Shown: positions 1 to 64,000 of the stretch, piece by piece | How positions within the stretch are numbered: position 1 is the first letter of the stretch | Layout: every line of letters begins with the position of its first letter | Assembly (NCBI GenBank): GCA_947302815.1 | Contig: CAMYWO010000001.1 | Location: 42,637-106,636, forward strand | Reading direction: 5' to 3' | From: an uncultured Clostridia bacterium | Lineage (GTDB): Bacteria > Bacillota > Clostridia > Saccharofermentanales > Saccharofermentanaceae | DNA: 64,000 bases | Made by a program: the position numbers and the translations under genes | Notes under the pieces: generated by a model | Told to the model about the DNA's origin: nothing | Databases searched by the model: none | Seen by the model: only the letters and a program-made list of their open reading frames with translations

Positions 1-828
1 ATCTGCCTCTGCCTGAGCCTCGATGACCTTGGCATCTGCTTTGGCCTGCGCGTTTGTCTTCGTTACAGCAGCATCAGCTTCCGCTTTTTCGATGTTCTTC
101 TTGTTCTCGATCTGCTGTGTTTCGTAGTCGATCTGCGCCTGCTGCTTCTTCGCGATCTTCTCATCGTATTCTGCATCGAAGGATGCATCGTTGATGACGA
201 CCTTGTTTACATATACGACTTCTGTTCCGTACTTCTCATCAAGAGATTTCTGGATGTTATCCTTTGCCTTCGGCTCGATGATGGAACGGTTCGTACAGTC
301 GTTCGGCGACAGTGTTTTTGAAGTGGTCTTAATTGCGGATGCGACGAGTGACTCGCTGACCAGGCCGGCTTCATAGTTCGTTACGTTTGCATAGATCCAT
401 GCCGACTTCTGCGGGTTGATCTGGTAGGTGACTGTGATGCCCTGGAACATGACAGTGTTTCTTTCGGATGTCTCCGAAGAGATGGAGTTGTCGTTAAACT
501 TGATGTCCTGCTGCTTGTTGTTGACCATTACGATCTCCTGGACAAAAGGAATCTTGAAATTGATACCGTTGTTCAGTGTCTGCTCCTCGACCTGTCCGAA
601 TGTGACACGCACGCCGGTATAACCGGTCGGGATGATGGTGAAAGCATACGAGAACAGAAAACTGACGAGGCCGAGACCGGCAAGAATGATCACGAGCTTC
701 TTGTTGAGCGGGACTTTCTTCACGCCCTGCACCGAGGTGCCCGCGGAGTTGAATGACTTCTTGGCGACGAGTGCGATCGCGCCCAGGATCAGTAGTATTC
801 CTAATACACGAAAAATAAGATTCAGCAT
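1..828 (-). CDS. SPFH/band-7 (prohibitin-like) membrane protein; C-terminal end lies outside the window
   Basis: Absent from the ORF track because it runs off the window edge. Reverse complement from ATG at 828 (preceded by GGAGGATAAAGAT) reads MLNLIFRVLGILLILGAIALVAKK...IIPTGYTGVRVTFGQVEE...AQAKADAKVIEAQAEAD. This gives an N-terminal TM anchor, an SPFH core and an Ala/Lys/Gln-rich tail. Confidence 0.8.
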   Translation of the reverse strand, partial: MLNLIFRVLGILLILGAIALVAKKSFNSAGTSVQGVKKVPLNKKLVIILAGLGLVSFLFSYAFTIIPTGYTGVRVTFGQVEEQTLNNGINFKIPFVQEIVMVNNKQQDIKFNDNSISSETSERNTVMFQGITVTYQINPQKSAWIYANVTNYEAGLVSESLVASAIKTTSKTLSPNDCTNRSIIEPKAKDNIQKSLDEKYGTEVVYVNKVVINDASFDAEYDEKIAKKQQAQIDYETQQIENKKNIEKAEADAAVTKTNAQAKADAKVIEAQAEAD

Positions 829-1070
829 ATCTTTATCCTCCTTCATAATGAAGCGTTTTTCCTGCTTCGAAGGATATTATATCATAGCGTGTAACCGCAT
901 AAAGACAGCACGTATCAGGTTTTATACGTATCATTTGCAGGTGGAAGAAGAAATAGAGTTATTCCTGTTGACTTCACCGGGCAAAATGGATAAAATGTTA
1001 GCGTCCTAACAATTATTTATTCAGGACACTTTATTTTGTCCGTATAAACGGACTGAAGGCTTGGTAATCT

Positions 1071-1559
1071 ATGACTAAAAAGAATGACACTTCGGCAAAA
1101 GCACCGGTCAGGGATCTCCATATGGGACCCTATGTCCGTCATCTGTCGAAGTCGATCCGGCTGGCCATTGATGAAGCTCTTGATAAGGAGTTTTCTTCCT
1201 CGGACGAGACGAGGCTGACTTCTGTGCAGGCACATGTCATGGGGTATCTCAACATGCAGCACGAACTCGGCAATGTGGTCTATCAGAAGGATATTGAGCA
1301 GGTGTTTCATATCCAGAGAAGTACGGCCACGGGTATCCTGAAACTTCTTGAACAGCGGGGATCGATCCGCAGGGTGAGCGAGCAGAGGGATGCGCGTCTT
1401 AAGAGGATCGAGGTCACGGAGAAAGCGAGGCTTGCAAAGAAGCGCGTAGACTCGACAATCGAAGGCGTAGAGAAGAGACTTGTCCGCGGACTGACAGATG
1501 AAGAAATCAAGACATACATTGAATTGACAGAAAAAATGAGAAGGAATTTGGAAGAATGA
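1071..1559 (+). CDS. MarR family transcriptional regulator
   Basis: 162 aa with a winged-helix segment (QKDIEQVFHIQRSTATGILKLLEQRGSIRRVSEQRDARLKRIEVTEKA) typical of MarR. Its stop overlaps the next start (ATGA at 1556-1559). Confidence 0.85.
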   Translation: MTKKNDTSAKAPVRDLHMGPYVRHLSKSIRLAIDEALDKEFSSSDETRLTSVQAHVMGYLNMQHELGNVVYQKDIEQVFHIQRSTATGILKLLEQRGSIRRVSEQRDARLKRIEVTEKARLAKKRVDSTIEGVEKRLVRGLTDEEIKTYIELTEKMRRNLEE

Positions 1560-3283
1560 TTAGACGATTATTGAAATCAGTACGAGAGTACAAAAAACCG
1601 TCGATCCTCGCTCCGGTCCTTGTCTCCTGCGAAGTCGTCATGGAGGTACTGATGCCTCTTCTGATGAGTAAGCTGATCGACAAGGGTATCGAGAAGAGCA
1701 ACATGAACTATGTGTGGGCGATGGGTTCGCTGCTTCTGGTGTGCATGTTCATCTCTATGGCATTCGGAGCTCTATCCGGAAGAGAAGCGGCAAAGGCCAG
1801 CGCCGGTTTTGCGAAGAACCTGCGTCATGACATGTTCCACAACCTGCAGACGTTCTCTTTTTCGAACATCGACAAGTTTAAGACAAGCAGTATCATTACA
1901 AGATTGACCACCGATGTTACAAATGTACAGAACGCATACCAGATGGTGATCCGTATCGCGGTAAGAGCCCCGATCATGCTGATCTTCGCGATGTGTGCGA
2001 GCTTCTATGTGAATCCGAAGGTCGCCCTGATCCTTCTGGGTATCGCGCCGGTCCTTCTGCTCGGACTGATCATCGTGTTCCGCTATGCGCATCCGATCTT
2101 CGTACGTATGTTTAAGAGATTCGACGTTATGAACAATGTTGTTCAGGAGAATGTAAGAGGTATCCGCGTAGTAAAGTCCTTCGTCCGTGAAGACTACGAG
2201 ATCGAGAAGTTTACAACGGTATCGAATGAGATTCGTAATGACTCTGTTAAGGCTGAGCGTGCGATCAACTTCAATGCGCCGCTCATGATGGCAAGTGTTT
2301 ATACAGCGATGCTCCTGATCTCCTGGATCGGTGCCAAGCTTGTCGTAAACGACGAGATGACCACAGGACAGCTGACATCGATGTTCTCTTACACGATGCA
2401 GATCCTGATGAGCCTGATGATGGTGTCCATGATCATCGTTATGCTCGTTATCTCCAAGACTTCCGCCGAGCGTATCTCCGAGCTTCTCGATGAGACGCCT
2501 GACATTACGAATCCGGAGAATCCCGTCATGGAAGTGAAAGACGGATCGATCGATTTCGACCATGTATTCTTCAGCTATTCCAAGAAGAAAGAGAAGAGCT
2601 GTCTGATGGATTTCGACCTTCACATCAAGTCAGGTGAGACCATCGGCATCATCGGCGGTACCGGTTCCGGTAAGTCTTCCTTTGTTCAGCTGATCCCGCG
2701 TCTTTACGATGTTACCGATGGTGATATCAAGGTCGGCGGTGTGGATGTAAGAAACTATGACCTTGACGTCATCCGTGACAACGTTGCCATGGTACTTCAG
2801 AAGAATGTCCTCTTCTCCGGAACCATCAAGGACAACCTCCGCTGGGGTAATCCGGATGCGACCGACGAAGAGATGATCCAGGCATGTAAGATCGCGCAGG
2901 CTGACTCGTTTATCAGTGCTTTTCCGGAAGGATATGACACATATATCGAGCAGGGCGGTACGAACGTATCGGGCGGCCAGAAGCAGAGACTCTGTATCGC
3001 CAGAGCGCTTCTGAAGAAGCCGAAGATCCTGATCCTCGATGACTCGACAAGTGCTGTCGATACCGCGACAGATGCGCAGATCCAGAAGGGCTTTGCCGAG
3101 TATATCCCGGGCACAACGAAGCTCATCATTGCGCAGCGTATTTCCTCAGTTGAGAACGCCGACCGCATCATCGTTATCGATAACGGCAAGATCAATGCCG
3201 TCGGAACTCACGAAGAACTCCTTGCAGGTAATGAGATCTACAAAGAAGTATATGAATCCCAGAAGAAGGGAGGTGATCAGTAA
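1556..3283 (+). CDS. ABC exporter, fused permease/ATP-binding subunit (heterodimer partner 1)
   Basis: 575 aa with six N-terminal TM helices. Walker A GGTGSGKSS, signature VSGGQKQR, Walker B ILILDDSTSAVD. Confidence 0.93.
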   Translation: MIRRLLKSVREYKKPSILAPVLVSCEVVMEVLMPLLMSKLIDKGIEKSNMNYVWAMGSLLLVCMFISMAFGALSGREAAKASAGFAKNLRHDMFHNLQTFSFSNIDKFKTSSIITRLTTDVTNVQNAYQMVIRIAVRAPIMLIFAMCASFYVNPKVALILLGIAPVLLLGLIIVFRYAHPIFVRMFKRFDVMNNVVQENVRGIRVVKSFVREDYEIEKFTTVSNEIRNDSVKAERAINFNAPLMMASVYTAMLLISWIGAKLVVNDEMTTGQLTSMFSYTMQILMSLMMVSMIIVMLVISKTSAERISELLDETPDITNPENPVMEVKDGSIDFDHVFFSYSKKKEKSCLMDFDLHIKSGETIGIIGGTGSGKSSFVQLIPRLYDVTDGDIKVGGVDVRNYDLDVIRDNVAMVLQKNVLFSGTIKDNLRWGNPDATDEEMIQACKIAQADSFISAFPEGYDTYIEQGGTNVSGGQKQRLCIARALLKKPKILILDDSTSAVDTATDAQIQKGFAEYIPGTTKLIIAQRISSVENADRIIVIDNGKINAVGTHEELLAGNEIYKEVYESQKKGGDQ

Positions 3284-5247
3284 TGCCGCCGCCGAGAGGA
3301 GCACGTCCTATGAATCGGGAGGACATGAAGAAGAACCCGATCGACAAGAAACTGATCAAGAGACTTATGTCTTATCTGACAGGCAAATACAAGGTATTAC
3401 TGGGCATCGTTATCTTCTGCATTCTGGTAGCCTCTGTCACTTCCGTTTTGGGTAATATGTTTATCCGAAACCTCATCGATGATTATATCGAGCCGCTTCT
3501 GATCAGCGGAGATAAGGATTTCTCCGGACTGGCCAACTGGATACGGACCGTCGCCATCATCTTCGGATTCGGCGTACTGGCCAACCTCTTCCAGGGACAG
3601 ATTATGCTCGTGATCTCGAATAACGTGCTGAGAAATGTGCGTGACGATATGTTCAAGAGTATGCAGAAACTGCCGATCTCTTACTTCGATACGCACTCGC
3701 ACGGTGACGTGATGAGTCATTATACCAACGATGTTGATACGCTCCGCCAGATGATCTCGCAGAGCTTTCCGCAGATGATCTCTTCCGCGATCACTATCGT
3801 TGCAACGCTGGTAGGTATGATCATTACCTGCTGGCAGCTGACGATCGTTGTACTCTTCGGTACCTTTACCATGATCTTCCTGATGGGAAAGATCGGCGGC
3901 AAGAGCGCCAAGTACTTCATGAAGCAGCAGGCATCTCTCGGTGATGTCAACGGATACATCGAAGAGATGGTCAACGGCCAGAAAGTCGTAAAAGTATTCA
4001 CATATGAAGACCGCTCGAAAAAGGCCTTTGATGAAAAGAATGAAGAACTCTGTGACAATGCGACGAAAGCGAATATCTTCGCCAATATCCTGATGCCGAT
4101 CATGGGCAATATCGGTAACGTCCTGTACGTGCTGGTCGCCTTCATCGGCGGTTTCCTGGCGATCGAGTGCGGTGTCTCCGCAATCTCCGTCGGTGTTATT
4201 GCTTCGTTCCTGCAGCTGACCAAGGCGTTCGTTATGCCGGTATCCCAGGTATCGCAGCAGATGAACTCGATCATCATGGCGATGGCAGGTGCCTCCCGTA
4301 TTTTCAAACTTATGGATGAGACACCGGAGGACGATAACGGATATGTTACCCTCGTTCACTGCAAGAAGGAAGGCGACAATCTGGTCGAGGTTTCGGAAGA
4401 CGAGGCGCTCTCTTTCAAGCGTGCTCATGGCGGAAAAGATTCCTTTGGCGGAACATCTTATGTCTGGGCATGGAAGCATCCGCATCAGGACGGTACGCTG
4501 ACCTATGCCGAGGTTAAGGGCGATGTAAGACTCTTCGACGTTGACTTCAGCTATGACGGCAAGAAGCAGGTCCTCTACGATATCTCGCTCTACGCGAAGC
4601 CGGGTCAGAAGATCGCTTTTGTAGGTGCGACCGGTGCCGGTAAGACCACGATCACGAACCTGATCAACCGCTTCTACGATATTGCCGATGGTAAGATCCG
4701 TTATGACGACATCAACATCAATAAGATCAAGAAGGCGGACCTTCGCCACTCGCTCGGTATCGTTCTTCAGGACACGAACCTCTTTACCGGTTCGGTCATG
4801 GAAAACATCCGTTACGGTAACCTGAAGGCGACCGATGAGGAGTGCATCGAGGCGGCGAAACTTGCTAACGCACATGACTTCATCAGCAAGCTCCCTCAGG
4901 GTTATAACACAGTTCTTACCGCCAATGGCGCGGAGCTCTCGCAGGGCCAGCGTCAGCTGATCGCGATCGCGCGCGCCGCGGTTGCGGACCCGCCGGTCAT
5001 GATCCTCGACGAGGCGACCTCCTCGATCGATACACGTACCGAGGCGATCGTGCAGCGTGGTATGGATGCCCTGATGGAGAACCGTACAGTATTTGTCATC
5101 GCACACCGTCTGTCCACAGTACAGAACAGTAAGGCGATCATGGTGCTCGAAAACGGCCACATCATTGAGCGTGGTGACCATGAGTCCCTCATCGCCGAAA
5201 AGGGTAAATACTACCAGCTCTATACAGGTGCTTTTGAATTAGAGTAA
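3283..5247 (+). CDS. ABC exporter, fused permease/ATP-binding subunit (heterodimer partner 2)
   Basis: 654 aa; the start overlaps the upstream stop (TAATG). Walker A GATGAGKTT, signature LSQGQRQL, Walker B VMILDEATSSID. Carries an insert of about 60 aa before the NBD (KKEGDNLVEVSEDEALSFKRAHGG...). Confidence 0.93.
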   Translation: MPPPRGARPMNREDMKKNPIDKKLIKRLMSYLTGKYKVLLGIVIFCILVASVTSVLGNMFIRNLIDDYIEPLLISGDKDFSGLANWIRTVAIIFGFGVLANLFQGQIMLVISNNVLRNVRDDMFKSMQKLPISYFDTHSHGDVMSHYTNDVDTLRQMISQSFPQMISSAITIVATLVGMIITCWQLTIVVLFGTFTMIFLMGKIGGKSAKYFMKQQASLGDVNGYIEEMVNGQKVVKVFTYEDRSKKAFDEKNEELCDNATKANIFANILMPIMGNIGNVLYVLVAFIGGFLAIECGVSAISVGVIASFLQLTKAFVMPVSQVSQQMNSIIMAMAGASRIFKLMDETPEDDNGYVTLVHCKKEGDNLVEVSEDEALSFKRAHGGKDSFGGTSYVWAWKHPHQDGTLTYAEVKGDVRLFDVDFSYDGKKQVLYDISLYAKPGQKIAFVGATGAGKTTITNLINRFYDIADGKIRYDDININKIKKADLRHSLGIVLQDTNLFTGSVMENIRYGNLKATDEECIEAAKLANAHDFISKLPQGYNTVLTANGAELSQGQRQLIAIARAAVADPPVMILDEATSSIDTRTEAIVQRGMDALMENRTVFVIAHRLSTVQNSKAIMVLENGHIIERGDHESLIAEKGKYYQLYTGAFELE

Positions 5248-5486
5248 AAATGCGAATCCCCGGGATGCCGGTCTTGTCGCCGGGACTCTGCACGTTGCTT
5301 GTGCGGAACCGCTCCTCGACAGGCATTTCCGGGGATTTCTGTATTTCTTTTTAACCGGTTTCCGCTCCGGCTGAAATAGGTAATGAATTTTTGTCTTGAT
5401 ATTCTCAAATGGCATGATAGAATGGTTTTGTGCCGGGGATGGAAAGCCCGCACGAAACGGAAAAACAAGGGGTTGTTTTTAGAGGT

Positions 5487-6005
5487 ATGCCGACTATTAT
5501 TCGAGACAAAAAAGTGGAGAATCGCGGCCGTAAGGTTAAAGATATCAAAGATGAAAGATTCGGTCATCTGGTCGCGATCGAAGAGACGCCGGAGCGCTTT
5601 AATGGCAAAGTGATCTGGCTGTGCCGCTGTGACTGCGGGAATACGATCAAGATCACGTCCCACCGTCTTCTTCATACAGAGATCAGTAACTGCTTTGACG
5701 AGAACTGTCCGTATCGTGACACGACCCGTAAAGTCCTGAAAGAAGAGGACTTCTCGGGGGAGACGCGCCGCTGTTCTTCGGCAATGGAAGATATCACCGG
5801 TCAGGTGTTCGGCGATCTTACGGCCATCAAGATGACAGGCATCAAGAGCGGTAAGAATCTCCAGTGGTACTGCAAGTGCAGCTGCGGCCGTGAGATCAAA
5901 GCTTTCGAGCGTGATCTCATTCGCGGTATCAAAACCGATTGCGGTTCTATCCGTCATCGTCCGGGTATGCCTCGAATTGCACAGAAAAACATGAAAAAGG
6001 CGTAA
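5487..6005 (+). CDS. Hypothetical Cys-rich protein with an internally duplicated module
   Basis: Start taken at MPTIIRDKK (AGAGG just upstream). Two copies of the module FG-L-AI...(W/Y)-C-(R/K)-C-(D/S)-CG...I/L...CG: RFGHLVAIEE..VIWLCRCDCGNTIKITSHRL and QVFGDLTAIKM..LQWYCKCSCGREIKAFERDL. No family assigned. Confidence 0.5.
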   Translation: MPTIIRDKKVENRGRKVKDIKDERFGHLVAIEETPERFNGKVIWLCRCDCGNTIKITSHRLLHTEISNCFDENCPYRDTTRKVLKEEDFSGETRRCSSAMEDITGQVFGDLTAIKMTGIKSGKNLQWYCKCSCGREIKAFERDLIRGIKTDCGSIRHRPGMPRIAQKNMKKA

Positions 6006-6139
6006 TTTGATATAGGCAAATTGCTGTTACCCTTCAAAAAATTGAGAAAATCATTCTGAAAAATTCGCAAAAAAGTGTTTTCAAGAAAACACTGTAAGTG
6101 TAAAATTTTTACAGAAATACAAACTGGAGGATTTTTTCT

Positions 6140-7516
6140 ATGGGTAAATATTTCGGTACAGACGGTTTCCGTGGTAAGGCCGGCGTTGTCCTTACGGCAG
6201 AACACGCCTTTAAGACCGGTCGTTTCCTCGGCTGGTATTATTCACAGAAGCATCTGGAGTCCGGTAATTCGGATTGTGCAAAGATCGTAATCGGCAAGGA
6301 TACACGCCGTTCTTCTTATATGTATGAGAACGCATTGGCAGCAGGCATCGTGTCTTCGGGCGCAGATGCTTATTTATTGCACGTAACTACGACACCCTGC
6401 GTCAGCTACATCACCAGAACTGAAGAGTTTGACTGCGGTGCGATGATCTCTGCAAGCCATAACCCGTACTACGATAACGGCATTAAGCTGATGAACTTCG
6501 AAGGCGAGAAGATGGATGACGATCTGCAGGATCAGATCGAGAAGTACATCGACGGAGAGCTTGAAGAGCTTCCTTACGCTTCCGAAGACAAGATCGGTAA
6601 GACGATCGACTATTATTCCGGCAGAAACCGCTACATCGGTTACCTCGTAAGCCTGGCAAGCCAGTCTTTCGAGAAGCACAAGATCGGTCTTGACTGCGCT
6701 AACGGCAGCTCTTGGATGATCGGCCGTGCGGTATTCGATGCTCTCGGTGCCAAGACATTCGTAATCAACAATGCACCAGACGGAGTGAACATCAACACCA
6801 ATTGCGGTTCCACTCATATTGAGGGCCTGCAGAAGTATGTTATCGACAACAAACTTGACCTCGGCTTTGCTTTCGATGGTGACGCAGACCGCTGCCTCGC
6901 AGTCGACGAACTCGGTAATGTCGTCAACGGCGACAAGATCATGTACATCTGCGCGAAGTATATGAAGGAGAAGGGCGAGCTCGATAACAACACAGTTGTT
7001 ACCACTATCATGAGTAACTTCGGTCTTTACAAGGCGCTCGATGAGGCAGGCATTGCTTACGAGAAGACCGCTGTAGGCGACCGTTATGTATACGAGAACA
7101 TGAAAGAGAACGGTCACATGATCGGCGGCGAACAGTCCGGTCATGTTATCTTCAGAAAGCACGCACACACCGGTGACGGCGTTCTTACCGCTGTTATGCT
7201 GATGGGCGTTCTTATCGATACGAACCTCCCGCTCTCCCTGCTCGCAAAGGGCTGCGAAATGTATCCGCAGGTTCTCAAGAATGTTGTTGTTGACGATAAG
7301 GACGGCACACTTGCTGATCCGGCAGTTCAGGCTCAGGTTGAGGCCTGCACCGCAGAGCTCGGCGACAACGGCCGTGTTCTTCTCAGAAAGAGCGGCACCG
7401 AGCCGGTTCTCCGTGTTATGTCCGAAGCCGGTTCTCTCGAAGAGTGCGAGAAGCAGGTTGACGCAATCATCGCCGCAATGGAAAAGAGCGGTCATCTGGT
7501 GGAGGTAAAGAAATAA
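6140..7516 (+). CDS. glmM: Phosphoglucosamine mutase
   Basis: 458 aa starting MGKYFGTDGFRGKAG. Active-site loop SASHNPYYDNGIK and metal loop FDGDADR. RBS CTGGAGG. Confidence 0.95.
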   Translation: MGKYFGTDGFRGKAGVVLTAEHAFKTGRFLGWYYSQKHLESGNSDCAKIVIGKDTRRSSYMYENALAAGIVSSGADAYLLHVTTTPCVSYITRTEEFDCGAMISASHNPYYDNGIKLMNFEGEKMDDDLQDQIEKYIDGELEELPYASEDKIGKTIDYYSGRNRYIGYLVSLASQSFEKHKIGLDCANGSSWMIGRAVFDALGAKTFVINNAPDGVNINTNCGSTHIEGLQKYVIDNKLDLGFAFDGDADRCLAVDELGNVVNGDKIMYICAKYMKEKGELDNNTVVTTIMSNFGLYKALDEAGIAYEKTAVGDRYVYENMKENGHMIGGEQSGHVIFRKHAHTGDGVLTAVMLMGVLIDTNLPLSLLAKGCEMYPQVLKNVVVDDKDGTLADPAVQAQVEACTAELGDNGRVLLRKSGTEPVLRVMSEAGSLEECEKQVDAIIAAMEKSGHLVEVKK

Positions 7517-8184
7517 TGTATACGATTAATGACCTTTATGATCTGACACAGACATATCCTCAGGTTGCTGAATATCTCGGCAAGTTCACATACCCCTGGG
7601 AGGCACTCTCCGGTATCACAGATCTGATCCTTGAGATTGGTAAGACTCTTCCGGAAGACGAGTTCGATCATCCGTCCGAGGACGTATGGATCGCTAAGGA
7701 TGCAAAAGTGTTCGCTACAGCATATATCGGCGGACCTTGCATCATCGGCCATAAGACAGAAGTACGTCAGTGTGCATTCGTCCGTGGCAGTGCGCTCGTA
7801 GGTGAGGGCTGTGTCGTCGGTAACTCCACTGAGCTGAAGAACGTTATTCTGTTCAACAGCGTACAGGTTCCGCATTATAACTACGTCGGTGACTCGATCC
7901 TCGGTTATAAGTCCCACATGGGTGCAGGATCCATTACCAGTAACGTAAAGAGCGATAAACTCCCGGTCGTCATTAAGAACGGCGATGAGCATATCGAGAC
8001 CGGCAGAAAAAAGGTCGGCGCGATGCTTGGTGACTTCGTTGAGGTCGGCTGTAACAGTGTTCTAAATCCGGGAACAGTGATCGGAAGAAACAGTAATGTC
8101 TATCCGACGTCCTGTGTCCGCGGTGTGATTCCTGAGAACAGCATTTATAAAGATCAGGGCAACATCGTGATCAAGAGAAAGTAA
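7516..8184 (+). CDS. Stand-alone left-handed beta-helix (hexapeptide-repeat) acyltransferase, resembling the GlmU C-terminal domain
   Basis: 222 aa; TAATG stop/start overlap with glmM. Hexapeptide repeats run through IGGPCIIGHKTEVRQCAFVRGSALVGEGCVVGNSTELKNVILFNSVQV...LGDFVEVGCNSVLNPGTVIGRNSNV. No nucleotidyltransferase domain is present. Confidence 0.75.
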   Translation: MYTINDLYDLTQTYPQVAEYLGKFTYPWEALSGITDLILEIGKTLPEDEFDHPSEDVWIAKDAKVFATAYIGGPCIIGHKTEVRQCAFVRGSALVGEGCVVGNSTELKNVILFNSVQVPHYNYVGDSILGYKSHMGAGSITSNVKSDKLPVVIKNGDEHIETGRKKVGAMLGDFVEVGCNSVLNPGTVIGRNSNVYPTSCVRGVIPENSIYKDQGNIVIKRK

Positions 8185-8189
8185 AGAAG

Positions 8190-8222
8190 AGCCGCGCGTG
8201 TTAATCATGTGCGGCTTTTTTA
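8190..8222 (+). terminator. Rho-independent terminator after glmM and the acetyltransferase gene
   Basis: AGCCGC (8190-8195) pairs with GCGGCT (8211-8216), followed by a T-run. Confidence 0.65.
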
Positions 8223-8260
8223 TATTACTGCGCAAAACTTAGGTACAAGGAGGTACATTT

Positions 8261-8995
8261 ATGAAAGTTATTATCGCAGAGAATTATCAGGATGCCAGCA
8301 AGAAGGCGGCGGACATCATGGAAAAGATCATCCGTGAGAAGCCCACATGCACCATCGGTCTGGCAACAGGATCAAGCCCGGTCGGCATGTATCAGGAGCT
8401 CTCCCGTCGCTGCAAGGAAGAAGGTCTGGACTTCTCTCAGATCCACTCCGTAAATCTCGACGAGTATGTAGGACTTGAGCCGACACACAACCAGAGCTAC
8501 CGTTACTTCATGGACACCAACCTCTTCGATCACATCAACATCGATAAGGCGAATACATATGTAGCTAAGGGAATCGGCGATGTGGACGAGAACCTTAAGG
8601 AATTCAACGAAGTACTTGATAAGGCAGATATCGAGATCCAGGTCCTTGGTGTAGGTCCGGATGGTCACCTCGGCTTCAACGAGCCGGGCCCGGTTCTTTT
8701 CGACGGTGCGCATAAGGAATTTCTTGATGAGTCCACCATCGATGCTAACGCCCGTTTCTTCGCAACACGTGATGAAGTTCCGCGTTATGCTGTAACCATG
8801 GGTATGGGTAACATCATGCGTGCAAAGGCGCTCCTGATGATCATCAACGGCAATAAGGTTGATGCTGCGACAAAGCTCCTGATGAATGATACTATCGATC
8901 CGATGTGCCCGGCAACATTCATGAGACTGCACAGAGATGCAACAGTCGTTCTGGAGAAGAAACTCGCTCTGGAGATCGGTTACATCAAAGAGTAA
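8261..8995 (+). CDS. nagB: Glucosamine-6-phosphate deaminase
   Basis: 244 aa; MKVIIAENYQDASKKAADIM...IGLATGSSPVGMYQEL...LGVGPDGHLGFNEP. RBS AAGGAGG. Confidence 0.93.
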   Translation: MKVIIAENYQDASKKAADIMEKIIREKPTCTIGLATGSSPVGMYQELSRRCKEEGLDFSQIHSVNLDEYVGLEPTHNQSYRYFMDTNLFDHINIDKANTYVAKGIGDVDENLKEFNEVLDKADIEIQVLGVGPDGHLGFNEPGPVLFDGAHKEFLDESTIDANARFFATRDEVPRYAVTMGMGNIMRAKALLMIINGNKVDAATKLLMNDTIDPMCPATFMRLHRDATVVLEKKLALEIGYIKE

Positions 8996-9017
8996 TCGCT
9001 TATTAAGATCGCAAAAT

Positions 9018-9075
9018 AAATACCTTCTCGCACTGTCCTCGGGCGTTGTCCTGCGGAGGCGCGGAAGGTATTTTT
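9018..9075 (+). terminator. Rho-independent terminator after nagB (long, branched stem)
   Basis: AAATACCTTC (9018-9027) pairs with GAAGGTATTT (9064-9073), followed by T's. Inner pairing CCTC/GAGG. Confidence 0.6.
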
Positions 9076-9204
9076 GCGCTCCTTTTCTATGGCGATTGCT
9101 CTTTGATGGGCACGCGATTGTGGGAAAGATACGAGTGGTTTATTCCGCGATGGGCGGGTGTGCGGTAAAATGAGTGTAAGTTATTCTTTTACGGATGTGA
9201 TGTT

Positions 9205-9570
9205 ATGAAACTTCGAAAACTGTCTTTTGATCTGAGTGTGTGTAAGCTTAAGGATCTTTCCGGGATCGATCTTGGGAAAGAGTTCTTTTTCATCGGGAAG
9301 ACCGACGAGGAGATCTCGCTGGTCTGTAAAACAGAAGATGTGCCCGAGAATTCGACGGACCGGGATGACGGTTGGAAGGGCTTCCGTATCGAGGGAGTTC
9401 TGGACTTCTCACTGATCGGGATCCTTTCGAAGATCTCCGGCATTCTCGCGGAGAATAAGATCGGGATCTTTGCCGTGTCGACGTATAACACGGACTATAT
9501 CCTTGTGAAGAAAGAGAACTTCGATCGTGCGCTGGACGCGCTGAGAAACGAGGGGTATGAGATCGCATAA
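9205..9570 (+). CDS. ACT domain-containing protein
   Basis: 121 aa. Pattern FFFIGKTDEEISLVC...WKGFRIEGVLDFSLIGILSKISGILAENKIGIFAVSTYNTDYILVK is typical of small ACT-fold proteins. Confidence 0.7.
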   Translation: MKLRKLSFDLSVCKLKDLSGIDLGKEFFFIGKTDEEISLVCKTEDVPENSTDRDDGWKGFRIEGVLDFSLIGILSKISGILAENKIGIFAVSTYNTDYILVKKENFDRALDALRNEGYEIA

Positions 9571-9608
9571 GGCATGTGCGGGACAAGTGCTTTTCGGGAG
9601 GAAGGATT

Positions 9609-10058
9609 ATGGTTACTTTTCAAAAACTGACTGAAGATAAACTGGATGAATTCATCGGCCTTCGTATCCGCCAGCTGCGCGAGGAAGGTGCGACGGAGCA
9701 GATCGATCTGGTGCCGGCGCTTCTGGACTATTACCACCGGCATATGGCAGATGGGACTTTTGTGTCGTGGCTTGCGATGGATGGAGAGAAGATCGTCGGG
9801 ACCAGCGGTATGTCATTTGTCGAGAAGCCGCCGTATTTCAGCTGTCCGAACGGCAGGATCGGGCTTCTGTCGAGTATGTTCTGCGATCCTTCGTACCGGC
9901 GGCAGGGCATCGCAAAGGAACTGCTGTCGCGTGTCGTGGAAGAGGCGCGCGCGTACGGGTGCGGCGCGGTGCAGATCACGGCGTCGGATATGGGTGTGCT
10001 GCTCTATACGAACTTTGGGTTCAAAAAGAACGGAAACTTCATGCAGTATAACCTGTAA
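9609..10058 (+). CDS. GNAT family N-acetyltransferase
   Basis: Start chosen at MVTFQKL (RBS GGAGGAAGG). Acetyl-CoA motif YRRQGIAKELLSRVVEEARAYGCGAVQITASDMG. Confidence 0.85.
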   Translation: MVTFQKLTEDKLDEFIGLRIRQLREEGATEQIDLVPALLDYYHRHMADGTFVSWLAMDGEKIVGTSGMSFVEKPPYFSCPNGRIGLLSSMFCDPSYRRQGIAKELLSRVVEEARAYGCGAVQITASDMGVLLYTNFGFKKNGNFMQYNL

Positions 10059-10135
10059 GGATGTTTAGGCTGTCGTGTCTAATAGGTGGTCTAAAGATGG
10101 GCGGCAATTAGGCACGATGTTAGACATATGGCGGT

Positions 10136-10245
10136 GTGGTCTGATATGTGTCCTAATGAGACATACAAATCAGACCACTTTTCTGACAATTAGGGCTATA
10201 GTCAAATAAGTGGCCTAATCTCGCATTGGGATTAGACCACTTATT
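10136..10245. repeat. Two related palindromic (REP-like) hairpins in a convergent intergenic region
   Basis: Hairpin 1: GTGGTCTGAT (10136-10145) / ATCAGACCAC (10169-10178). Hairpin 2: AATAAGTGGCCTAAT (10205-10219) / ATTAGACCACTTATT (10231-10245), with one mismatch. They share the core GTGG(T/C)CT(G/A)AT. A further copy, GGTGGTCTAA, lies at about 10085-10094. Confidence 0.6.
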
Positions 10246-10280
10246 AGATCATACTCGTAAATCTTATAAAACAAGGGCTT

Positions 10281-13200
10281 TTACTTCACCTTATAGATGA
10301 GAAGTGATCCGTCGGATGAGGTGAATACACGCTCGCCGAGGCTCTCGAAGCAGGGGTAGTAGATGAATTTGAACTCGTCGAGTTCCATCGATCCACAGAT
10401 GATGTAGTGGATATCGTACTTATCGATCAGGCGCTTGACCTCATCAACATTCGTGCTGGTGTAGATCGTCGTGACATCATCGTAACGCGGGAACAGATAA
10501 TTCTGCCATACGCTGTTGTTAGGATCATCTTCGTATTCGCCTGTCTCAGGATTCGTCCAACCGTGGAAATGCCACAGCCACTCATGTGTCTGCCAGCCGA
10601 CTACGTTCGGAAGACCTGTGTATGCGGAAACGATGCATCGTTCCGTGTAACTGTAACCATAGGCTTCGCAGATATTAACACTTTCCGATTCGTTCTCGTT
10701 CAGCCAGTCGATCGCCTCTTCGTAAGGGATCAGGGCACCGGCATACCGCATGCTCTGATCTTTATATGTCTTCTCGACCGGAACGAACTCCGGAAGATAT
10801 GCGGTACCATCCAGACCCTTGTAATTTGACATCTTGATCTCACCGACGCGCTGGTCAAGTGCGCGGAGGGTGTAGTGACCCGGGATCAGGATCACGAGGA
10901 TGAGAAGCAGGATCGAGACGGCCAGTCCCCAGTTGGAAAGATTTCCCGCACGGGTGACGTGCGCCATAAAGCGGAAGACGGTATAGGCTACGACGAGGGA
11001 AAGAAGCACGAAGCCCGCGAATGTGAACTTAAACATCGTGTTCGCACGCTGGTTGTGTATGCCGTAGATATCCGGTACGTAGATGATTTCCGGTGCCAGG
11101 ATCATCATCAGGCCGACAAATCCCATACCGACCATGAAGATGTCGATGATGGATCTCTTGCGGAAGAATTTCGTAAGGAGATTGTCTCCGAATCTGGCAA
11201 AGTGGTAATCCATCAGATGGAAGAAGTAGAGGATCGACAGAATGAAAGCCGGCTTTTCGGTTTCTTCGTAATCACAGTCTAAAGAAGCAGGCTTAGGCAT
11301 GGGTTTTTCAGGGGCAGAAACGTCAGGCCGGGCATCGACCAGGTCAGGGTCTTCTGCTTCGGAAGAATCCTCTTCTTCGCTGCCTGAAACGTATATGGAA
11401 ACATCATCTGCTTCCGAAGCGTTCGAGGAGACATATGCCATCTTCGGCCGGCGGGAAGCGGGATGGATCTTCTTCGGACGTGTAAGCTGAAGCGGAGCGG
11501 GAAGAACAGGAAGCCTGTTCTTCTTAAAGGCGTGACGCTCGGTAAATACGACCAGAAGGAAGAGTGCAAGCGGAACCAGTATATGAATGAACCAGACGAT
11601 CATGAACTGGAACAGAGAGGTGTGTCTGTCGACCAGTTTGATCGTGTTGGAGATCATGTCAAAGTTGTAGTTGAACGACAGAGCCACGAAACTTGAAAGC
11701 GAGAAGAACATGGCCATCGAGGTGCCGGTCCGGGAGATCGCGGACGGGAAGACTGTCGACAGTATATAGGCAATCACGAAGATCGCAATCTGCAGGCAAA
11801 GATGAACGAAGATATTGCTTGAGAACAGGAGGTATACCCCGAGGATCGCTCCGACATCGAAGAGAAATACCAGGCAACTTCTGAACGTGCATAGATATGT
11901 CGACTGGCACCCGTGATAGACAAGCAGTCCCATGGCGCAGAAGACAAAGTATATGAGGAAGTCCCAGTAGTTGCACATCTGGGCAAGACCGAGAAGGAAA
12001 GCACAGATGAAGAGTTCGGCGCGGAAATGGAAGTTCATCTCCGATACGATATTCTTTGAAAAATCGTGCGTGCGGCAAAGACCATTCAGTGCTTTTTCAG
12101 GATGCTTCGCGTGATAGACCGCGATGAACATGAATGCGATGATCAGAAGGACGATCGTCAGGCTGACAACATGTGCGTGAAGGTCGCCGATCAGATATGA
12201 ATAGAACGGGAATTCATGGATGGTCCAGTCAGCGTGTTCCGCCGTTCCCTCGAGATAAGGGTCCGGATTATGTCCGATGAATCGCGTGGAATTCGGATAG
12301 AAGAAATCGCCGGTCTTTCCGACGTCGATGCCGAGGGCTTTCCATATCTTCCAGAAAAGCACTTTGTTTCCGACGCTCTGCTCGTCGTAGAAGAACGAGT
12401 GGGAGTTACCGAATGCCATAGTGCAGAAGGAGGCCAGAAGACCTGCAAAAGGCAGGTAGTGGATCGATACCTGACAGTCCTTTTTCTTCCGGAGGGCGTC
12501 GATAAAGAGCTGGCCGAGCGAGTAGGCGGTCATGAACGGGAATGCGATGGCGGTACACATCGAAAGATTGTATCCGACATTCGGGTTGATACCGACTTGC
12601 TTGACGAGGTACGAGAAGATGTACTGGCCGAAATAATAGTAGTTGATGGGCTTGCCCGCGAGCCAAGGGTCTTTTGCCGGAAGACCGTCATAGCGGACCA
12701 TGGAGTTCATGAAGGCAAAGTCCATGAATTTCTCTTCGCCGTTGATGATCGGTGCGAGGCCTCTGCAGAAGCAGAGGAAGACCATGACGGCTATGAAAAG
12801 CACTTCCTCCCAGAGGATGTGCGCAATGTTTGAGTTGTCAGAGAGCGCGAGTATGGCGGCGTCTCTCGTCTTCGGAGTCCCCCAGCTGATAATCGCCAGG
12901 AGGAAGAACATGAACCATGTCATCGGGCGGCTGAAAGAATTCCAGATGCCGAGGTAGGAGAACAGCCAGAGAGGTCCTGCGGTAAAAAGGATACCGACAA
13001 TTCTCGAAAACCCGTATCCTGCGGATACGAAACCCTTAAAGAAATGGGCGACCAGCGGGAATGCGGCCCAGCCGTAAAGATAGATCAGTCCCCACCAGCA
13101 GAAGAAATCCGCATGATCGTTCTTGAGATACAGTCCGAGAAGGAACGCGATCAGCGCGGGGGTCAGAAGGAGAAGAAATCTCGGAAGGACTTTCTTGATG

Positions 13201-13370
13201 TCCACTTCTGAAAGACTCATCATTGACAGACGGTCGCGGAATGTAGTCGAGGATCCAGCTTCCTCTGCTTTTTCAGCAGCTTCGAGGATACTGCCGGCTG
13301 TATTTACGTGCGCTTCACGGACCGGATTTGCACCGGAATTACTGCGCGTCGACTTCGAGCTTTTTTTCAC
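10281..13370 (-). CDS. DUF2298-type large polytopic membrane protein (GT-C-like; carries a YYY motif)
   Basis: Many TM helices and PINYYYFGQYIF, matching the Chlor_Arch_YYY/DUF2298 signature. I place the start at GTG 13370 (AAGGAGG 9 nt upstream) rather than the track ATG at 13451. Contains an acidic low-complexity insert (SEADDVSIYVSGSEEEDSSEAEDPD). Confidence 0.8.
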   Translation of the reverse strand: MKKSSKSTRSNSGANPVREAHVNTAGSILEAAEKAEEAGSSTTFRDRLSMMSLSEVDIKKVLPRFLLLLTPALIAFLLGLYLKNDHADFFCWWGLIYLYGWAAFPLVAHFFKGFVSAGYGFSRIVGILFTAGPLWLFSYLGIWNSFSRPMTWFMFFLLAIISWGTPKTRDAAILALSDNSNIAHILWEEVLFIAVMVFLCFCRGLAPIINGEEKFMDFAFMNSMVRYDGLPAKDPWLAGKPINYYYFGQYIFSYLVKQVGINPNVGYNLSMCTAIAFPFMTAYSLGQLFIDALRKKKDCQVSIHYLPFAGLLASFCTMAFGNSHSFFYDEQSVGNKVLFWKIWKALGIDVGKTGDFFYPNSTRFIGHNPDPYLEGTAEHADWTIHEFPFYSYLIGDLHAHVVSLTIVLLIIAFMFIAVYHAKHPEKALNGLCRTHDFSKNIVSEMNFHFRAELFICAFLLGLAQMCNYWDFLIYFVFCAMGLLVYHGCQSTYLCTFRSCLVFLFDVGAILGVYLLFSSNIFVHLCLQIAIFVIAYILSTVFPSAISRTGTSMAMFFSLSSFVALSFNYNFDMISNTIKLVDRHTSLFQFMIVWFIHILVPLALFLLVVFTERHAFKKNRLPVLPAPLQLTRPKKIHPASRRPKMAYVSSNASEADDVSIYVSGSEEEDSSEAEDPDLVDARPDVSAPEKPMPKPASLDCDYEETEKPAFILSILYFFHLMDYHFARFGDNLLTKFFRKRSIIDIFMVGMGFVGLMMILAPEIIYVPDIYGIHNQRANTMFKFTFAGFVLLSLVVAYTVFRFMAHVTRAGNLSNWGLAVSILLLILVILIPGHYTLRALDQRVGEIKMSNYKGLDGTAYLPEFVPVEKTYKDQSMRYAGALIPYEEAIDWLNENESESVNICEAYGYSYTERCIVSAYTGLPNVVGWQTHEWLWHFHGWTNPETGEYEDDPNNSVWQNYLFPRYDDVTTIYTSTNVDEVKRLIDKYDIHYIICGSMELDEFKFIYYPCFESLGERVFTSSDGSLLIYKVK

Positions 13371-14406
13371 GAGAGAAATCCTCCTTGATCTTGGCGACGG
13401 TGGCGTTGGCCTGCGATACACAGGCATCCATGCGGAACTTCGAATCTTCAACGGGACTTGGTGTCATGGCGAGACTGCACACATAAAGGCCCTCGACCGG
13501 CTGCAGGAATTCATCGAGCGGGTGATTGAGCGGCTTGGCGTAGCGCGTGCGTGTCAGACGCCAGGTACGGACGGAGTTTCTGGTCACGCTCGGGTTCATA
13601 TACTGAAGTCTCTTAAAGAATGCCTTAAATACATCCGCATCGGACGCCGTCCAGAGCGGAGCGGAAGTCAGAAAGCTTCCGGAAAGGTACAGAACGTGTC
13701 CGCCGTATCTTCTTTCACCGACCATGCTCGTGTGCTGGATGATGCGCTGGAACGGCTCGTCGACCGGGAGCATACGCGAGTAGCACTCGGTAAACGGTGA
13801 TTTCATGAGCATCAGCAGGCACATGTTCGCCTGATAGGTGACGTCCATGAGTGAATCACGGAAGTCAGTCGGCATATTGAGAGCGTGTGTGATGTGTACG
13901 AGATTTCGGCACGAACCTGTGTAGAGGATCGTGTCGCACTCGAGGAAGATCGAAGAGGAGTCGGCAAGTACGCACTGCACGCGGTAGCGCGGGCGCGAAG
14001 GATCATCGCTCTCCGAAATGTCAGATACCGTGTAGCCGTACTGGATGATGCCGCCGTGGTCGGTGATCTCCTGGACAAGAGCTGCCAGAAGCGAGTGGAA
14101 ACCATTGTCGAGGTATCCGAGCTTCTTTTTGCTGGCTTTACCGTACCAGAGGGAATCGTACCACTGCAGTTCGTCGGAAAGACCAAGGTCCTTGAGAAGT
14201 GAGATCAGGGCACGGTCGGATTTCCTGATATGGTGGGGGAGAAGCTCAATATATTCCGAGCCCAGACGGGAACAGGCGAGCATGCCGCCCGGTGTGGACT
14301 GCTGTTCGACGACCTGCACACGGAATCCGGCCTGCGCCAGCTTATAGGCACAGACCAGTCCGGAAAGACCGGCACCGATAACACAGATCGAGGTTTGCTC
14401 CTGCAT
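13339..14406 (-). CDS. NAD(P)/FAD-dependent oxidoreductase (amine-oxidase / phytoene-desaturase-like fold)
   Basis: 355 aa. N-terminal dinucleotide-binding motif ICVIGAGLSGLVCAYKLAQAGFRVQVVEQQSTPGG. Confidence 0.8.
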   Translation of the reverse strand: MQEQTSICVIGAGLSGLVCAYKLAQAGFRVQVVEQQSTPGGMLACSRLGSEYIELLPHHIRKSDRALISLLKDLGLSDELQWYDSLWYGKASKKKLGYLDNGFHSLLAALVQEITDHGGIIQYGYTVSDISESDDPSRPRYRVQCVLADSSSIFLECDTILYTGSCRNLVHITHALNMPTDFRDSLMDVTYQANMCLLMLMKSPFTECYSRMLPVDEPFQRIIQHTSMVGERRYGGHVLYLSGSFLTSAPLWTASDADVFKAFFKRLQYMNPSVTRNSVRTWRLTRTRYAKPLNHPLDEFLQPVEGLYVCSLAMTPSPVEDSKFRMDACVSQANATVAKIKEDFSREKKLEVDAQ

Positions 14407-14418
14407 GTGTCCTCCCTA

Positions 14419-15720
14419 TCAGATCTTCTTGGCTTCCAGATAGTAACGCTTCTCGACGGCTTCGCCCATGGAGAAGGTCTTTCTCGGGAATACGCCTTCC
14501 TTGCTGATCGTGTCAAAGAACGAATTCTTCGATACGTCCGGCAACAGGAAGCCGAGCTTGTCTTCTGCGGCAAGAGATCTTACGGAATCTTCGCCGTGGA
14601 TGTAGTCAGTATGGATTGAGTCGGACTCGATGGAATCGAGGAAGCCCTGAAGGGATCCGACTGCCAGTGTGTGGGCAGGAGTTCCGATCACCATCGTGAA
14701 GTCTTCCTTGCCGTCGGTAACGAGGATCGTCTGGGATCCGTCTTCTGTGCCTTCCTTTCTAAAAGCACCCGCACCCTCGAAGCTGATCTTCTGGGATGCG
14801 AAGTACTTCTCCGCGGCACTCTTCAGAGCATCTTTGGTAAGACCGAAAGTCACTCTGTGGATCGGCTCGAACTGGAGTCCTTCGTCGTGGATGTTGACGA
14901 TCTCGACGAGGCAGTAACGTGCCGGATGGCTCTCGCGCTCGGACTCCGGAAGTGTCTCGCGGACATTCTCCCAGTGCTTCTTGGCGGTGGCCAGAGAGTG
15001 GTTGCCGTCGCCGACTGCGAAAAGGAAACCATCCTCAGAAGCAGACAGCAGTGCTTTTAACGCGGAAATAATACCATCGGCGGTCTCGGAGCCGGCCTTG
15101 GTGAAATAACCCTTGATATGGCCGCCCTCGGACATGAGGTCAGTGTCGTAAACGAGGTTGCTGCTGTCCTTCGAAAGGGAAGAGAACGCAGGCTCGATGA
15201 CGGTCCTTGCCGGGTCGTTGATCAGAACCATGATATGCGGCATCTCGATCGGTGCGCGCTCACGGATGCGGACACGCGGAGGAATACGGGAAAGAACGGT
15301 ACCCTCGGTCGCGCGGATGCGGCTCTTGTTGCCGGGCGTAAAGTCATACTGCTCGAGATCCAGCGCGAGCATCAGGCCCTTTCTGGAATCGTTGAACTTC
15401 GTCTTTCTGTCGAGAAGGATAAAGCCCGGATCGAGCTCGGTAAGGATGCCCTCGCCGATATATTTGTTAATGGATTCCGTGATGGCGGAAAGACGGGCGT
15501 CGATCTGCTCCGGTGTCTCTTTCTCAAGGTAAACTTCCGGCAGGAACATGCGAAGTGTAGACGGCGCAGTTCCTACATTATTCTCCACATCCTCCCAGTA
15601 CTTCGGCTCGGATGTGAACTGGTCACACGCGATGCACGCCCACTTCGAAAGATCTGTGCCCTGCTTCGGCAGAAGGATCTTCGGTGCAGCAACCGCGATA
15701 TCTTTGTAAATGTAATTCAT
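14419..15720 (-). CDS. DUF1015 domain-containing protein
   Basis: Start at MNYIYKD (RBS GGGAGGG). KILLPKQGTDLSKWACIACDQFTSEPKYWEDV and the FAVGDGNHSLATAK region resemble the DUF1015 family. Confidence 0.75.
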   Translation of the reverse strand: MNYIYKDIAVAAPKILLPKQGTDLSKWACIACDQFTSEPKYWEDVENNVGTAPSTLRMFLPEVYLEKETPEQIDARLSAITESINKYIGEGILTELDPGFILLDRKTKFNDSRKGLMLALDLEQYDFTPGNKSRIRATEGTVLSRIPPRVRIRERAPIEMPHIMVLINDPARTVIEPAFSSLSKDSSNLVYDTDLMSEGGHIKGYFTKAGSETADGIISALKALLSASEDGFLFAVGDGNHSLATAKKHWENVRETLPESERESHPARYCLVEIVNIHDEGLQFEPIHRVTFGLTKDALKSAAEKYFASQKISFEGAGAFRKEGTEDGSQTILVTDGKEDFTMVIGTPAHTLAVGSLQGFLDSIESDSIHTDYIHGEDSVRSLAAEDKLGFLLPDVSKNSFFDTISKEGVFPRKTFSMGEAVEKRYYLEAKKI

Positions 15721-15844
15721 GGATACCCTCCCATGTAATTGAAAAATAAGCCATAACATTATAGCACGCGTAAAGAGAAAAATCTCCAATCTTCGCTGTT
15801 AGTGTTATAGTGGTAGATAGAGAGAGTTGAGTGGAGGTGGAATC

Positions 15845-16846
15845 ATGGCGAATCGGGAAAACAGCAGAGGCAGGCTCCTTTGCCTTCTGGACATTCTTCA
15901 GAAAGAGACAGACGCGTCGCACGGGCTTACGATTCAGGACATGATCGGAAGACTCGAAACAGCCGGGTTTTCCGTGAATAGAAAGACGCTCTACGACGAT
16001 ATCCGCGCACTTCAGGAATCCTCGATCGAGGTTGAGAAATCCGGCGGGAGAAGTCCGAAATACTATATCGAATGCCGTGATTTCGAACCCGAAGAGCTCA
16101 TGATCCTCATCGATGCCGTCGAATCCGCGGGCTTCATGACCGAGAAGAAAAAGGCGGCGATCATCAAGAAACTCAAGAGCCAGACTTCTTCGGGATATGC
16201 CTCGGAGCTCAATGAACAGATCCACTATATCGGCCGCCATCACTCGACCAATAACGATTTTATCTATACTGTCAGCGCGATCCGCCGTGCCATGACTCAG
16301 AAGCATCCGGTGAACTTCCAGTACATCGACTACGATGTCGATAAAGGCGAGATATTAAAGCACGATGGCATGAAGTACATTCTCCACCCGCTGGCACTTG
16401 CCTGGAACAACGGTTTCTATTACTGCATCGGCACGCGTCCGGAACAGAGTCCCGAGGGCGAGAAAGACAAGCTTAGAAACTTCCGTATCGACCGCATGAA
16501 GAAGGTCACCGTCGATGAGAAGACCCCGCTGGCCAAGCCGCCGAAAGGCTTTAATGTTGCCAAGTATATGGAGGAGTCTTTCAATATGTACGGCAACGAG
16601 CCGGTCACGGTGCAGATCCGGTTTAAAAAGAGCCTGCTGACGCAGTTTTATGACCGTTTCGAGCAAAATGTTCCCAAGATGCAGGATCCCAAGGATCCCG
16701 GCTATCTTATCGCCAGTGTGACGGTCAATGTCAGTCCCACGTTCTTTGCATGGGTATCCCAGTTCGAGGGAGGCTTCACGATTGCAGGCCCCAAGAGCAT
16801 CCGGGAGAAGTATCATGAGCATCTTCGAAAAGCACTGGAATCTTAA
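15845..16846 (+). CDS. WYL domain-containing transcriptional regulator (HTH-WYL-WCX architecture)
   Basis: MANRENSRGRLLCLLDILQKE...GLTIQDMIGRLE (HTH), then VNFQYIDYDVD...ILHPLALAWNNGFYYCIG...LRNFRIDRM (WYL). RBS GGAGGTGG. Divergent from the DUF1015 operon. Confidence 0.85.
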   Translation: MANRENSRGRLLCLLDILQKETDASHGLTIQDMIGRLETAGFSVNRKTLYDDIRALQESSIEVEKSGGRSPKYYIECRDFEPEELMILIDAVESAGFMTEKKKAAIIKKLKSQTSSGYASELNEQIHYIGRHHSTNNDFIYTVSAIRRAMTQKHPVNFQYIDYDVDKGEILKHDGMKYILHPLALAWNNGFYYCIGTRPEQSPEGEKDKLRNFRIDRMKKVTVDEKTPLAKPPKGFNVAKYMEESFNMYGNEPVTVQIRFKKSLLTQFYDRFEQNVPKMQDPKDPGYLIASVTVNVSPTFFAWVSQFEGGFTIAGPKSIREKYHEHLRKALES

Positions 16847-16891
16847 GCGTATAAATATATAGATTTTCTTATCTAAATCGTGTAAAATATC

Positions 16892-16928
16892 GGGGCACGC
16901 GAAATCAACGGCGCGTGCCCCGCTTTTT
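16892..16928 (+). terminator. Rho-independent terminator after the WYL gene
   Basis: GGGGCACGCG (16892-16901) pairs perfectly with CGCGTGCCCC (16912-16921), followed by TTTTT. Confidence 0.8.
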
Positions 16929-16948
16929 ACGTAAGGAGACGAAAACGA

Positions 16949-19639
16949 ATGAGACAGTTTACCTCTGATGAATTGAGAAATACCTGGAAGCAGTTCTACA
17001 TCGACCGCGGTCATGTGGATGTCGGCGCCGTATCGCTGGTATCCGACGGATCGACGGGCGTTATGTTCAACGTCGCCGGCATGCAGCCGCTGATGCCTTA
17101 TCTTCTCGGCCAGAAGCACCCGCTCGGCACAAGACTCTGCAACGTGCAGGGCTGCGTCCGTACAAACGATATCGACTCCGTAGGTGATAAGAGCCACGTT
17201 ACCTTCTTCGAGATGATGGGTTCCTGGTCCCTCGGTGATTACTTTAAGAAAGAGAGATGCCAGTGGAGCTTCGAGCTTCTGACACAGGTTTTCGGGTTTG
17301 ACGCCGATCACCTCGCCGCTACTGTTTTCGCAGGTGACGAGAATGCACCGCGTGACGAGGAAGGCGCAGAGTTCCGTATTGCTTCCGGCTTTAAGAAAGA
17401 AAATATCTACTATCTGCCGGCTGAAGATAACTGGTGGGGCTTAGAGTACGGTCCGTGCGGCCCGGACTCCGAGATGTTCTACATCGCCGACCGCCCGGAT
17501 TGCGGTCCGGACTGTGGCCCGGGATGCTCCTGCGGTAAGTACACCGAGCTTGGTAACGACGTATTCATGCAGTACGAGAAGCATAAGGATGGCACTCTTA
17601 CTCCTCTGAAGCAGAAGAACGTAGATACCGGCTGGGGCCTGGAGAGAATCCTCGCTTTCCTCAATGGTTCCCGTGATGTATACCAGATCGACCTGTTCGC
17701 TCCGGTCATCGCTTATATCGAGAAAGTCTCCGGACAGAAGTACAATGCGGACGAGAAAATGACACGCTCCATGCGCATCCTTGCCGACCACACTCGTACC
17801 TCCGTTATGCTCATCGGTGACGCTGCGAAGCTCGTTCCGGCAAACGCAGGTGCAGGCTACGTACTCCGCCGTCTGATCCGCCGTGCGGTAAGACACGCAA
17901 GAACACTGAACCTGAAGAAGGACGACATCCTCAAGATCGCAACCATCTTTATCGATGAGATCTATAAGAACAGCTATCCGCTTCTGACCTCCAACCGTGA
18001 GTTCATCCTGAATGAACTGACCAAGGAGATCGAGCGCTTTGAGAGCACTCTTGAGAACGGCATGAAGGAGTTCAAGAAGATCCTCGACACCGCTCGTTCT
18101 GAGGGAAAGAAAGAGATCGAAGGTAAAGATGCTTTCTATCTTTATGATACGTTCGGCTTCCCGCTCGAGCTCACCACAGAGCTTGCAGAGGAAGAAGGCC
18201 TGACAGTTGATGAAGAAGGCTTCAAGGTCTCCATGGAAGAGCAGAAGCAGAAGGCCCGCGACAGCCAGAACTTCTCCGCGAAGCTCAACGCTTCCGCCGG
18301 TATCTTTGATACACTTGATGAGAGCATTACCACAAAGTTTGTCGGATATGACGGACTGAATACGGAAGGTAAGATCGTTGCAGTAGCTGACGAAGCTTCC
18401 CTGAAGGATTCCCTCTCCGAGAACGAGAAGGGTACGATCGTTACTGACGTTACTTCGTTCTACGGCACCATGGGTGGTCAGGTCGGTGATAAGGGTTCAA
18501 TCAAGACCGCTGACGGTGAGTTTACTGTTACTGAGGCGATCCACCTCCCGGGCGGACGCATCGGTCACACCGGTTATGTTTCCAAGGGAACGATCAAGAG
18601 CGGCAGTGCTGCCGAGCTCTCCGTCGACGAAGGAAACCGCAGTAATACATGTAAGAACCACTCCGCGACACACCTTCTGCAGAAGGCCCTGAAGATCGTT
18701 CTGGGTGATCACGTTGAGCAGAAGGGTTCCCTTGTTACTCCGGACCGTCTGCGTTTCGACTTCTCTCATGATGCGGCGATGACGGCTGAGCAGATCGCTC
18801 AGGCAGAAGCAATCGTTAATAAAGAGATTGCGGCTTCTCTCGCAGTACGTACTGATGAGATGAGCCAGCAGGAAGCCGTCTCCACCGGCGCCATGGCGCT
18901 TTTCGGCGAGAAGTACGGCGATGTCGTCCGTGTCGTCAGCATGGGCAAGGGTACATCCGGAAACAACGAAGCGGACTTCAAGGATGCTTTCTCCGTTGAA
19001 CTCTGTGGTGGTACTCACGTTTCCAATACTTCCCAGATCCAGCACATCAAGATCCTTTCCGAGTCCGGTGTTGCGGCTGGTGTAAGAAGAATCGAGGCTC
19101 TGACCGGTGACGGCGTGCTCGCTTACTACAAGGAACTCGAGGATCTTCTGAATGAAGCTGCAAAGCTCCTGAAGGCGAACCCGTCCGAGATCGTAACGAA
19201 GATCGATCACCTGCAGAAGGACTTGAAGGCTGCGAACTCCGAGATCGAGTCCATGAAGGCACAGGCTGCGAAGGATGCTCTCGGTAATTCCCTCGAGCAG
19301 ACAGAAGACGTCAAGGGCGTCAAGCTGCTTGCTACGAAACTGGATAATGTTGAGATGGGTGCTCTCCGTGACCTCGGCGACTCCCTGAAGGATAAGATCG
19401 GCGACGGTGTCGTTGCTCTGCTTTCTTCCTGCGACGGCAAGGCCAATATCGTCATCATGGCGACAGATTCCGCAGTTAAGGCCGGCGCTCATGCCGGTAA
19501 CCTCATCAAGGCGATCGCTCCGATCGTCGGCGGTGGCGGCGGCGGACGTCCGAACATGGCGCAGGCCGGCGGTAAGAACCCGGCAGGTATCGACGATGCT
19601 CTGGCAGCCGTAAAGACTGAACTCGAAAAGATGCTGTAA
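16949..19639 (+). CDS. alaS: Alanine--tRNA ligase
   Basis: 896 aa; FNVAGMQPLMPYLLG, VTFFEMMGSWSLGDYFK, editing-domain HSATHLL, and a C-terminal DHHA1-type GGGGGRPNMAQAGG. Confidence 0.97.
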   Translation: MRQFTSDELRNTWKQFYIDRGHVDVGAVSLVSDGSTGVMFNVAGMQPLMPYLLGQKHPLGTRLCNVQGCVRTNDIDSVGDKSHVTFFEMMGSWSLGDYFKKERCQWSFELLTQVFGFDADHLAATVFAGDENAPRDEEGAEFRIASGFKKENIYYLPAEDNWWGLEYGPCGPDSEMFYIADRPDCGPDCGPGCSCGKYTELGNDVFMQYEKHKDGTLTPLKQKNVDTGWGLERILAFLNGSRDVYQIDLFAPVIAYIEKVSGQKYNADEKMTRSMRILADHTRTSVMLIGDAAKLVPANAGAGYVLRRLIRRAVRHARTLNLKKDDILKIATIFIDEIYKNSYPLLTSNREFILNELTKEIERFESTLENGMKEFKKILDTARSEGKKEIEGKDAFYLYDTFGFPLELTTELAEEEGLTVDEEGFKVSMEEQKQKARDSQNFSAKLNASAGIFDTLDESITTKFVGYDGLNTEGKIVAVADEASLKDSLSENEKGTIVTDVTSFYGTMGGQVGDKGSIKTADGEFTVTEAIHLPGGRIGHTGYVSKGTIKSGSAAELSVDEGNRSNTCKNHSATHLLQKALKIVLGDHVEQKGSLVTPDRLRFDFSHDAAMTAEQIAQAEAIVNKEIAASLAVRTDEMSQQEAVSTGAMALFGEKYGDVVRVVSMGKGTSGNNEADFKDAFSVELCGGTHVSNTSQIQHIKILSESGVAAGVRRIEALTGDGVLAYYKELEDLLNEAAKLLKANPSEIVTKIDHLQKDLKAANSEIESMKAQAAKDALGNSLEQTEDVKGVKLLATKLDNVEMGALRDLGDSLKDKIGDGVVALLSSCDGKANIVIMATDSAVKAGAHAGNLIKAIAPIVGGGGGGRPNMAQAGGKNPAGIDDALAAVKTELEKML

Positions 19640-19652
19640 GGAGGAAAAACGT

Positions 19653-19994
19653 ATGTGTTTATTCTGTGATATCGTAGAAGGCAAGATCCCTTCCACCAAG
19701 GTATTTGAGAACGACAAGGTCCTGGCTTTCAAGGACATCAACCCGGCAACACCGGTACATGTTCTGATCGTTCCGAAAAAGCACTTTGACGACATCCTCG
19801 ATATGTCCTCTTCCGCAGAAGGTAAAGAGGCACTCGGTGATGTCCTCGACGCGATCCCGGAAGTAGTCAAGGCAACCGGCATCGACGAAGGATTCAGGAT
19901 CATCAACAACTGCCGTGAGTTCGGCGGACAGACCGTCAAACACGTACACTTCCATATCCTCGGCGGCGTAAAGCTTTCCGAGAAGATGATCTGA
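19653..19994 (+). CDS. HIT (histidine triad) family protein
   Basis: 113 aa; CLFCDIVEGKIPS...HVHFHILGG. Confidence 0.9.
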   Translation: MCLFCDIVEGKIPSTKVFENDKVLAFKDINPATPVHVLIVPKKHFDDILDMSSSAEGKEALGDVLDAIPEVVKATGIDEGFRIINNCREFGGQTVKHVHFHILGGVKLSEKMI

Positions 19995-20017
19995 CCGGTC
20001 GGAAAATATTGGAAATA

Positions 20018-20055
20018 AAACCGGAGCTTTTCTGCTGGAATTGCTCCGGTTTTTT
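20018..20055 (+). terminator. Rho-independent terminator after alaS and the HIT gene
   Basis: AAACCGGAGC (20018-20027) pairs with GCTCCGGTTT (20043-20052), followed by a T-run. Confidence 0.8.
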
Positions 20056-20220
20056 GCTGCCTGAAACCGTGATAAAATACTTTCGCGAAATATTGTTATA
20101 CATTTGGGGACGATATTCTGTGGCGTAAAACGCCTGTAGACGCTATAGTATAGGTGAATAGGTTTGTAACGAGCGTGGATTGTTTCTGTTTTTCCGTTAT
20201 CATGTTCCGCTCGAGTAAGA

Positions 20221-20257
20221 AGGAGCTGGTTTTATGTGTTTCCCAGCTCCTCTTTTT
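20221..20257 (+). promoter_or_regulatory. Terminator-like hairpin that also sequesters a Shine-Dalgarno sequence and a start codon
   Basis: AGGAGCTGG (20221-20229) pairs with CCAGCTCCT (20243-20251). 13-nt loop, then CTTTTT. No annotated gene ends here. Confidence 0.5.
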
Positions 20258-20391
20258 ATGCCAGAAATGCCTGCAAATCCGACGTCCGTAACCAGAAAAT
20301 TTCAGATATGTCACTTAGATGTTATGTGTTTCGTATATACTGAAAATGTGATTTCAGGCGGTTCGCCTGTGATTTGTGGGGTGAGGAACTA

Positions 20392-22245
20392 ATGGCCAAA
20401 AAGAAAAACAGAGTGCTCTGCTATGTGAAAAGATCTGTCGGAGCGGTCGTGATTACCGGTGTGCTGGCAGGAACATGCATGGTACCTTCGAAGGTGCGCG
20501 CACAGGAAGATCTCACCTCGGATTATGTGGACCTTACATATAAGACACTTCTCGGACAGGATCCGGATGTCGAGTCCTTCGGGTTCTGGTATAACAATCT
20601 CAAGAACGGAAATACCACGGCGGCCGGCATGATCGAGATGCTGACCGAAAGTGAGGCCTTTAAAGCAAAGGGATATGATTCCGGCAAGTCGATCGATACG
20701 GTATCTCTGGCGATGACCGGAAAAGAGCCGAATCAGGAAACAAGAGCGAAGTATACGGACTACCTCGATAAGGGAGTCAGTCTCCGGACATATATCTACG
20801 AAGTTACAAAAGACCCCGGGTTCGCTTCGGCATGCGCACAGTACGGCATCACGCCGGGTGAGATCACCGATCTCGAGCCGATGGATAAGGATCCGGAACT
20901 TGCTGCCTTTGTCGGCGAGATCTTCACGGAGATGTACGGAAGAGCCCCGGTGGCAAAAGAAACCAACATCTGGGTCGAGTTCTTTTACAGCGGAAAAGGA
21001 GTCGCCCCGACGATCGATCAGATCATTCATTCTTCCGAGTTTGCTTCACTGGCAAAATCAGATGATCAGACGATCGATGCTCTTTGCCATGTAATGCTCG
21101 GACGTGATGCGTCTTCCGATGAAAAAGCACTGTACCTTTCGTATCTCGATAACGGTGCTTCCATGAGCTATGTAACCGATAAGATCTCGGACAGCCAGGC
21201 TTTTGCAGACCGCTGCACACGCCTCGGCATCGCACCCGGACATGTCACGCTTACCCAGCCGAGAGATAACAACTATGAGCTGACATCTTTCCTGACACGT
21301 CTTTATTCCAGATTCTCCGGTAACCGGCCGGGAGAGGACGATCTGAACAAGTATGTCAACGAGACGATCGAAGATCCCGGAAGAGTTCGGGAAGTTATCT
21401 CGCAGATGCTTTCCACACCAGAGAGCCAGGCACTTCTGGAAAGTGATGACGATTTCCTGAATACCGTGTTCGAAGTCTTCTACGGACAGGCACCTGAACA
21501 GGAGAAGATCCAGGCGTATAAGATCGGTCTGAGTAACGGCATCACGAGAGAGAGAGTTCTGTATTCGATCCTTCAGGATCCGGCTTTTGATACGAAGATG
21601 AGTGAATACGGGATCGATACCCATGTGGAGAAGGTTGTTCCCGAGAAGATCGTCGCGCTGACGTTTGACGACGGTCCGTATACGGATGTTACGATGCGCA
21701 TCCTCGATGTGCTCGAGCCGTATGGCGCACATGCGACATTCTTCGTGACCGGTGACCGTGTCAACCGCTACCGCGACTGCATTATCCGTGCGACGAATAT
21801 GCACTGTGAGATCGGTGACCATACCTGGAACCATACGACACTTACCAAGATCTCGGGAGATGCTGTCCATAAGCAGATCTGGGACACCGCGGATGCGATC
21901 TATAACCTGACCGGCATCTATCCGAAAGTAATGCGACCGGTCGGAGGTTCGTATAACTCGACGGTCGCCGAGAATGTCGATATGCCGATGATCCTCTGGT
22001 CGATCGATACCAATGACTGGAAATACAGAGACAGCCAGCACGTCATCAACGAAGTCCTCACGAATGTCCGTGACGGAGATATCATTCTCTGCCATGACCT
22101 TTATGAGACGACGGCGACGGCAATGGAGACAGTCATTCCGGAACTGATCAACCGGGGATATACACTGGTCACGATCAGTGAGCTGGCGGAATATAAGAAA
22201 AAAGAACTGCAGAACGGAAAAGCATATTCCTCCATGAGAGGGTGA
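20392..22245 (+). CDS. Secreted polysaccharide deacetylase (NodB domain) with N-terminal DUF4214-type repeats
   Basis: Start at MAKKKNRV (GAGGA upstream) with a signal peptide. Four repeats of the LLGQDPD...GF.Y / SEAF type. C-terminal VALTFDDGPY...HATFFVTGDRV...IGDHTWNHTTL. Confidence 0.85.
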   Translation: MAKKKNRVLCYVKRSVGAVVITGVLAGTCMVPSKVRAQEDLTSDYVDLTYKTLLGQDPDVESFGFWYNNLKNGNTTAAGMIEMLTESEAFKAKGYDSGKSIDTVSLAMTGKEPNQETRAKYTDYLDKGVSLRTYIYEVTKDPGFASACAQYGITPGEITDLEPMDKDPELAAFVGEIFTEMYGRAPVAKETNIWVEFFYSGKGVAPTIDQIIHSSEFASLAKSDDQTIDALCHVMLGRDASSDEKALYLSYLDNGASMSYVTDKISDSQAFADRCTRLGIAPGHVTLTQPRDNNYELTSFLTRLYSRFSGNRPGEDDLNKYVNETIEDPGRVREVISQMLSTPESQALLESDDDFLNTVFEVFYGQAPEQEKIQAYKIGLSNGITRERVLYSILQDPAFDTKMSEYGIDTHVEKVVPEKIVALTFDDGPYTDVTMRILDVLEPYGAHATFFVTGDRVNRYRDCIIRATNMHCEIGDHTWNHTTLTKISGDAVHKQIWDTADAIYNLTGIYPKVMRPVGGSYNSTVAENVDMPMILWSIDTNDWKYRDSQHVINEVLTNVRDGDIILCHDLYETTATAMETVIPELINRGYTLVTISELAEYKKKELQNGKAYSSMRG

Positions 22246-22330
22246 GAGTGCTTTTCAGATACGGGGATAAAGGGTATAGTTGCTGATTTGAATATTGGGG
22301 TGAAAATCTAAAACAGGGAAGAGTGTACCT

Positions 22331-23263
22331 ATGAGTGAGAAAACGAATGCAATTATCGTGGAGATAAGAAAAGTAATCTGCGGCAAGGATACCGTGATCC
22401 TTCAGGCACTGGCCGGAATCCTTTCCGGAGGACATGTCCTGATCGAGGATGTGCCGGGCGTCGGAAAGACAACGATGGCGCTGGCATTCTCCCGCGCGAT
22501 GGGACTGGATTACGGACGTGTACAGTTCACGCCGGACGTTCTTCCTTCCGATATCACCGGTTTTTCTGTATTCGATAAACATTCCCAGTCCATGGTGTAC
22601 CAGCCGGGATCTGTCTTCCATAATCTCTTCCTGGCGGATGAACTGAACCGCGCATCGAGCCGTACGCAGTCCGCACTTCTGGAAGCGATGGAAGAAGGTC
22701 AGGTCACGGTCGACGGTAACACATATGCACTTCCGAAACCATTCACGGTCTTTGCGACACAGAACCCGTCCGGCGCATCCGGAACGTCTCTTCTTCCGGA
22801 CTCACAGATGGACAGATTTGCGATCCGTATCTCGATGGGATATCCGTCCGCCGATGCGGAAAAAGCAATGCTCGAAGATAGAAAAGACGGCAATAACCCG
22901 CTGAATTCCGTACGCTGCCTCTGCAGTGCATCGGAGCTTCTGGCGATGCAGGAAGAAGTCAGCCGCGTGTTCGTTTCCGAACCTCTGCTGGACTATATCA
23001 TCGCACTGGTTGCCGGTACGCGTACGCATGACGATCTGGAGAGAGGCGCAAGCCCCCGTGCGACACTGGCACTGACTTCCATGGCAAGATCCTATGCCTA
23101 TCTTTTCCATAGAAATTACGTGATCCCGAGCGATATCCAGGCCGTATTCACACCGGTCATGGGACACCGTCTGATGCTCACTCCTGAAGCGGAAGTAAGC
23201 GAAAGACGCATCACCGATATCACCCGTGAGATCCTCAAATCGGTTCCTGCACCGAGAGTCTGA
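22331..23263 (+). CDS. MoxR family AAA+ ATPase
   Basis: 310 aa; GHVLIEDVPGVGKTTMA (Walker A), LFLADELNRASSRTQSALLEAMEE (Walker B / sensor). Confidence 0.92.
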   Translation: MSEKTNAIIVEIRKVICGKDTVILQALAGILSGGHVLIEDVPGVGKTTMALAFSRAMGLDYGRVQFTPDVLPSDITGFSVFDKHSQSMVYQPGSVFHNLFLADELNRASSRTQSALLEAMEEGQVTVDGNTYALPKPFTVFATQNPSGASGTSLLPDSQMDRFAIRISMGYPSADAEKAMLEDRKDGNNPLNSVRCLCSASELLAMQEEVSRVFVSEPLLDYIIALVAGTRTHDDLERGASPRATLALTSMARSYAYLFHRNYVIPSDIQAVFTPVMGHRLMLTPEAEVSERRITDITREILKSVPAPRV

Positions 23264-23281
23264 TAAGGACGTGCATCACGT

Positions 23282-24187
23282 ATGTTCAGGAGCTGGTGTA
23301 TCTATATCCTGGCGCTGTCCGGCGTCATCGCATTTTTCCTTTTCTACCAGATGTGGCTGGCATGGTACTGTCTGATCATCCTTCTGTTGATCCCGATCCT
23401 GGCGCTTCTGCTGTGCCTGATCTGCGGGACGAACCGGAAGGTTTATCTGACGTCGCCGAGAAATGTAAAGATCGGGGATCAGGCCTTCGTTGATCTGGCG
23501 GTCACGGGAACAGCGGTCAGCGGTTTTTCCGTACTGCGCATCAACTACACGATCCATGAGAAAATGACGGATAAGATCACAAAGAAGAAGCTCTTCGTCC
23601 ATGGCGACAAGCGAGTGAGAATCCCGATGGACACGGCCCACTGCGGTGCTTTTCGCATGGACGTAAAAAAGGTCAGGGTATACGATCCGTTCGGACTCTT
23701 CGGCATCACGAAGAAATGCCGTTCTTCCTGTGAGCTGATCGTCCAGCCTGTCCCGCAGATGCCGGAGGCGCTTCCGGATATGAACGGATTTAAGGCGAAG
23801 AACTTAAGAAGGTCCCAGTCCCCGTATTCGGAGATCTACGACGTGCGCGACTATCTCCTCGGAGACCCGATCAAGAATATCCACTGGAAGGCGTCCGCCA
23901 AGAAGGATGCACTTCTGGTAAAAGAACCTCAGGAAGAGTGTTTCGGGCATGCCCGTGTCTTCCTGGAACTGGATTATGACAGAGATATTTTCGACAGAAA
24001 GATGGGAGAACTTCTGTTCACGTCGGAGTATTTCCTGAAAAAGGAGATGCCCCACAGGATCCGTGTGCTCCCGCCGAGAAAAAAAGAGATCGCCTTTGAG
24101 ATCCAGTCGCAGCGTGATTTGGATCTGGCGGTGCTTCGTATCCTCAGCATGAAGATCCCGAAGGAGACAGCCGATGAGAAAAAGTGA
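23282..24187 (+). CDS. DUF58 domain-containing protein
   Basis: Two N-terminal TM helices. YDVRDYLLGDPIKNIHWKASAKKDALLVKE is the DUF58 signature. Lies immediately after moxR. Confidence 0.85.
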   Translation: MFRSWCIYILALSGVIAFFLFYQMWLAWYCLIILLLIPILALLLCLICGTNRKVYLTSPRNVKIGDQAFVDLAVTGTAVSGFSVLRINYTIHEKMTDKITKKKLFVHGDKRVRIPMDTAHCGAFRMDVKKVRVYDPFGLFGITKKCRSSCELIVQPVPQMPEALPDMNGFKAKNLRRSQSPYSEIYDVRDYLLGDPIKNIHWKASAKKDALLVKEPQEECFGHARVFLELDYDRDIFDRKMGELLFTSEYFLKKEMPHRIRVLPPRKKEIAFEIQSQRDLDLAVLRILSMKIPKETADEKK

Positions 24188-26585
24188 TTACGTCATCCCG
24201 GCTTCTTCGTCCGCCAAGCCGGTCAACTACATATTCCCGACGCTGCTGACCACGATCCTATGCATCAGCTTTACGCTTATGCTGACAAGCACGTATGCGC
24301 TGTCCGTTAATAAGCAGATGATCATGATCGTTATCCTTTCGATGGCTTTCGTGGCGACCTGCCTTCATATCCTGACCGAGAAGAAAAAGTGGGTATCGCG
24401 GGTAATCCTGATTCTGTCTTTGTTTATTCCCGTACTTGTGGTCTGGGCCGATATCGGCGGAGTGAGAAGAGGCGTGGACGCGCTGGCATATGTGCTTAAG
24501 AGGTTTACCTTCCGTGACTGGGACTACGACGTCGAGAAGCCGCATGACGCCGAAGGCGTGCTGACGGGTTTCCTCCTTGTTGTGAATACTCTTCCGGTGC
24601 TTTTCACTTCGTACGTGATCGCGAGAAGAAAAAGTATTCTCCTTTGCATTCCTTTCTATGTACCGTTCCTCTTCCTGTCGGTCGCGCTGAACTATAAGTT
24701 CCCGGAGCAGCTCTGGTGTGAACTTGCCATCGGCGGAATCATTCTTCTTTGCCTGTTCCACTGTCTCCGTAAGAGCGACCGCGTCGCAGGGGACAGGAAG
24801 CTTCTGATCATGACGGTGCCTGCAATGTGCCTGGCATTTCTGGTCGGGATATGGTTCCCGCAGGAAGGCTATGACAAGAATAAACTCGCCGTCCGGAGCC
24901 TGAACAGTATCGAAGAGTTCTTCGGCCAGAGCAAGCTTCCCGGCAATCTCGGCAAAGTATCGGGTTCGGGTTCGAAAAGCGAAAAGAAACCCTACATGGG
25001 CGGAATCGAGATCTCGCAGGAGGATGGCGAGATTTCCTTTTCCCGTGTCGAGCATGAATACGAAGATCTGAACAGAGTCGGAAACTTCGATCCGCCGGAC
25101 TATGTGCTGATGAAGGCCTGCCGGTATGATCTGCTGGATTATGATATGGTGAGCACCTATCAGGGCGATCTGCCGATTGAACCCGGCGACCGGGCTCTTT
25201 ATCTTAGAAACCGTTCGCTGGATACCTATACCGGTCATGAGTGGGGCAATGCCGAAGAAGAACCCCGATCTGAGCATATCTATGCGGAGGATGCAGCATT
25301 ACAGGCTCGGGTAACCGCATTCGCGCTCAGTGTTGACACTATGGATTCTATGGATTACCACTACTATGTGCCATGCTATACTGACTTCTATACTATGCTG
25401 GGAGACGATACGGGGATCTATCCGGGAACACAGGATTTCAATGTCCTCCTATCCCTCGGCGAATCTGATTCGACGATTAACACCTATCCGTTCTATGGAG
25501 TTCCCGTTCAGAGATCTGCAGATGTCTGGTCCGAGGAGTATCTGAAGTATGTGAATACGACCACTCTTGATGTGCCGGAGGAGACGCGTAAGCAGATCCT
25601 GGACAGCGGTCTTCTTCCTGAGTGGTATATGGCGCTTTATAACGGTGAGATCGAGGCCTCAGTCTATGATAAGGTCATCGCCGTCAGCACGTTCGTCAAC
25701 AAGCTCCATCCGTATGACTCGCATACGGATTACCCGGACGAGGACAAAGATTTTGTCGTATGGTTCATGGAGGATAGTCAGACCGGTTTCTGTGTGCACT
25801 ATGCGTCAACGACCGTCATACTTCTCCGTATGCTCGGTGTGCCGGCGAGGTACTGTACCGGATATATGCTCGACAACATGCTTTTGTCTGCAAAGGATTA
25901 CTTTGTTTCCACGAAGGATGCACATGCCTGGTTCGAGTTTTTCACTCCGGAATACGGCTGGGTCATGGGAGATCCGACACCGGGTAATTCCCTGGTTGCG
26001 GATGGCTATGATGTGCACGCTCTGATTGAGAAATACGGAATCCCGAGCAGTGCGGAAGAACTGATGAAATACGGAGAACCTGATAACCCGACGGTGACAC
26101 CAAAGCCCGGAAACAGAGCCACGCCGACTCCGCGTCCGACCGGTTCTGCGGGAAAAGCACCCGATGGCGGCAAAACACCCGGAGCTGACGGAGATTCGGG
26201 AAATTCATCCGACAGCAAAGGTTTGAAGATGAACCCGATCGTACGTAAGATCCTCCTCGGTGCGGGAGTTGTTATTCTGATCCTGCTTCTGATCCGTGCC
26301 ATCTATACGGCACTATGGAGAAGAGCCTTTAGCAGAAGCGACATCAATGCCCGGGCGAGAGCCTACTATCACTATTTTTCCTGGATCGGAAGAAAGTGGA
26401 ACAGGCGTCCTTCTTCGCAGGTAAGAACGATCGCGCAGAAGGCGGCATTCAGTAAAGAAGGCATCACTGAAAAAGAACTGGAAGATCTCGTTTCTTCTGG
26501 AAAACATGAGCTTTTGAAAGCGCGCAAAAAACAGCACTGGTACAGAAAAGTTCCTGTACAGGTTCTTTTTGAAGTAAGGGTTTAA
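24174..26585 (+). CDS. Transglutaminase-domain membrane protein
   Basis: 803 aa, overlapping the DUF58 stop. Multiple TM helices. Cys-His-Asp core: GFCVHYASTTVILLRMLGVPARYCTGY ... DAHAWFEFF ... WVMGDPTP. C-terminal TM helix. Confidence 0.85.
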   Translation: MRKSDYVIPASSSAKPVNYIFPTLLTTILCISFTLMLTSTYALSVNKQMIMIVILSMAFVATCLHILTEKKKWVSRVILILSLFIPVLVVWADIGGVRRGVDALAYVLKRFTFRDWDYDVEKPHDAEGVLTGFLLVVNTLPVLFTSYVIARRKSILLCIPFYVPFLFLSVALNYKFPEQLWCELAIGGIILLCLFHCLRKSDRVAGDRKLLIMTVPAMCLAFLVGIWFPQEGYDKNKLAVRSLNSIEEFFGQSKLPGNLGKVSGSGSKSEKKPYMGGIEISQEDGEISFSRVEHEYEDLNRVGNFDPPDYVLMKACRYDLLDYDMVSTYQGDLPIEPGDRALYLRNRSLDTYTGHEWGNAEEEPRSEHIYAEDAALQARVTAFALSVDTMDSMDYHYYVPCYTDFYTMLGDDTGIYPGTQDFNVLLSLGESDSTINTYPFYGVPVQRSADVWSEEYLKYVNTTTLDVPEETRKQILDSGLLPEWYMALYNGEIEASVYDKVIAVSTFVNKLHPYDSHTDYPDEDKDFVVWFMEDSQTGFCVHYASTTVILLRMLGVPARYCTGYMLDNMLLSAKDYFVSTKDAHAWFEFFTPEYGWVMGDPTPGNSLVADGYDVHALIEKYGIPSSAEELMKYGEPDNPTVTPKPGNRATPTPRPTGSAGKAPDGGKTPGADGDSGNSSDSKGLKMNPIVRKILLGAGVVILILLLIRAIYTALWRRAFSRSDINARARAYYHYFSWIGRKWNRRPSSQVRTIAQKAAFSKEGITEKELEDLVSSGKHELLKARKKQHWYRKVPVQVLFEVRV

Positions 26586-26627
26586 GTGACGTATTACAAC
26601 AGAATGAATTAATAATGTGAACAGATA

Positions 26628-26667
26628 CAGGCGGATCATAACGCATTTTTGCGGGATGATCCGCCTG
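26628..26667. terminator. Perfect 12-bp hairpin between convergent genes; no clear U-tract
   Basis: CAGGCGGATCAT (26628-26639) pairs with ATGATCCGCCTG (26656-26667), 16-nt loop. Confidence 0.4.
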
Positions 26668-26729
26668 AACATATACTTGTGTGTCCTTCTGGAAAAGGCC
26701 ATGAAGTGGTCAATACTTGCCTTGTTGGA

Positions 26730-26984
26730 TTACTTCTCGTTAGACTTTGCTTCCAGAACTGCTTTCGCCAGCTGATCAGCGCATGATGTCGGCTTAAAAC
26801 CACAGGTGTTGCCGAGAAGCTTGTCGGCGATGTCATCTGCTTTCCAGCCGTCAACGAGTTTACTGATCGCCTTGAGGTTGCCGTTGCATCCGTTAGTGAA
26901 AACGACGTCAGTAACAACTCCGTCATTGATCTCGAAGTCGATCTTGGTTGCGCAGGTTCCGCTGGTGCGATAAGAATAATGCAT
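26730..26984 (-). CDS. TSCPD-domain small protein (TIGR03905-like)
   Basis: 84 aa; GTCATKIDFEINDGVVTDVVFTNGCNGNLKAISKLVDGW...GNTCGFKPTSCADQLAKAV. Confidence 0.75.
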   Translation of the reverse strand: MHYSYRTSGTCATKIDFEINDGVVTDVVFTNGCNGNLKAISKLVDGWKADDIADKLLGNTCGFKPTSCADQLAKAVLEAKSNEK

Positions 26985-27027
26985 AGTTGTGTTCCTCCGA
27001 TAGTGCTTTTGAAATAGAATTTAACCT

Positions 27028-27609
27028 TTAGATCTTCGGCAGAAGCGAGATGTCACGCTCGACGGGACAGGGTGGAAGGTATTTGCTGAATACCTCAACA
27101 TATCTCGTGCCGAAAGAGATGGAGACGAGCTCGGAAAAAGCGATGCGTGTCGGCTTCTCGTCCCACTTGCCGTCCGTGTCGAAACCGCGGACGAAGATAT
27201 AGCGGTCATCCTTCTTTTCGATCCGTCCGATCACGTAGTCAATATTTCCGCTGTTTCTGTCCTCGGACTCGAAGATCGCGTTCAGGCGGTTATGTGAAAG
27301 ATAGTTCAGCACGCCTTCCCAGGAAGTGATATCGATGTCGGGCTTCTTGACCTGCGCGGTCACGCCCTCGTTCTCGAGGATATCGTTTGTCAGGTCAACT
27401 TTCGAATTGATCTCGACAAGATCCTTCAAGCGGCGGACGACATAGCCATCCAGACGGAAATCCTGTTCGTCCATATACATAAAAAGCTCCTCGCCGGCCT
27501 TGACCGGGAAACAGCTGTAACAGTTCGGGTCGGCTTTTAAAAACATGCGGCAGAGAAGCGTCTGGCGACAGGCTTCTTCCAGGACTGCGGTGATCTCGAA
27601 TTTCTTCAT
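27028..27609 (-). CDS. Hypothetical protein (two beta-rich repeats, no family assigned)
   Basis: Start at MKKFEIT (RBS AGGAGGGG). No motif recognised. Confidence 0.6.
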   Translation of the reverse strand: MKKFEITAVLEEACRQTLLCRMFLKADPNCYSCFPVKAGEELFMYMDEQDFRLDGYVVRRLKDLVEINSKVDLTNDILENEGVTAQVKKPDIDITSWEGVLNYLSHNRLNAIFESEDRNSGNIDYVIGRIEKKDDRYIFVRGFDTDGKWDEKPTRIAFSELVSISFGTRYVEVFSKYLPPCPVERDISLLPKI

Positions 27610-27929
27610 GGTACCCCTCCTGCGCAAAGAAAAATACTTGCTTTTGATTATATCACGGATATATGCAGTCTCATCATAGCAGAAAGCGGGGCGGGGGAAT
27701 CACCTCCGACGCTTTCCAAATGTAAATATTATGTAAACGGAATAAGGCAAAAAGTTCCGAAAAACACACTATTCTTGGGCGTTTTTTGTTAGATGAGGCA
27801 GGTGCCTTTATGATAGAATTATTATATCGGATTCTGCCGTGTGTCACGTGGGGGTGTTAGGGGCAGAACAGAGGGTAAGCGAAGTAAAGGCGGTACGGTG
27901 TGCGAGGGGCGTTCACCGGTAGTTGGGGT

Positions 27930-30599
27930 ATGAGAAGATTCCGTGTCAAGTTGACGATAATGATCGTACTGGTCGTTCTGGTCAGTACGGGACTGCTCTC
28001 GATCATCAGTTATCGGAGAGCCAAGCAGAGCGTTTTTACACAGTCGGAAGAGAAGTACCGCGTAGCCGCAGATAAATATGCACAGGAACTGACCACCTGG
28101 CTGAACTCAAATGCCACGATCGTCGATACACTTGCTGCGAACATCGAGTACAGCAGGTTCTTCGACCAGGACGGGGCATTTTTTCATGATTACCTGAAGT
28201 CGGTATACGACAGCCTGAATACGAAGGGCTACATCTACGATATCTATTTCACCTTCCCGGACAATACGATGGCTTGTGCATCGGATTTCGTGGCTGACGG
28301 CACAGTCGACTTCTCACACGAACGTGACTGGTACAGGGTCGCGGCGGAGACGAATGAGATCTATTATTCTGCACCGTATATGGATTCGGATACGAAGAAG
28401 CCGATCATCACGATCTCGAAGGCTGTCCGTGCGGACAGTGAGCTGAAGGGCATTATTGCCGCGGATATCTTCGTGGATGTACTGGTCGACATTATCAACG
28501 AAGCGGATGTGGCCGAAAACAGTTATGCATTCCTTGTTGACCAGAATATGAGTGTGATCGTGCATCCGAATGAAGCGTATTCTTTCACGGAAGATCCGAT
28601 CGGCATGATGCAGGTGCCCGGCTCTCCGTACGCGGAAGTTGTCGCGAATATCCGCGCGGATTCCGATGAGACAGTCTACGTAGAGGACTACGATGGAGTT
28701 ACCCGCGGGATCGTTGTCTCCAGAATGGAGAACAGCGGATGGCATGTCGGTATCGCCACCAGCAAAACTGAGATGAAGAAAGGCCTCGGCGGTCTTGTCA
28801 GAAGCTACCTGATCGCCGCCAGTATCGCCGCTCTTATCGGCGGAACGATCGCGGTCATCCTTGCATATGTGATGGACAAGAACAGCAAGCAGCAGCAGGA
28901 GTATGCGGAGAAGGTACTGCGTCTTGAGAAGCAGGCGGCCGATGAAGCAAGTAAAGCGAAGAGCCGTTTCCTCGCTGATATGTCCCATGAGATCAGAACC
29001 CCGATCAACGCGATCCTCGGCATGAATGAGATGATCATCCGTGAGACGGATAATCGGGAGATCATGGGTTATTCCAGAAATATCCGCCAGTCCGGACAGA
29101 ATCTTCTGGCTCTGGTCAACAGTATCCTCGACTTCAGTAAGATCGAGAATGGTAAGATGGAGATCGTTTCTGCGCCGTACAACGTGAAGTCGCAGATCTC
29201 CTACGTGATGAACTCGATCTCGGAGAGAGCCCGCGCGAAGGATCTCGAACTCGTACTCGATGTCGATCCTTCGATCCCCACGGAGCTTTACGGCGATAAC
29301 ACCCGTATCAACGAGGTCATCATGAACCTGCTGACGAATGCCGTAAAGTACACGGAACAGGGCACGGTTACGCTGACGATTAAGGGTAAGGAACGTAAGG
29401 AAGATCCGGAGAAGCAGATCCTCCTTTACGTCGAAGTCAAGGACACCGGCATCGGCATCAAGGAAGAAGACATGAAGCGTCTCTTCGAATCCTTTGAGAG
29501 ACTGGACGTGCAGAGAAACAGGAATATCGAGGGCACAGGTCTCGGTATGTCGGTATGTACGAAGCTCCTCGGCCTGATGAACAGTGAACTGAAGGTCAAG
29601 AGCAAGTACGGCGAGGGTTCCGTGTTCTGGTTCGAGCTGTGGCAGAAGGTCGAAAACGATGAACCGATCGGCGAATTTGAAGTCACGAATGCCGAGGCGG
29701 AGAGCGACGAAATATACAGAGAAGCTTTCCATGCACCGACGGCGCTCATCCTGATCGTCGACGATACCAAGATGAATATCGCCGTAGCGGCCAGCCTCCT
29801 GAAGAAGACGGGTATCCGTATTCACACGGCGCTCAGCGGAGAAGAGGCGATCCGTCTGTCCGATGAGAATAAGTACGACATGATCCTGATGGACCAGAGA
29901 ATGCCCGGCATGGATGGTACCGAAGCGATGAACGAGATCCGCGGTCTTGGCAATAAGCTCAATGAGAAGACCCCGATTATCTGCCTGACAGCGGACGTTA
30001 TCCGCGGCGCCAGAGAAAGATATATCGCGCAGGGCTTCGACGATTATCTGACCAAGCCGATCGACGGACGTGAGCTGGAGAAGATGCTGCTTACGTATCT
30101 GCCGGAGGAGAAGATCGAGATCGTTGAGGAGTCTTCTGAAGAAAACCGTACCGCGCAGGATGAAAGTACGGAAGTGCTTTTCGAGGCGCTGGCTAAAGCC
30201 GGGGTGGATGTGAAGACGGGGCTTTATTTCTGTCAGAATGACAGGGATATGTATACGTCGATCCTGACCGAATACTGCTCTGAGCAGAAGACCAAGCTCC
30301 CGAACATTCAGACCTGCTATGAGGTACATGACTGGAAGAACTATGAGATCTATATCCACTCACTGAAAAGCACCAGTAAGACGATCGGCGCGAAGAAGCT
30401 CTTCGAGCTGGCGGCGGATCTGGAGGCGGCTGCCGGACGCGGGGATGAGCTCGCGATCACGGACGGACACGGTAAGGCGATGGATCTGTATACGAAGACT
30501 GTCCGGGCGATCGAGGAAAACCTGGAGATAAAACAGAATGATATTGACGAGGAGGATGAGATTTTCGAATTCCTCCCGGAGGAGAATAACGAGGACTAG
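27930..30599 (+). CDS. Hybrid sensor histidine kinase: TM - Cache-like sensor - TM - HisKA - HATPase - REC - HPt
   Basis: H-box FLADMSHEIRTPINAILGM; N/G boxes NLLTNAVKYT, DTGIGI, GTGLGMS; receiver DMILMDQRMPGMDG; HPt HSLKSTSKTIGA. The periplasmic segment of about 280 aa has YYSAPYMDSDTKKPIITISKAV. The start at MRRFRVKL is uncertain. Confidence 0.9.
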   Translation: MRRFRVKLTIMIVLVVLVSTGLLSIISYRRAKQSVFTQSEEKYRVAADKYAQELTTWLNSNATIVDTLAANIEYSRFFDQDGAFFHDYLKSVYDSLNTKGYIYDIYFTFPDNTMACASDFVADGTVDFSHERDWYRVAAETNEIYYSAPYMDSDTKKPIITISKAVRADSELKGIIAADIFVDVLVDIINEADVAENSYAFLVDQNMSVIVHPNEAYSFTEDPIGMMQVPGSPYAEVVANIRADSDETVYVEDYDGVTRGIVVSRMENSGWHVGIATSKTEMKKGLGGLVRSYLIAASIAALIGGTIAVILAYVMDKNSKQQQEYAEKVLRLEKQAADEASKAKSRFLADMSHEIRTPINAILGMNEMIIRETDNREIMGYSRNIRQSGQNLLALVNSILDFSKIENGKMEIVSAPYNVKSQISYVMNSISERARAKDLELVLDVDPSIPTELYGDNTRINEVIMNLLTNAVKYTEQGTVTLTIKGKERKEDPEKQILLYVEVKDTGIGIKEEDMKRLFESFERLDVQRNRNIEGTGLGMSVCTKLLGLMNSELKVKSKYGEGSVFWFELWQKVENDEPIGEFEVTNAEAESDEIYREAFHAPTALILIVDDTKMNIAVAASLLKKTGIRIHTALSGEEAIRLSDENKYDMILMDQRMPGMDGTEAMNEIRGLGNKLNEKTPIICLTADVIRGARERYIAQGFDDYLTKPIDGRELEKMLLTYLPEEKIEIVEESSEENRTAQDESTEVLFEALAKAGVDVKTGLYFCQNDRDMYTSILTEYCSEQKTKLPNIQTCYEVHDWKNYEIYIHSLKSTSKTIGAKKLFELAADLEAAAGRGDELAITDGHGKAMDLYTKTVRAIEENLEIKQNDIDEEDEIFEFLPEENNED

Positions 30600-30609
30600 G
30601 AGGGTTCCA

Positions 30610-32991
30610 ATGGCGAAGTGGGTTATGGTCGTGGATGACGATACCGCGAACCTGAAAATGGCTGGACACATCTTAAGCAGGAACAACATGCGCGTGACGG
30701 CGCTCAAGTCGGGGCACGCGTTACTTGAATATTTACCCGAGAAAGGATTTCCGGATCTGATCCTTCTGGACATCAAGATGCCCGGGATCGACGGATTTGA
30801 GACGCTGAAGCTTCTCCGTGAATACGAGAAGTCCGTCAACGCCGAGGCGACACCTGTCATCTTCCTGACGGCCGATGAGGATACGAACACCGAGACGCGC
30901 GGATTTGAGATGGGCGTATCGGACTTCGTAAGAAAGCCATTTAATCCGGATGTTCTGATGCGAAGGATCGACAACGTCATGTCGAGCCGCTCCGAGATGC
31001 AGAACTTAAAGAGTGAAGCGTCGATCGACAAGCTTACCGGACTTCTGAATAAGGGCGCGACCGAGGCCATGATGACCAAGGTCTGCGCGAACACGACCGG
31101 ATGTCTGATGATGATCGATCTCGACTCCTTTAAGCCCGTCAACGATATTTACGGCCACGATATGGGCGATAAGGTGCTCCTGGGCTTTGCAAAGATCATT
31201 CAGAACGCCGTGCCGGAGGGAAGCACCTGCGGACGACTGGGCGGTGACGAGTTCATCGCATTTGCCAAGGGTGTGCTGAACGAGACGACGGTCGCGTCGA
31301 TCACGAGCCGCCTGAATGACGAAGTCGTCGCCATGGCCAAAGACCTGATGGGAGAGGATATGGATATTCCGCTCGGCGCATCGATCGGCGCGATCTATGT
31401 GCCCCGTCACGGAAACGATTTCAATACGCTCTTTAAGCTCGCCGACAAGGCGCTCTATACGGTAAAGAAGAACGGCAAACACGGTTACAGCCTCTATTCG
31501 GCCGAGTCCTTCGACGATGACGAAGGAGGAGATGCACTTCCGGATATCTCGGCGATCTCCGGTATCCTCGGAGAGAGAACGATCCCCGATGTGGCACTGC
31601 AGCTTGATAAGGATTCTTTCTCGCCTGTGTACCGTTACATCATCCGCTACATCATCCGTAACAGGATCAGCGCGTGCAAAGTGCTTTTTACGCTGGGAAA
31701 AGCGGAAGATGTTTCCTCTGAAGAATACATGGAACTCCTCGATGAGTTCGGAAACCACATCCGCGAGTCGCTCCGTAAGTCAGACATCCTGATGAGAAAC
31801 CGCAAGAACCAGTACTTCGTTTTCCTGACGGATATCCGCGAGGACAGTACGGGCAAGGTCATTAACCATATCGTCGAAAGATGGGAACGCCATATGGGAA
31901 GAAGGCTCGTCGTCACCTACGAGAGCGAATTCCTCGGCAACGAATATGAAACGAAGTTCAATAAGAAGAAAGACAGAAACGTCATTATCGTTGATGACGA
32001 TGCCATGAACCTGCAGGTCGCGGGCAAGATCTTAAGCTCCGGCGGTATCCGCGTGACGGCGCTGAAGTCCGGAAAAGCACTGCTGGCTTACATTCAGGAT
32101 GGCGGCGGATGTCCGGATCTTATCCTTCTCGATGTTAAGATGCCGGATATGGACGGATATGAGACGTTGCAGAAGCTCCGCGCGATCAGTGCGGATGCGG
32201 CGAAGATCCCGGTCATGTTCCTGACCGCGGACGAGAGCCAGGGCGCAGAGAGTAAAGGCCTTGCACTCGGTGCGATGGACTTTATCCGCAAGCCTTTCGT
32301 TCCGGAAGTTCTGCTTCTGCGTGTGCGGCACATGATCGAACTGGTTACACTCCAGAACCAGCTCAACTTCGAAGTTCAGAAGAAGACACAGGAGAACCGG
32401 CTTCTCCTCGTGCACGTTGTCGAGTCACTTGCGGCGGCGATCGATACCAAGGACATCTATACGAGAGGTCACTCGGGACGTGTCGCGGAGTATGCCAAGA
32501 AGATCGCGGCGCGTGCAGGATATTCCGAATTCCGTCAGGATGAGGTCTACATGATGGGACTTCTTCACGATGTCGGCAAGATCGGAATTCCGAATGAGAT
32601 CATCAACAAGCCGTCAGCACTGACGGACGACGAGTTTGCCAAGATCAAAGAGCATCCGGGGATGGGTGCGAAGATCCTCTCGAATATTAAAGAGGATCCG
32701 GAACTGACGGTCGCGGCTCGTTACCATCACGAGAGATTCGACGGAAGAGGATATCCGGACGGGCTCTCGGGGTTCGATATTCCGGAAGCGGCGAGGATCA
32801 TCGCCGTTGCAGATGCCTATGATGCTATGTCGAGTAACCGAAGCTACAGGGAAAAACTGACGGACGAGAAGATCATGGCGGAACTGAACAACGGAAAAGG
32901 TTCCCAGTTCGATCCGAAGTTCGCGGATATCATGATTGAGATCATGAAAGAGAAGCTCGAACAAGAATCTAAGGAGAATGCAAATGACTAA
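30610..32991 (+). CDS. Dual-receiver c-di-GMP turnover protein: REC - GGDEF - degenerate GGDEF-like - REC - HD-GYP
   Basis: Start MAKWVMVVDDD (RBS AGGAGGG). REC1 DLILLDIKMPGIDG. Intact GGDEF at 31240-31254 (RLGGDEFIAF). REC2 DLILLDVKMPDMDG. HD-GYP motifs LLHDVGKIGIP and HHERFDGRGYPDG. Confidence 0.9.
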   Translation: MAKWVMVVDDDTANLKMAGHILSRNNMRVTALKSGHALLEYLPEKGFPDLILLDIKMPGIDGFETLKLLREYEKSVNAEATPVIFLTADEDTNTETRGFEMGVSDFVRKPFNPDVLMRRIDNVMSSRSEMQNLKSEASIDKLTGLLNKGATEAMMTKVCANTTGCLMMIDLDSFKPVNDIYGHDMGDKVLLGFAKIIQNAVPEGSTCGRLGGDEFIAFAKGVLNETTVASITSRLNDEVVAMAKDLMGEDMDIPLGASIGAIYVPRHGNDFNTLFKLADKALYTVKKNGKHGYSLYSAESFDDDEGGDALPDISAISGILGERTIPDVALQLDKDSFSPVYRYIIRYIIRNRISACKVLFTLGKAEDVSSEEYMELLDEFGNHIRESLRKSDILMRNRKNQYFVFLTDIREDSTGKVINHIVERWERHMGRRLVVTYESEFLGNEYETKFNKKKDRNVIIVDDDAMNLQVAGKILSSGGIRVTALKSGKALLAYIQDGGGCPDLILLDVKMPDMDGYETLQKLRAISADAAKIPVMFLTADESQGAESKGLALGAMDFIRKPFVPEVLLLRVRHMIELVTLQNQLNFEVQKKTQENRLLLVHVVESLAAAIDTKDIYTRGHSGRVAEYAKKIAARAGYSEFRQDEVYMMGLLHDVGKIGIPNEIINKPSALTDDEFAKIKEHPGMGAKILSNIKEDPELTVAARYHHERFDGRGYPDGLSGFDIPEAARIIAVADAYDAMSSNRSYREKLTDEKIMAELNNGKGSQFDPKFADIMIEIMKEKLEQESKENAND

Positions 32992-35659
32992 TCCGAAACA
33001 GGCCTCCGAACAGAGCGAACTATTCCATTCATCCCACCTGATGGTGCTGATCACATTTACGGTATGTACGGCACTGCTCATCGGAGAATCGATCCTGATG
33101 GGCTGGGAACTGTTTATCCTTCCACCGATCTGTGTCGCCGTGATCATCTGCTGGGTCGTTCACTTCAGACAGGACGCATCTCCCGTATTCCGCCTGCGGA
33201 TATACGGTATCCTGATGATGTGTACGGCCTTTTTCTATGGTATCCACCGCACATCGACCTTTGATCTTGCCATCGTCATGGCCATGCTGATCATCCTTTT
33301 CACGACGACCGGCATGAAGGGCCTGATTACGATGTGCCAGATCACATACTATGCGACCATGGCTTATAACCTGTCCGTCATGGCTTATGAGGGAGAGACC
33401 TTTGACTCCCTGACAGTGACAAGGATCATTCTTCATCTGGCACTTATATTCGTAGTCGGATGGTTTGCAAAACTGATCATCGACAGATGGACACAGGTGA
33501 TCACGAATTCGCAGGATGAGATCGTTCAGCTGACCGAAGCGACAGAGCGTCTCAATGATTTTCTCGCAAATGTTTCCCATGAGATCAGAACTCCTGTTAA
33601 TGCCGTTATCGGACTGACCAGCATCTGTATCGAGAAGTCCCAGAACCGTGAGATCTACGGCGATCTGGTCGCCGTACGCGAGGCCGGCCGCAGGGTGGCG
33701 GATCAGATCAGTGATATTCTCGACTACTCCGAACTCGACCGAAAGAAAGCCGTCAGCAATAACGAAGACTATATGCTCAGTTCTGTCCTCCACGATCTCG
33801 TAACCGAGCTTCGTGTGATCAAGTCCAAAGAAGTAGAGCTGATCATTGATGTAGACCCGGCGATCCCGGCGGTCATGAATACGGATGTCTCGAAACTGAA
33901 GAAGATCCTCCGTGCGCTGATCGGCAACGGACTGAAGTATACGAAAAAGGGCGGCGTCTATGTACGTATCGTCAGTGAGAAACAGAGCTACGGCGTCAAC
34001 CTCTGTATCGAGGTCACGGATACCGGTATCGGTATGTCGGACTATGAACTCGAGAAGGTCTACGACAGTTTCTATCAGGCGGATTCCGGCCGTGCGAGAA
34101 TGGGCGGCGGATTAGGCCTCGGCCTTGCGATCGTATCCGGATTTGTCTCGCTCCTCGGCGGCTTTATGACCATCACGAGCAAGCAGGATCACGGTACGAC
34201 CGTTCATGTCAGCCTGCCGCAGAAGGTGATCGATCCGACGAGCTGCATGTCTGTTGCACATCCTGACGAACTGATCCTCGGTGCGTATCTCCACTTCGAA
34301 AAATACTCCGACCCGCAGGTGCGTGATTACTATAACTCCATGGTACTCAACATCGTTAAGGGCCTGGGTGTCCAGATGCACCGTGTAAATAATCCGGAGG
34401 ATCTCAAGCTCCTGCACAGCACGATCCACATGACACACCTTTTCGTTGCGGAAGAAGAGTATGCTTCCAATATTGATATGATCGAAGAATATGCCAAGGA
34501 CATGATCGTCGTTGTAGTAGCAAACGGGGACTTCAAGCTTTCCGCAGGCTCCCGCGCGAGAGTCATGGAAAAGCCGTTCTACTGTTTCCCGGTCGTATCC
34601 GTTCTCAACTCGAGTATCCATGATAAACAGACCGCCGGATTTAAGATGTACTGCAAGGGCGTCAAGGCACTGGTCGTCGACGATGAACCGATGAACCTGG
34701 TCGTTGGCAAGAGCATCTTTAAGAGCTACGGCATGGAAGTTACCACAGTGCTTTCCGGACAGGAATCGATCGATATCTGCAGAGAACAGGTCTTCGACAT
34801 TATCTTCATGGACCACATGATGGGCGGCATGGACGGTGTCGAGGCGATGAAGAGGATCCGCGCGGATGTCGCGGGAAAGAACGGCGAGGTACCGATCGTT
34901 GCGCTTACGGCCAACGCGATGAGTTCTGCCAAGCAGATGTTCCTGTCTGAGGGCTTTGACGGATTCGTCAGTAAGCCGATCGAGACGGATGAACTCGAGC
35001 GCGTCATGCGTCAGGTGCTTCCGAAGGCACTTGTTACCTACGAAGAGATCGAGAAGATCGCGGCTACAGAAACGGATTATGAGGAGATGCGCAGAGAACC
35101 TTCCCCGAAGGTCAGTGCACTTTCTCTCCGTGAACAGCTCAAGCCGTATTCGGTCGACACCGATGCCGGCATGAAGTACTGCATGGGTGACTTTGATTTC
35201 TATAAGTCGCTGCTGGTCCAGTTCGCGACCGAGTCTGAGCAGAAGATTCCCCTGATCGGAAGATACTATGAGTCTTCCGACTGGAAGAATTATGAGATCC
35301 TCGTGCATGCTCTGAAGAGTACGTCGAAGATGATCGGTGCCGGCAATCTTTCCGAGTCGGCAAAAGAACTCGAGATGGCGGCGAAGGAGAAGAAGGAAGA
35401 ATTCATCGCCGAGAACCACTACCCGCTGATGGGTGAGTACAGCCATCTGGCGAAAGGACTTTCTGCGATCCTTTCTGATGAGATCGAGGCGGCCCGAAAG
35501 GAAAAGAATAAGACGGAGGACGAAACGGAAGTATCTTCTGAGCCGGAAGAGGAAGTCTTCGAGTTCTCCGCAGGTGAAGACTCGCCGGAAAATAAGGAGA
35601 ATGATGAGGAGATCCTCGAGTTCATTCCCGAAGATGAGGAAGGAGGGGTAGAAAAATGA
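32984..35659 (+). CDS. Hybrid sensor histidine kinase: multi-TM - HisKA - HATPase - pseudo-receiver-like spacer - REC - HPt
   Basis: Start at the second ATG (AAGGAG 7 nt upstream); overlaps the upstream stop. FLANVSHEIRTPVNAVIGL; DTGIGMS; GGGLGLGLAI; DIIFMDHMMGGMDG; HALKSTSKMIGA. Acidic C-terminal tail. Confidence 0.88.
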   Translation: MTNPKQASEQSELFHSSHLMVLITFTVCTALLIGESILMGWELFILPPICVAVIICWVVHFRQDASPVFRLRIYGILMMCTAFFYGIHRTSTFDLAIVMAMLIILFTTTGMKGLITMCQITYYATMAYNLSVMAYEGETFDSLTVTRIILHLALIFVVGWFAKLIIDRWTQVITNSQDEIVQLTEATERLNDFLANVSHEIRTPVNAVIGLTSICIEKSQNREIYGDLVAVREAGRRVADQISDILDYSELDRKKAVSNNEDYMLSSVLHDLVTELRVIKSKEVELIIDVDPAIPAVMNTDVSKLKKILRALIGNGLKYTKKGGVYVRIVSEKQSYGVNLCIEVTDTGIGMSDYELEKVYDSFYQADSGRARMGGGLGLGLAIVSGFVSLLGGFMTITSKQDHGTTVHVSLPQKVIDPTSCMSVAHPDELILGAYLHFEKYSDPQVRDYYNSMVLNIVKGLGVQMHRVNNPEDLKLLHSTIHMTHLFVAEEEYASNIDMIEEYAKDMIVVVVANGDFKLSAGSRARVMEKPFYCFPVVSVLNSSIHDKQTAGFKMYCKGVKALVVDDEPMNLVVGKSIFKSYGMEVTTVLSGQESIDICREQVFDIIFMDHMMGGMDGVEAMKRIRADVAGKNGEVPIVALTANAMSSAKQMFLSEGFDGFVSKPIETDELERVMRQVLPKALVTYEEIEKIAATETDYEEMRREPSPKVSALSLREQLKPYSVDTDAGMKYCMGDFDFYKSLLVQFATESEQKIPLIGRYYESSDWKNYEILVHALKSTSKMIGAGNLSESAKELEMAAKEKKEEFIAENHYPLMGEYSHLAKGLSAILSDEIEAARKEKNKTEDETEVSSEPEEEVFEFSAGEDSPENKENDEEILEFIPEDEEGGVEK

Positions 35660-38403
35660 AAGGCATTATCGACTACATTTTCAGACCCTCGACACACGAT
35701 CCGGAAGTCGTGAAGTCAATCTATAAAGGAATGGTAAGGACTACGCGCGCAATGGTTGCTTTTGCCATGGCATTTGTCTTCGCGTTCTTTGTCTGGACGC
35801 TCATCGAGCCTTCCGCGTTTGATAACAGTCTGCCGTTCCACAGACTTCTCTATCTTTCATTCCTGCTCACAGGCTGTTTCTGGTTCCTTCTTGTAAACTA
35901 CGCGATGAAGGATTTCGACACAAGATATAAGGTCATGCACTTCTCGAGTCCATTCCTGGGCGTCATGATCTACGGACTTTGTATCGCACTGTCGTTTGTA
36001 AACGTACACTTTAATTCCTATATCGATACGACGATCTTCCTGGCTGTATCACTGATGGTACCGATATGTATTTATCTGAAGCCTCTGGAGTACATCTGCC
36101 TTGTCACAGTCTCGGATGCGGGCATGGGACTTCTGGTTTACATCGCATATGCAAAGAAGCATATCACGTCACAGGAATCCTTTGTTAACTTCCTCGTGTT
36201 CCTCATCTTCCAGATGGTTATGGGTGTCGTCATGCTCTACACGAAGTACTGCCTGCAGAAAGAGATCGTTACGGCGAACCGCCAGCATCAGGAGATCGAG
36301 ATGCTCAACAAGGCGCAGAACAGTTTCTTCTCGAACATGAGCCATGAGATCAGAACACCGATCAACACGATTATCGGACTTAACGAGATGATCCTTCGTG
36401 AGGATGTCAGTGAGGAGGTTATGGAAGATGCCGCCAACATCAAGTCGGCAGGTAAACTCCTTCTGAACCTGATCAACGATATCCTCGATATGTCGAAGAT
36501 CCAGTCGGGCAGAATGCAGCTGCTTTCTGCTCCTTATCAGACAGGCGAGATGCTCTCGGATCTTGTCGGTATGATGTGGATCCGCGCCAAGGAAAAGAAA
36601 CTCGATTTCCATGTCGATGTCTCACCGGAGATCCCGAATGAACTCATCGGTGACGATGTCCGCATCAAGCAGATCCTGATCAATGTCCTCAATAACGCCG
36701 TCAAGTATACGAAAGAGGGTTCCGTTACTCTGTCTGTCCAGTGTGAAATGGCCGATGAGCATACCTGCAACATGATCTATAACGTGACGGATACCGGCGT
36801 CGGTATCAAGCCTGAGGATATCCCGTATCTGTTCTCGGCATTTAAACGTGTGGATGAAGATTCGAACAAACATATCGAGGGTACAGGCTTAGGTCTTTCC
36901 ATCGTTAAGCAGCTTGTTGATCTCATGGGCGGTAAGGTCACCGTAAACAGTGTCTACACCAAGGGATCCACATTCATTATCGAGATCCCACAGAGATGTG
37001 AGACTGAGTCAAAGGTCGGTCAGTACAACTTTGACAAGGCCGGCGCACTCAGCCATAAGCAGGAATATGTGCCGAAGTTCGAGGCTCCGGAAGCAAGGAT
37101 CCTCGTCGTCGACGATAACGAAGCGAACCTCATGGTCGTCAGCAAACTCCTGCGTGAGACAAAGGTGCGTATCGACACTGCTATGAGCGGCGCCGAGGCA
37201 CTCAGAAAGACACTGAACATCCGTTATGATGTAATCTTCATGGATCATCTTATGCCGGAGATGGACGGTATCGAGTGCAAAAGGAGGATCCTGGAGCAGA
37301 CCGGCGGACGCAGCCGTGAGACAAGTATCGTTATCCTGACGGCAAACGCGGATGAGGAGAACCGTGCGCTCTATGCGAAGGAGAACTTCGACGGATATCT
37401 GGTCAAGCCGGTCAGCGGTTCGGAACTGGAAAATGAACTGTACCGTCTCCTGCCGAAGGATATCGTGCATATCACCGGTAACCGCACGGAGATCGCGGAA
37501 GAGTCAATCTCCTGGATGAACGGCAGCAAGATGAGAAAGAGAGTCGTAATCACGACCGAGAGTGTTGCCGATCTTCCGCAGGAACTGATCGACAAGTACG
37601 ATATCGCCGTTCTGCCGCATAAGGTCCGGACCGCCGAAGGTATCTTCAAAGACGGAAAGGAAATCGATACCAAAGGTATCCTGAAGTATATGGAGGATGA
37701 TACCCGCTCGGTCATGACAATGGCGCCGGAAGTGAAGGAAGTCGAAGAGTTCTTCTCAAGACAGCTCACGATTGCGAATAACATCATTCACATCTCCATC
37801 TCGAGCAAGGTTGAGCACAGCGGATTTGCCGTGGCAAAAGAAGCTGCGAAATCGTTCGACAGCGTATTCGTTCTGGATACCGGTCACCTCTCGAGCGGTC
37901 AGGGTATCCTGGCAATCGAAGCCTGCCGTATGGCGGAGGATGGAAAGAGTCCGGAGGAGATCCAGGCCCGCATCGAAAGCTTGAAGAAGAAAGTACACAC
38001 GAGCTTCATCGTGGATAACCTTGACTTCCTTGCCAGAGCCAAGCAGGTCAGTAAAGGCGTGGCCAACCTGGTAAATTCTCTTATGGGAAGACCGGTGCTG
38101 GTACTTAAGAAAGGTAATATGGGACTGGGCAAGCTCTACTTCGGTTCCAGAAAGAGAGCCTGGAAAAAGTATATCAACAAGTGCCTCGCCAGTGAGAGAC
38201 CGATCGATACGAGAATCCTGTTCGTGACCTATGTCGGTATCAGCAAGCGTGATATGGATTGGATCCGTGAGCAGATCAACAAGCGTATGACATTCGATGA
38301 GGTCTACTTCCAGCAGGCCTCCCCGGCAATCGCCGTTAACTGCGGCCCGGGCACATTCGGACTTCTTCTCCGTGAGAAAGATAAAGAAGAGCGGAAGGCG
38401 TAG
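35656..38403 (+). CDS. Hybrid sensor histidine kinase fused to a C-terminal DegV-like domain: multi-TM - HisKA - HATPase - REC - DegV
   Basis: ATGA overlap with the upstream gene. FFSNMSHEIRTPINTIIGL; DTGVGIK; GTGLGLSIV; DVIFMDHLMPEMDG. From about 37540: RVVITTESVADLPQELIDKYDIAVLPHKV...VLDTGHLSSGQGILAIEACRMAEDGKSPEEI...FIVDNLDFLARA...NCGPGTFGLLL, which follows the DegV pattern. Confidence 0.88.
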   Translation: MKGIIDYIFRPSTHDPEVVKSIYKGMVRTTRAMVAFAMAFVFAFFVWTLIEPSAFDNSLPFHRLLYLSFLLTGCFWFLLVNYAMKDFDTRYKVMHFSSPFLGVMIYGLCIALSFVNVHFNSYIDTTIFLAVSLMVPICIYLKPLEYICLVTVSDAGMGLLVYIAYAKKHITSQESFVNFLVFLIFQMVMGVVMLYTKYCLQKEIVTANRQHQEIEMLNKAQNSFFSNMSHEIRTPINTIIGLNEMILREDVSEEVMEDAANIKSAGKLLLNLINDILDMSKIQSGRMQLLSAPYQTGEMLSDLVGMMWIRAKEKKLDFHVDVSPEIPNELIGDDVRIKQILINVLNNAVKYTKEGSVTLSVQCEMADEHTCNMIYNVTDTGVGIKPEDIPYLFSAFKRVDEDSNKHIEGTGLGLSIVKQLVDLMGGKVTVNSVYTKGSTFIIEIPQRCETESKVGQYNFDKAGALSHKQEYVPKFEAPEARILVVDDNEANLMVVSKLLRETKVRIDTAMSGAEALRKTLNIRYDVIFMDHLMPEMDGIECKRRILEQTGGRSRETSIVILTANADEENRALYAKENFDGYLVKPVSGSELENELYRLLPKDIVHITGNRTEIAEESISWMNGSKMRKRVVITTESVADLPQELIDKYDIAVLPHKVRTAEGIFKDGKEIDTKGILKYMEDDTRSVMTMAPEVKEVEEFFSRQLTIANNIIHISISSKVEHSGFAVAKEAAKSFDSVFVLDTGHLSSGQGILAIEACRMAEDGKSPEEIQARIESLKKKVHTSFIVDNLDFLARAKQVSKGVANLVNSLMGRPVLVLKKGNMGLGKLYFGSRKRAWKKYINKCLASERPIDTRILFVTYVGISKRDMDWIREQINKRMTFDEVYFQQASPAIAVNCGPGTFGLLLREKDKEERKA

Positions 38404-38500
38404 AAGTGATATAATAATCTTGTGATTCTGGAATACCGTTTCGAAAGGAACGGTATTCTTTTAGGGTATTGGGTACATTGTTCAGAGTATAGGGGTCCAT

Positions 38501-41500
38501 ATGAAAAAACCGTGGAATATTGTAATTGTTCTTTTGTGTTCGGTTCTTGTGTGCACGAGCGTATTTCTGCTGTCTAAGAGTGCATTTTCTCCGAGAGCCG
38601 AAGTCGATCTTCAGATCGATACCGGAAGTGAAGAAGTTCAGGTGGGAGAGCAGTTCCAGATATCTTTGGAAGCTAAGAACACCGGACGCGGCGATATGAA
38701 TAATGTTGAACTTGAACTGATCCTGCCGGAGGAGCTCGGTCTTCGCAAGAACAGTCCTGATCAGACTCGTTACTGGAACAGCCTTTCTTCCGGAGATGCA
38801 TTGTCTACGTATGTTCTTACTGAAGCTTTATCGGAAGCGGATGAAGATTCTGTAGTTAGCGAGAATACGAGTTTTCTTGGTAAAGTCGATGATATTGCTA
38901 CGAAAGTGGCACCGTTTGTGGCCGTCCTTGCGGTTCTTGGACTGGTCCTCATTTATGTGATCAGCAAAGAAGGCAAGATCCTGATGGCAGTGTCGCTGGT
39001 AGTTGCGATCCTGTGTGGTTTCCTGGCGCCGACGATTTATTATGCGGTCACCAGCAGCAGTCTTTCATATAAAGAGACAATTACCCAGGAAATCTCGGTC
39101 GCCGGAAAAACAATGACGATCGAAGGTGTCATCCGTTATAACAAGGAAGAACCGGTTTCAGAGACGAACGAGTATTATTTGGTGTATAACTCGAACGGCG
39201 GAAACGAAGTAGCATTTCAGAAAGTCAATGAAAATGAGTTAGCGACTGTTCCGGAATTCCCAAGCAAGGATGGTTTTGATTTCACCGGTTGGTATCTGGA
39301 TGAAGAATGCAAGAATCAGTTCGATTTCGATTCTCAGCATGTTACGGAAGATATCATACTGTATGCCGGATGGGTCGATGAAAGGTATGGTTGGGATTCT
39401 GATGGAGATGGAATCACGAATATCCTTGAAAAAAAGTACGGTTCGGATCCATTTGTTTTTAACGATACAAATATTGATTTTGATGGTGATTTGATTCCCG
39501 ATTATTCGGAACAGTATATTTTTAAAACAAGCTACCAGTCGAAGGATACGGATGGAGACAGGTTAAGTGATTACGAGGAATTGTCGATCACTCTGACAGA
39601 TCCTACGCTTACGGATTCGGATTCGGATGGAGTGGATGACTACAGTGCTGACGCGGATGCGGATTCGCTGAGTAATGGTGAGGAAATCGAAGCCCAGACA
39701 TGTCCTTTGATCGCAGATACAGATGCAGATGGCCTGAATGATTCTGCGGAATTAAAAGAATTGAAGACCGATCCGTTAGAGCCGGATACAGATGGAGATC
39801 AGGCAAGAGACGGATGGGAAGTTGACAACGGAAGTGATCCGCTTGCCAAGAATACAAAGTTCAGCGTATCCTCGACTGAGACATCTTCAGATGGAAAAGT
39901 GATTGCCACTGTTGATATGTCGCTGGAAGGAGACCCTGAGGCGGTTACATTTGAACAATCAGACGTTGACCAGCTGCTGGACGAAACCATCCCCGGATGT
40001 ATTGGTGCACCTTTTGTCTTAGAGGCAGACGGAGACTTTACAGAGGCTACCGTTAAGTTTGCATTTGACAGCAGCAGTATTCCTCAGGATGCTGAGTTAA
40101 CTATCTGTGTATACAATGAAGATACAGGTCTTCTTGATCCTATTCCGACAACGATCGACGGAAATGTGGCCAGCGGAACTGTTTATCATTCCTCGACCAT
40201 GGTGCTTTTGAATAAGAGACAGCTTGATGATGTATGGTCCAATGATATTCTTTCCCCAGATTCTGAAGCATACAAAGAGAGTGTATTTGATATCGCGTTT
40301 GTTATCGACTACTCAGCAAGTATGGATGACAATGATCCGGACAGACTCAGAATCGAGATCGTAAAGCAGTTTATAAGTAAGCTTCGTGACGGTCAGGACC
40401 GGGCGGCGGTAGTCAAGTTCGCAAAGTATGCGACTTTGCTCGTGCCTTTGTCCCAGGATAAGACGCTTCTGACGAATACGGTTGACAGTATTACTAATGC
40501 ATCTAGTGACGGATGTGATGATGAGGCCGGTACGAACGGGTCCGACGGACTGCATGCGGCGCTGGAAGAACTGAAGGCATCTTCTGCGGAAGGAGATTTC
40601 AAGTACATCATATTCCTTACAGATGGTGAGGATAACAACACCAGTTATGATTACGATGTGCTGATCCAGGATGCCATCGATAATCATATCACCATCTTCT
40701 CGATTGGTATGGGAGATGCAGATGAGGATCTTCTGAAAAGGATCGCAGAGTCCACCGGCGGCAAGTACTATTTTGCTACTGCAGTTGATCTGGAAGACAC
40801 TTCGAAGGATGGCCTGATGGACGCTTTCCATGACATTGAGGTATCTACGCTCGATCTGGAAACGGATTCAAATAATGATGGTATCAGTGATTATTATACA
40901 AAGCTTCTTTGCGAAGGAAAACTCAGGACCGGTACAGGTGTTCCTCTGTTTGAAGGCATTTCGTATGACGAAGTACAGAGTTCGGATGACTACGATCAGG
41001 ATGGTATTCCGAATGGCGAAGAGGTGATCGTAAAGTATGATGCGGCCACAGGAAAGACATACATCGCGGTAGTGTCATCACCAACGAATCCGGATACGGA
41101 CGGTGATGGAGTCAAAGACGGAGATGATCCTGAACCGCGGAAGAAGGGCCTTGCCGGCGGTATCATCGGCAAGCTAACACTGGTATCCTGTTACAATGAA
41201 GAAGATTCAGGCTGGACCAGCGGACACGCATTCTTTGTCTATACGAGCTATATAAATGATTCTATCGACTTTACCGGACTGCGCGCAGGCTGGCAGAAAG
41301 GCGATCGAAGTCAACCCTGGTCTGCAAGTAATATCGTCAGGGATGATACGGCAACGAGCGGATATGTTGTTGTGCCGGGAGAGAGTCTGGCCATAGGTGA
41401 TGGTGCAAATGGTGCAGGCTTTGAGAGTCTTATTGATGATAAAGGATCAAGTATCGGTCGTGGTGATACTAATGGTGTTTCGTATAATATGGAAGCCTAT

Positions 41501-41806
41501 AAGCGCTATGCGAACAACTATAACTATATTCACAATACTTATATTTCGATGGATATTACAGAGCAGCAATTACGTTCGATCATTTCATATTGCAGCAGAT
41601 CGGATGTATGTTACTGGTCGTTGACGCACAATTGTGCTACGGTAGCTGCTCAGGTTTGGAACCGGATCTCGGAGGACAAAGTCAATCCGTACTCTGCAGA
41701 ATTTATGCTTGGCGGGGTAGCGACACCAAAGGGAATGAAGATTGATCTCCGAAAGAAGCCGAACCATGGAGAAGACTTTGATTTTATCGGTGCACTCGGC
41801 CTTTGA
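38501..41806 (+). CDS. Giant surface protein: signal anchor - CARDB-like - 2 TM - Listeria/Bacteroides repeat - TSP3 calcium-binding repeats - vWA - TSP3 - C-terminal His...Cys domain
   Basis: 1101 aa. FTGWYLDEECKNQFDFDSQHVTEDIILYAGW (Listeria/Bacteroides repeat). DSDGDGITN, DTDGDRLSDYEE, DSDSDGVDDY, DTDADGLNDSAE, DTDGDQARDGWE (TSP3-type). vWA MIDAS DIAFVIDYSASMDD...IIFLTDGEDN. C-terminal SGHAFFVYTS ... YWSLTHNCATVAAQVW. Confidence 0.85.
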   Translation: MKKPWNIVIVLLCSVLVCTSVFLLSKSAFSPRAEVDLQIDTGSEEVQVGEQFQISLEAKNTGRGDMNNVELELILPEELGLRKNSPDQTRYWNSLSSGDALSTYVLTEALSEADEDSVVSENTSFLGKVDDIATKVAPFVAVLAVLGLVLIYVISKEGKILMAVSLVVAILCGFLAPTIYYAVTSSSLSYKETITQEISVAGKTMTIEGVIRYNKEEPVSETNEYYLVYNSNGGNEVAFQKVNENELATVPEFPSKDGFDFTGWYLDEECKNQFDFDSQHVTEDIILYAGWVDERYGWDSDGDGITNILEKKYGSDPFVFNDTNIDFDGDLIPDYSEQYIFKTSYQSKDTDGDRLSDYEELSITLTDPTLTDSDSDGVDDYSADADADSLSNGEEIEAQTCPLIADTDADGLNDSAELKELKTDPLEPDTDGDQARDGWEVDNGSDPLAKNTKFSVSSTETSSDGKVIATVDMSLEGDPEAVTFEQSDVDQLLDETIPGCIGAPFVLEADGDFTEATVKFAFDSSSIPQDAELTICVYNEDTGLLDPIPTTIDGNVASGTVYHSSTMVLLNKRQLDDVWSNDILSPDSEAYKESVFDIAFVIDYSASMDDNDPDRLRIEIVKQFISKLRDGQDRAAVVKFAKYATLLVPLSQDKTLLTNTVDSITNASSDGCDDEAGTNGSDGLHAALEELKASSAEGDFKYIIFLTDGEDNNTSYDYDVLIQDAIDNHITIFSIGMGDADEDLLKRIAESTGGKYYFATAVDLEDTSKDGLMDAFHDIEVSTLDLETDSNNDGISDYYTKLLCEGKLRTGTGVPLFEGISYDEVQSSDDYDQDGIPNGEEVIVKYDAATGKTYIAVVSSPTNPDTDGDGVKDGDDPEPRKKGLAGGIIGKLTLVSCYNEEDSGWTSGHAFFVYTSYINDSIDFTGLRAGWQKGDRSQPWSASNIVRDDTATSGYVVVPGESLAIGDGANGAGFESLIDDKGSSIGRGDTNGVSYNMEAYKRYANNYNYIHNTYISMDITEQQLRSIISYCSRSDVCYWSLTHNCATVAAQVWNRISEDKVNPYSAEFMLGGVATPKGMKIDLRKKPNHGEDFDFIGALGL

Positions 41807-41821
41807 GGAAAGGGGTAAGGG

Positions 41822-42028
41822 ATGAAAGATTTCTGGATAGTTGCAACCATTATAGCTTCTATACTTTTTGTTTGCTCGATCCTTGTTGGGCTCTGGTGGA
41901 GAAAAAACCATAAAAGTCCCGGCCTTGCGGAGATGATCAGTCCCAGTCTGATCATCGGTTCTATGATCGTATTGGGCGTAATCGCCGTGATCTGTCTGGT
42001 TCAAATGTTGATTGTACTTAGGAAGTGA
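41822..42028 (+). CDS. Small two-TM membrane protein
   Basis: 68 aa; two hydrophobic helices (FWIVATIIASILFVCSILVGLWW, LIIGSMIVLGVIAVICLVQMLIVL). Begins 16 nt after the giant gene, with RBS GAGGAAAGGGG. Confidence 0.55.
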   Translation: MKDFWIVATIIASILFVCSILVGLWWRKNHKSPGLAEMISPSLIIGSMIVLGVIAVICLVQMLIVLRK

Positions 42029-42031
42029 AAC

Positions 42032-42883
42032 ATGAAAAAAGTAATGAAAAAGGAAATCATACTTTTGATCGCGGCGGTCTATGCAGCATTCTTCATGTTG
42101 TTCCTGTGCAAGGCAATGTTTACTGATTCGCTGGATTATAAAATGTCTTTCATAGCATATGGTGGAGTGTTTAAGTACCATTATCTATTCGTAGGCGGAA
42201 AGAAAATTTCACTTTACTGGAGTGCGCATATTATCGGGCTTATAGGGATGATCCTGTTGTGCTGGTTTAGAAGAAACCGGTATGGCTACTCAAAAGCATT
42301 CTCTGTAATTACTGCGCTGCTTCTTGCGGTCATGGGCTTTATCGGAGCGAAACTTCTTTACATTATCGAGAACTTGCACAAAGTGACGGAGAAGGGGATT
42401 TCTATGAATGGTGTGTCCTTTTTCGGCACGGTGTTTTTTATGCCGTTGGCATTACTGATCATCGCTAAAATAGCAAAGACTGATTACAAACCGTACCTGG
42501 ACTACTGTACTCCGTCCGGAATCCTTATGCTGACGTGTATCCGGACAGGATGTTTCCTGAATGGCTGCTGTAAAGGTGTTTTCTTCTGGTACAAGAACAG
42601 ACCGGTTATATTTCCGTCGCAGCTTCTGGAGTGTGTGCTGGATCTGATTCTGCTTTATATTATCTATGCAAAACAGGATAAAGTGAAAGAAGGCAGTTTG
42701 TATGTGATCTTTATGGGCGGCTACGGGATCCTGCGATTCATCGTCGAGTTTACCCGGGATACGAATGTAACTGCGGTTGGTCTTTCCAACGGACATATTT
42801 TTTCAATCATCTGTATCGCTATTATGGTAGTACATATTGTGATTCAGAAGCAGGGGAAAACGAAGACAGTAGAGGGCAAGTGA
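42032..42883 (+). CDS. Divergent Lgt-like (prolipoprotein diacylglyceryl transferase family) membrane protein
   Basis: 283 aa, polytopic. IRTGCFLNGCCKG aligns with the Lgt G-R-x-G-N-F-x-N-x-E signature. FPSQLLE aligns with HPSQLYE. YGILRFIVEFTRD aligns with YG..RF..EF.R. Confidence 0.7.
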   Translation: MKKVMKKEIILLIAAVYAAFFMLFLCKAMFTDSLDYKMSFIAYGGVFKYHYLFVGGKKISLYWSAHIIGLIGMILLCWFRRNRYGYSKAFSVITALLLAVMGFIGAKLLYIIENLHKVTEKGISMNGVSFFGTVFFMPLALLIIAKIAKTDYKPYLDYCTPSGILMLTCIRTGCFLNGCCKGVFFWYKNRPVIFPSQLLECVLDLILLYIIYAKQDKVKEGSLYVIFMGGYGILRFIVEFTRDTNVTAVGLSNGHIFSIICIAIMVVHIVIQKQGKTKTVEGK

Positions 42884-42892
42884 GGTTTTATT

Positions 42893-43852
42893 ATGGATCG
42901 AAGATGTATGAGATGTGGTGCTGAGATAGCACCGGAATCCCAATTCTGCATGAATTGCGGAGCACCGGTATATCCGATCGTTCCTGATCCTGTTCAGGAG
43001 CAGAGTGTGTCAAGTGTAGTTCCGGATCAGGTTCCGGAGGAGGCATCTCCGGATCTGGAGCCTACGGTGAATATGGGGCAGTTTCTGCCTATTCCCAATC
43101 CGTGTGCGCCGGCTATAGATCCGAATCAGCCGGCTATGGAGCCGTATACACCCGTTGTGGATCCGAATCAGCCGGTGATGGCTCCGTATACACCTGTTGT
43201 GGATCCGAACCAGCCGGTGATGGCTCCGTATACACCCGTTATGGATCCGAACCAGCCGGTGATGACTCCGTATACTCCTGTTATGGATCCGAATCAGCCT
43301 GTTATGAATCAGTATCCGCCGATTCCTAATCAGAATACGCCTGTTATGGATCCGAATCAGTCCGCTATGAATCAGTATCCGATGCAGGGCACAATGCCCA
43401 CTAAGACTAAAAAACCTAAGAATCCGGAAGTGATGACTCGGGCGGCAAATGCCGGATTGGCAGTGGTTTTATCGTTGTCGTTGCTATTCACAACACTTAC
43501 GGTCTTTGTGTCATTCAGGAAGGATATATCCTCCAATTCTTTTATGGCCCGGGTTGTTGAGGTTGTCGATGACGGCATAGTATGGGTGATATTGTCTGCA
43601 GTGCTTCTGGTAGGATTCTTAGCGCTGTGTATCTGGATGAATGTTAAAAGGAAAAAGGAAATCGTGCTGGTTGTTTCTATTGCGTGTCTTTGCGCGGGTT
43701 CACTCTTTCTCCAGTTACAAGGGATAAATGCGATGATTGTAGCTGTTTCCGAGATGATAATGGGCGCAATTCTTCTTCTGGTCTATTCATTCCTTTCCAG
43801 AGAGAAAAAGATGACAGATAATGAAGATATAAAAGAGACAGCTGTTGCTTGA
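42893..43852 (+). CDS. Zinc-ribbon protein with a Pro-rich tandem-repeat linker and C-terminal TM helices
   Basis: MRCGAEIAPESQFCMNCGAP (CxxC...CxxC), then DPNQPVMAPYTPVV repeats, then 3-4 TM helices. Confidence 0.75.
   Translation: MDRRCMRCGAEIAPESQFCMNCGAPVYPIVPDPVQEQSVSSVVPDQVPEEASPDLEPTVNMGQFLPIPNPCAPAIDPNQPAMEPYTPVVDPNQPVMAPYTPVVDPNQPVMAPYTPVMDPNQPVMTPYTPVMDPNQPVMNQYPPIPNQNTPVMDPNQSAMNQYPMQGTMPTKTKKPKNPEVMTRAANAGLAVVLSLSLLFTTLTVFVSFRKDISSNSFMARVVEVVDDGIVWVILSAVLLVGFLALCIWMNVKRKKEIVLVVSIACLCAGSLFLQLQGINAMIVAVSEMIMGAILLLVYSFLSREKKMTDNEDIKETAVA
43118..43390 (+). repeat. 42-nt (14-codon) tandem repeat inside the zinc-ribbon gene
   Basis: GATCCGAATCAG... units begin at 43118, 43160, 43202, 43244 and 43286 (exact 42-nt phase). 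Degenerate copies continue to about 43390. Confidence 0.9.
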
Positions 43853-43878
43853 ACTTGAAACTTAAATATCTTAAACAG

Positions 43879-43910
43879 AAAAGGAGCCCCACGATGTGAG
43901 GCTCCTTTTT
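43879..43910. terminator. Bidirectional terminator between the zinc-ribbon gene and pilT
   Basis: AAAAGGAGCC (43879-43888) pairs with GGCTCCTTTT (43900-43909). There is an A-run on one side and a T-run on the other. Confidence 0.75.
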
Positions 43911-43935
43911 ACGCTCGGAATAATCAGTCGCTGAA

Positions 43936-45003
43936 TTAGTAAAGCGGCTTGTTGAGACCCAGGGACTTCTCGAGATCCTGCATATCGTATGTAGCATCTG
44001 CGATGGTCTGATAGTTGACGAATCCTTCCTTGTAAAGACGGATGAGGTCTTCGTTGAGGGTATGCATGCCGAGGGAACGGCTGGACTGCATAGCACCCGG
44101 GATCATCTGGATCTTTTCCTCGAGGATGAGGTTCTTGATTGCGTTGGTTCCTACCATGATCTCGGTAGCGAGGATACGTCCTGTGCCATCCTTGATCGGG
44201 AGGAGCTGCTGGGAAATAACGCCACGGATGTTGGTAGCGAACTGCTGACGGATGATCGCCTGCTTGTCGGACGGAGAACCATCGATGATACGGTTGATGG
44301 TCTGGCCGGCACCGGTGGTGTGGAGAGTGGAGAGAACGAGGTGGCCTGTCTCAGCAGCTGTGATAGCAGCGGAGATGGTCTCGAAGTCACGCATCTCACC
44401 AACGAAGATGATATCCGGGTCTTCACGCAGAGAAGAGTGAAGTGCGCTTGCGAAAGAATCTGTATCGCGATGGAGTTCGCGCTGGTGGATCATGGCGCGG
44501 TTATGAGGATAGATGTACTCGATCGGGTCCTCGATCGTGATAACGTGTCTGGCCTCGTTCTTGTTGATGTAGTCAACGATTGCGGCCATGGTGGTCGTCT
44601 TACCGGAACCCGTAGGACCGGTAACAAGGATGATACCGTTCTTCGCGGAAGCCATTGTCTTTACAACGTCCGGAAGACCGAGCTCTTCGAATTCAGGAAT
44701 CTGAGCCATGAGGAGGCGGATGCTGCAGGCCAGGTTGTTGCGCTGATGATAAACGTTCGCTCTGATTCTGACTTCGTTGTCGATCATAAGACCGAGGTCG
44801 ATGTCCTCACCGGCTTCTACACGTGCGATCTCTTCATTAGAGAGGATCGTGTAGATCATTGCAAGGGATTCTTCCGCCGTAGGACGCTCGTCGAGAATAT
44901 GGAGAGTTCCGTATCTTCTAACCGCTAAGTTGGTACCTACAGTAATATGTACGTCGGAACAATCTTGCTCGATGGCATAATCCATTAATTGTTCAAAAGT
45001 CAT
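43936..45003 (-). CDS. pilT: Type IV pilus retraction ATPase PilT-like
   Basis: 355 aa; DVHITVG..., Walker A GPTGSGKTTT, LVLSTLHT, and PilT-type AIRNLI-like NAIKNLILEEK. RBS GGAGGTG. No other pilus gene in the window. Confidence 0.88.
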   Translation of the reverse strand: MTFEQLMDYAIEQDCSDVHITVGTNLAVRRYGTLHILDERPTAEESLAMIYTILSNEEIARVEAGEDIDLGLMIDNEVRIRANVYHQRNNLACSIRLLMAQIPEFEELGLPDVVKTMASAKNGIILVTGPTGSGKTTTMAAIVDYINKNEARHVITIEDPIEYIYPHNRAMIHQRELHRDTDSFASALHSSLREDPDIIFVGEMRDFETISAAITAAETGHLVLSTLHTTGAGQTINRIIDGSPSDKQAIIRQQFATNIRGVISQQLLPIKDGTGRILATEIMVGTNAIKNLILEEKIQMIPGAMQSSRSLGMHTLNEDLIRLYKEGFVNYQTIADATYDMQDLEKSLGLNKPLY

Positions 45004-45249
45004 AAGTACACCTCCGAAATAAAGATATGTACATTATACATGAAAACAAATTCCTTTGATACAATTTTTTGGCATCTTTCGCATGATTGTCACTTTTTCT
45101 TCAAGATTGAGTGAGCCGCCGCATTTTTATCTTGAGAATTTAGGCGGAACGTTAGTATTCTGTCACCTAATCTGTGTGCCCGACGCGTATAATATGTCAT
45201 GAAAGTGAGCGGAATATGAACAGTTCCGCGGAGCGGCAGAGGTAAAAAA

Positions 45250-46311
45250 ATGAAAAGAAACCGAATTGCAGCAGGAATCGTGCTGACCATGATAATGAAC
45301 AGTGCTTTTGCCACGGGATGTGCGGGGAAAAAGACAAAGGATACGGAGGTATCCGGCTCATCTTCCGCTGCCTTCGAAAGTACGGAAGAGCAGAAGATCA
45401 TCGAGCCGCCGACGGGAACTACTTCATATTCATCTTCTCCGGAAAGTGCTTCGGAACTGACCGCGCCCTCTACGGAAGCGACTTCTGCCACGACGTCTGA
45501 AACGACGGAAGAAACGACATCGGAGACAACTTCCGCGCCGGCGGATTATCTCTCTGAGATCCGTGCGCTGAGAAATAAGATTACGGAGAATGCGGGATAT
45601 TATGATTCCCTCGATAACACCATGAAGGAAAGCTGGTGCTTCAAGAGAAAAGAAGACCACTCGGTTTCCGGTTCCTACGAATTCTTTACGATCAAGGACT
45701 ATAACGGTGCGTATGTCAACGATCGCGTGCCGGAAGGAGATAAGGTCATTTATCTGACTTTTGACTGCGGTTATCCGTCCGACAAGACGGTCGCGATCCT
45801 GGATACGCTGAAAAAGCATAATGTGAAGGCGAGCTTCTTCGTCACGAAGATGTACCTCGAAAAGTGCTCGGACTACGCTATCCGCATGAAGGAAGAAGGC
45901 CATATGGTCTGTAACCACACAGTCACCCACTCGGATCTGGTCCCGATGAGCGTTGCAGAGATCGCCAACGAGATCTTCGATACGGCGGAGTATTTCTACG
46001 AGAAGACGGGATATACGCTCGATCCGTATTTCCGTACGCCGAAGGGAACCTACACAAAGAAGCTGATGACGATCATCAGCGATGCGGGATATAAGACGGT
46101 GTTCTGGAGTATCGCATACAACGACTACACACCGAGCGCGCAGCCGGAGCCCGGATATGTACTGGATCACTTCCGGACATACCATCACAACGGTGCCATC
46201 GCGCTCATGCACAATGACTCCCAGTCAAATGTCAATGAACTGGATGCGGTGCTGACCTACCTGGAAGGCGAAGGATACCGGTTCGGCCTTCTGGACGAAC
46301 TGGATCAGTAA
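45250..46311 (+). CDS. Polysaccharide deacetylase lipoprotein (NodB domain, PdaA-like)
   Basis: Lipobox AFATGC; S/T/E-rich linker; VIYLTFDCGY...KASFFVTKMY...VCNHTVTHSDL...IALMHNDS. Confidence 0.88.
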   Translation: MKRNRIAAGIVLTMIMNSAFATGCAGKKTKDTEVSGSSSAAFESTEEQKIIEPPTGTTSYSSSPESASELTAPSTEATSATTSETTEETTSETTSAPADYLSEIRALRNKITENAGYYDSLDNTMKESWCFKRKEDHSVSGSYEFFTIKDYNGAYVNDRVPEGDKVIYLTFDCGYPSDKTVAILDTLKKHNVKASFFVTKMYLEKCSDYAIRMKEEGHMVCNHTVTHSDLVPMSVAEIANEIFDTAEYFYEKTGYTLDPYFRTPKGTYTKKLMTIISDAGYKTVFWSIAYNDYTPSAQPEPGYVLDHFRTYHHNGAIALMHNDSQSNVNELDAVLTYLEGEGYRFGLLDELDQ

Positions 46312-46346
46312 ACGGTTTTTGCCGGAAAAGCACTGCTGCCCTACGA

Positions 46347-46613
46347 TTATTCTACGATCGCGTTGATCTTCTTAAGCTCGGACAGAGCGCGTGTTACATC
46401 TCCCTCGATGACCTCGCGGGGAGCGTCAAACTTCTCCTGCATGGAAGAGATGATCTCTTCCTCGGTAGTATCTTCCTTCAGAAGATTCAGGATCGCGCCG
46501 AAGGTACGGTTCCCGCGGACAACGCCGGAAAAATCCGCGTCCGCTACGGGAATGAGAAGATACTCGCCGTCATCTTCCTGTGTGTGGATCAGAAAATTAG
46601 GAGAAAGCTTCAT
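46347..46613 (-). CDS. PqqD-like small protein (RiPP-recognition-element fold)
   Basis: 88 aa; EYLLIPVAD...GVVRGNRTFGAILNLLKEDTTEEEIISSMQEKFDAPREVIEGDVTRALSELKKINAI follows the PqqD family pattern. RBS GAGGTAAGGA. Confidence 0.7.
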   Translation of the reverse strand: MKLSPNFLIHTQEDDGEYLLIPVADADFSGVVRGNRTFGAILNLLKEDTTEEEIISSMQEKFDAPREVIEGDVTRALSELKKINAIVE

Positions 46614-46633
46614 ATCCTTACCTCACGCTTCAC

Positions 46634-47206
46634 TTACTGGACCGGTACGAAAGGAAGCTCGATCGGCTCATCGCCACCCTTGTTGGAGGACGGAGCAGAA
46701 GTGGGCTTGGATGTCGGATCGGTAGAATCTGTATTCTTTGTTTCCTTGTTGTTGCCCGGATCTTTTCCTGTATCGCCCGGAACGATGATGACTTCACCCT
46801 CGCCATTCATGGACGGCTGCTTCTGCTCGGGCTGTGAACCACTGGTGGATGAATCCGCAGGGTCGGAAGAATTTGACGGATCAGCAGTACCAGTACCTGT
46901 GGCCGAAGGATCTTTCGTGGAAGAAGGATCGGCTGCATCCGAACTTGCTGAAGGATCAGCAGGTGTTGTTGCATCTCCGGAAGCGGAAGATGCGGATGAT
47001 GCATCACTCGGCGGGACGATCGTATTTCCGTCGGCATCAGTTGCAACGGTGGTCGTTGTGATCTCGGAACCGTTAGCATCTGTTGCAGGTGTATCTTTCT
47101 TCTTGCTGCTGCCGCCAAGTGCGAATACCAGTACGAGTACGACGACCAGCACGAGAGCTGCGGCAGCGGATGCGATAATAATCAGTTTCTTTTTGTCTAA
47201 ATTCAT
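46634..47206 (-). CDS. Membrane-anchored S/T/D/P-rich low-complexity protein
   Basis: 190 aa; N-terminal anchor LIIIASAAAALVLVVVLVLVFAL, with the remainder low-complexity. RBS GGAG. The antisense 226-aa ORF was rejected. Confidence 0.6.
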   Translation of the reverse strand: MNLDKKKLIIIASAAAALVLVVVLVLVFALGGSSKKKDTPATDANGSEITTTTVATDADGNTIVPPSDASSASSASGDATTPADPSASSDAADPSSTKDPSATGTGTADPSNSSDPADSSTSGSQPEQKQPSMNGEGEVIIVPGDTGKDPGNNKETKNTDSTDPTSKPTSAPSSNKGGDEPIELPFVPVQ

Positions 47207-47507
47207 ATCCTTAACTCCATTCAGCGGCTTGGAAATACGCTATTTCAAGGTAGTTCTCAATTAATCTTCACAATTATATCATTCGGAAGAATAGATTTCT
47301 ACATATATGATAAAAGTCTGGAAATATAAGTAACGCTAATAAAAATGCGCATATATCATATAGATACCGGAAGGCGGAGTGCGATATAATACGTTTGTCG
47401 GACAGTTCCTCCCGGTTTTCGGTGTACGGGAGAACCCGTCAGACAGATTCATTTTCTGCCCTTAAGGCGGATAATGAGGTTGATTTCTTGCTTTTCGGGC
47501 TTTAGGG

Positions 47508-47536
47508 TTGACCGGTCCCGTGACATGTGATATTCT
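47508..47536 (+). promoter_or_regulatory. Putative sigma-A promoter of the rpsF-ssb-rpsR operon
   Basis: TTGACC (47508-47513), 17-nt spacer, TATTCT (47531-47536). Followed by a leader of about 100 nt containing the hairpin CTCTCAT/ATGAGAG; an S6:S18-type autoregulatory leader is plausible but not verified. Confidence 0.45.
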
Positions 47537-47646
47537 ATCATGTGCTGCGAAGGATGCAGAGAACATATACATATATGTGAGAAATATCCTCGCTCTCATC
47601 GAAGAAGGTATGAGAGCCGTTCTAGTCCAGGAGGAGGTGAGAAATC

Positions 47647-47934
47647 ATGGCGAACAAGTATGAAATGATGGTTGTTCTGAGCCCGGTACTCGGTGATGAA
47701 GGTATTACTTCTACCACAGAGGCGATCAAGGCTAAGATCGAGTCTGCTGCTACAATCGACTCTATGGAGTCCCTTGGCATGAAGAAGATGGCTTACGAGA
47801 TCGAGGATCAGAAGGACGGTTTCTATCTTCTGTTCAACTTCACATCTGATGCCGATTTCCCGAAGGAGATCGAGCGTGTGCTGAAGATCACAGAAGGCGT
47901 ACTGCGTTTCCTTGTTATCCGCATTGAGGAGTAA
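47647..47934 (+). CDS. rpsF: 30S ribosomal protein S6
   Basis: 95 aa; MANKYEMMVVLSP...MKKMAYEI...GFYLLFNF. RBS GGAGGAGG. Confidence 0.95.
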   Translation: MANKYEMMVVLSPVLGDEGITSTTEAIKAKIESAATIDSMESLGMKKMAYEIEDQKDGFYLLFNFTSDADFPKEIERVLKITEGVLRFLVIRIEE

Positions 47935-47957
47935 TTCGGTAAAAGGGAGTAACGACT

Positions 47958-48443
47958 ATGAACAAAGTAATTCTAATGGGTAGATTGACCAAGGATCCGG
48001 AAGTTAAGCAGACTCCGAGCAATATCGCTGTTTGCTCTTTCACGATCGCATGTGACAGACGCTTTAAGAGCCAGAACGGCGAGAGACAGTCTGATTTCAT
48101 CAACTGTGTCGCTTGGCGCCAGCAGGCGACTCTTCTCGGAAACTATTTCCACAAGGGTTCCCGTATCGCAGTGGTCGGTTCCCTGCAGTCCAGAAGCTAT
48201 GATGATCAGAATGGCCAGAAGAGATATGTGACCGAGGTCGTTGTCGACGAGATCGAATTCGTTGATACACGCGCTGAGGGACAGGCTTCCGCACCGGCAC
48301 AGTCTTCTGCTCCGGCTCCGAGCCAGACGGCTTCCGTTGTCGCACAGACACCGCCGCCGGCACAGCAGATCGATCCCGGTTTTGAGGCTTCCATGGACTC
48401 CGATGACAGTTCACAGCTTCCTTTTGACGTAATGGGTTATTGA
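47958..48443 (+). CDS. ssb: Single-stranded DNA-binding protein
   Basis: [19 protein letters not shown]...[11 protein letters not shown]; Pro/Gln/Ala-rich linker; acidic tail [10 protein letters not shown]. Confidence 0.95.
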
Positions 48444-48496
48444 CAGTAGAGGACACCGCATGTGTCCGATATCTTTCGAAAGGAGATTACATTACT

Positions 48497-48772
48497 ATGG
48501 CTGAAAATAGAGCACCTAAGGCACCGGCTCGTGAGTTCGGTGATCGCGGCATGAAGCAGAGACGTTCCAGAAGAAAGGTCTGCGCTTTCTGTGCTGATAA
48601 GGTAGAAATGATCGATTATAAGGATCAGGCTCGTCTTCGCAAGTTCGTATCTGAGCGCGGCAAGATCCTGCCGAAGCGTATGACAGGTACCTGCGCGAAG
48701 CACCAGAGAGAGCTGACAATTGCGATCAAGCGTGCAAGACACGTTGCACTTCTGCCGTTTGTAGCGGACTAA
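48497..48772 (+). CDS. rpsR: 30S ribosomal protein S18
   Basis: Start at MAENRAPK (RBS AGGAGA). [19 protein letters not shown]...[35 protein letters not shown]. Confidence 0.95.
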
Positions 48773-48811
48773 TCTTCCGTTTACATAACTGCCTTTACAG
48801 TTTATAATGAT

Positions 48812-48847
48812 AAGCACCTGTATTTTGGATACGGGTGCTTATTTTTT
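48812..48847 (+). terminator. Rho-independent terminator after rpsR
   Basis: AAGCACC (48812-48818) pairs with GGTGCTT (48834-48840), followed by ATTTTTT. Confidence 0.7.
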
Positions 48848-48899
48848 GTCTTTTCACGGCAAAAAGAAGCGAAATCAGAAGAACCCGGAGGACAAGGAA

Positions 48900-49343
48900 A
48901 TGAAGTGTATCTTATTAGCAGACGTCAAGGGTCTGGGCAAGAAGGACGATATTGTCGAGGTAAATGACGGATATGCCAGGAATTTCCTTCTGAAAAAGAA
49001 ACTGGCCTGCGAAGCGACCGCAGACAACATGAATAAGAACAAGCTCAAGAAGGGCTCGGAGGCAGAACATGCACGCCGTGTCCTCGAGGAAGCCAGAGCC
49101 AACGGCAAGCTCCTGGACGGCAAGACCGTTCAGCTCGCGGTCAAGACAGGTGAAGGCGGACGCCTCTACGGTGCCGTAACCGCGATGGATGTAGCAGATG
49201 CTATTAAGAAGGCCGGCTTCGACGTAGATAAGAAGAACGTAATCATCAAGAACCCGATCAAGTCCTTAGGTACTTACGAAGTGACTGCGAAACTGCATAC
49301 GCAGGTCAGCGTCAAGGTCAACGTAGAAGTCGTTGCCGAGTAA
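48900..49343 (+). CDS. rplI: 50S ribosomal protein L9
   Basis: Start at [31 protein letters not shown] (RBS GGAGGACAAGG); 147 aa. Confidence 0.93.
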
Positions 49344-49353
49344 GGAGATACCA

Positions 49354-51096
49354 ATGGCCGGATCCGCAAATAATGACAGAGCGATCCTGACACGAGTGCC
49401 CCCGCAGAATAACGATGCGGAAGTGGCGGTGCTCTGCTGCTGTCTGGATTCCCAGAATACGATCACGACTGTCGCCTCGTATCTTGATCCGAGTGACTTT
49501 TATACACCGGCTCACCAGAAGATCTATGAGACGATCTATCATCTGTATTCCGAGTCGAAGTCGATCGACCTGATCACGGTCGGCGATGAACTGAAGAAGC
49601 AGGGAGATCTCGAGAAGGTCGGCGGTATGGCGTACTTAAGTACGATCGTCGATGCGCATGCGCTTTTGTCGAACCTGTCGGAGTATATCAACATCGTCCG
49701 GCAGAAGTCCATGAGCCGTAAGATCATCAAGTCCATGGAGGATCTGACCCGTCAGACCTACGAGGGAGAGACGGATCCGGGTAATCTTATCGAGATCGCT
49801 ATCTCGCGCCTTTCAGAGCTCCGTGACAGTAAGTCGGATGAAGCGCTTGTTTCCCTGAAGGAGATCCTTCAGGAGACGGTCAAGAATATCGTTAACCCGC
49901 CGAAGAACCGTGCGGTCATGAGTCACTTTACCATGCTCGATCACGTTACGAACGGATTCCGTCCCGGTACGCTCACGATCGTTGCCGCCCGTCCTTCTAT
50001 GGGTAAATCGGCATTCGTTATCAACATTGCCGTTAACGTAGCACTGAAGGATCACCAGCCGGTCGCTTTCTTCAGCCTCGAAATGAATGGACAGGAGATC
50101 GCCAACCGTATCCTCGCTTCGCGCTGTGATATCTCGATCTCGACACTTCAGAACGCCAAGAGGCTCTCTCAGGATGAACTGGGCAGGATCAACGGATCCA
50201 TGCCGATGCTGGGAAATACGCCGCTTTATATCGATGAGCATTCGGGCTTAAATACCGCGGAGATCCTGACCCGATGCAGGGAACTGCAGAACCGTCTCGG
50301 AAAGAAGCTCGGTCTGATCTGCATCGACTATCTCCAGCTGATGAATCCGGCGGTAGAACGTAAGAATGCTTCCCGTCAGCAGGAAGTATCGGATATTTCC
50401 CGTGCCCTGAAGCTGATGGCAAAAGAACTGGATGTTCCTGTTATTGCGCTGGCACAGCTGTCCCGTGAATCGGAGAAGCGTGATGACCACATCCCGGTAC
50501 TGTCGGACCTCCGTGACTCCGGTGCGATCGAGCAGGATGCCGATATGGTTATGTTCATCCACCGTCCGGATTACTATAAGCATAAGGATGAGTCCGAAGA
50601 CGAAGAAGAGAGCACCAAGCAGGAGAAGTTCAAGAGGATCGATAAGGAAGAGATCCAGCGCGCTATGATCGTTGTAGCGAAGAACCGTCAGGGTCCTACC
50701 ACGAATATCTTCCTATCCTGGAACGGTTCCAGAACGACCTTCTTTGAAAAGGAGAAGGCGGATCCGAACGCGGCTTCTACACCTTCAGATGCCGACGCAC
50801 CGCCGCCGTGGAGTGATACACCGGTCCCGGATGACCTGTTTACGGATCCGACGCTTCAGATCCCGCAGAAGACGATCGATGCCCACCATGAAGAAAGTGC
50901 TTCTTCAGCGCCTGCAGCGACTGCGCCTCAGTCCGCAGCTCCGGCACCCGATCCGCTGGATGCGGCTCTGTTCTCCGGAGATCCTTCCATGGAGTTTGAA
51001 TCTCTGGATATGACGGAATGGTCGCAGGATCAGTATGATGAACCTGCTGAGCCGGGTTACTTTGATGATCCCGGGCAGTTCCCGGATGGAGTGTAG
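49354..51096 (+). CDS. dnaB: Replicative DNA helicase DnaB with a low-complexity C-terminal extension of about 116 aa
   Basis: Start MAGSANN (RBS AAGGAG). PPQNNDAEVAVLCCCL; Walker A ARPSMGKSAF; LICIDYLQLM; ALAQLSRESEKR; RDSGAIEQDADMVMFIHR. Confidence 0.93.
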   Translation: MAGSANNDRAILTRVPPQNNDAEVAVLCCCLDSQNTITTVASYLDPSDFYTPAHQKIYETIYHLYSESKSIDLITVGDELKKQGDLEKVGGMAYLSTIVDAHALLSNLSEYINIVRQKSMSRKIIKSMEDLTRQTYEGETDPGNLIEIAISRLSELRDSKSDEALVSLKEILQETVKNIVNPPKNRAVMSHFTMLDHVTNGFRPGTLTIVAARPSMGKSAFVINIAVNVALKDHQPVAFFSLEMNGQEIANRILASRCDISISTLQNAKRLSQDELGRINGSMPMLGNTPLYIDEHSGLNTAEILTRCRELQNRLGKKLGLICIDYLQLMNPAVERKNASRQQEVSDISRALKLMAKELDVPVIALAQLSRESEKRDDHIPVLSDLRDSGAIEQDADMVMFIHRPDYYKHKDESEDEEESTKQEKFKRIDKEEIQRAMIVVAKNRQGPTTNIFLSWNGSRTTFFEKEKADPNAASTPSDADAPPPWSDTPVPDDLFTDPTLQIPQKTIDAHHEESASSAPAATAPQSAAPAPDPLDAALFSGDPSMEFESLDMTEWSQDQYDEPAEPGYFDDPGQFPDGV

Positions 51097-51100
51097 ATAA

Positions 51101-52564
51101 GTGGAAGACCTGATCACTTTGGTCGAGAAGTATATTGAGAAGCACCGACTGCTGCCGGCTGTCTGGCTGGTCGTCGGTGTATCAGGAGGCGCCGATTCGA
51201 TGGCGCTTCTGTTCGTTTTGAAGGATATCCGTGACCGTAAATACCCGGACATGCCGATCCTTTGTGCACATGTGAACCATGGAATCCGGGAAGAAGCCGA
51301 TGCCGATCAGAAAACTGTTTCAGATTTCTGTGACGAACTCGGCATCGCTTTTTTGCCTAAACATGTGGATATTCCCGCGATGGCGGAAAAGCAGGGCATC
51401 AGTCTGGAGACGGCCGGAAGGATCGCAAGATACGAATTCTTCCGCAGTTTTACAGGAGATGACGGAGTCATCGCGGTAGCCCACCACATGGAGGACCAGG
51501 CGGAAAGCATCGCTATGCATATCTTCCGCGGCTGTGGGATGGAAGGTCTTTGCGGGATCCGTCCGAAAAATGGTAATGTGATCCATCCGTTCCTGGGTCT
51601 GCATAAAAAAGACATCCTGGAATTCGTCAAATCGAGAGGTATTCCTTTCTGTAACGATGTTACAAACGCTGATATTACTTACGATCGGAACTTTTTAAGA
51701 AATGAGATCTTCCCGCGTATCGCAACCGGTCTTGATCGGGATCCGGTGGCTGCGCTGACCGGCCTTTCCGAAAGGATCACCGAGGAAAACGACTATTTGG
51801 ACGAACTCGCAGCACAGAAACTGGGAGATGCGGAAGACCTCGACCGCGAGGAATTTCTTGCCCTGCCGAAAGTCTTGAAAAGACGAGTGCTCAAACTTCT
51901 GGCGATCCGCACATTCGGTGATGTGGTCGATCTGGAAGCATGCCACTGGGATGCAGTTTCAGCCCTGGCGGAAAAGTCTTTCGGATCCGCATACGTCGAT
52001 CTTCCGGGAGACCGGGCAGCGGCAAGGGAGGCGGGAAAGATCCGCTTTCTTTCAGGGAAAAGTGCTTTTGACGGGGGAAAATCGGGATTTGTTGAAGGCG
52101 CAGGCCTGATCATTCCTGAAGATCTGGAAGGGGAGGTACTACCGCTCCGGGATCTGCCTTTAGGAGAAATAGTTAATTTTTCCCAAAGTTTTGTGTCAAT
52201 GAGACTCCGCTCCGTTGAGAATGAGGGGCATATAGTATATAATAATTTGACTTGGTTTTTCCCTTCCTCGGTGCTGGAGGACACGGTCATCCGGACCAGA
52301 AGACAGGGAGATACCATACTCCGGGCCGGGAATACCTGCCATAAGGAATTGCGCCGATTCATGAATGAGGTACATATTCCGCCGAGGTTCCGGGACCGGA
52401 TGCTTCTTGTGGCAAAGGGGCAGGAGATCCTGTGGCTACCGGGATTTGCGCACTCCGTAGGCTTTACGGATGCGGAATCTGAAGGGAAATACAGGGCTAT
52501 GATATTGGAAAACAAAAGTGAGGAAGATCTCTTCGCTTTAGAGTTTTTCGGGGAGCAGGCGTGA
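51101..52564 (+). CDS. tilS: tRNA(Ile)-lysidine synthetase
   Basis: GTG start; PP-loop VGVSGGADSMALL; 487 aa. Confidence 0.9.
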   Translation: MEDLITLVEKYIEKHRLLPAVWLVVGVSGGADSMALLFVLKDIRDRKYPDMPILCAHVNHGIREEADADQKTVSDFCDELGIAFLPKHVDIPAMAEKQGISLETAGRIARYEFFRSFTGDDGVIAVAHHMEDQAESIAMHIFRGCGMEGLCGIRPKNGNVIHPFLGLHKKDILEFVKSRGIPFCNDVTNADITYDRNFLRNEIFPRIATGLDRDPVAALTGLSERITEENDYLDELAAQKLGDAEDLDREEFLALPKVLKRRVLKLLAIRTFGDVVDLEACHWDAVSALAEKSFGSAYVDLPGDRAAAREAGKIRFLSGKSAFDGGKSGFVEGAGLIIPEDLEGEVLPLRDLPLGEIVNFSQSFVSMRLRSVENEGHIVYNNLTWFFPSSVLEDTVIRTRRQGDTILRAGNTCHKELRRFMNEVHIPPRFRDRMLLVAKGQEILWLPGFAHSVGFTDAESEGKYRAMILENKSEEDLFALEFFGEQA

Positions 52565-52582
52565 AAGAAAGGAGATCGGAAA

Positions 52583-53119
52583 ATGGAAAGAGTTTCGGAA
52601 ACACTGGTAAGTCGTAAAGAAATCGAAGCGGCGGTTACCCGTCTCGCCAAAGAGATCTCTGAAGATTACAAGGGAAAAGATCTGATCGTGGTCGGTATCC
52701 TCAAAGGAGCAGCGGTTTTCCTCGCTGATCTGATCCGCAAGATCGACTGTCCCATGATCATGGACTTCATGCAGGTTTCAAGCTATTACAACGGTACCGT
52801 CTCGTCCGGGAACGTCAAGATCAAGAAAGATCTGGACTACGATATCTCGGGCAAGGACGTCCTGATAGTGGAAGATATCATTGATTCCGGCGTTACCATG
52901 CAGTGCCTGAAGAGAGAGCTTTTCTCGAGAAATCCTAACAGCATCAGGGTCGTGGCGGCTTTTGACAAGCCTTCCCGCCGTACTGTGGATTTCAGAGCGG
53001 ACTATATCGGCATCGAGGTGCCGGATAAGTTCATCGTCGGGTACGGTCTGGACTATGCGGGAAAATACAGAAATCTTCCGGACGTATGTGTGCTTGAAGT
53101 TGACGGAGGTGACAAATGA
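52583..53119 (+). CDS. hpt: Hypoxanthine phosphoribosyltransferase
   Basis: 178 aa; PRPP motif [13 protein letters not shown]; [18 protein letters not shown]. Confidence 0.93.
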
Positions 53120-55155
53120 GTCAAACAGAAAAAAGACCAAAACGGTCATTTAGCGGACTGCCGTTCTATCTCGTATTGATCGTGATCCTGATCGTGGCGT
53201 CCTACTTCTTCCTGAACGGTGATTCGGGAAAGAGTACTTCCCTTTCGGAAGCGCTGAATATCATCCAGAGCAAGGATACTGTTGCGGAAGACGTTGTCCT
53301 CAACGGCAATACGCTTTCGTTCAAGTATATGGATGCAGAGACCGGCAAGAAGAAGGAAGTCAGTAAGAAAGTTCCGTATGATTCGCAGGATCATGTACTG
53401 CAGATCCTCATGGATGCGGAGAAGGACGGCGCGATCGAATCTTTCGAGTATAAGCAGCCGACTGATGTATCGGCCATTATGTCCGGTATCATGATCGTAC
53501 TGATGATCGCCGCGATGATTTTTATCGTCTGGATCAATTTCTCCAGAAACCAGGGCGAAGGCAGATCCGCCATGAACTTCGGACGAAGCAAGGCGAAGCT
53601 CCATGACCCGTCCAAGAACAAGGTCAACTTCGCAGATGTTGCCGGTGCCGATGAAGAAAAAGAAGAACTTGCGGAAGTTGTTGACTTCCTGAAGAATCCG
53701 AAGAAGTATTCCGCACTTGGTGCGAAGATCCCGAAGGGTATCCTCCTTCACGGTGCCCCGGGTACAGGTAAGACATTGCTGGCCAAGGCTGTAGCCGGTG
53801 AAGCGGGTGTTCCGTTCTTCAGCATTTCCGGTTCCGACTTCGTAGAGATGTTCGTCGGTGTCGGTGCCAGCCGTGTTAGAGACCTCTTCGACAGTGCCAA
53901 GAAGAATTCTCCGTGTATCGTATTCATCGATGAGATCGATGCTGTCGGCCGTCACCGTGGTGCCGGAATGGGCGGCGGTCACGATGAGCGTGAGCAGACC
54001 CTTAACCAGTTGCTCGTTGAGATGGACGGTTTCGGTCCGAACGAGGGCGTTATCGTAATTGCAGCGACCAACCGTGTCGATATCCTTGACCCGGCACTTC
54101 TCCGTCCGGGACGTTTTGACCGCCGTGTATCGGTAGCCCGTCCTGACATCAAGGGCCGTGCAGATATCCTGAAAGTACATGCGAAGAATAAGCCGTTCGA
54201 GGACGATGTTGATCTTAAGGAAATCGCTAAGATCACTCCCGGTTACACAGGTGCCGATCTTGCTAACCTTCTGAACGAAGCAGCTCTCCTTGCAGCAAGA
54301 AGAAATGCGAAGAAGATCAGCAAGGCGGATGTTTCCGAGGCTGTATTCAAGGTAATGGTCGGTCCTGAGAAGAAGAGCCGTGTCATCACCGACAAGGAGA
54401 AGCGCCTGACCGCTTTCCACGAAGCAGGACATGCGATCGTACTTCGTACTGTATCCGAGACAGAGCACGTCGAGCGTGTTTCCATCATCCCTGCAGGCGG
54501 TGCCGGCGGTTATACCGCGCACAAGCCGGATGAGGATATCTATTACACCACAAAGAAACAGTTGATCGATTCGATCATGATCTCCCTCGGCGGACGTGCC
54601 GCAGAACAGATCATCCTCGGCGAGATCAGCACAGGTGCTTCTTCCGACCTGCAGCACTGCAACGGCATTGCACGTGAGATGATCACCCGCTACGGTATGT
54701 CCGAGAAGTTCCCGAACGTGGTCTTCGACGATGACGATGAAGTATTCATCGGTAAGAGTTACGGTCACACACGTGTTTACAGTGAGCAGTCTGCGGCTGC
54801 GATCGACGAAGAAATCGCACGCATCATTGACAAGGCTTATAACGATGTACTTGATCTTCTTAATGAGAAGATGGTTATCCTCAATGCAGTGGCTAACCGA
54901 CTCCTCGAGAAAGAGAAGATCGAAGGACCCGAGTTCGAACAGATCTATGTCAGCGGCGGTGTGATCCCTGCTTCTGAAGAGACTCCTGCTGAGGAAGAAA
55001 AAACTTCTGTAAGTGAAGAAGAGAATGCTTCCGAGAATGCAGCTCAGACCACGGAAGAAAAGATCGAAGAGACATCGGAGATCGAGAAAGCCGTTGAGGA
55101 GCTTGAGAAGAGAGCAGAGACTTCCGAAACAGAGGAGAAGAAAGACGATCAGTAA
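53116..55155 (+). CDS. ftsH: ATP-dependent zinc metalloprotease FtsH
   Basis: ATGA overlap with hpt. Two TM helices; [18 protein letters not shown]; [10 protein letters not shown]; zinc site HEAGHAI; acidic tail. Confidence 0.96.
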
Positions 55156-55185
55156 TCTGATCAGTTAATTGAATCGAATATGAAG

Positions 55186-55219
55186 GAGCTTGTCTCATCA
55201 GTGAGGCAAGCTCTTTTTT
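55186..55219 (+). terminator. Strong Rho-independent terminator after ftsH
   Basis: GAGCTTGTCTCA (55186-55197) pairs with TGAGGCAAGCTC (55202-55213); loop TCAG, then TTTTTT. Confidence 0.85.
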
Positions 55220-55246
55220 GCTGTGAAAACAGGCGGGAGGGGACCA

Positions 55247-55510
55247 ATTGATATAAGAATGAGATTTCGCATAGTTTTATATCAATGAAAGCAGGCTCTG
55301 ATTGATATAAGAAGGCCTCAATTGACTGTTTTATATCAATTTTGAGAGGTAAATGGAGTCGGGCATTGATATAAAACTATATGTACAAGTGCTTTTATAT
55401 CAATGAAAGGTCTGAAAATTGATATAAAAGCACTATTTCCCGCGAGTTTATATCAATCGGCCTCCAAATCATTGATATAAAATAACGGCTTTTTCCTGTT
55501 TTATATCAAT
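55247..55510. repeat. Array of five 40-bp units, each ATTGATATAA-N20-TTATATCAAT (ten alternating half-sites)
   Basis: Units at 55247-55286, 55301-55340, 55365-55404, 55418-55457 and 55471-55510. Arms are invariant, spacers unrelated. No ORF. Confidence 0.9.
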
Positions 55511-55537
55511 CTGCTGATTGGATGCTGATTAGCGGCC

Positions 55538-55579
55538 AAAATGAATAAACCCGGATGGAAGATGCCTCCCATCCGGGTT
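55538..55579 (-). terminator. Rho-independent terminator of the convergent lipoprotein gene
   Basis: AACCCGGATGG (55548-55558) pairs with CCATCCGGGTT (55569-55579). On the minus strand it is followed by TTATTCATTTT. Confidence 0.7.
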
Positions 55580-55616
55580 AACAATTTGTATTTGTCTTCA
55601 ACCTGATGCGCGGGGA

Positions 55617-57350
55617 TCAGCCTGCGTATCTCAGTCCGTAGAATGCTTCGTTCTGATCCTGGGCTCCGATTACGAGATGGTTCCCTTCATTAGAAGCGAA
55701 GAGCTCGACCTCGGTGTTCTTTGTTTCGTCTTCGCCGAGGACCATCAGGCGGATGCGCTTTCCTTCGAGATCCAGACCTGTGCAGTAGCAGGCGGAACCG
55801 GCCTTGATTGTGTACATGCCGATCTGGTGGCCTTCCTTATCGATCTCGTTGCAGGAGATGTCTACCTTGGCAAATCCGATACCGAACTTGGATCCGAATG
55901 CATCTATAACGATCGGAAGTCCGCCGTGACTGATCACGGAGCAATTGTAGGAAACCATTCCCGTGCCGAAGAGGTCGGTAAGATGTGAAACCTTGAAGTT
56001 GTCCGGGTCGTAGCAGGATTCATTTCCGAGGTTGCCGATGAAATAGTTTACATAGGTAAAAGCACTGCCGTTGAAGTTGAATACATAGACGTAAGAATCA
56101 GCTTCCTCCGGGCTGAGCTCGATATATGCATAGAAGCCGGAATCGGTCTTCATGAGCTTCATGCCTACAAAGTACAGACCGCCGTCAACCTCACCGATAT
56201 CGTTTGACGGAACCGGAGTCTTGGATGTGCCATCCAGAACGAGGTTCATATTGATGATGTTGCTGTATTCATCTTTTTCGAATTCTGGATAGATCTCTTC
56301 CATCTTTCCGTCGCCGTTGAGATCCCATGTGATACGGCTGTAGTTGTCACTGGAGAGTGTGTAGTATTTCGGTGTAGCACCGAAGTAGGAAAGATCCAGA
56401 TAATCACCGCAGTACATGGCTGGGATCTTAATGATTTCAGCATAGTAACTGTTTGTTTCGGCGCTGACCAGATAGATCGCGTCATAACCGAGAAGGAATT
56501 CTACATCTGCATTCTCGTTTTTAAGCAGTTCTGCGATCTTCTTTGCACTGTCACCAATATAATCGTATGCATCGGAATTTGTGACGTACTCGACGATGAA
56601 ATCCGCAAATCCGGCTCTGTTAGTTACAACGTCATTGATGTTCAGCGGGCAGCCGTCCGGGGTACGGTAGTTGAATGTCTTGATCGAGCCGTTATCTACA
56701 GCAGAATCGGTATAATTCTGTGTCATGTAGTAGCTCAGGTATTTCGAGTCGGCACGGAAAATGTGAGTGCGGCTTTCCATGAAATAGTCTTTAGTAAGAG
56801 TACCGCTTTCACTGTTCTTGATAAAGATCGGACGCTGTGTGTCGAATGCGTCGTTGTAAGAAGAATCCAGAGATTCTCCGTTTCCCTGTACACTGTTCCA
56901 GAGCTGCTCGTAACCCTCAATGGTATTCGGGAAGAAGTCGAACTTATCGACGGACTTGTAGATGCAGTGTGCCGGGGCACTCTGATCCTGAGAATCGCCC
57001 GTAATGGCAACTCTTGGCTCAGAGATCATAAAGAACTGCAGATTCTCCGCATCGCCCTCAGTGATCTTAAAGTCAGAAGAGACGGAATAATCCTTTGGTC
57101 TCTTGGGAGCGGTAAGATCTCTGACAGAAGGACCTTTGGTCTCAGAAGATTCTTCCGTTTCGGAAGAAGTTGCCGAAGTTTCTGATTCGGTCTCGGACTC
57201 AGACTCGGATTCAGATGAAGCTTCTGTTTCGGATACTTCTGTTGTCGAAGACTCTGCCTCCTCCGTAGTGGTTTCCTCACTCTTTTTCTTGCATCCGGCG
57301 ATCGCCGTGATCATGGAAAGAGTGAGAAGAATGGCAATCATTTTTTTCAT
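55617..57350 (-). CDS. Lipoprotein, paralog A (S/E/T-rich linker, DUF3298/RsiV-like segment, DxNGDG calcium-type loop)
   Basis: Lipobox TAIAGC. FRADSKYLSYYM...FNYRTPDGCPLNINDVV; ITWDLNGDGKMEE. Clear homology to the next gene. Confidence 0.75.
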   Translation of the reverse strand: MKKMIAILLTLSMITAIAGCKKKSEETTTEEAESSTTEVSETEASSESESESETESETSATSSETEESSETKGPSVRDLTAPKRPKDYSVSSDFKITEGDAENLQFFMISEPRVAITGDSQDQSAPAHCIYKSVDKFDFFPNTIEGYEQLWNSVQGNGESLDSSYNDAFDTQRPIFIKNSESGTLTKDYFMESRTHIFRADSKYLSYYMTQNYTDSAVDNGSIKTFNYRTPDGCPLNINDVVTNRAGFADFIVEYVTNSDAYDYIGDSAKKIAELLKNENADVEFLLGYDAIYLVSAETNSYYAEIIKIPAMYCGDYLDLSYFGATPKYYTLSSDNYSRITWDLNGDGKMEEIYPEFEKDEYSNIINMNLVLDGTSKTPVPSNDIGEVDGGLYFVGMKLMKTDSGFYAYIELSPEEADSYVYVFNFNGSAFTYVNYFIGNLGNESCYDPDNFKVSHLTDLFGTGMVSYNCSVISHGGLPIVIDAFGSKFGIGFAKVDISCNEIDKEGHQIGMYTIKAGSACYCTGLDLEGKRIRLMVLGEDETKNTEVELFASNEGNHLVIGAQDQNEAFYGLRYAG

Positions 57351-57414
57351 AAAAGTTCCTCCTTTTGATACTTCTATTTACTTGCCTGTCTGTATGTTAT
57401 CACGTGTTACTTAA

Positions 57415-59070
57415 TTATCCCCAGAACATGATGGAGTAGAATACATCCTCAAGATCCTTGCCGTTTACGGTCAGGTTATAACTGGCATCTTTTTCGAATG
57501 CAATTTCAGCGTAGAATGTGTCATTCGGATTGCCGTTTTCAACGGCAACGATCAGACGATGAGTCTGGACATTGTAAAGGTACGCACGGACAAAAGAACC
57601 TTCCTTGATGGTTGTGTCTTCCACCTTGGTGTAATCGATCTCGCTGACCTTGGCGCAGGGAATATCGATCTTGGCGGTTACCGGTCCGCCGTCGGAAGTC
57701 CAAAGGTCATACTTGAACATTGGCAGGCCGTTGGTTCCGATTACGGAGAAGGCATTGGTATAGTACTTCGTGCCGAGAGTATCGCAGATGTCTCTCATCT
57801 CGAAGTCTTCCGGATTGACAAAGGTTCTGGAACACATGAAGTCCTCGAACTTTCCGACATAGGTGAGCCCACGCCTTTCGATTTTAAAGACATAAGTATC
57901 TTCGAAAGAATCGATGGAAAGCATGCGGGCATAATAGTAGAAACCGGTATCTGTCTTCATGACCATCGACGGCAGCATACTGTGACCGGTGATCGTGATA
58001 CCGGCGGTTTTGGAATTGAAATTTAACCCGTTGTAGTTGATGTCCAGGATAAACTCATCCGAACCGTAATCACCGGTTCCCTCGGAATAGGTAACCTCTG
58101 ACTTGATCGAATCCATATCTCCATCGAGGTTGACATCCCAGATGATCTCGCTGTTTGCATCGTCGAAGATGGTATAGTACTTCGGAGTCTTGCCGAAGTA
58201 CTCCATGTTGAAGATATCTTCATGACCGATGACCGGGATCTTATATACTTCATAGTTGATTACGCCGTAGGAGGTCTTTAAGAAGTTAATGGCATCGTAG
58301 CTCATCGTGAAAACGAATGAACCGTCGGTAATGCTGTTCTCGATTCCTGTCAGCCAGGATTTGTATTCCGCATCTGCACCCGGGAGATTAAAGAGCATGT
58401 CAACATAACCTGCCAGCGCGCTCTTGTCCAGCACGACATCGTCCAGAGTGATCGGACTGCCGTCCGAAGAAAGGTAGTTAAATGCGCGGAATTCGTTTTC
58501 CTTCTGATCGGCGAAGGAGGTTACCGCGAATGAGAAGACCTGTGAGTCGGATCGGAAAAGTGCCGTTTTGAAATCATATTCATTGTTATCAACAGCTTTT
58601 CCATCCCCGGCATCTTTCAGAAAAGCCTCCCCGGCGGTTTTGTACTTATCGCTTGTGGCGTTCATCAGTGCCGATGTGTCATTCGCGATAGCGGTCTGGA
58701 GTTTGTCGTATGGAGATCCGTCTTCAAAGAAGAGCTGGTCTATGGAAAGACGGAGATAGTTAGTCTGCTCATCTGCCGCACTGAAGGCGGAGGTGAAGTC
58801 CCAGTACTCGATAGGATAATTCAGCCCGAGTGTCTCGAGAGAATGATCTACAACGAACACGTTCTCAGGAGCAGTTGTCTCCGTTGTGGTGGGATCGGTA
58901 TCTTCAGAAGAGGATTCAGAAGTTTCTGTTTCGGAATCGGAAGGATCTTCCGTTTCCTCTGTGGTGACCTTTGGCTTCTTCGTCTTCTTTGTTTCCTCTG
59001 TCGACTTTGAACAGCCGGCCAGAGAAAGGATCACTGAACCGCATAAGAGAAAGGAAACAATTCGTTTCAT
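57415..59070 (-). CDS. Lipoprotein, paralog B
   Basis: Start at MKRIVSF (RBS GAGGGGTG); lipobox LSLAGC. FRSDSQVFSF...FNYLSSDGSPITLDDVV; IIWDVNLDGDMDS; VMKTDTGFYYY. Confidence 0.75.
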   Translation of the reverse strand: MKRIVSFLLCGSVILSLAGCSKSTEETKKTKKPKVTTEETEDPSDSETETSESSSEDTDPTTTETTAPENVFVVDHSLETLGLNYPIEYWDFTSAFSAADEQTNYLRLSIDQLFFEDGSPYDKLQTAIANDTSALMNATSDKYKTAGEAFLKDAGDGKAVDNNEYDFKTALFRSDSQVFSFAVTSFADQKENEFRAFNYLSSDGSPITLDDVVLDKSALAGYVDMLFNLPGADAEYKSWLTGIENSITDGSFVFTMSYDAINFLKTSYGVINYEVYKIPVIGHEDIFNMEYFGKTPKYYTIFDDANSEIIWDVNLDGDMDSIKSEVTYSEGTGDYGSDEFILDINYNGLNFNSKTAGITITGHSMLPSMVMKTDTGFYYYARMLSIDSFEDTYVFKIERRGLTYVGKFEDFMCSRTFVNPEDFEMRDICDTLGTKYYTNAFSVIGTNGLPMFKYDLWTSDGGPVTAKIDIPCAKVSEIDYTKVEDTTIKEGSFVRAYLYNVQTHRLIVAVENGNPNDTFYAEIAFEKDASYNLTVNGKDLEDVFYSIMFWG

Positions 59071-59116
59071 AATATGCACCCCTCGTTTGTCATTTTTACT
59101 TTACATAATTATACAC

Positions 59117-59143
59117 AAAAAAAGACCGGATACTGATCCGGCC
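59117..59143 (-). terminator. Rho-independent terminator after spoVG
   Basis: On the minus strand: GGCCGGAT, loop cagt, ATCCGGTC, then TTTTTTT. Confidence 0.7.
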
Positions 59144-59177
59144 GTATTTGTTGAAAAGCACTAATTTCTGAGGTGTT

Positions 59178-59480
59178 TCAGTACTGTTCGCGTGTGGGGA
59201 TGTCCGCTACCTGCTGTGACAGCTGGTCAATGGCTTCCTTATACTTGGCAAGGACCTGTGCGGAGATCTGATCGCGGAACTGGGAATTGATCGGGTGAAC
59301 GATATCCTTATACTCTCCCTCGGGAGTACGGCGGCTGGGCATCGCGATAAACAGCCCGTTGTTGCCCTCGACGACCTTAACATCATGGACAACAAACTGG
59401 TGATCGAAGGTGATGGAAACGATGGCCTTCATCTTACTCTCTAAAGATAGTCTGCGAATGACAATGTCCGAAATTTCCAT
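59178..59480 (-). CDS. spoVG: Septation protein SpoVG
   Basis: Start [11 protein letters not shown] (RBS AGGAGG). [48 protein letters not shown]. Confidence 0.92.
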
Positions 59481-59664
59481 GTCTGCCTCCTGATAATACA
59501 CCCTATATACCCGTTATTTTGTAGGATATCACATTTTTGTAGGATATTCATCATATATTGTCGAAAAAAGGGTATAATAGGAAGGAAAATGCGTCCGCAT
59601 TTCACCATGGTATCTTTATTTTTTAAGGAATTACCGAATAACCGGTTAATTGGAGAGAAATAGT

Positions 59665-61110
59665 ATGGCAGAAGGTATGAGAGACTTGCCCTCCGGCAAG
59701 CGTGTTTTTTTTGTCGGAATCGGCGGTATCAGCATGAGCGGTCTGGCCCGCATCGCATGTAATTACGGATTGATCGTCGGCGGATCAGATATGCATCCGT
59801 CGGAGCGTACACGTGAACTCGAGGGAATCGGCGTCAAGGTGTACGGTCATCACAGTGAAGAAAATATTAAGGAGTTTGCTCCGGACATCGTCGTACATAC
59901 TGCGGCGATCCTTCCCGGCAACCCTGAACTGGACTATTCCAGAAAGAACGGACTTACGGTCATGGAGAGATCTGTGTTCTTAGGTCTGATCACCAGAAAC
60001 TTCGCAAACGTGATCAATATCTCCGGAACTCACGGCAAGACCACCACCACTTCGATGGTCTCCCTGATTCTTCTGGAAAGTGGCGCGAATCCGACCGTGC
60101 ATCTCGGTGCGGAACTCGATGCTTTTGGCGGAAGTGTGTATCTCGGTTCCAAGGACCAGCTTCTTGTATCGGAAGCGTGTGAGTATCACAGATCGTTCCT
60201 GGAGTTTTACTCCACCATCGCAGCGATCACAAATATCGACTATGACCATGTTGACTGCTACGGCAGCATCGATGAAGTTATCGATGTATTTGCCGAGTTT
60301 ACCGAGAAGCTTTCTCCGGAGGGAACGCTCGTTATTCCTGCCGGTGACAAGAATGTGCAGGAGTGTGTGAAGCGTATCCCGGCATGCCGTGCGAAGGTCG
60401 GCATGGAAGAGCCCAGGATCCTGACGACAGGACTTGAGGGAGAGGGCTTCGGTTTCTTCAAGAGAGAACCGGATTTCTGCGCAGTGAATATCGAGTATAA
60501 AGATGGTAAGGCGGGATTTGATGTCCTCTTCAAGGGACGCCCGTACACACACATCCAGCTCGCGATCCCGGGCACACATAATGTGTACAATGCGCTGACG
60601 GCAATCGCGTGTGCTTCTCTTGCAGGAGGTACTGCTCAGGCCGCTGCAAAAGCACTGTCCTCCTTTACCGGGGCTGAGGGCCGTTTCACGATCAAGGGTA
60701 CCTTCAAAGGTGCGATGGTCGTCACCGATTATGCACATCATCCGAGTGCTGCAAGAGCGACACTCGATGCGGCATCCCATGTACCACACAATAAGACCTG
60801 GGTCGTTTTCCAGCCGCTGACATTCAGCCGTACAAAAGTGCTTTTCGAGGATTATGTCACATCGCTTCTGCCGTGTGAGGACGTCTTCTTTGATGAGATC
60901 TTCTCCGACCGTGAAGTCAATCCGGGTGATATCTCCTCGAAGGATATCGCGGATGAGATCAACAGAAGAGGCGGACACGCCATCTTCTTCGAGTCGAAGG
61001 ATGCTATCGTGGAGAAACTCTCTTCTGTAGTCAACAAGGATGACATGATCCTGATCCTCGGGCCGGAGGACATCCGTGCGCTCGGTGACCGTCTGGTCAG
61101 CATGGAGTAA
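59665..61110 (+). CDS. murC: UDP-N-acetylmuramate--L-alanine ligase
   Basis: Start MAEGMRDL (RBS GGAGAG). FFVGIGGISMSGLA; ISGTHGKTTTTSM; DYAHHPS. Confidence 0.95.
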   Translation: MAEGMRDLPSGKRVFFVGIGGISMSGLARIACNYGLIVGGSDMHPSERTRELEGIGVKVYGHHSEENIKEFAPDIVVHTAAILPGNPELDYSRKNGLTVMERSVFLGLITRNFANVINISGTHGKTTTTSMVSLILLESGANPTVHLGAELDAFGGSVYLGSKDQLLVSEACEYHRSFLEFYSTIAAITNIDYDHVDCYGSIDEVIDVFAEFTEKLSPEGTLVIPAGDKNVQECVKRIPACRAKVGMEEPRILTTGLEGEGFGFFKREPDFCAVNIEYKDGKAGFDVLFKGRPYTHIQLAIPGTHNVYNALTAIACASLAGGTAQAAAKALSSFTGAEGRFTIKGTFKGAMVVTDYAHHPSAARATLDAASHVPHNKTWVVFQPLTFSRTKVLFEDYVTSLLPCEDVFFDEIFSDREVNPGDISSKDIADEINRRGGHAIFFESKDAIVEKLSSVVNKDDMILILGPEDIRALGDRLVSME

Positions 61111-61113
61111 CTG

Positions 61114-62667
61114 ATGAAGAAGACCCGACGGCTCCGCATCATCTGCGTTATTCTTCTTGCAGTGATACTGATCGTATCGTCGCTTTTTATCCTGCTCCCG
61201 AGAAGAAATGACGGATCGACGGGACGCGCGGCGCTGATGTTTGTCCATGAAGATATCATGTTCCCGCAGATGGACTACAGCCAGCTCTTCTCGCAGCTGG
61301 ATGTCTCTTCGTACTTCGTGATAGACAGTTCCTGTCCGGAAGAACAGATGCGGAAGAAGATCGACAAAGTGCTGCGTTCGGGCTCGGTTGAATCTTTGGT
61401 GCTGATCCTCGAAGGAGACTATGCAAAGTCCGGTTTTACTATCGCATCGGAAAATGAGAAGATCTCGGATCTGGTCCTGATCTGCCCGAAGATGGATGTG
61501 TCTGAATTCGGCGAGATCGGAACAAAGGATCCTTCCTGCCGTGTCGCGATATTCTCCGTGCAGAACCAGTCTGTGGATTCGCTCTATGAGAGACTGTCCG
61601 GCGAGGATACGAAGTTTACTTCAGGTACGAAGGCAAGCGGATCGGCACCGGAACTTTTCCTGTCGTCGGACGCGAAGCGTTACTATGCGAGAAAAGGTGA
61701 CAGAAGCGACCAGCAGATCGCATCTGTTCTCACGATCAACAGCCCCGTCATGCAGACATATATGGCGAACTACATTAAGAACTATGTTCTGGAAGAAGAC
61801 GGCGTCTCGAACGGCCCGCTTCTGACATGGGTCATGAAGACGGTCTGTACGATTCTGACGATCGTTGCATTCTTCCTTTATGCCGCGACACTTCCGGCGA
61901 ATAAGAAGTTTGCTCCGGTGAACGGAAAAGAACCGGGGAAAGATCCTTCGGCTCCGACTGAAGAAGGTGAGCCCGTGAAGCGTGAGCGCGGCTGTGACGG
62001 CAAGATCCGCGGACGTTCCATTGCAGATAAATACAGAAGTTCACTGAATCATCTTCTGGCGCTGCAGATATTCCTCGGCGGCATCATCAGCCTTCCGGCG
62101 ATGTATCTTGTTGCGAATAAAAAGACATCCTTTCATATTGTGCTGCTTCTATGGATCTGTGTGTCACTCCTGAGCTCGGCATTCTTCCTCCTTCCTTTTG
62201 TCCGGAAGATAAAGAACAGAAAGGTCAGATCCAACCGCTCCATGTGGCAGATCCATATGCTGTTTACAGCACTCCTTGCCGCGGTAGTATTCATGCTGAC
62301 ACTGCTGTGGAAAGGCGCCGGATTCTTAAAGCCGGACATCATGCTGCTGGTGGCGCTTCTGCTTTCTGTAATGACCGGCATGGCGATGTTCACACTGCAG
62401 CTTGCCGACAATTTCTTCGGAAGGATCCAGGGAACACGACAAAGTGTTCTTGATTCCGTAAAATTTTCCGCGATACGTTTCGTTCCGATGGTGATTGTTT
62501 TCGTTTTCTCGATTATAATAGATAGAGGACTATGTGCTATGCAGATCCTCTTGCTGGCATTATCCCTGCTGGTGGCATCGTTCATGCGCAGGATAATCAA
62601 GAGAGGCGCTCTGGGGGAGACACTGTCCGTAGTTTTATATTCATGCCTTTATTGGATGATGTTTTGA
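61114..62667 (+). CDS. Hypothetical membrane protein (N-terminal anchor, soluble domain of about 220 aa, then about 7 TM helices)
   Basis: 517 aa, beginning 3 nt after the murC stop. Hydrophobic segments are evident; no catalytic motif recognised. Confidence 0.6.
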   Translation: MKKTRRLRIICVILLAVILIVSSLFILLPRRNDGSTGRAALMFVHEDIMFPQMDYSQLFSQLDVSSYFVIDSSCPEEQMRKKIDKVLRSGSVESLVLILEGDYAKSGFTIASENEKISDLVLICPKMDVSEFGEIGTKDPSCRVAIFSVQNQSVDSLYERLSGEDTKFTSGTKASGSAPELFLSSDAKRYYARKGDRSDQQIASVLTINSPVMQTYMANYIKNYVLEEDGVSNGPLLTWVMKTVCTILTIVAFFLYAATLPANKKFAPVNGKEPGKDPSAPTEEGEPVKRERGCDGKIRGRSIADKYRSSLNHLLALQIFLGGIISLPAMYLVANKKTSFHIVLLLWICVSLLSSAFFLLPFVRKIKNRKVRSNRSMWQIHMLFTALLAAVVFMLTLLWKGAGFLKPDIMLLVALLLSVMTGMAMFTLQLADNFFGRIQGTRQSVLDSVKFSAIRFVPMVIVFVFSIIIDRGLCAMQILLLALSLLVASFMRRIIKRGALGETLSVVLYSCLYWMMF

Positions 62668-62685
62668 CCGGGGAGGATAGGGCCT

Positions 62686-63693
62686 ATGTCATCTACGATT
62701 AAAGACGTTGCTAAAATGGCGGGAGTTTCCATTTCGACGGTTTCCAAGTTCATTAACGGAGGAAACGTTCTCGAGGAGAACCGCGCCCAGATCGAACAGG
62801 CGATCGAGACTCTGAATTATCAGGTCAATACGGTCGCGCGCGGCATGAAGACCAGAAAGACCATGTCGATCGGTGTGCTGATTCCGAGTCTTGCGGACTA
62901 CTATGGCGTATCGATCCTTTCCTATATTGACCAGGAGCTCTACGCCAACGGATACAGTATGATCATCTGTGATTACAATCAGGGCGATCCGACAGGCGCT
63001 TCCGATAAGATCAATTTCCTTATTAACAAGCAGGTCGACGGCATCATCATGCAGCCGATGAACGTGCGCCAGGAAGATATCGACCGCGCAACGAAAGCAG
63101 ATGTTCCGATCGTTTTCGTTGATATGGAGTATCCGGCGATCTCCTGCGATTCTGTCACCATCGATAATGTTGACATCGCATACCGCATCACGAAGCACCT
63201 GATCGATAACGGTCACAACCGGATCGGTTTCATCGGCGGTACCTCGGGATTTATCACGACGGATGACCGTGTGAAGGGATATAAGAAGGCTCTCGATGAG
63301 GCGGGGATCACGCTCGATCAGGATCTCCTTTATCTCGAGAATGTCTCGGAAGAGAGCGGCTATATGGCCATGATGCACTTCATGCAGAGAAAGTATAAGC
63401 CGACAGCGGTCTTTGCCAGCGGCAATGACCTGACCTGCGGCGCCGTGATGTATATCAACGAGAAGAAACTGGTGATCCCGGACGATGTATCCTTCGTCGG
63501 ATTTGAGAACCAGACGATCGCACATGTGTATAACCCGACTCTGACCATCGGTATCCAGCCGATCAGAAAGATCGGACAGACCGCGGTCCGCATGCTCCTT
63601 GAGAGAATGAAGGAAGAGTACACGGGCGAGCCGAGAAATGTGCGTCTCAAGGCTGTCATTGATTTCGGCGCCTCGGTGAAGAAGATCAAATAA
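62686..63693 (+). CDS. LacI family transcriptional regulator
   Basis: TIKDVAKMAGVSISTVSKFINGGNVLEENRAQIEQAIETLNYQVNTVARGM (HTH), followed by a periplasmic-binding-fold domain. Confidence 0.9.
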   Translation: MSSTIKDVAKMAGVSISTVSKFINGGNVLEENRAQIEQAIETLNYQVNTVARGMKTRKTMSIGVLIPSLADYYGVSILSYIDQELYANGYSMIICDYNQGDPTGASDKINFLINKQVDGIIMQPMNVRQEDIDRATKADVPIVFVDMEYPAISCDSVTIDNVDIAYRITKHLIDNGHNRIGFIGGTSGFITTDDRVKGYKKALDEAGITLDQDLLYLENVSEESGYMAMMHFMQRKYKPTAVFASGNDLTCGAVMYINEKKLVIPDDVSFVGFENQTIAHVYNPTLTIGIQPIRKIGQTAVRMLLERMKEEYTGEPRNVRLKAVIDFGASVKKIK

Positions 63694-63759
63694 GGAAAGC
63701 CGGCCCGGCGTGTCTTGTGCCGGGGGGAGAAGTGCTTTTCTATATATAAATATTTATGC

Positions 63760-63788
63760 TTGACGTACCCTTGATCGCATGGTATTCT
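63760..63788 (+). promoter_or_regulatory. Putative sigma-A promoter of the rplU operon, followed by a structured leader of about 120 nt
   Basis: TTGACG (63760-63765), 17-nt spacer, TATTCT (63783-63788). Same architecture as the rpsF promoter. An L21-leader-type element is plausible but not verified. Confidence 0.45.
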
Positions 63789-63911
63789 ATTTCGGTGACC
63801 GCATGTGCCGGGCTCCTAAATCTGTGCCTTTTTTCAGTGCTTTTCGCACGGAGAAGCTACAGTGCCTAGGATTAGACAGCGAGACTGGATGAACAGGAGG
63901 GAAACGTTTTT

Positions 63912-64000
63912 ATGCAGTATGCAGTTATTCTGACAGGCGGCAAGCAGTACAAGGTTGCCGAGGGCGACGAGATCTTCGTAGAGAAGCTCGAGGGCGAAGC
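63912..64000 (+). CDS. rplU: 50S ribosomal protein L21 (5' part; runs off the window)
   Basis: [29 protein letters not shown]. Confidence 0.9.

What the first reader, a model, noticed from the sequence alone, without database searches (positions are those of the whole stretch)
35656..38403. Histidine kinase - receiver - DegV fusion: a fatty-acid-binding fold wired to a phosphorelay
The last roughly 285 residues of this 915-aa hybrid kinase (about 37540-38385) follow the DegV pattern along their full length. The matching segments are RVVITTESVADLPQELIDKYDIAVLPHKV..., ...VFVLDTGHLSSGQGILAIEACRMAEDGKSPEEI..., ...FIVDNLDFLARA... and ...NCGPGTFGLLL.

DegV/FakB proteins are normally stand-alone fatty-acid carriers that partner with the kinase FakA. 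Here the fold is placed C-terminal to a receiver domain, in the position an output domain normally occupies. This suggests either phosphorylation-controlled lipid binding or release, or lipid sensing that feeds back on the kinase.

The canonical N-terminal DSTSDL-type motif reads ESVADL, so ligand specificity may differ.
Basis: partly seen in the sequence, partly recalled or inferred. Interest (0 to 1): 0.65.

Follow-up and report, generated by a model that had tools for sequence, protein, structure and literature searches.

The report
Sensor kinase carrying a fatty-acid-binding-type domain
A membrane-bound signalling kinase of a rumen bacterium really does end in a domain built like the fatty-acid carrier FakB/DegV. 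The same fusion recurs in many rumen bacterial species next to an enzyme that makes and breaks the messenger c-di-GMP, so it is probably an undescribed lipid-type sensor rather than a lipid carrier.

Summary
ORF 35656-38403 (+) encodes a 915-aa protein with six predicted TM helices, then HisKA, HATPase, REC and a full-length DegV domain. The DegV hit is Pfam PF02645 at E 5e-45 and TIGR00762 at 163 bits (cutoff 99.7). The AF2 model has pLDDT 92, and its top 45 PDB matches are all fatty-acid-binding DegV/FakB proteins.

The fusion is not a one-off. Of the 80 closest loci in species-representative genomes, 76 hold an uninterrupted ~890-925 aa reading frame of the same build. It is the last gene of a conserved module: a c-di-GMP response regulator (REC-GGDEF-REC-HD-GYP), a partner hybrid kinase with Hpt, then this kinase without Hpt.

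In related kinases the same DegV subfamily sits N-terminal to the TM bundle, or between REC and Hpt. This argues for a sensory or regulatory module rather than a receiver-controlled output.

The window's clade has changed the FakB carboxylate site: Arg170→Gln (77/77), His264→Asn (77/77), Ser93→Glu with a remodelled loop. It is a DegV-fold domain but not a working FakB, and its ligand is unknown.

No paper on such fusions was found, and databases call them "DegV family EDD domain-containing protein". The closest working analogy is DSF fatty acid→RpfC→RpfG (HD-GYP). I rate it a new variant of a known kind, interest about 0.6.

The parts
27900..30599 (+). HK1: hybrid kinase with an extracellular dCache sensor, then HisKA-HATPase-REC-Hpt. 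It is the first gene of the window's operon but is lineage-specific.
   Evidence: Pfam. TM helices at residues 18-36 and 295-313 flank the dCache domain. It lies upstream of the RR only in the closest relatives (L083, L084, L143, L126).
30610..32991 (+). Response regulator REC1-GGDEF-REC2-HD-GYP, a c-di-GMP synthase/phosphodiesterase and the likely output of the relay. The listed ORF starts at 30538. The likely true start is the ATG at 30610, which follows an AGGAGG site just after the HK1 stop.
   Evidence: Pfam. GGDEF motif intact at residue 235, HD at 677, GYP at 738; receiver Asp at D78 and D532. The order RR>HK2>HK3-DegV is conserved.
32978..35659 (+). HK2: multi-TM hybrid kinase HisKA-HATPase-(~150 aa unassigned spacer)-REC-Hpt. 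It is a paralog of HK3 and carries the only Hpt of the HK2/HK3 pair.
   Evidence: Pfam. 4-5 predicted TM helices. Aligns with HK3 over the core, 29% over residues 93-447. An HK2-type Hpt lies directly upstream of HK3 in 76/80 loci.
35656..38403 (+). HK3, the finding: a 915-aa hybrid histidine kinase, 6TM-HisKA-HATPase-REC-DegV, with no Hpt.
   Evidence: An uninterrupted ~890-925 aa reading frame of the same build is found in 76 of the 80 closest genome loci.
35749..36237 (+). N-terminal membrane region with six predicted TM helices (residues 32-194) and only short loops. It is poorly conserved.
   Evidence: Hydropathy scan. Mean pairwise identity among 77 orthologs is 33%, against 83% for the kinase core.
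36316..36993 (+). Kinase core: HisKA (residues 221-285, phospho-acceptor His230 in SHEIRTP) and HATPase_c (residues 332-446).
   Evidence: Pfam. His230 is invariant in 77/77 orthologs.
37099..37437 (+). Receiver domain (residues 482-594) with the complete D486/D487/D530/T562/K584 set.
   Evidence: Pfam. All five residues are invariant in 77/77 orthologs.
37438..37542 (+). Conserved REC-DegV linker (residues 595-629). Near-invariant residues are L599, P600, G608, E616, S619, W620 and M621.
   Evidence: Conservation table. In the AF2 model there is a helix followed by a low-confidence stretch at model residues 142-150.
37543..38373 (+). DegV/FakB-fold domain (residues 630-906) of a divergent Asn-type subfamily. 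Residues at the FakB2 ligand positions are T688 (Thr61), E720 (Ser93, plus a 1-residue insertion), Q797 (Arg170) and N895 (His264). Clade-specific invariant residues are H712, H744, S746, S747 and R794.
38430..38462 (+). Hairpin followed by TTTT directly after the HK3 stop. It is a probable intrinsic terminator that closes the operon.
   Evidence: RNA fold gives -20.2 kcal/mol, z -5.5 against shuffles. The consensus scan did not call it because the tail has only 4 T.

Best explanation
HK3 is a membrane-anchored hybrid histidine kinase. Its conserved C-terminal DegV (FakB-fold) domain most likely acts as a cytoplasmic, membrane-proximal ligand-sensing or regulatory module. It is unlikely to be a lipid carrier.

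**Proposed flow.**
1. HK3 autophosphorylates on His230.
2. The phosphoryl group passes to HK3's own receiver, Asp530.
3. HK3 has no Hpt, so the phosphoryl group is exchanged through the Hpt of the adjacent paralog HK2.
4. It then reaches the two receiver domains of the operon's REC-GGDEF-REC-HD-GYP protein, which sets c-di-GMP.

Occupancy of the DegV pocket would bias this relay. The ligand would be a hydrophobic or amphipathic small molecule taken from the inner membrane leaflet, as FakB takes fatty acids. It could change the kinase/phosphatase balance of HK3, or the hand-off from REC to Hpt.

**What is shown.** The domain identities, the intact catalytic residues, conservation of the fusion and of the RR-HK2-HK3 gene order, the permuted position of DegV in related kinases, and the altered ligand-site residues.

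**What is inferred.** The phosphotransfer route, the sensing role, and the ligand class. In this clade the FakB carboxylate/acyl-phosphate site has been rebuilt (Gln for Arg170, Asn for His264, Glu at Ser93). The ligand may therefore not be a plain free fatty acid.
For: - **Domain identity.** Pfam and NCBIfam hits are well above cutoffs. The AF2 model has pLDDT 92, and all of the top 45 Foldseek hits are fatty-acid-binding DegV/FakB proteins.
- **Functional kinase and receiver.** H230, D486, D487, D530, T562 and K584 are invariant in 77 orthologs.
- **The fusion is conserved.** 76 of the 80 closest loci in species-representative genomes contain an uninterrupted ~890-925 aa reading frame ending in DegV. 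Seventy-seven frames longer than 850 aa were aligned with the window protein.
- **The module is conserved.** RR>HK2>HK3-DegV is seen when anchoring on DegV, and independently when anchoring on the RR in metagenomes (about 42 loci).
- **DegV is under purifying selection; the TM region is not.** Mean pairwise identity is 68% for DegV, with 91 near-invariant positions across linker and DegV (residues 595-915). The TM region is at 33%. DegV is thus the only conserved non-catalytic domain and the best candidate for the input.
- **DegV changes position in related hybrid kinases.** Among the best 150 cluster representatives there are about 50 HK-REC-DegV, 7 HK-REC-DegV-Hpt and 8 DegV-(5-6 TM)-HK-REC-(Hpt). 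A split gene pair, HK plus REC-DegV, also exists.
- **One Hpt per kinase pair, in complementary places.**
  - Here Hpt is on HK2, in 76/80 loci, and HK3 ends right after DegV.
  - In the type B locus L163 and the type C loci L164 and L170, the partner kinase lacks Hpt and the DegV kinase has one.
  - In L168 the partner also lacks Hpt, but no Hpt was detected on the DegV kinase either.
- **The partner regulators found are c-di-GMP enzymes.** These are REC-GGDEF-REC-HD-GYP, REC-HD-GYP, REC-GGDEF and REC-HD-GYP-REC.
- **The domain is not a Fak substrate carrier.** Arg170→Gln is invariant. FakB1 R173A still exchanges fatty acid but is dead in the Fak assay (PMC9136124).
- **The pocket-mouth loops stay near-invariant.** S636-V-A-D639, H744-L-S-S, R794..Q797 and N895-C-G are conserved, so a defined site is kept.
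- **The FakB1 membrane/FakA-binding cap region aligns with a conserved basic/aromatic patch.** R832, W836 and K837 are conserved (chained alignment, moderate reliability).
- **Known precedent for the logic.** The fatty acid DSF activates the hybrid kinase RpfC, which controls the REC-HD-GYP protein RpfG (PMC5391125).
Against: - No ligand, binding assay or phosphotransfer data exist for any member.
- No model coordinates were available, so the presence and size of a hydrophobic cavity could not be checked.
- In three of the four arrangements seen (this one, REC-DegV-Hpt, and the split REC-DegV protein), DegV directly follows a receiver through a conserved linker. This is also what a receiver-controlled effector looks like.
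- The window clade lost three of the four FakB carboxylate-site residues, and most orthologs also have Pro at Thr61. Fatty-acid binding is therefore doubtful for this clade.
- No solved DegV structure among the top hits has Asn at the His264 position. Ligand binding by the whole Asn-type subfamily is therefore untested.
- Use of HK2's Hpt by HK3 is inferred from gene order only.
- Evidence for transcription is thin: a few metatranscriptome contigs.
Confidence: 0.55

Rival explanations
1. Receiver-controlled output. Phosphorylation of Asp530 switches the DegV domain, for example by opening or closing its cap. The cell would thereby control capture, release or hand-off of a membrane lipid, and DegV would be an effector like the output domain of a response regulator.
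For: - DegV directly follows REC through a conserved linker with L599, P600, E616, S619, W620 and M621.
- The REC-DegV order is kept in the HK-REC-DegV-Hpt type.
- A separate 463-aa REC-DegV gene follows a 421-aa kinase gene in L082. That is the classical response-regulator layout.
Against: - Eight of the best 150 cluster representatives have DegV at the N-terminus, more than 200 residues and a TM bundle away from the receiver.
- P0157 shows HATPase-DegV-Hpt with no detected REC.
- The operon already encodes a dedicated output, GGDEF/HD-GYP.
- Loss of Arg170 rules out feeding the Fak pathway (PMC9136124).
- One tethered domain per kinase molecule is a poor way to move bulk lipid.
Confidence: 0.2
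2. Degenerate DegV used as a protein-protein module. The domain no longer binds a small molecule. Instead it serves as a docking, dimerisation or insulation surface, for example holding HK2's Hpt or the RR near the receiver.
For: - The canonical ligand residues are replaced.
- The DegV-like C-terminal domain of FakA is itself a protein-docking module that binds FakB (PMC9136124, PMC10848957).
- HK3 lacks an Hpt of its own and must meet one in trans.
Against: - The replaced positions are themselves invariant (Q797 and N895 in 77/77), and neighbouring pocket-loop residues are near-invariant. This is typical of a working site, not a decayed one.
- Many fused relatives keep the Ser/Ser/Arg set.
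- The AF2 model keeps the complete two-lobe fold at high confidence.
Confidence: 0.15
3. A different chemistry altogether. The EDD fold is shared with DhaK and with the phospho-histidine protein EIIA-Man. The rebuilt polar site (E720, H744, S746, S747, R794, Q797, N895) might bind a polar metabolite or nucleotide, for example c-di-GMP as feedback. Alternatively it might take part in phosphotransfer.
For: - There is an invariant clade-specific His744 and a polar site.
- The operon output is c-di-GMP, so feedback would make sense.
- The EDD fold is known as a phosphotransferase-related fold (Kinch et al. 2005, cited in PMC9136124).
Against: - No sequence or fold similarity to any c-di-GMP receptor was seen. 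All structural neighbours are fatty-acid binders.
- The N-terminal loop that carries the phospho-His in EIIA-Man (from my own knowledge, not tested here) has no His in this protein (ESVAD).
- The HK-REC-DegV-Hpt type still needs an Hpt after DegV, so DegV does not replace it.
Confidence: 0.07

Closest known systems
FakB / DegV fatty-acid-binding proteins (S. aureus FakB1/FakB2, S. suis FakB2 7W7H, T. thermophilus 2DT8, B. stearothermophilus 1PZX)
   Same: Full-length match to the same domain family and the same two-lobe fold. The five motif loops sit in the same places. A basic cap region aligns with the one that docks FakB1 on membranes.
   Different: - It is fused to a membrane kinase rather than being a ~280-aa soluble protein.
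- Arg170→Gln, His264→Asn, and Ser93→Glu with a 1-residue insertion; Thr61 is Pro in most orthologs.
- It therefore cannot present a substrate to FakA in the way FakB does (PMC9136124).
- No fakA gene is present in the window.
RpfC-RpfG DSF signalling of Xanthomonas (fatty acid → hybrid kinase → REC-HD-GYP → c-di-GMP)
   Same: A multi-TM hybrid kinase and a receiver-HD-GYP c-di-GMP phosphodiesterase are encoded together. A fatty-acid-type signal is the proposed or known input (PMC5391125).
   Different: RpfC senses DSF with a short N-terminal periplasmic/TM segment, not with a DegV domain. No RpfF-like synthase was seen in the operon. The RR here also carries GGDEF and a second REC. It occurs in Gram-positive rumen Clostridia. 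Homology to RpfC beyond the generic kinase core was not tested.
Vibrio LuxN/LuxQ/CqsS-LuxU-LuxO type funnel (several hybrid kinases sharing one Hpt)
   Same: Two or three hybrid kinases lie in one operon with only one Hpt for the HK2/HK3 pair. NCBIfam's LuxQ model is among the best sub-threshold matches to the core (247 bits against a cutoff of 1200).
   Different: Here the shared Hpt is a domain of one of the kinases, not a separate LuxU. The output is a c-di-GMP enzyme, not a sigma-54 activator.
ArcB/BarA/TorS-type tripartite hybrid kinases (HK-REC-Hpt)
   Same: The core order is the same, and these are the best (sub-threshold) NCBIfam matches. Relatives of type HK-REC-DegV-Hpt are tripartite kinases with DegV inserted before the Hpt.
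   Different: HK3 itself has no Hpt. All scores are far below the equivalog cutoffs, so it is not an ortholog of any of them.
EDD-fold proteins used as ligand sensors for regulators (DhaK/DhaL with DhaR in E. coli; DhaQ with DhaS in Lactococcus). This comes from my own knowledge and was not checked here.
   Same: A substrate-binding EDD-fold protein has been recruited to report ligand occupancy to a regulator.
   Different: Those act on transcription factors as separate proteins and bind dihydroxyacetone. Here the fold is fused into a phosphorelay.

Membership tests
DegV domain family (Pfam PF02645 / NCBIfam TIGR00762) | Full-length HMM match above the curated cutoff | tested here: met
   PF02645: 154 bits (cutoff 27), profile positions 2-278 of 280. 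TIGR00762: 163.4 bits (cutoff 99.7).
DegV domain family (Pfam PF02645 / NCBIfam TIGR00762) | Two-lobe EDD-type fold superposable on solved DegV structures | tested here: met
   AF2 model pLDDT 92. Foldseek top 45 hits are all DegV/FakB, with target-normalised TM 0.79-0.89.
Functional FakB (fatty-acid carrier of fatty acid kinase) | Conserved Arg (FakB2 R170 / FakB1 R173), essential for FakA-dependent phosphorylation | tested here: not met
   Gln797 in the window and in 77/77 orthologs. Pairwise HMMER and profile-profile alignments agree, with no gaps nearby. Role of the Arg: PMC9136124, PMC10848957.
Functional FakB (fatty-acid carrier of fatty acid kinase) | Thr61/Ser93/His264 hydrogen-bond network to the fatty-acid carboxylate | tested here: not met
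   T688 is kept in the window but is Pro in 53/77 orthologs. Ser93 aligns with E720 (E in 58/77, never Ser), with a 1-residue insertion. The near-invariant S722 two residues on could partly substitute, which is unresolved. His264 aligns with N895 (77/77).
Functional FakB (fatty-acid carrier of fatty acid kinase) | Stand-alone soluble ~280-aa protein working with a FakA encoded in the genome | tested here: not met
   The domain is the C-terminus of a 915-aa membrane protein. No fakA or second DegV is in the 64-kb window. The rest of the genome could not be examined.
Functional FakB (fatty-acid carrier of fatty acid kinase) | Enclosed hydrophobic tunnel holding a long-chain fatty acid | not testable with these tools
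   Model coordinates are not returned, so no cavity analysis or docking was possible.
Hybrid histidine kinase (HisKA class) | H-box His in the DHp domain, and a complete HATPase_c domain | tested here: met
   SHEIRTP with H230 invariant. HATPase_c covers profile positions 1-109 of 111. N, G1, F and G2 box motifs were read by eye in the translation.
Hybrid histidine kinase (HisKA class) | Fused receiver domain with the acidic pocket, phospho-Asp, Thr and Lys | tested here: met
   D486, D487, D530, T562 and K584 are invariant in 77/77 orthologs.
Tripartite (ArcB/BarA/TorS-type) kinase | C-terminal Hpt domain in the same polypeptide | tested here: not met
   No Hpt hit in HK3, and the protein ends 9 residues after the DegV match. 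Hpt is present on HK2. All equivalog scores are far below cutoff.
Rpf/DSF quorum-sensing system | Hybrid kinase encoded with a REC-HD-GYP regulator | tested here: met
   The RR carries REC and HD-GYP with HD and GYP motifs intact. The gene order is conserved.
Rpf/DSF quorum-sensing system | RpfF-type enoyl-CoA hydratase signal synthase, and an RpfC-type N-terminal DSF-binding segment | not tested
   No such gene lies among the operon genes or the neighbours scanned, but no dedicated search was made. I claim a working analogy only, not membership.

The most novel reading that the evidence does not exclude
The DegV/FakB fold has been recruited as a signal-input domain of two-component phosphorelays. 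A kinase-tethered FakB-like domain would sample a fatty acid or related lipid from the inner membrane leaflet and set c-di-GMP through a GGDEF/HD-GYP regulator. This would be a counterpart, found mainly in rumen Clostridia, of proteobacterial DSF signalling. It would let rumen bacteria couple dietary or microbial lipid signals to attachment, pili or biofilm decisions. The window's clade, with its rebuilt polar site, may have moved on to a non-carboxylate ligand.
Probability: 0.4. Interest if true: 0.78.

Novelty: new variant of a known kind. Interest (0 to 1): 0.6.

Why it matters
**A new job for the DegV fold.** DegV/FakB proteins are known only as carriers that feed exogenous fatty acids into phospholipid synthesis. 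Here the same fold is a conserved part of hybrid histidine kinases in rumen and gut anaerobes. All of the 76 closest uninterrupted reading frames checked have this build, and it appears in three permuted positions. The partner regulators found nearby are c-di-GMP enzymes. If the domain is a ligand sensor, it defines a new class of input domain for two-component systems.

**A testable route from lipids to c-di-GMP.** It would link lipid signals to c-di-GMP in Gram-positive gut bacteria, where fatty-acid signalling of the DSF type has not been described. Rumen long-chain fatty acids strongly affect fibre-degrading Gram-positive bacteria (from my own knowledge), so the system may bear on how these organisms respond to dietary fat.

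**An annotation problem.** These roughly 900-aa signalling proteins are named after one domain, "DegV family EDD domain-containing protein". That name hides the kinase.

Tried and rejected
- **Apparent stand-alone REC-DegV proteins.** The first homolog search returned many proteins of 375-506 aa. I first read them as stand-alone REC-DegV regulators. Most are fragments on short contigs, or gene calls that start inside the receiver, for example at 'MDDN...'. Only L082 shows a clean split into a kinase gene plus a REC-DegV gene.
- **Solved DegV with Asn at the His264 position.** A 60-aa C-terminal query gave only chance hits such as lectins and ribosomal protein L3. A stand-alone Asn-type protein (P0132) hits only His-type structures.
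- **Broussard et al. 2016 on FakB conserved residues.** The paper is not held under its DOI or its PMC id. Residue roles were taken from PMC10848957 and PMC9136124 instead.
- **Consensus terminator scan.** It did not call the hairpin after HK3 because the tail has only 4 T. Folding supports the hairpin.
- **Exact look-up of the window protein's contig.** It found nothing, although the cluster look-up shows the protein is in the collection.
- **HK1 (dCache) as part of the conserved module.** Rejected, because it is present only in the closest relatives.
- **DegV as a substitute for the missing Hpt.** Rejected, because relatives carry both DegV and Hpt.
- **Literature searches.** Searches for DegV together with histidine kinase, receiver, output domain or hybrid kinase, and for 'DegV domain', gave only incidental co-mentions.
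- **RNA evidence.** Only a few low-depth metatranscriptome contigs were found. This is too thin to show operon structure.


Full report

Yes. The ORF 35656-38403 (+) is open for 915 codons. It starts 8 nt after a GGAGG ribosome-binding site and overlaps the stop of the preceding gene (ATGA).

Pfam assigns four domains:
- HisKA, residues 221-285.
- HATPase_c, residues 332-446.
- Response_reg, residues 482-594.
- DegV, residues 630-906, end to end (profile positions 2-278 of 280, E 5.4e-45).

NCBIfam TIGR00762 (DegV) also passes its cutoff, at 163 bits against 99.7. The isolated domain matches 21 DegV/FakB sequences of the PDB.

An AlphaFold2 model of residues 475-915, built on 65 aligned sequences, has mean pLDDT 92. 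It shows a short disordered stretch in the REC-DegV linker. The 45 best Foldseek matches in the PDB are all fatty-acid-binding DegV/FakB proteins, with target-normalised TM 0.79-0.89.

The N-terminal 200 residues carry six predicted TM helices with short loops.

**2. Is it a one-off?**

No. A scan of one genome per species (GTDB representatives) used an alignment of the DegV domain.
This count can include stand-alone proteins of the same subfamily.
- The best 80 loci are rumen and gut Clostridia: Saccharofermentans, Ruminococcaceae, Lachnospiraceae and Oscillospiraceae.
- The closest is Mageeibacillus sp. UBA1193, at 93% identity.
- Several are cultured strains.

In 76 of these 80 loci the DegV match is the C-terminus of an uninterrupted ~890-925 aa reading frame. 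The remaining four are cut by contig ends or otherwise interrupted.

A search of 1.84 billion cluster representatives gave 254 proteins at E<=1e-30. Among the best 150, classed by length and by where the DegV match lies, with 20 of them checked by Pfam, there are:
- about 50 HK-REC-DegV;
- 7 HK-REC-DegV-Hpt;
- 8 DegV-(5-6 TM)-HisKA-HATPase-REC-(Hpt), one of which also carries dCache;
- 45 stand-alone proteins of about 285 aa;
- 28 fragments.

Public records name the 900-aa proteins "DegV family EDD domain-containing protein", for example SDJ14452.1 from Lachnospiraceae bacterium G41. Runs that hold the window's gene are sheep and bovine gut metagenomes.

**3. Genomic context**

The gene is the last of a same-strand cluster with overlapping or abutting genes.
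- **HK1** (27900-30599): dCache-HisKA-HATPase-REC-Hpt.
- **RR** (30610-32991): REC-GGDEF-REC-HD-GYP. The GGDEF, HD and GYP motifs and both receiver aspartates are intact.
- **HK2** (32978-35659): multi-TM HisKA-HATPase-spacer-REC-Hpt.
- **HK3**: the finding.

A stable hairpin followed by TTTT comes after the HK3 stop (-20.2 kcal/mol, z -5.5).

The order RR>HK2>HK3-DegV holds in essentially all loci with enough flank when anchored on DegV. It holds again, independently, in about 42 metagenome loci anchored on the RR. HK1 is present only in the closest relatives.

HK2 and HK3 are paralogs. HK3 has no Hpt. An HK2-type Hpt lies directly upstream of HK3 in 76/80 loci, and the four misses are loci where HK3 itself is truncated or interrupted.

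In loci of the other architectures the situation is reversed.
- In L163, L164 and L170 the HK2-like partner lacks Hpt and the DegV kinase carries it.
- In L168 the partner also lacks Hpt, but no Hpt was detected on the DegV kinase.

So the pair seems to share one Hpt.

The partner regulators found are all c-di-GMP enzymes: REC-HD-GYP in L081, REC-GGDEF in L163, REC-HD-GYP-REC in L169.

**4. The DegV domain in detail**

Residue roles are taken from the S. suis FakB2 structure paper: Thr61, Ser93 and His264 hold the fatty-acid carboxylate, and Arg170 stabilises it (PMC10848957). [quoted passage not shown]

I mapped these positions in two ways: by HMMER alignment to chain 7w7h_E, which has native numbering, and by profile-profile alignment.

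| FakB2 residue | Window residue | In 77 orthologs |
|---|---|---|
| Thr61 | T688 | T in 24, Pro in 53 |
| Ser93 | E720 | Glu in 58, never Ser |
| Arg170 | Q797 | Gln in 77/77 |
| His264 | N895 | Asn in 77/77 |

A caveat on Ser93: that loop has one extra residue, and a near-invariant Ser722-Gly723 follows. A structural shift could therefore place Ser722 near the ligand. The Arg and His mappings have no gaps nearby and are robust.

The wider subfamily, including its stand-alone members and many fused ones, mostly reads Ser/Thr, Ser, Arg/Lys, Asn at the four positions.
- Asn for His is a subfamily trait.
- Loss of Ser93 and Arg170 is specific to the window's clade.

The clade adds its own invariant residues: H712, H744, S746, S747 and R794.

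Conservation differs sharply between domains. DegV is strongly conserved, at a mean pairwise identity of 68%. There are 91 near-invariant positions across linker and DegV (residues 595-915). The TM region is at 33%.

**5. Most likely mechanism**

The kinase and receiver are intact: H230, D486, D487, D530, T562 and K584 are invariant. HK3 is therefore a working hybrid kinase.

It lacks Hpt, and the pair HK2/HK3 has only one. The simplest route is H230 → D530 → Hpt of HK2 → the receivers of the GGDEF/HD-GYP protein. This is like several hybrid kinases funnelling through one Hpt in Vibrio quorum sensing (from my own knowledge).

I read DegV as the input or regulatory module, for five reasons:
1. 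It is the only conserved non-catalytic domain.
2. Its position is permuted among related kinases: at the N-terminus before the TM bundle, between REC and Hpt, or at the C-terminus.
3. An even number of TM helices puts it in the cytoplasm next to the membrane in every case, which is where FakB collects its ligand (PMC10146087).
4. The operon already has a separate enzymatic output.
5. Loss of the Arg that FakA needs excludes a carrier role.

The ligand is not known. For the family as a whole, a fatty acid is the obvious candidate. For this clade the rebuilt, more acidic and polar site suggests a different head group.

The steps from 'binds a ligand' onwards are inference.

**6. Rival explanations**

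- **Receiver-controlled output (0.2).** It is supported by the conserved REC-DegV linker and by a split REC-DegV gene in L082. The N-terminal architectures argue against it.
- **Degenerate domain used as a docking module (0.15).** This fits the lost residues. It fits poorly with the invariance of their replacements.
- **Polar-metabolite, nucleotide or phosphotransfer role of the EDD fold (0.07).** It has no positive evidence beyond an invariant His744.

**7. Comparison with known systems**

The domain is a member of the DegV family by HMM and by fold. It fails the tests that define a working FakB: the Arg, the carboxylate network, and the stand-alone partner of FakA.

The kinase is a generic HisKA hybrid kinase. 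It is not an ortholog of ArcB, BarA, TorS or LuxQ, since all scores are far below the equivalog cutoffs.

The closest system by logic is DSF → RpfC → RpfG (REC-HD-GYP) (PMC5391125). This is an analogy only, because the sensing element is entirely different.

**8. Novelty and verdict**

The finding is real, conserved and widespread. It is present in databases under an uninformative name. Six searches of the held paper library found no study of any kinase-DegV or receiver-DegV fusion. The library is incomplete, and InterPro could not be consulted.

I rate it a new variant of a known kind: a hybrid kinase phosphorelay that uses a FakB-fold domain. Interest is about 0.6.

What could not be done here:
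- cavity analysis or docking, because no coordinates are returned;
- any ligand or phosphotransfer assay;
- a check for fakA elsewhere in the genome.

Noticed in passing
window 34230-34670 (HK2 residues ~417-564): HK2 has a stretch of about 150 aa with no Pfam match between HATPase_c and REC. HK2-like partners in other loci have the same spacer, and one gives a weak Receiver_CRE1 hit (L170; L164). It may be a pseudo-receiver.
   Followed up: partly
window 43936-45003 (-); L081 14460-21275; L170 11480-13759: A PilT/PilB-type T2SSE ATPase lies 5.5 kb downstream of the operon. Type IV pilus or T2SS-like genes also flank the module in two other loci. These are possible c-di-GMP-controlled targets.
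   Followed up: no
window 38501-41806 (+): A 1101-aa surface-type protein with DUF11, a Listeria-Bacteroides repeat, bacterial TSP3 repeats and a VWA domain lies directly downstream. It is not syntenic in relatives.
   Followed up: partly
L170 (Logan SRR5192845 contig), genes at 4959-10072 and 15309-16769: A DegV-N-terminal hybrid kinase sits in a contig that also encodes a Fib_succ_major domain protein. This suggests a Fibrobacter-like host. One REC+DegV hit is labelled Treponema sp. (P0088). The fusion may therefore cross phylum boundaries within the rumen.
   Followed up: no
L166 1487-7281: Two DegV-containing kinase genes lie in tandem: HK-REC-DegV-Hpt followed by a 905-aa HATPase+DegV protein.
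   Followed up: no
P0157 (816 aa): This protein shows HATPase_c, DegV and Hpt with no receiver detected between them. It is either a divergent REC or a genuinely REC-less variant.
   Followed up: no
window 55617-57350 (-) and 57415-59079 (-): Two adjacent large ORFs (576 and 553 aa) have no Pfam family at E<=1e-5.
   Followed up: no
window 22331-26585 (+): A MoxR-type AAA_3 ATPase, a DUF58 protein and an 803-aa transglutaminase-core protein lie in a row. Together with the VWA protein downstream of HK3, this resembles Bat/MoxR-VWA type clusters.
   Followed up: no
window 10281-13451 (-): A 1055-aa DUF2298 membrane protein.
   Followed up: no
window 29912-30042, 34596-34679, 36890-37102: Contigs of one run of unknown type (X27) skip 129, 82 and 211 nt at these places. 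Only 20-24 letters lie on the shorter side of each joint. They are probably assembly chimeras between strains.
   Followed up: no

Follow-up and report, generated by a model that had tools for sequence, protein, structure and literature searches.

A phased palindromic array downstream of ftsH in a rumen-type Clostridiales genome is one copy of a dispersed element that may be partnered with a predicted PD-(D/E)xK protein

The stretch of DNA analysed here, called the window, is 64,000 nucleotides long and comes from the chromosome of a rumen-type Clostridiales MAG. Its genes lie in the order rpsF-ssb-rpsR-rplI-dnaB-tilS-hpt-ftsH, followed by the palindromic array described below, a convergent pair of genes that encode unknown proteins, and then spoVG and murC. 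The features at the array and on its two sides are collected in Table 1. An earlier interpretation made from the letters alone (the sequence-only reading) had named the upstream gene ftsH, and the Pfam domains AAA and Peptidase_M41 of its product agree with this name. The label of lipoprotein that was given to the convergent gene product is also justified, since its N-terminus, MKKMIAILLTLSMITAIAGC, is a lipobox. Terminators had been described at both flanks; they are found as a hairpin with T-tract at 55185-55219 for ftsH and at 55579-55548 on the minus strand for the convergent gene. Between the T-tract of the ftsH terminator and the array there are 27 nt, and 37 nt separate the last arm from the convergent terminator. 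The array sits between the two terminators and, as had been proposed, belongs to neither of the flanking transcription units. Its neighbours are ftsH and the lipoprotein gene, and no par or rep genes (ParA/ParB/ParR/Rep) were found next to it.

Table 1. Positions of the array, its parts and the flanking features in the window. Gene-adjacent copies are those beside the partner gene discussed in the text.
Feature	Positions	Strand	Basis
ftsH, upstream and co-directional	53116..55155	+	Pfam Peptidase_M41 1.5e-59, AAA 9e-47
Intrinsic terminator of ftsH, GGAGCTTGTCTC..GAGGCAAGCTC + T6	55185..55222	+	hairpin + T-tract
Left leader of element, GTGAAAACAGG CGGGAGGGGACCA	55223..55246	+	alignable among orphan copies
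Unit 1, ATTGATATAA-N20-TTATATCAAT	55247..55286	.	half-site count + repeat search
Unit 2	55301..55340	.	half-site count + repeat search
Long 24-nt linker between units 2 and 3	55341..55364	.	comparison of copies
Unit 3, end AGTGCTT-TTATATCAAT	55365..55404	.	repeat search + alignment
Inverted AAAAGCACT pair across the unit 3/4 linker (17-bp alternative stem)	55388..55434	.	
Unit 4, start ATTGATATAA-AAGCACT	55418..55457	.	repeat search + alignment
Unit 5	55471..55510	.	half-site count + repeat search
Right tail CTGCT, also in gene-adjacent copies	55511..55515	+	
Intrinsic terminator of the convergent lipoprotein gene	55548..55579	-	14-bp stem, then T-rich tail
Convergent lipoprotein gene, 577 aa, lipobox IAGC, no Pfam family	55617..57350	-	

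The half-site ATTGATATAA occurs ten times in the window, five times on each strand, and all ten copies fall within positions 55247-55510. The number expected from shuffles is 0.17, and no shuffle reaches 10. A repeat search returned five units of 40 nt with spacings of 54, 64, 53 and 53 bp between their starts. The ten identical half-sites and five 40-bp units that had been reported are thus borne out by both count and search, and the absence of an ORF in the array is likewise confirmed, the longest frame there being at most 28 aa. Two details require correction. The arms had been said to extend to 12 nt in units 3 and 5; this is correct for unit 5, but the extension in unit 3 is 13 nt. The alternative stem across the linker of units 3 and 4 is perfect and has the 13-nt loop that was described, but its arms are 17 nt long (55388-55404 / 55418-55434), one base longer than the 16 that were given. 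The motif AAAAGCACT, whose inverted pair sits in units 3 and 4, is over-represented genome-wide. The long linker of 24 nt equals the other linkers (13, 13 and 14 nt) plus 10-11 nt, i.e. one helical turn, and its position is kept in all five-unit copies. The centres of the N20 spacers in units 1, 4 and 5 are T-rich, and the bases preceding the five units are CCA, CTG, GGC, AAA and ATC. Outside the array, TTGATATAA with one mismatch allowed has 18 sites against 12 expected, which is near background.

The array is not confined to this locus. A metagenome collection was scanned with two successive units containing an 8-nt core required, and 36 stretches were obtained; 25 of them have 9-10 half-sites and a span of about 261 bp, all in the layout of the window, with linkers between the 8-mer cores of 18, 28, 17 and 17 or the mirror image of this order. 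The five-unit layout was found in about 17 distinguishable, unrelated intergenic contexts in rumen metagenomes. With the exception of L174, a contig of the same species, the loci share with the window nothing but the element (BLAST identity 76-87% for the non-conspecific loci). At these loci the window proteins have no more than weak, non-syntenic matches, and the flanking genes differ. Three further contigs with an essentially identical array are uninformative because they belong to the same species as the window. The MAG GCA_017539575.1 has the window locus too, its FtsH being identical and its array near-identical. Two contigs carry two copies of the element each, and the copy in L167 has two units left, units 2-4 having been lost, apparently by recombination between arms. 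We conclude with high confidence that the array represents a non-coding, multi-copy, intergenic element of about 290 bp in a clade of rumen Clostridiales. A centromere, iteron or operator of this one locus had been considered in the sequence-only reading; what is found instead is one copy of a dispersed element.

A genome collection was scanned with ATTGATATAA-N15-25-TTATATCAAT, but the result was swamped by single chance matches in AT-rich genomes. Among the matches listed, the informative contigs are two Firm_16 contigs, L010 and L073; two arm types stand side by side in L073. The scan of viral contigs gave no arrays, only single sites, mostly in giant-virus bins. One conserved single site was seen there in a group of phage contigs of 50-58 kb.

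An alignment of 15 copies shows how differently the parts of the element have changed. The divergence is 2.3% for the arms and 37.1% for all other columns of the element. Only 22 of the 150 half-sites vary, and nearly all of the changes affect the two outer bases, which indicates that the selected core is TTGATATAA; each unit of the element consists of this core, N20 and TTATATCAA. Selection on the half-site itself, proposed earlier from the window, is well supported by this difference. The statement that the spacers share no sequence has to be divided. Within the window array the spacers do look unrelated, but in the alignment of homologous copies they correspond position for position, with about 63% identity, and units 3 and 4 keep AGTGCTT and AAGCACT, respectively. 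No consistent direct repeat indicating a target-site duplication was found at the inferred ends of 16 copies, and these ends are not sharply defined. With no target-site duplication and no clear ends, it is the dispersal alone that points to a copy-and-paste movement.

Copies usually begin directly after the T-run of a terminator, which has the form TTTTTTG(Y)T. A co-directional gene precedes the element, taken in its forward orientation, in 11 of 14 loci, and 8-9 of the 14 copies lie between convergent genes. Hairpins resembling the ftsH terminator (GGAGCTGTCTC..GAGACAGCTCC-T-run) precede at least seven other copies, and the BLAST homology to L153, L172, L167 and L187 extends back into the terminator, to 55182-55183. 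A terminator precedes the window array and also the gene-adjacent copies L182/L211; in the latter its hairpin overlaps unit 1, with the first half-site in the loop. The upstream terminator-like hairpin seen before orphan copies is missing from gene-adjacent copies. The upstream terminator may be a preferred target, a tolerated site, or a part carried by the element.

It is also useful to compare the orthologous spacer between ftsH and the lipoprotein gene in relatives. In L208, whose lipoprotein is 66% identical to that of the window, the spacer has 156 nt and contains two terminators only, i.e. it is an empty site. In L210 (lipoprotein 64% identical) the ftsH terminator hairpin is nearly identical to that of the window, and behind it lies another palindromic array, of irregular build, whose arms are ATGACCAATA / TATTGGTCAT. 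An array kept downstream of ftsH in relatives, with fixed arms and drifting spacers, had been suggested as something to look for and is not what these two loci contain. The empty site and the other array show that the window array is no ancient cis-element of ftsH. The spacer is a place where arrays are gained and lost.

The geometry of the arrays is informative about the molecule that is recognized. All 56 unit spacings in 14 arrays deviate by no more than 0.15 turn from integer multiples of 10.5 bp, the observed values being 51-54, 64, 83-84, 105, 115-117 and 169 bp. Since the units start at whole helical turns, all sites would be located on one face of the duplex. Within a unit the half-sites are 28-30 bp apart from centre to centre, which does not correspond to whole turns. 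Such phased spacings look like those of a protein-bound DNA array and not like those of an RNA. A protein-binding array is the best supported of the options that were put forward in the sequence-only reading.

All ORFs of the array-bearing loci were clustered to find recurring neighbours. The sole family that recurs beside the arrays is a protein of about 266 aa, found in L010, L155 and L182. It has 2,248 relatives in a 90%-clustered database, all named 'hypothetical', and 3,422 clusters at 50% identity (E <= 1e-30), nearly all of about 265 aa. Many family members sit on contigs of 1-2 kb. Searches with this protein against Pfam, NCBIfam and PDB sequences gave nothing significant, and literature searches yielded no description of the repeat or of the protein family. 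In the AlphaFold model (pLDDT 94), two long helices and a small sheet make up the N-terminal part, and the C-terminal domain is alpha/beta. PADLOC profiles match the C-terminal domain (PDC-S68 C-terminus, 1e-27; HEAT_CxxC_PD-DEXK, 6e-9). The best Foldseek matches are consistently nuclease domains, those of DrdV, Bax1, MunI, EcoRI and XisH, with a probability of up to 0.99 and weak E-values (about 1e-2); cap-snatching endonucleases are also among the weak matches. The residues E161, D192, E207, H208 and K224 are invariant in the family. According to the model and the profiles, the family of about 265 aa combines an N-terminal helical hairpin with a C-terminal domain of predicted PD-(D/E)xK nuclease fold.

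The gene of this protein is located just upstream of speE in 6 of 11 loci, the proteins being 53-69% identical, and a speA-like decarboxylase gene is nearby in L188 and L203. The synteny upstream of speE at this level of identity indicates vertical inheritance of the gene, which is thus no insertion sequence. Plasmids gave no full-length protein, and phage records gave one weak full-length match with 26% identity. Otherwise the nuclease domain alone appears, as a fusion with AAA or helicase proteins encoded on plasmids. The 64-kb window encodes no member of the family; the cognate gene is known from relatives only.

A palindromic-unit array adjoins the gene in 11 of 11 loci examined (L010, L155, L182, L188, L193, L196, which is irregular, L199, L201, L203, L204/L211 and L212). 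These loci were chosen by sequence similarity and not randomly. The array is usually positioned 30-45 nt past the stop codon of the gene. In most loci the whole array lies on one side of the gene; L201 has arrays on both sides. The architecture is constant: an arm of the ATAA type, N17-21, a second arm and N17, with a period of 52-53 bp, or of 84 bp in two cases. The arms themselves are specific for the locus. They read TGATATAAGG, TGATATAA, CTGATATAA, TGATACAA, GTTCTATAAGA, TTCAACAGA, TACGACTAA, TAGGATAAGA and GCCTAAAAC, and an irregular array has ATTGATTC. There is good support for an association of such arrays with the protein family.

The relatives that have the arms of the window carry the gene in its conserved place just upstream of speE, with an array copy directly beside it. 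Behind the protein gene of L182/L211 (P0011, P0012, P0138) stands a five-unit ATTGATATAA array with spacings of 54, 64, 53 and 54. Its flanks, GTGAAAACAG and CTGCT, are present on the window copy too, the former within the left leader. The same metagenomic contig also bears an orphan copy (L171) with 87% identity to the window array.

The locus L212 deserves special attention. The protein of this locus, P0010, and that of L182 have 86% identity over the 164 C-terminal aa that were compared. The array of L212 has the same five-unit layout, but all ten half-sites are switched from T to C and read TGATACAA / TTGTATCA. That ten sites have changed in concert by one base, beside a protein that has diverged, speaks most strongly for a reading of the arms by this protein. 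The relation between arms and proteins is not simple, since the outer arms differ between P0001 and P0003, which are 69% identical, and proteins of 57% identity share arms. The array of L212 is inverted relative to the gene when compared with L211, and this inversion weakens the argument from the forward orientation in 11 of 14 loci.

On balance we favour the interpretation that the window array is an orphan copy of an element that the family protein would bind, keep uniform and seed, in a manner similar to RAYT proteins. The half-sites would serve as recognition sites for the protein of about 265 aa. One protein dimer could occupy each 40-bp unit, and neighbouring dimers would be in phase. 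The fixed 20-bp spacer might be set by the length of the protein, whose 36-residue helix pair could serve as a ruler. The same protein would hold the arms uniform and seed new copies, most of them in intergenic DNA directly behind an intrinsic terminator and many of them where two genes converge. Its role would parallel the one ascribed to RAYT transposases for REP/BIME/REPIN sequences. The parts of this proposal are not equally strong: confidence is moderate that the protein binds the arms directly, and low to moderate that it mobilises the arrays.

It is important to consider whether the element could be a plain MITE, i.e. a non-autonomous element mobilised by an ordinary transposase elsewhere, for which the PD-(D/E)xK gene is a frequent neighbour or preferred target. 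Correia elements, the pneumococcal BOX elements (boxA-boxB(n)-boxC), RUP and Bacillus bcr1 are small intergenic multi-copy sequences with inverted ends. The present element resembles them in its terminal ATTGATATAA / TTATATCAAT repeats, small size, lack of an ORF and many copies at unrelated intergenic sites, and the empty orthologous site in L208 and the two-unit deletion derivative L167 also fit. A tandemly repeated middle module with a variable number of units, as in L167, is reminiscent of BOX in particular. However, the copies compared show no consistent target-site duplication at their inferred ends, no IS with matching ends was found, and none of the copies seen has a transposase between two ends. 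The ten internal sites are near-perfectly conserved, the arms being invariant while the rest has diverged by 37%, and the sole recurrent flanking family is the PD-(D/E)xK protein, a dedicated and not transposase-like gene product. A passive target would not explain why locus-specific arms stand beside the gene in 11/11 loci. As to an autonomous parent, the array is mostly one-sided and the gene occupies one syntenic site, so that membership among the MITEs fails on this point. We regard this explanation as unlikely.

The array could also bind some other host protein (nucleoid-associated, partition or regulatory) and act as an organising or roadblock site at the ends of genes. The helical phasing, the invariant half-sites and the preference for sites behind terminators and between convergent genes (8-9/14 loci) are all compatible with this. 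In F sopC/SopB and R1 parC/ParR, helically phased tandem repeats are bound cooperatively by a protein encoded next to them, and the units of F sopC have 43 bp, each containing an inverted repeat. The present arrays are like these centromere and iteron arrays in having tandem phased repeats and an adjacently encoded protein family. They differ from the plasmid arrays in that they are chromosomal, dispersed at many sites, and gained and lost at orthologous sites; they have no ParA/ParB/ParR/Rep genes nearby, and the partner has a nuclease fold. The absence or replacement of the array at the orthologous site indicates that no conserved architectural site exists here. Such arrays stand close beside the PD-(D/E)xK gene, and the arms have switched in concert next to an 86%-identical protein; both observations point to that protein rather than to another one, and the role of a different host protein is quite improbable in our judgement.

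A further explanation involves a structured RNA of five hairpins, produced by read-through transcription or from a promoter of the array itself, which acts as an sRNA, a protein sponge or a 3'-end stabiliser of the kind proposed for REPs and which the nuclease-fold protein might process. Some PD-(D/E)xK enzymes are RNases, and cap-snatching endonucleases appear among the weak Foldseek matches. Most gene-adjacent arrays are found 30-45 nt past the stop codon of the protein gene, and the array region folds far better than shuffles (z = -8.1 for the plus strand and -7.7 for the minus strand). These z-scores, however, follow automatically from ten identical inverted arms. The covariation term of RNAalifold is only -0.37 kcal/mol, with compensatory change in 3 of 63 pairs. 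When the stem of the unit is extended into the spacer, 55.1% of cells are paired compared with 55.8% in shuffles, and beyond AA/TT the N20 spacers have no self-complementarity (z = -0.55 and -0.74). The 40-bp unit pairs solely by its arms of 10-12 nt. The 7-bp extension of the cross-linker stem shows no compensatory changes in 15 copies and uncompensated breaks in five. A search of Rfam 15 gave no match at the gathering score and only matches at chance level at E up to 1. In addition, terminators stand on both sides in the window, a hairpin overlaps unit 1 in L182/L211, the extra length of the long linker is one turn of DNA, and the orientation of the array to the gene flips between L212 and L211. 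The multi-hairpin RNA that was among the earlier options thus lacks both covariation and an Rfam match, and we consider it very unlikely. A neutral expansion of tandem repeats with no function is hardly credible, for although L010 and L073 are examples of young arrays whose units are nearly identical, in the family of the window array the spacers differ by 37% and the arms have stayed identical, and the five-unit layout, including the linker that is longer by one turn, is kept at about 17 loci.

Several other candidates were rejected. TTGATA read as the -35 element of a promoter has the wrong spacing to the -10-like hexamers, and there are 2 weak consensus matches against 3 expected. The 53-bp units in L010 hold ATGA-overlapping frames of 18 codons, a feature that is not general because the window units have no start codons. 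GGA loops like those of a CsrA sponge are possible in Firm_16 units, which contain GGA, but this triplet is absent from the window. In a CRISPR array the repeats would not alternate in orientation as they do here, and the whole array including the 'spacers' is homologous between loci. Mycobacterial MIRUs are intergenic tandem units of about 53 bp that are not pairs of palindromic half-sites. They are similar to the present arrays in location and unit length, and the L010 units share their small overlapping frames; the window units differ in lacking start codons and in being built of palindromic half-site pairs.

The interpretation favoured here, an array bound and seeded by the family protein, is best compared with the REP sequences. 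To our knowledge, the established cases of dispersed palindromic repeats served by a domesticated enzyme of their own are essentially the REP/REPIN sequences with HuH RAYTs, described mainly in Proteobacteria. The array resembles REP/BIME elements in its short inverted palindromic sequences, variable linkers, consecutive tandem copies and many intergenic sites. A REP is an imperfect palindrome of 20-50 nt that is able to form a stem-loop, and its cognate HuH/Y1 transposase gene is flanked by repeats. The REP/BIME/REPIN sequences together with the RAYT (TnpAREP) genes are known as 'REPtrons' (PMC8266576, PMC5581495, PMC3116915). Each REP palindrome has a conserved tetranucleotide, usually GTAG, on its 5' side (PMC8266576). 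As in a REPtron, a dedicated enzyme gene lies here beside its cognate repeats and is usually single-copy, vertically inherited and not an IS. Several pairs of enzyme and repeat can also coexist in one genome, as suggested by P0024 and P0058 and by the arm types of L073. The source names of P0024 and P0058 have the same MAG locus-tag prefix (J5379).

The differences are equally clear. A conserved 5' tetranucleotide, whether GTAG or any other, is absent from the 15 aligned copies. What is conserved is a half-site of 9-10 nt that forms no hairpin by itself, the inner spacer is fixed at 20 bp, the period is 53 bp (five turns), and the copied unit is the whole five-unit array and not a doublet. The partner is a protein of predicted PD-(D/E)xK fold in place of the HuH/Y1 transposase RAYT, which suggests recognition of double-stranded DNA rather than of single-stranded hairpins. 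An ordinary REP/BIME was among the earlier proposals, and it is correct as far as the palindrome occurs at many intergenic sites; the travelling gene, however, has the PD-(D/E)xK fold and is no RAYT, and the GTAG hallmark is missing. The element is thus no REP/BIME. It may function in a similar way, through another enzyme that probably acts on double-stranded DNA.

A wider proposal can be made more tentatively. It is conceivable, though we would not yet count it as probable, that this predicted PD-(D/E)xK family of gut and rumen Clostridia is vertically inherited and that each member recognises, homogenises and seeds its own phased array. This would constitute a second, independent partnership of the REPIN-RAYT type that acts on double-stranded DNA. 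The arrays may also be nucleoprotein structures at the ends of genes. The locus-specific arms combined with the constant 53-bp geometry make the specificity of the proteins directly testable, and proteins of this kind could be of practical interest if they bind or cut DNA sequence-specifically and set the spacing as a 'molecular ruler'.

If the proposal is true, the long-term partnership of an enzyme with a repeat has evolved more than once, here with a different nuclease fold in Clostridia. It would explain a class of repeats that breaks rumen and gut metagenome assemblies. It would also give the first functional lead for an unannotated family with thousands of members.

Across the whole window, the oligomer (G)AAAAGCAC(T) is very much more frequent than expected: GAAAAGCAC is found in 17 copies against an expectation of 0.5, and AAAAGCACT in 25 copies against an expectation of 0.3. 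Of the shorter core, AAAGCAC, there are 37 copies, 18 on the plus strand and 19 on the minus strand. The sites of the oligomer (examples are listed in the table) are found both in genes and in spacers, and their upstream context is pyrimidine-rich. Its density is 0.62 per kb in the array-bearing Clostridiales loci, while in unrelated loci it is 0.06 per kb, a difference of about ten fold. The perfect 17-bp stem within the window array consists of two copies of this same oligomer. The oligomer may be a genome signature of the clade, resembling a DNA-uptake sequence or Chi.

Positions of the motifs, arrays and other features in the window and in the comparison loci
Feature	Locus	Position (nt)
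(G)AAAAGCAC(T), examples	window	2915, 9586, 12355, 16828, 30173, 46326, 55388, 55426, 59154, 63836
Two-unit derivative	L167	865-954
Palindromic array, orthologous ftsH site	L210	5760-6100
First of adjoining arrays	L073	2102-2410
Second of adjoining arrays	L073	2416-2667
Young array	L010	3313-3650
TATATGGTGGTATTATATA upstream of speE	L010	~3190-3215
TATATGGTGGTATTATATA upstream of speE	L155	~4600-4625
TATATGGTGGTATTATATA upstream of speE	L188	~4260-4290
TATATGGTGGTATTATATA upstream of speE	L203	
TATATGGTGGTATTATATA upstream of speE	L211	~1400-1425
TATATGGTGGTATTATATA upstream of speE	L212	~3150-3175
(C)ATATATCATAT(T/A)GCTT	L196	~2900
(C)ATATATCATAT(T/A)GCTT	L199	~2400
(C)ATATATCATAT(T/A)GCTT	L203	~2400
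(C)ATATATCATAT(T/A)GCTT	L211	~20-40
Frameshift beside T8 run	L182	10640-10660
Single ATTGATATAA-N22-TTATATCAAT site	L118, L119, L123, L124, L129, L131, L139, L143, L146	

Two motifs accompany the genes of the PD-(D/E)xK family, the nuclease-fold proteins encoded beside arrays with locus-specific arms. The near-palindromic TATATGGTGGTATTATATA is located ~100 nt upstream of speE, just past the array or the nuclease gene, and is conserved in all of the species listed for it; this motif may serve as the promoter of speE or as an operator. The second motif, (C)ATATATCATAT(T/A)GCTT, is shared by several of the nuclease genes ~80-100 nt ahead of their start codons and is possibly a promoter or an autoregulatory site. 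In the metagenomic contig L182, the array-adjacent gene of this family is split by a frameshift, while in L211, which has the same array layout, it is intact. Either the frameshift arose in assembly or the L182 gene is a pseudogene. The ATTGATATAA-N22-TTATATCAAT sequence is a single conserved site in each of a group of phage contigs of similar size (49-58 kb). The scan of viral contigs found no array at this site in those nine contigs, and it is probably unrelated to the array.

The orthologous ftsH-lipoprotein spacer of a related species (L210) is occupied by another palindromic array, with arms ATGACCAATA / TATTGGTCAT plus ATGACTAAC / GTTAGTCAT, irregular spacers of 9-32 nt and interspersed GAAAAGCAC motifs. 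In the young array of L010, every 53-bp unit contains an 18-codon frame (MIDIRSRQSGSLYHRREK), and successive frames are joined by an ATGA stop/start overlap, an arrangement reminiscent of the mycobacterial MIRUs. Such unit frames are absent from the window array.

The L167 copy of the element is a derivative of the L153/L172 copy in which units 2-4 are missing. The endpoints of this deletion are located exactly between two left arms, so that the number of units was apparently altered by arm-mediated recombination. In Clostridiales bacterium Firm_16 (L073), the two adjoining arrays share the N20 spacer and a period of exactly 53 bp, and their arms differ, being TGGCATAAGA in one and TGATATAAGG in the other. 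This side-by-side arrangement suggests that two specificities coexist in one genome.
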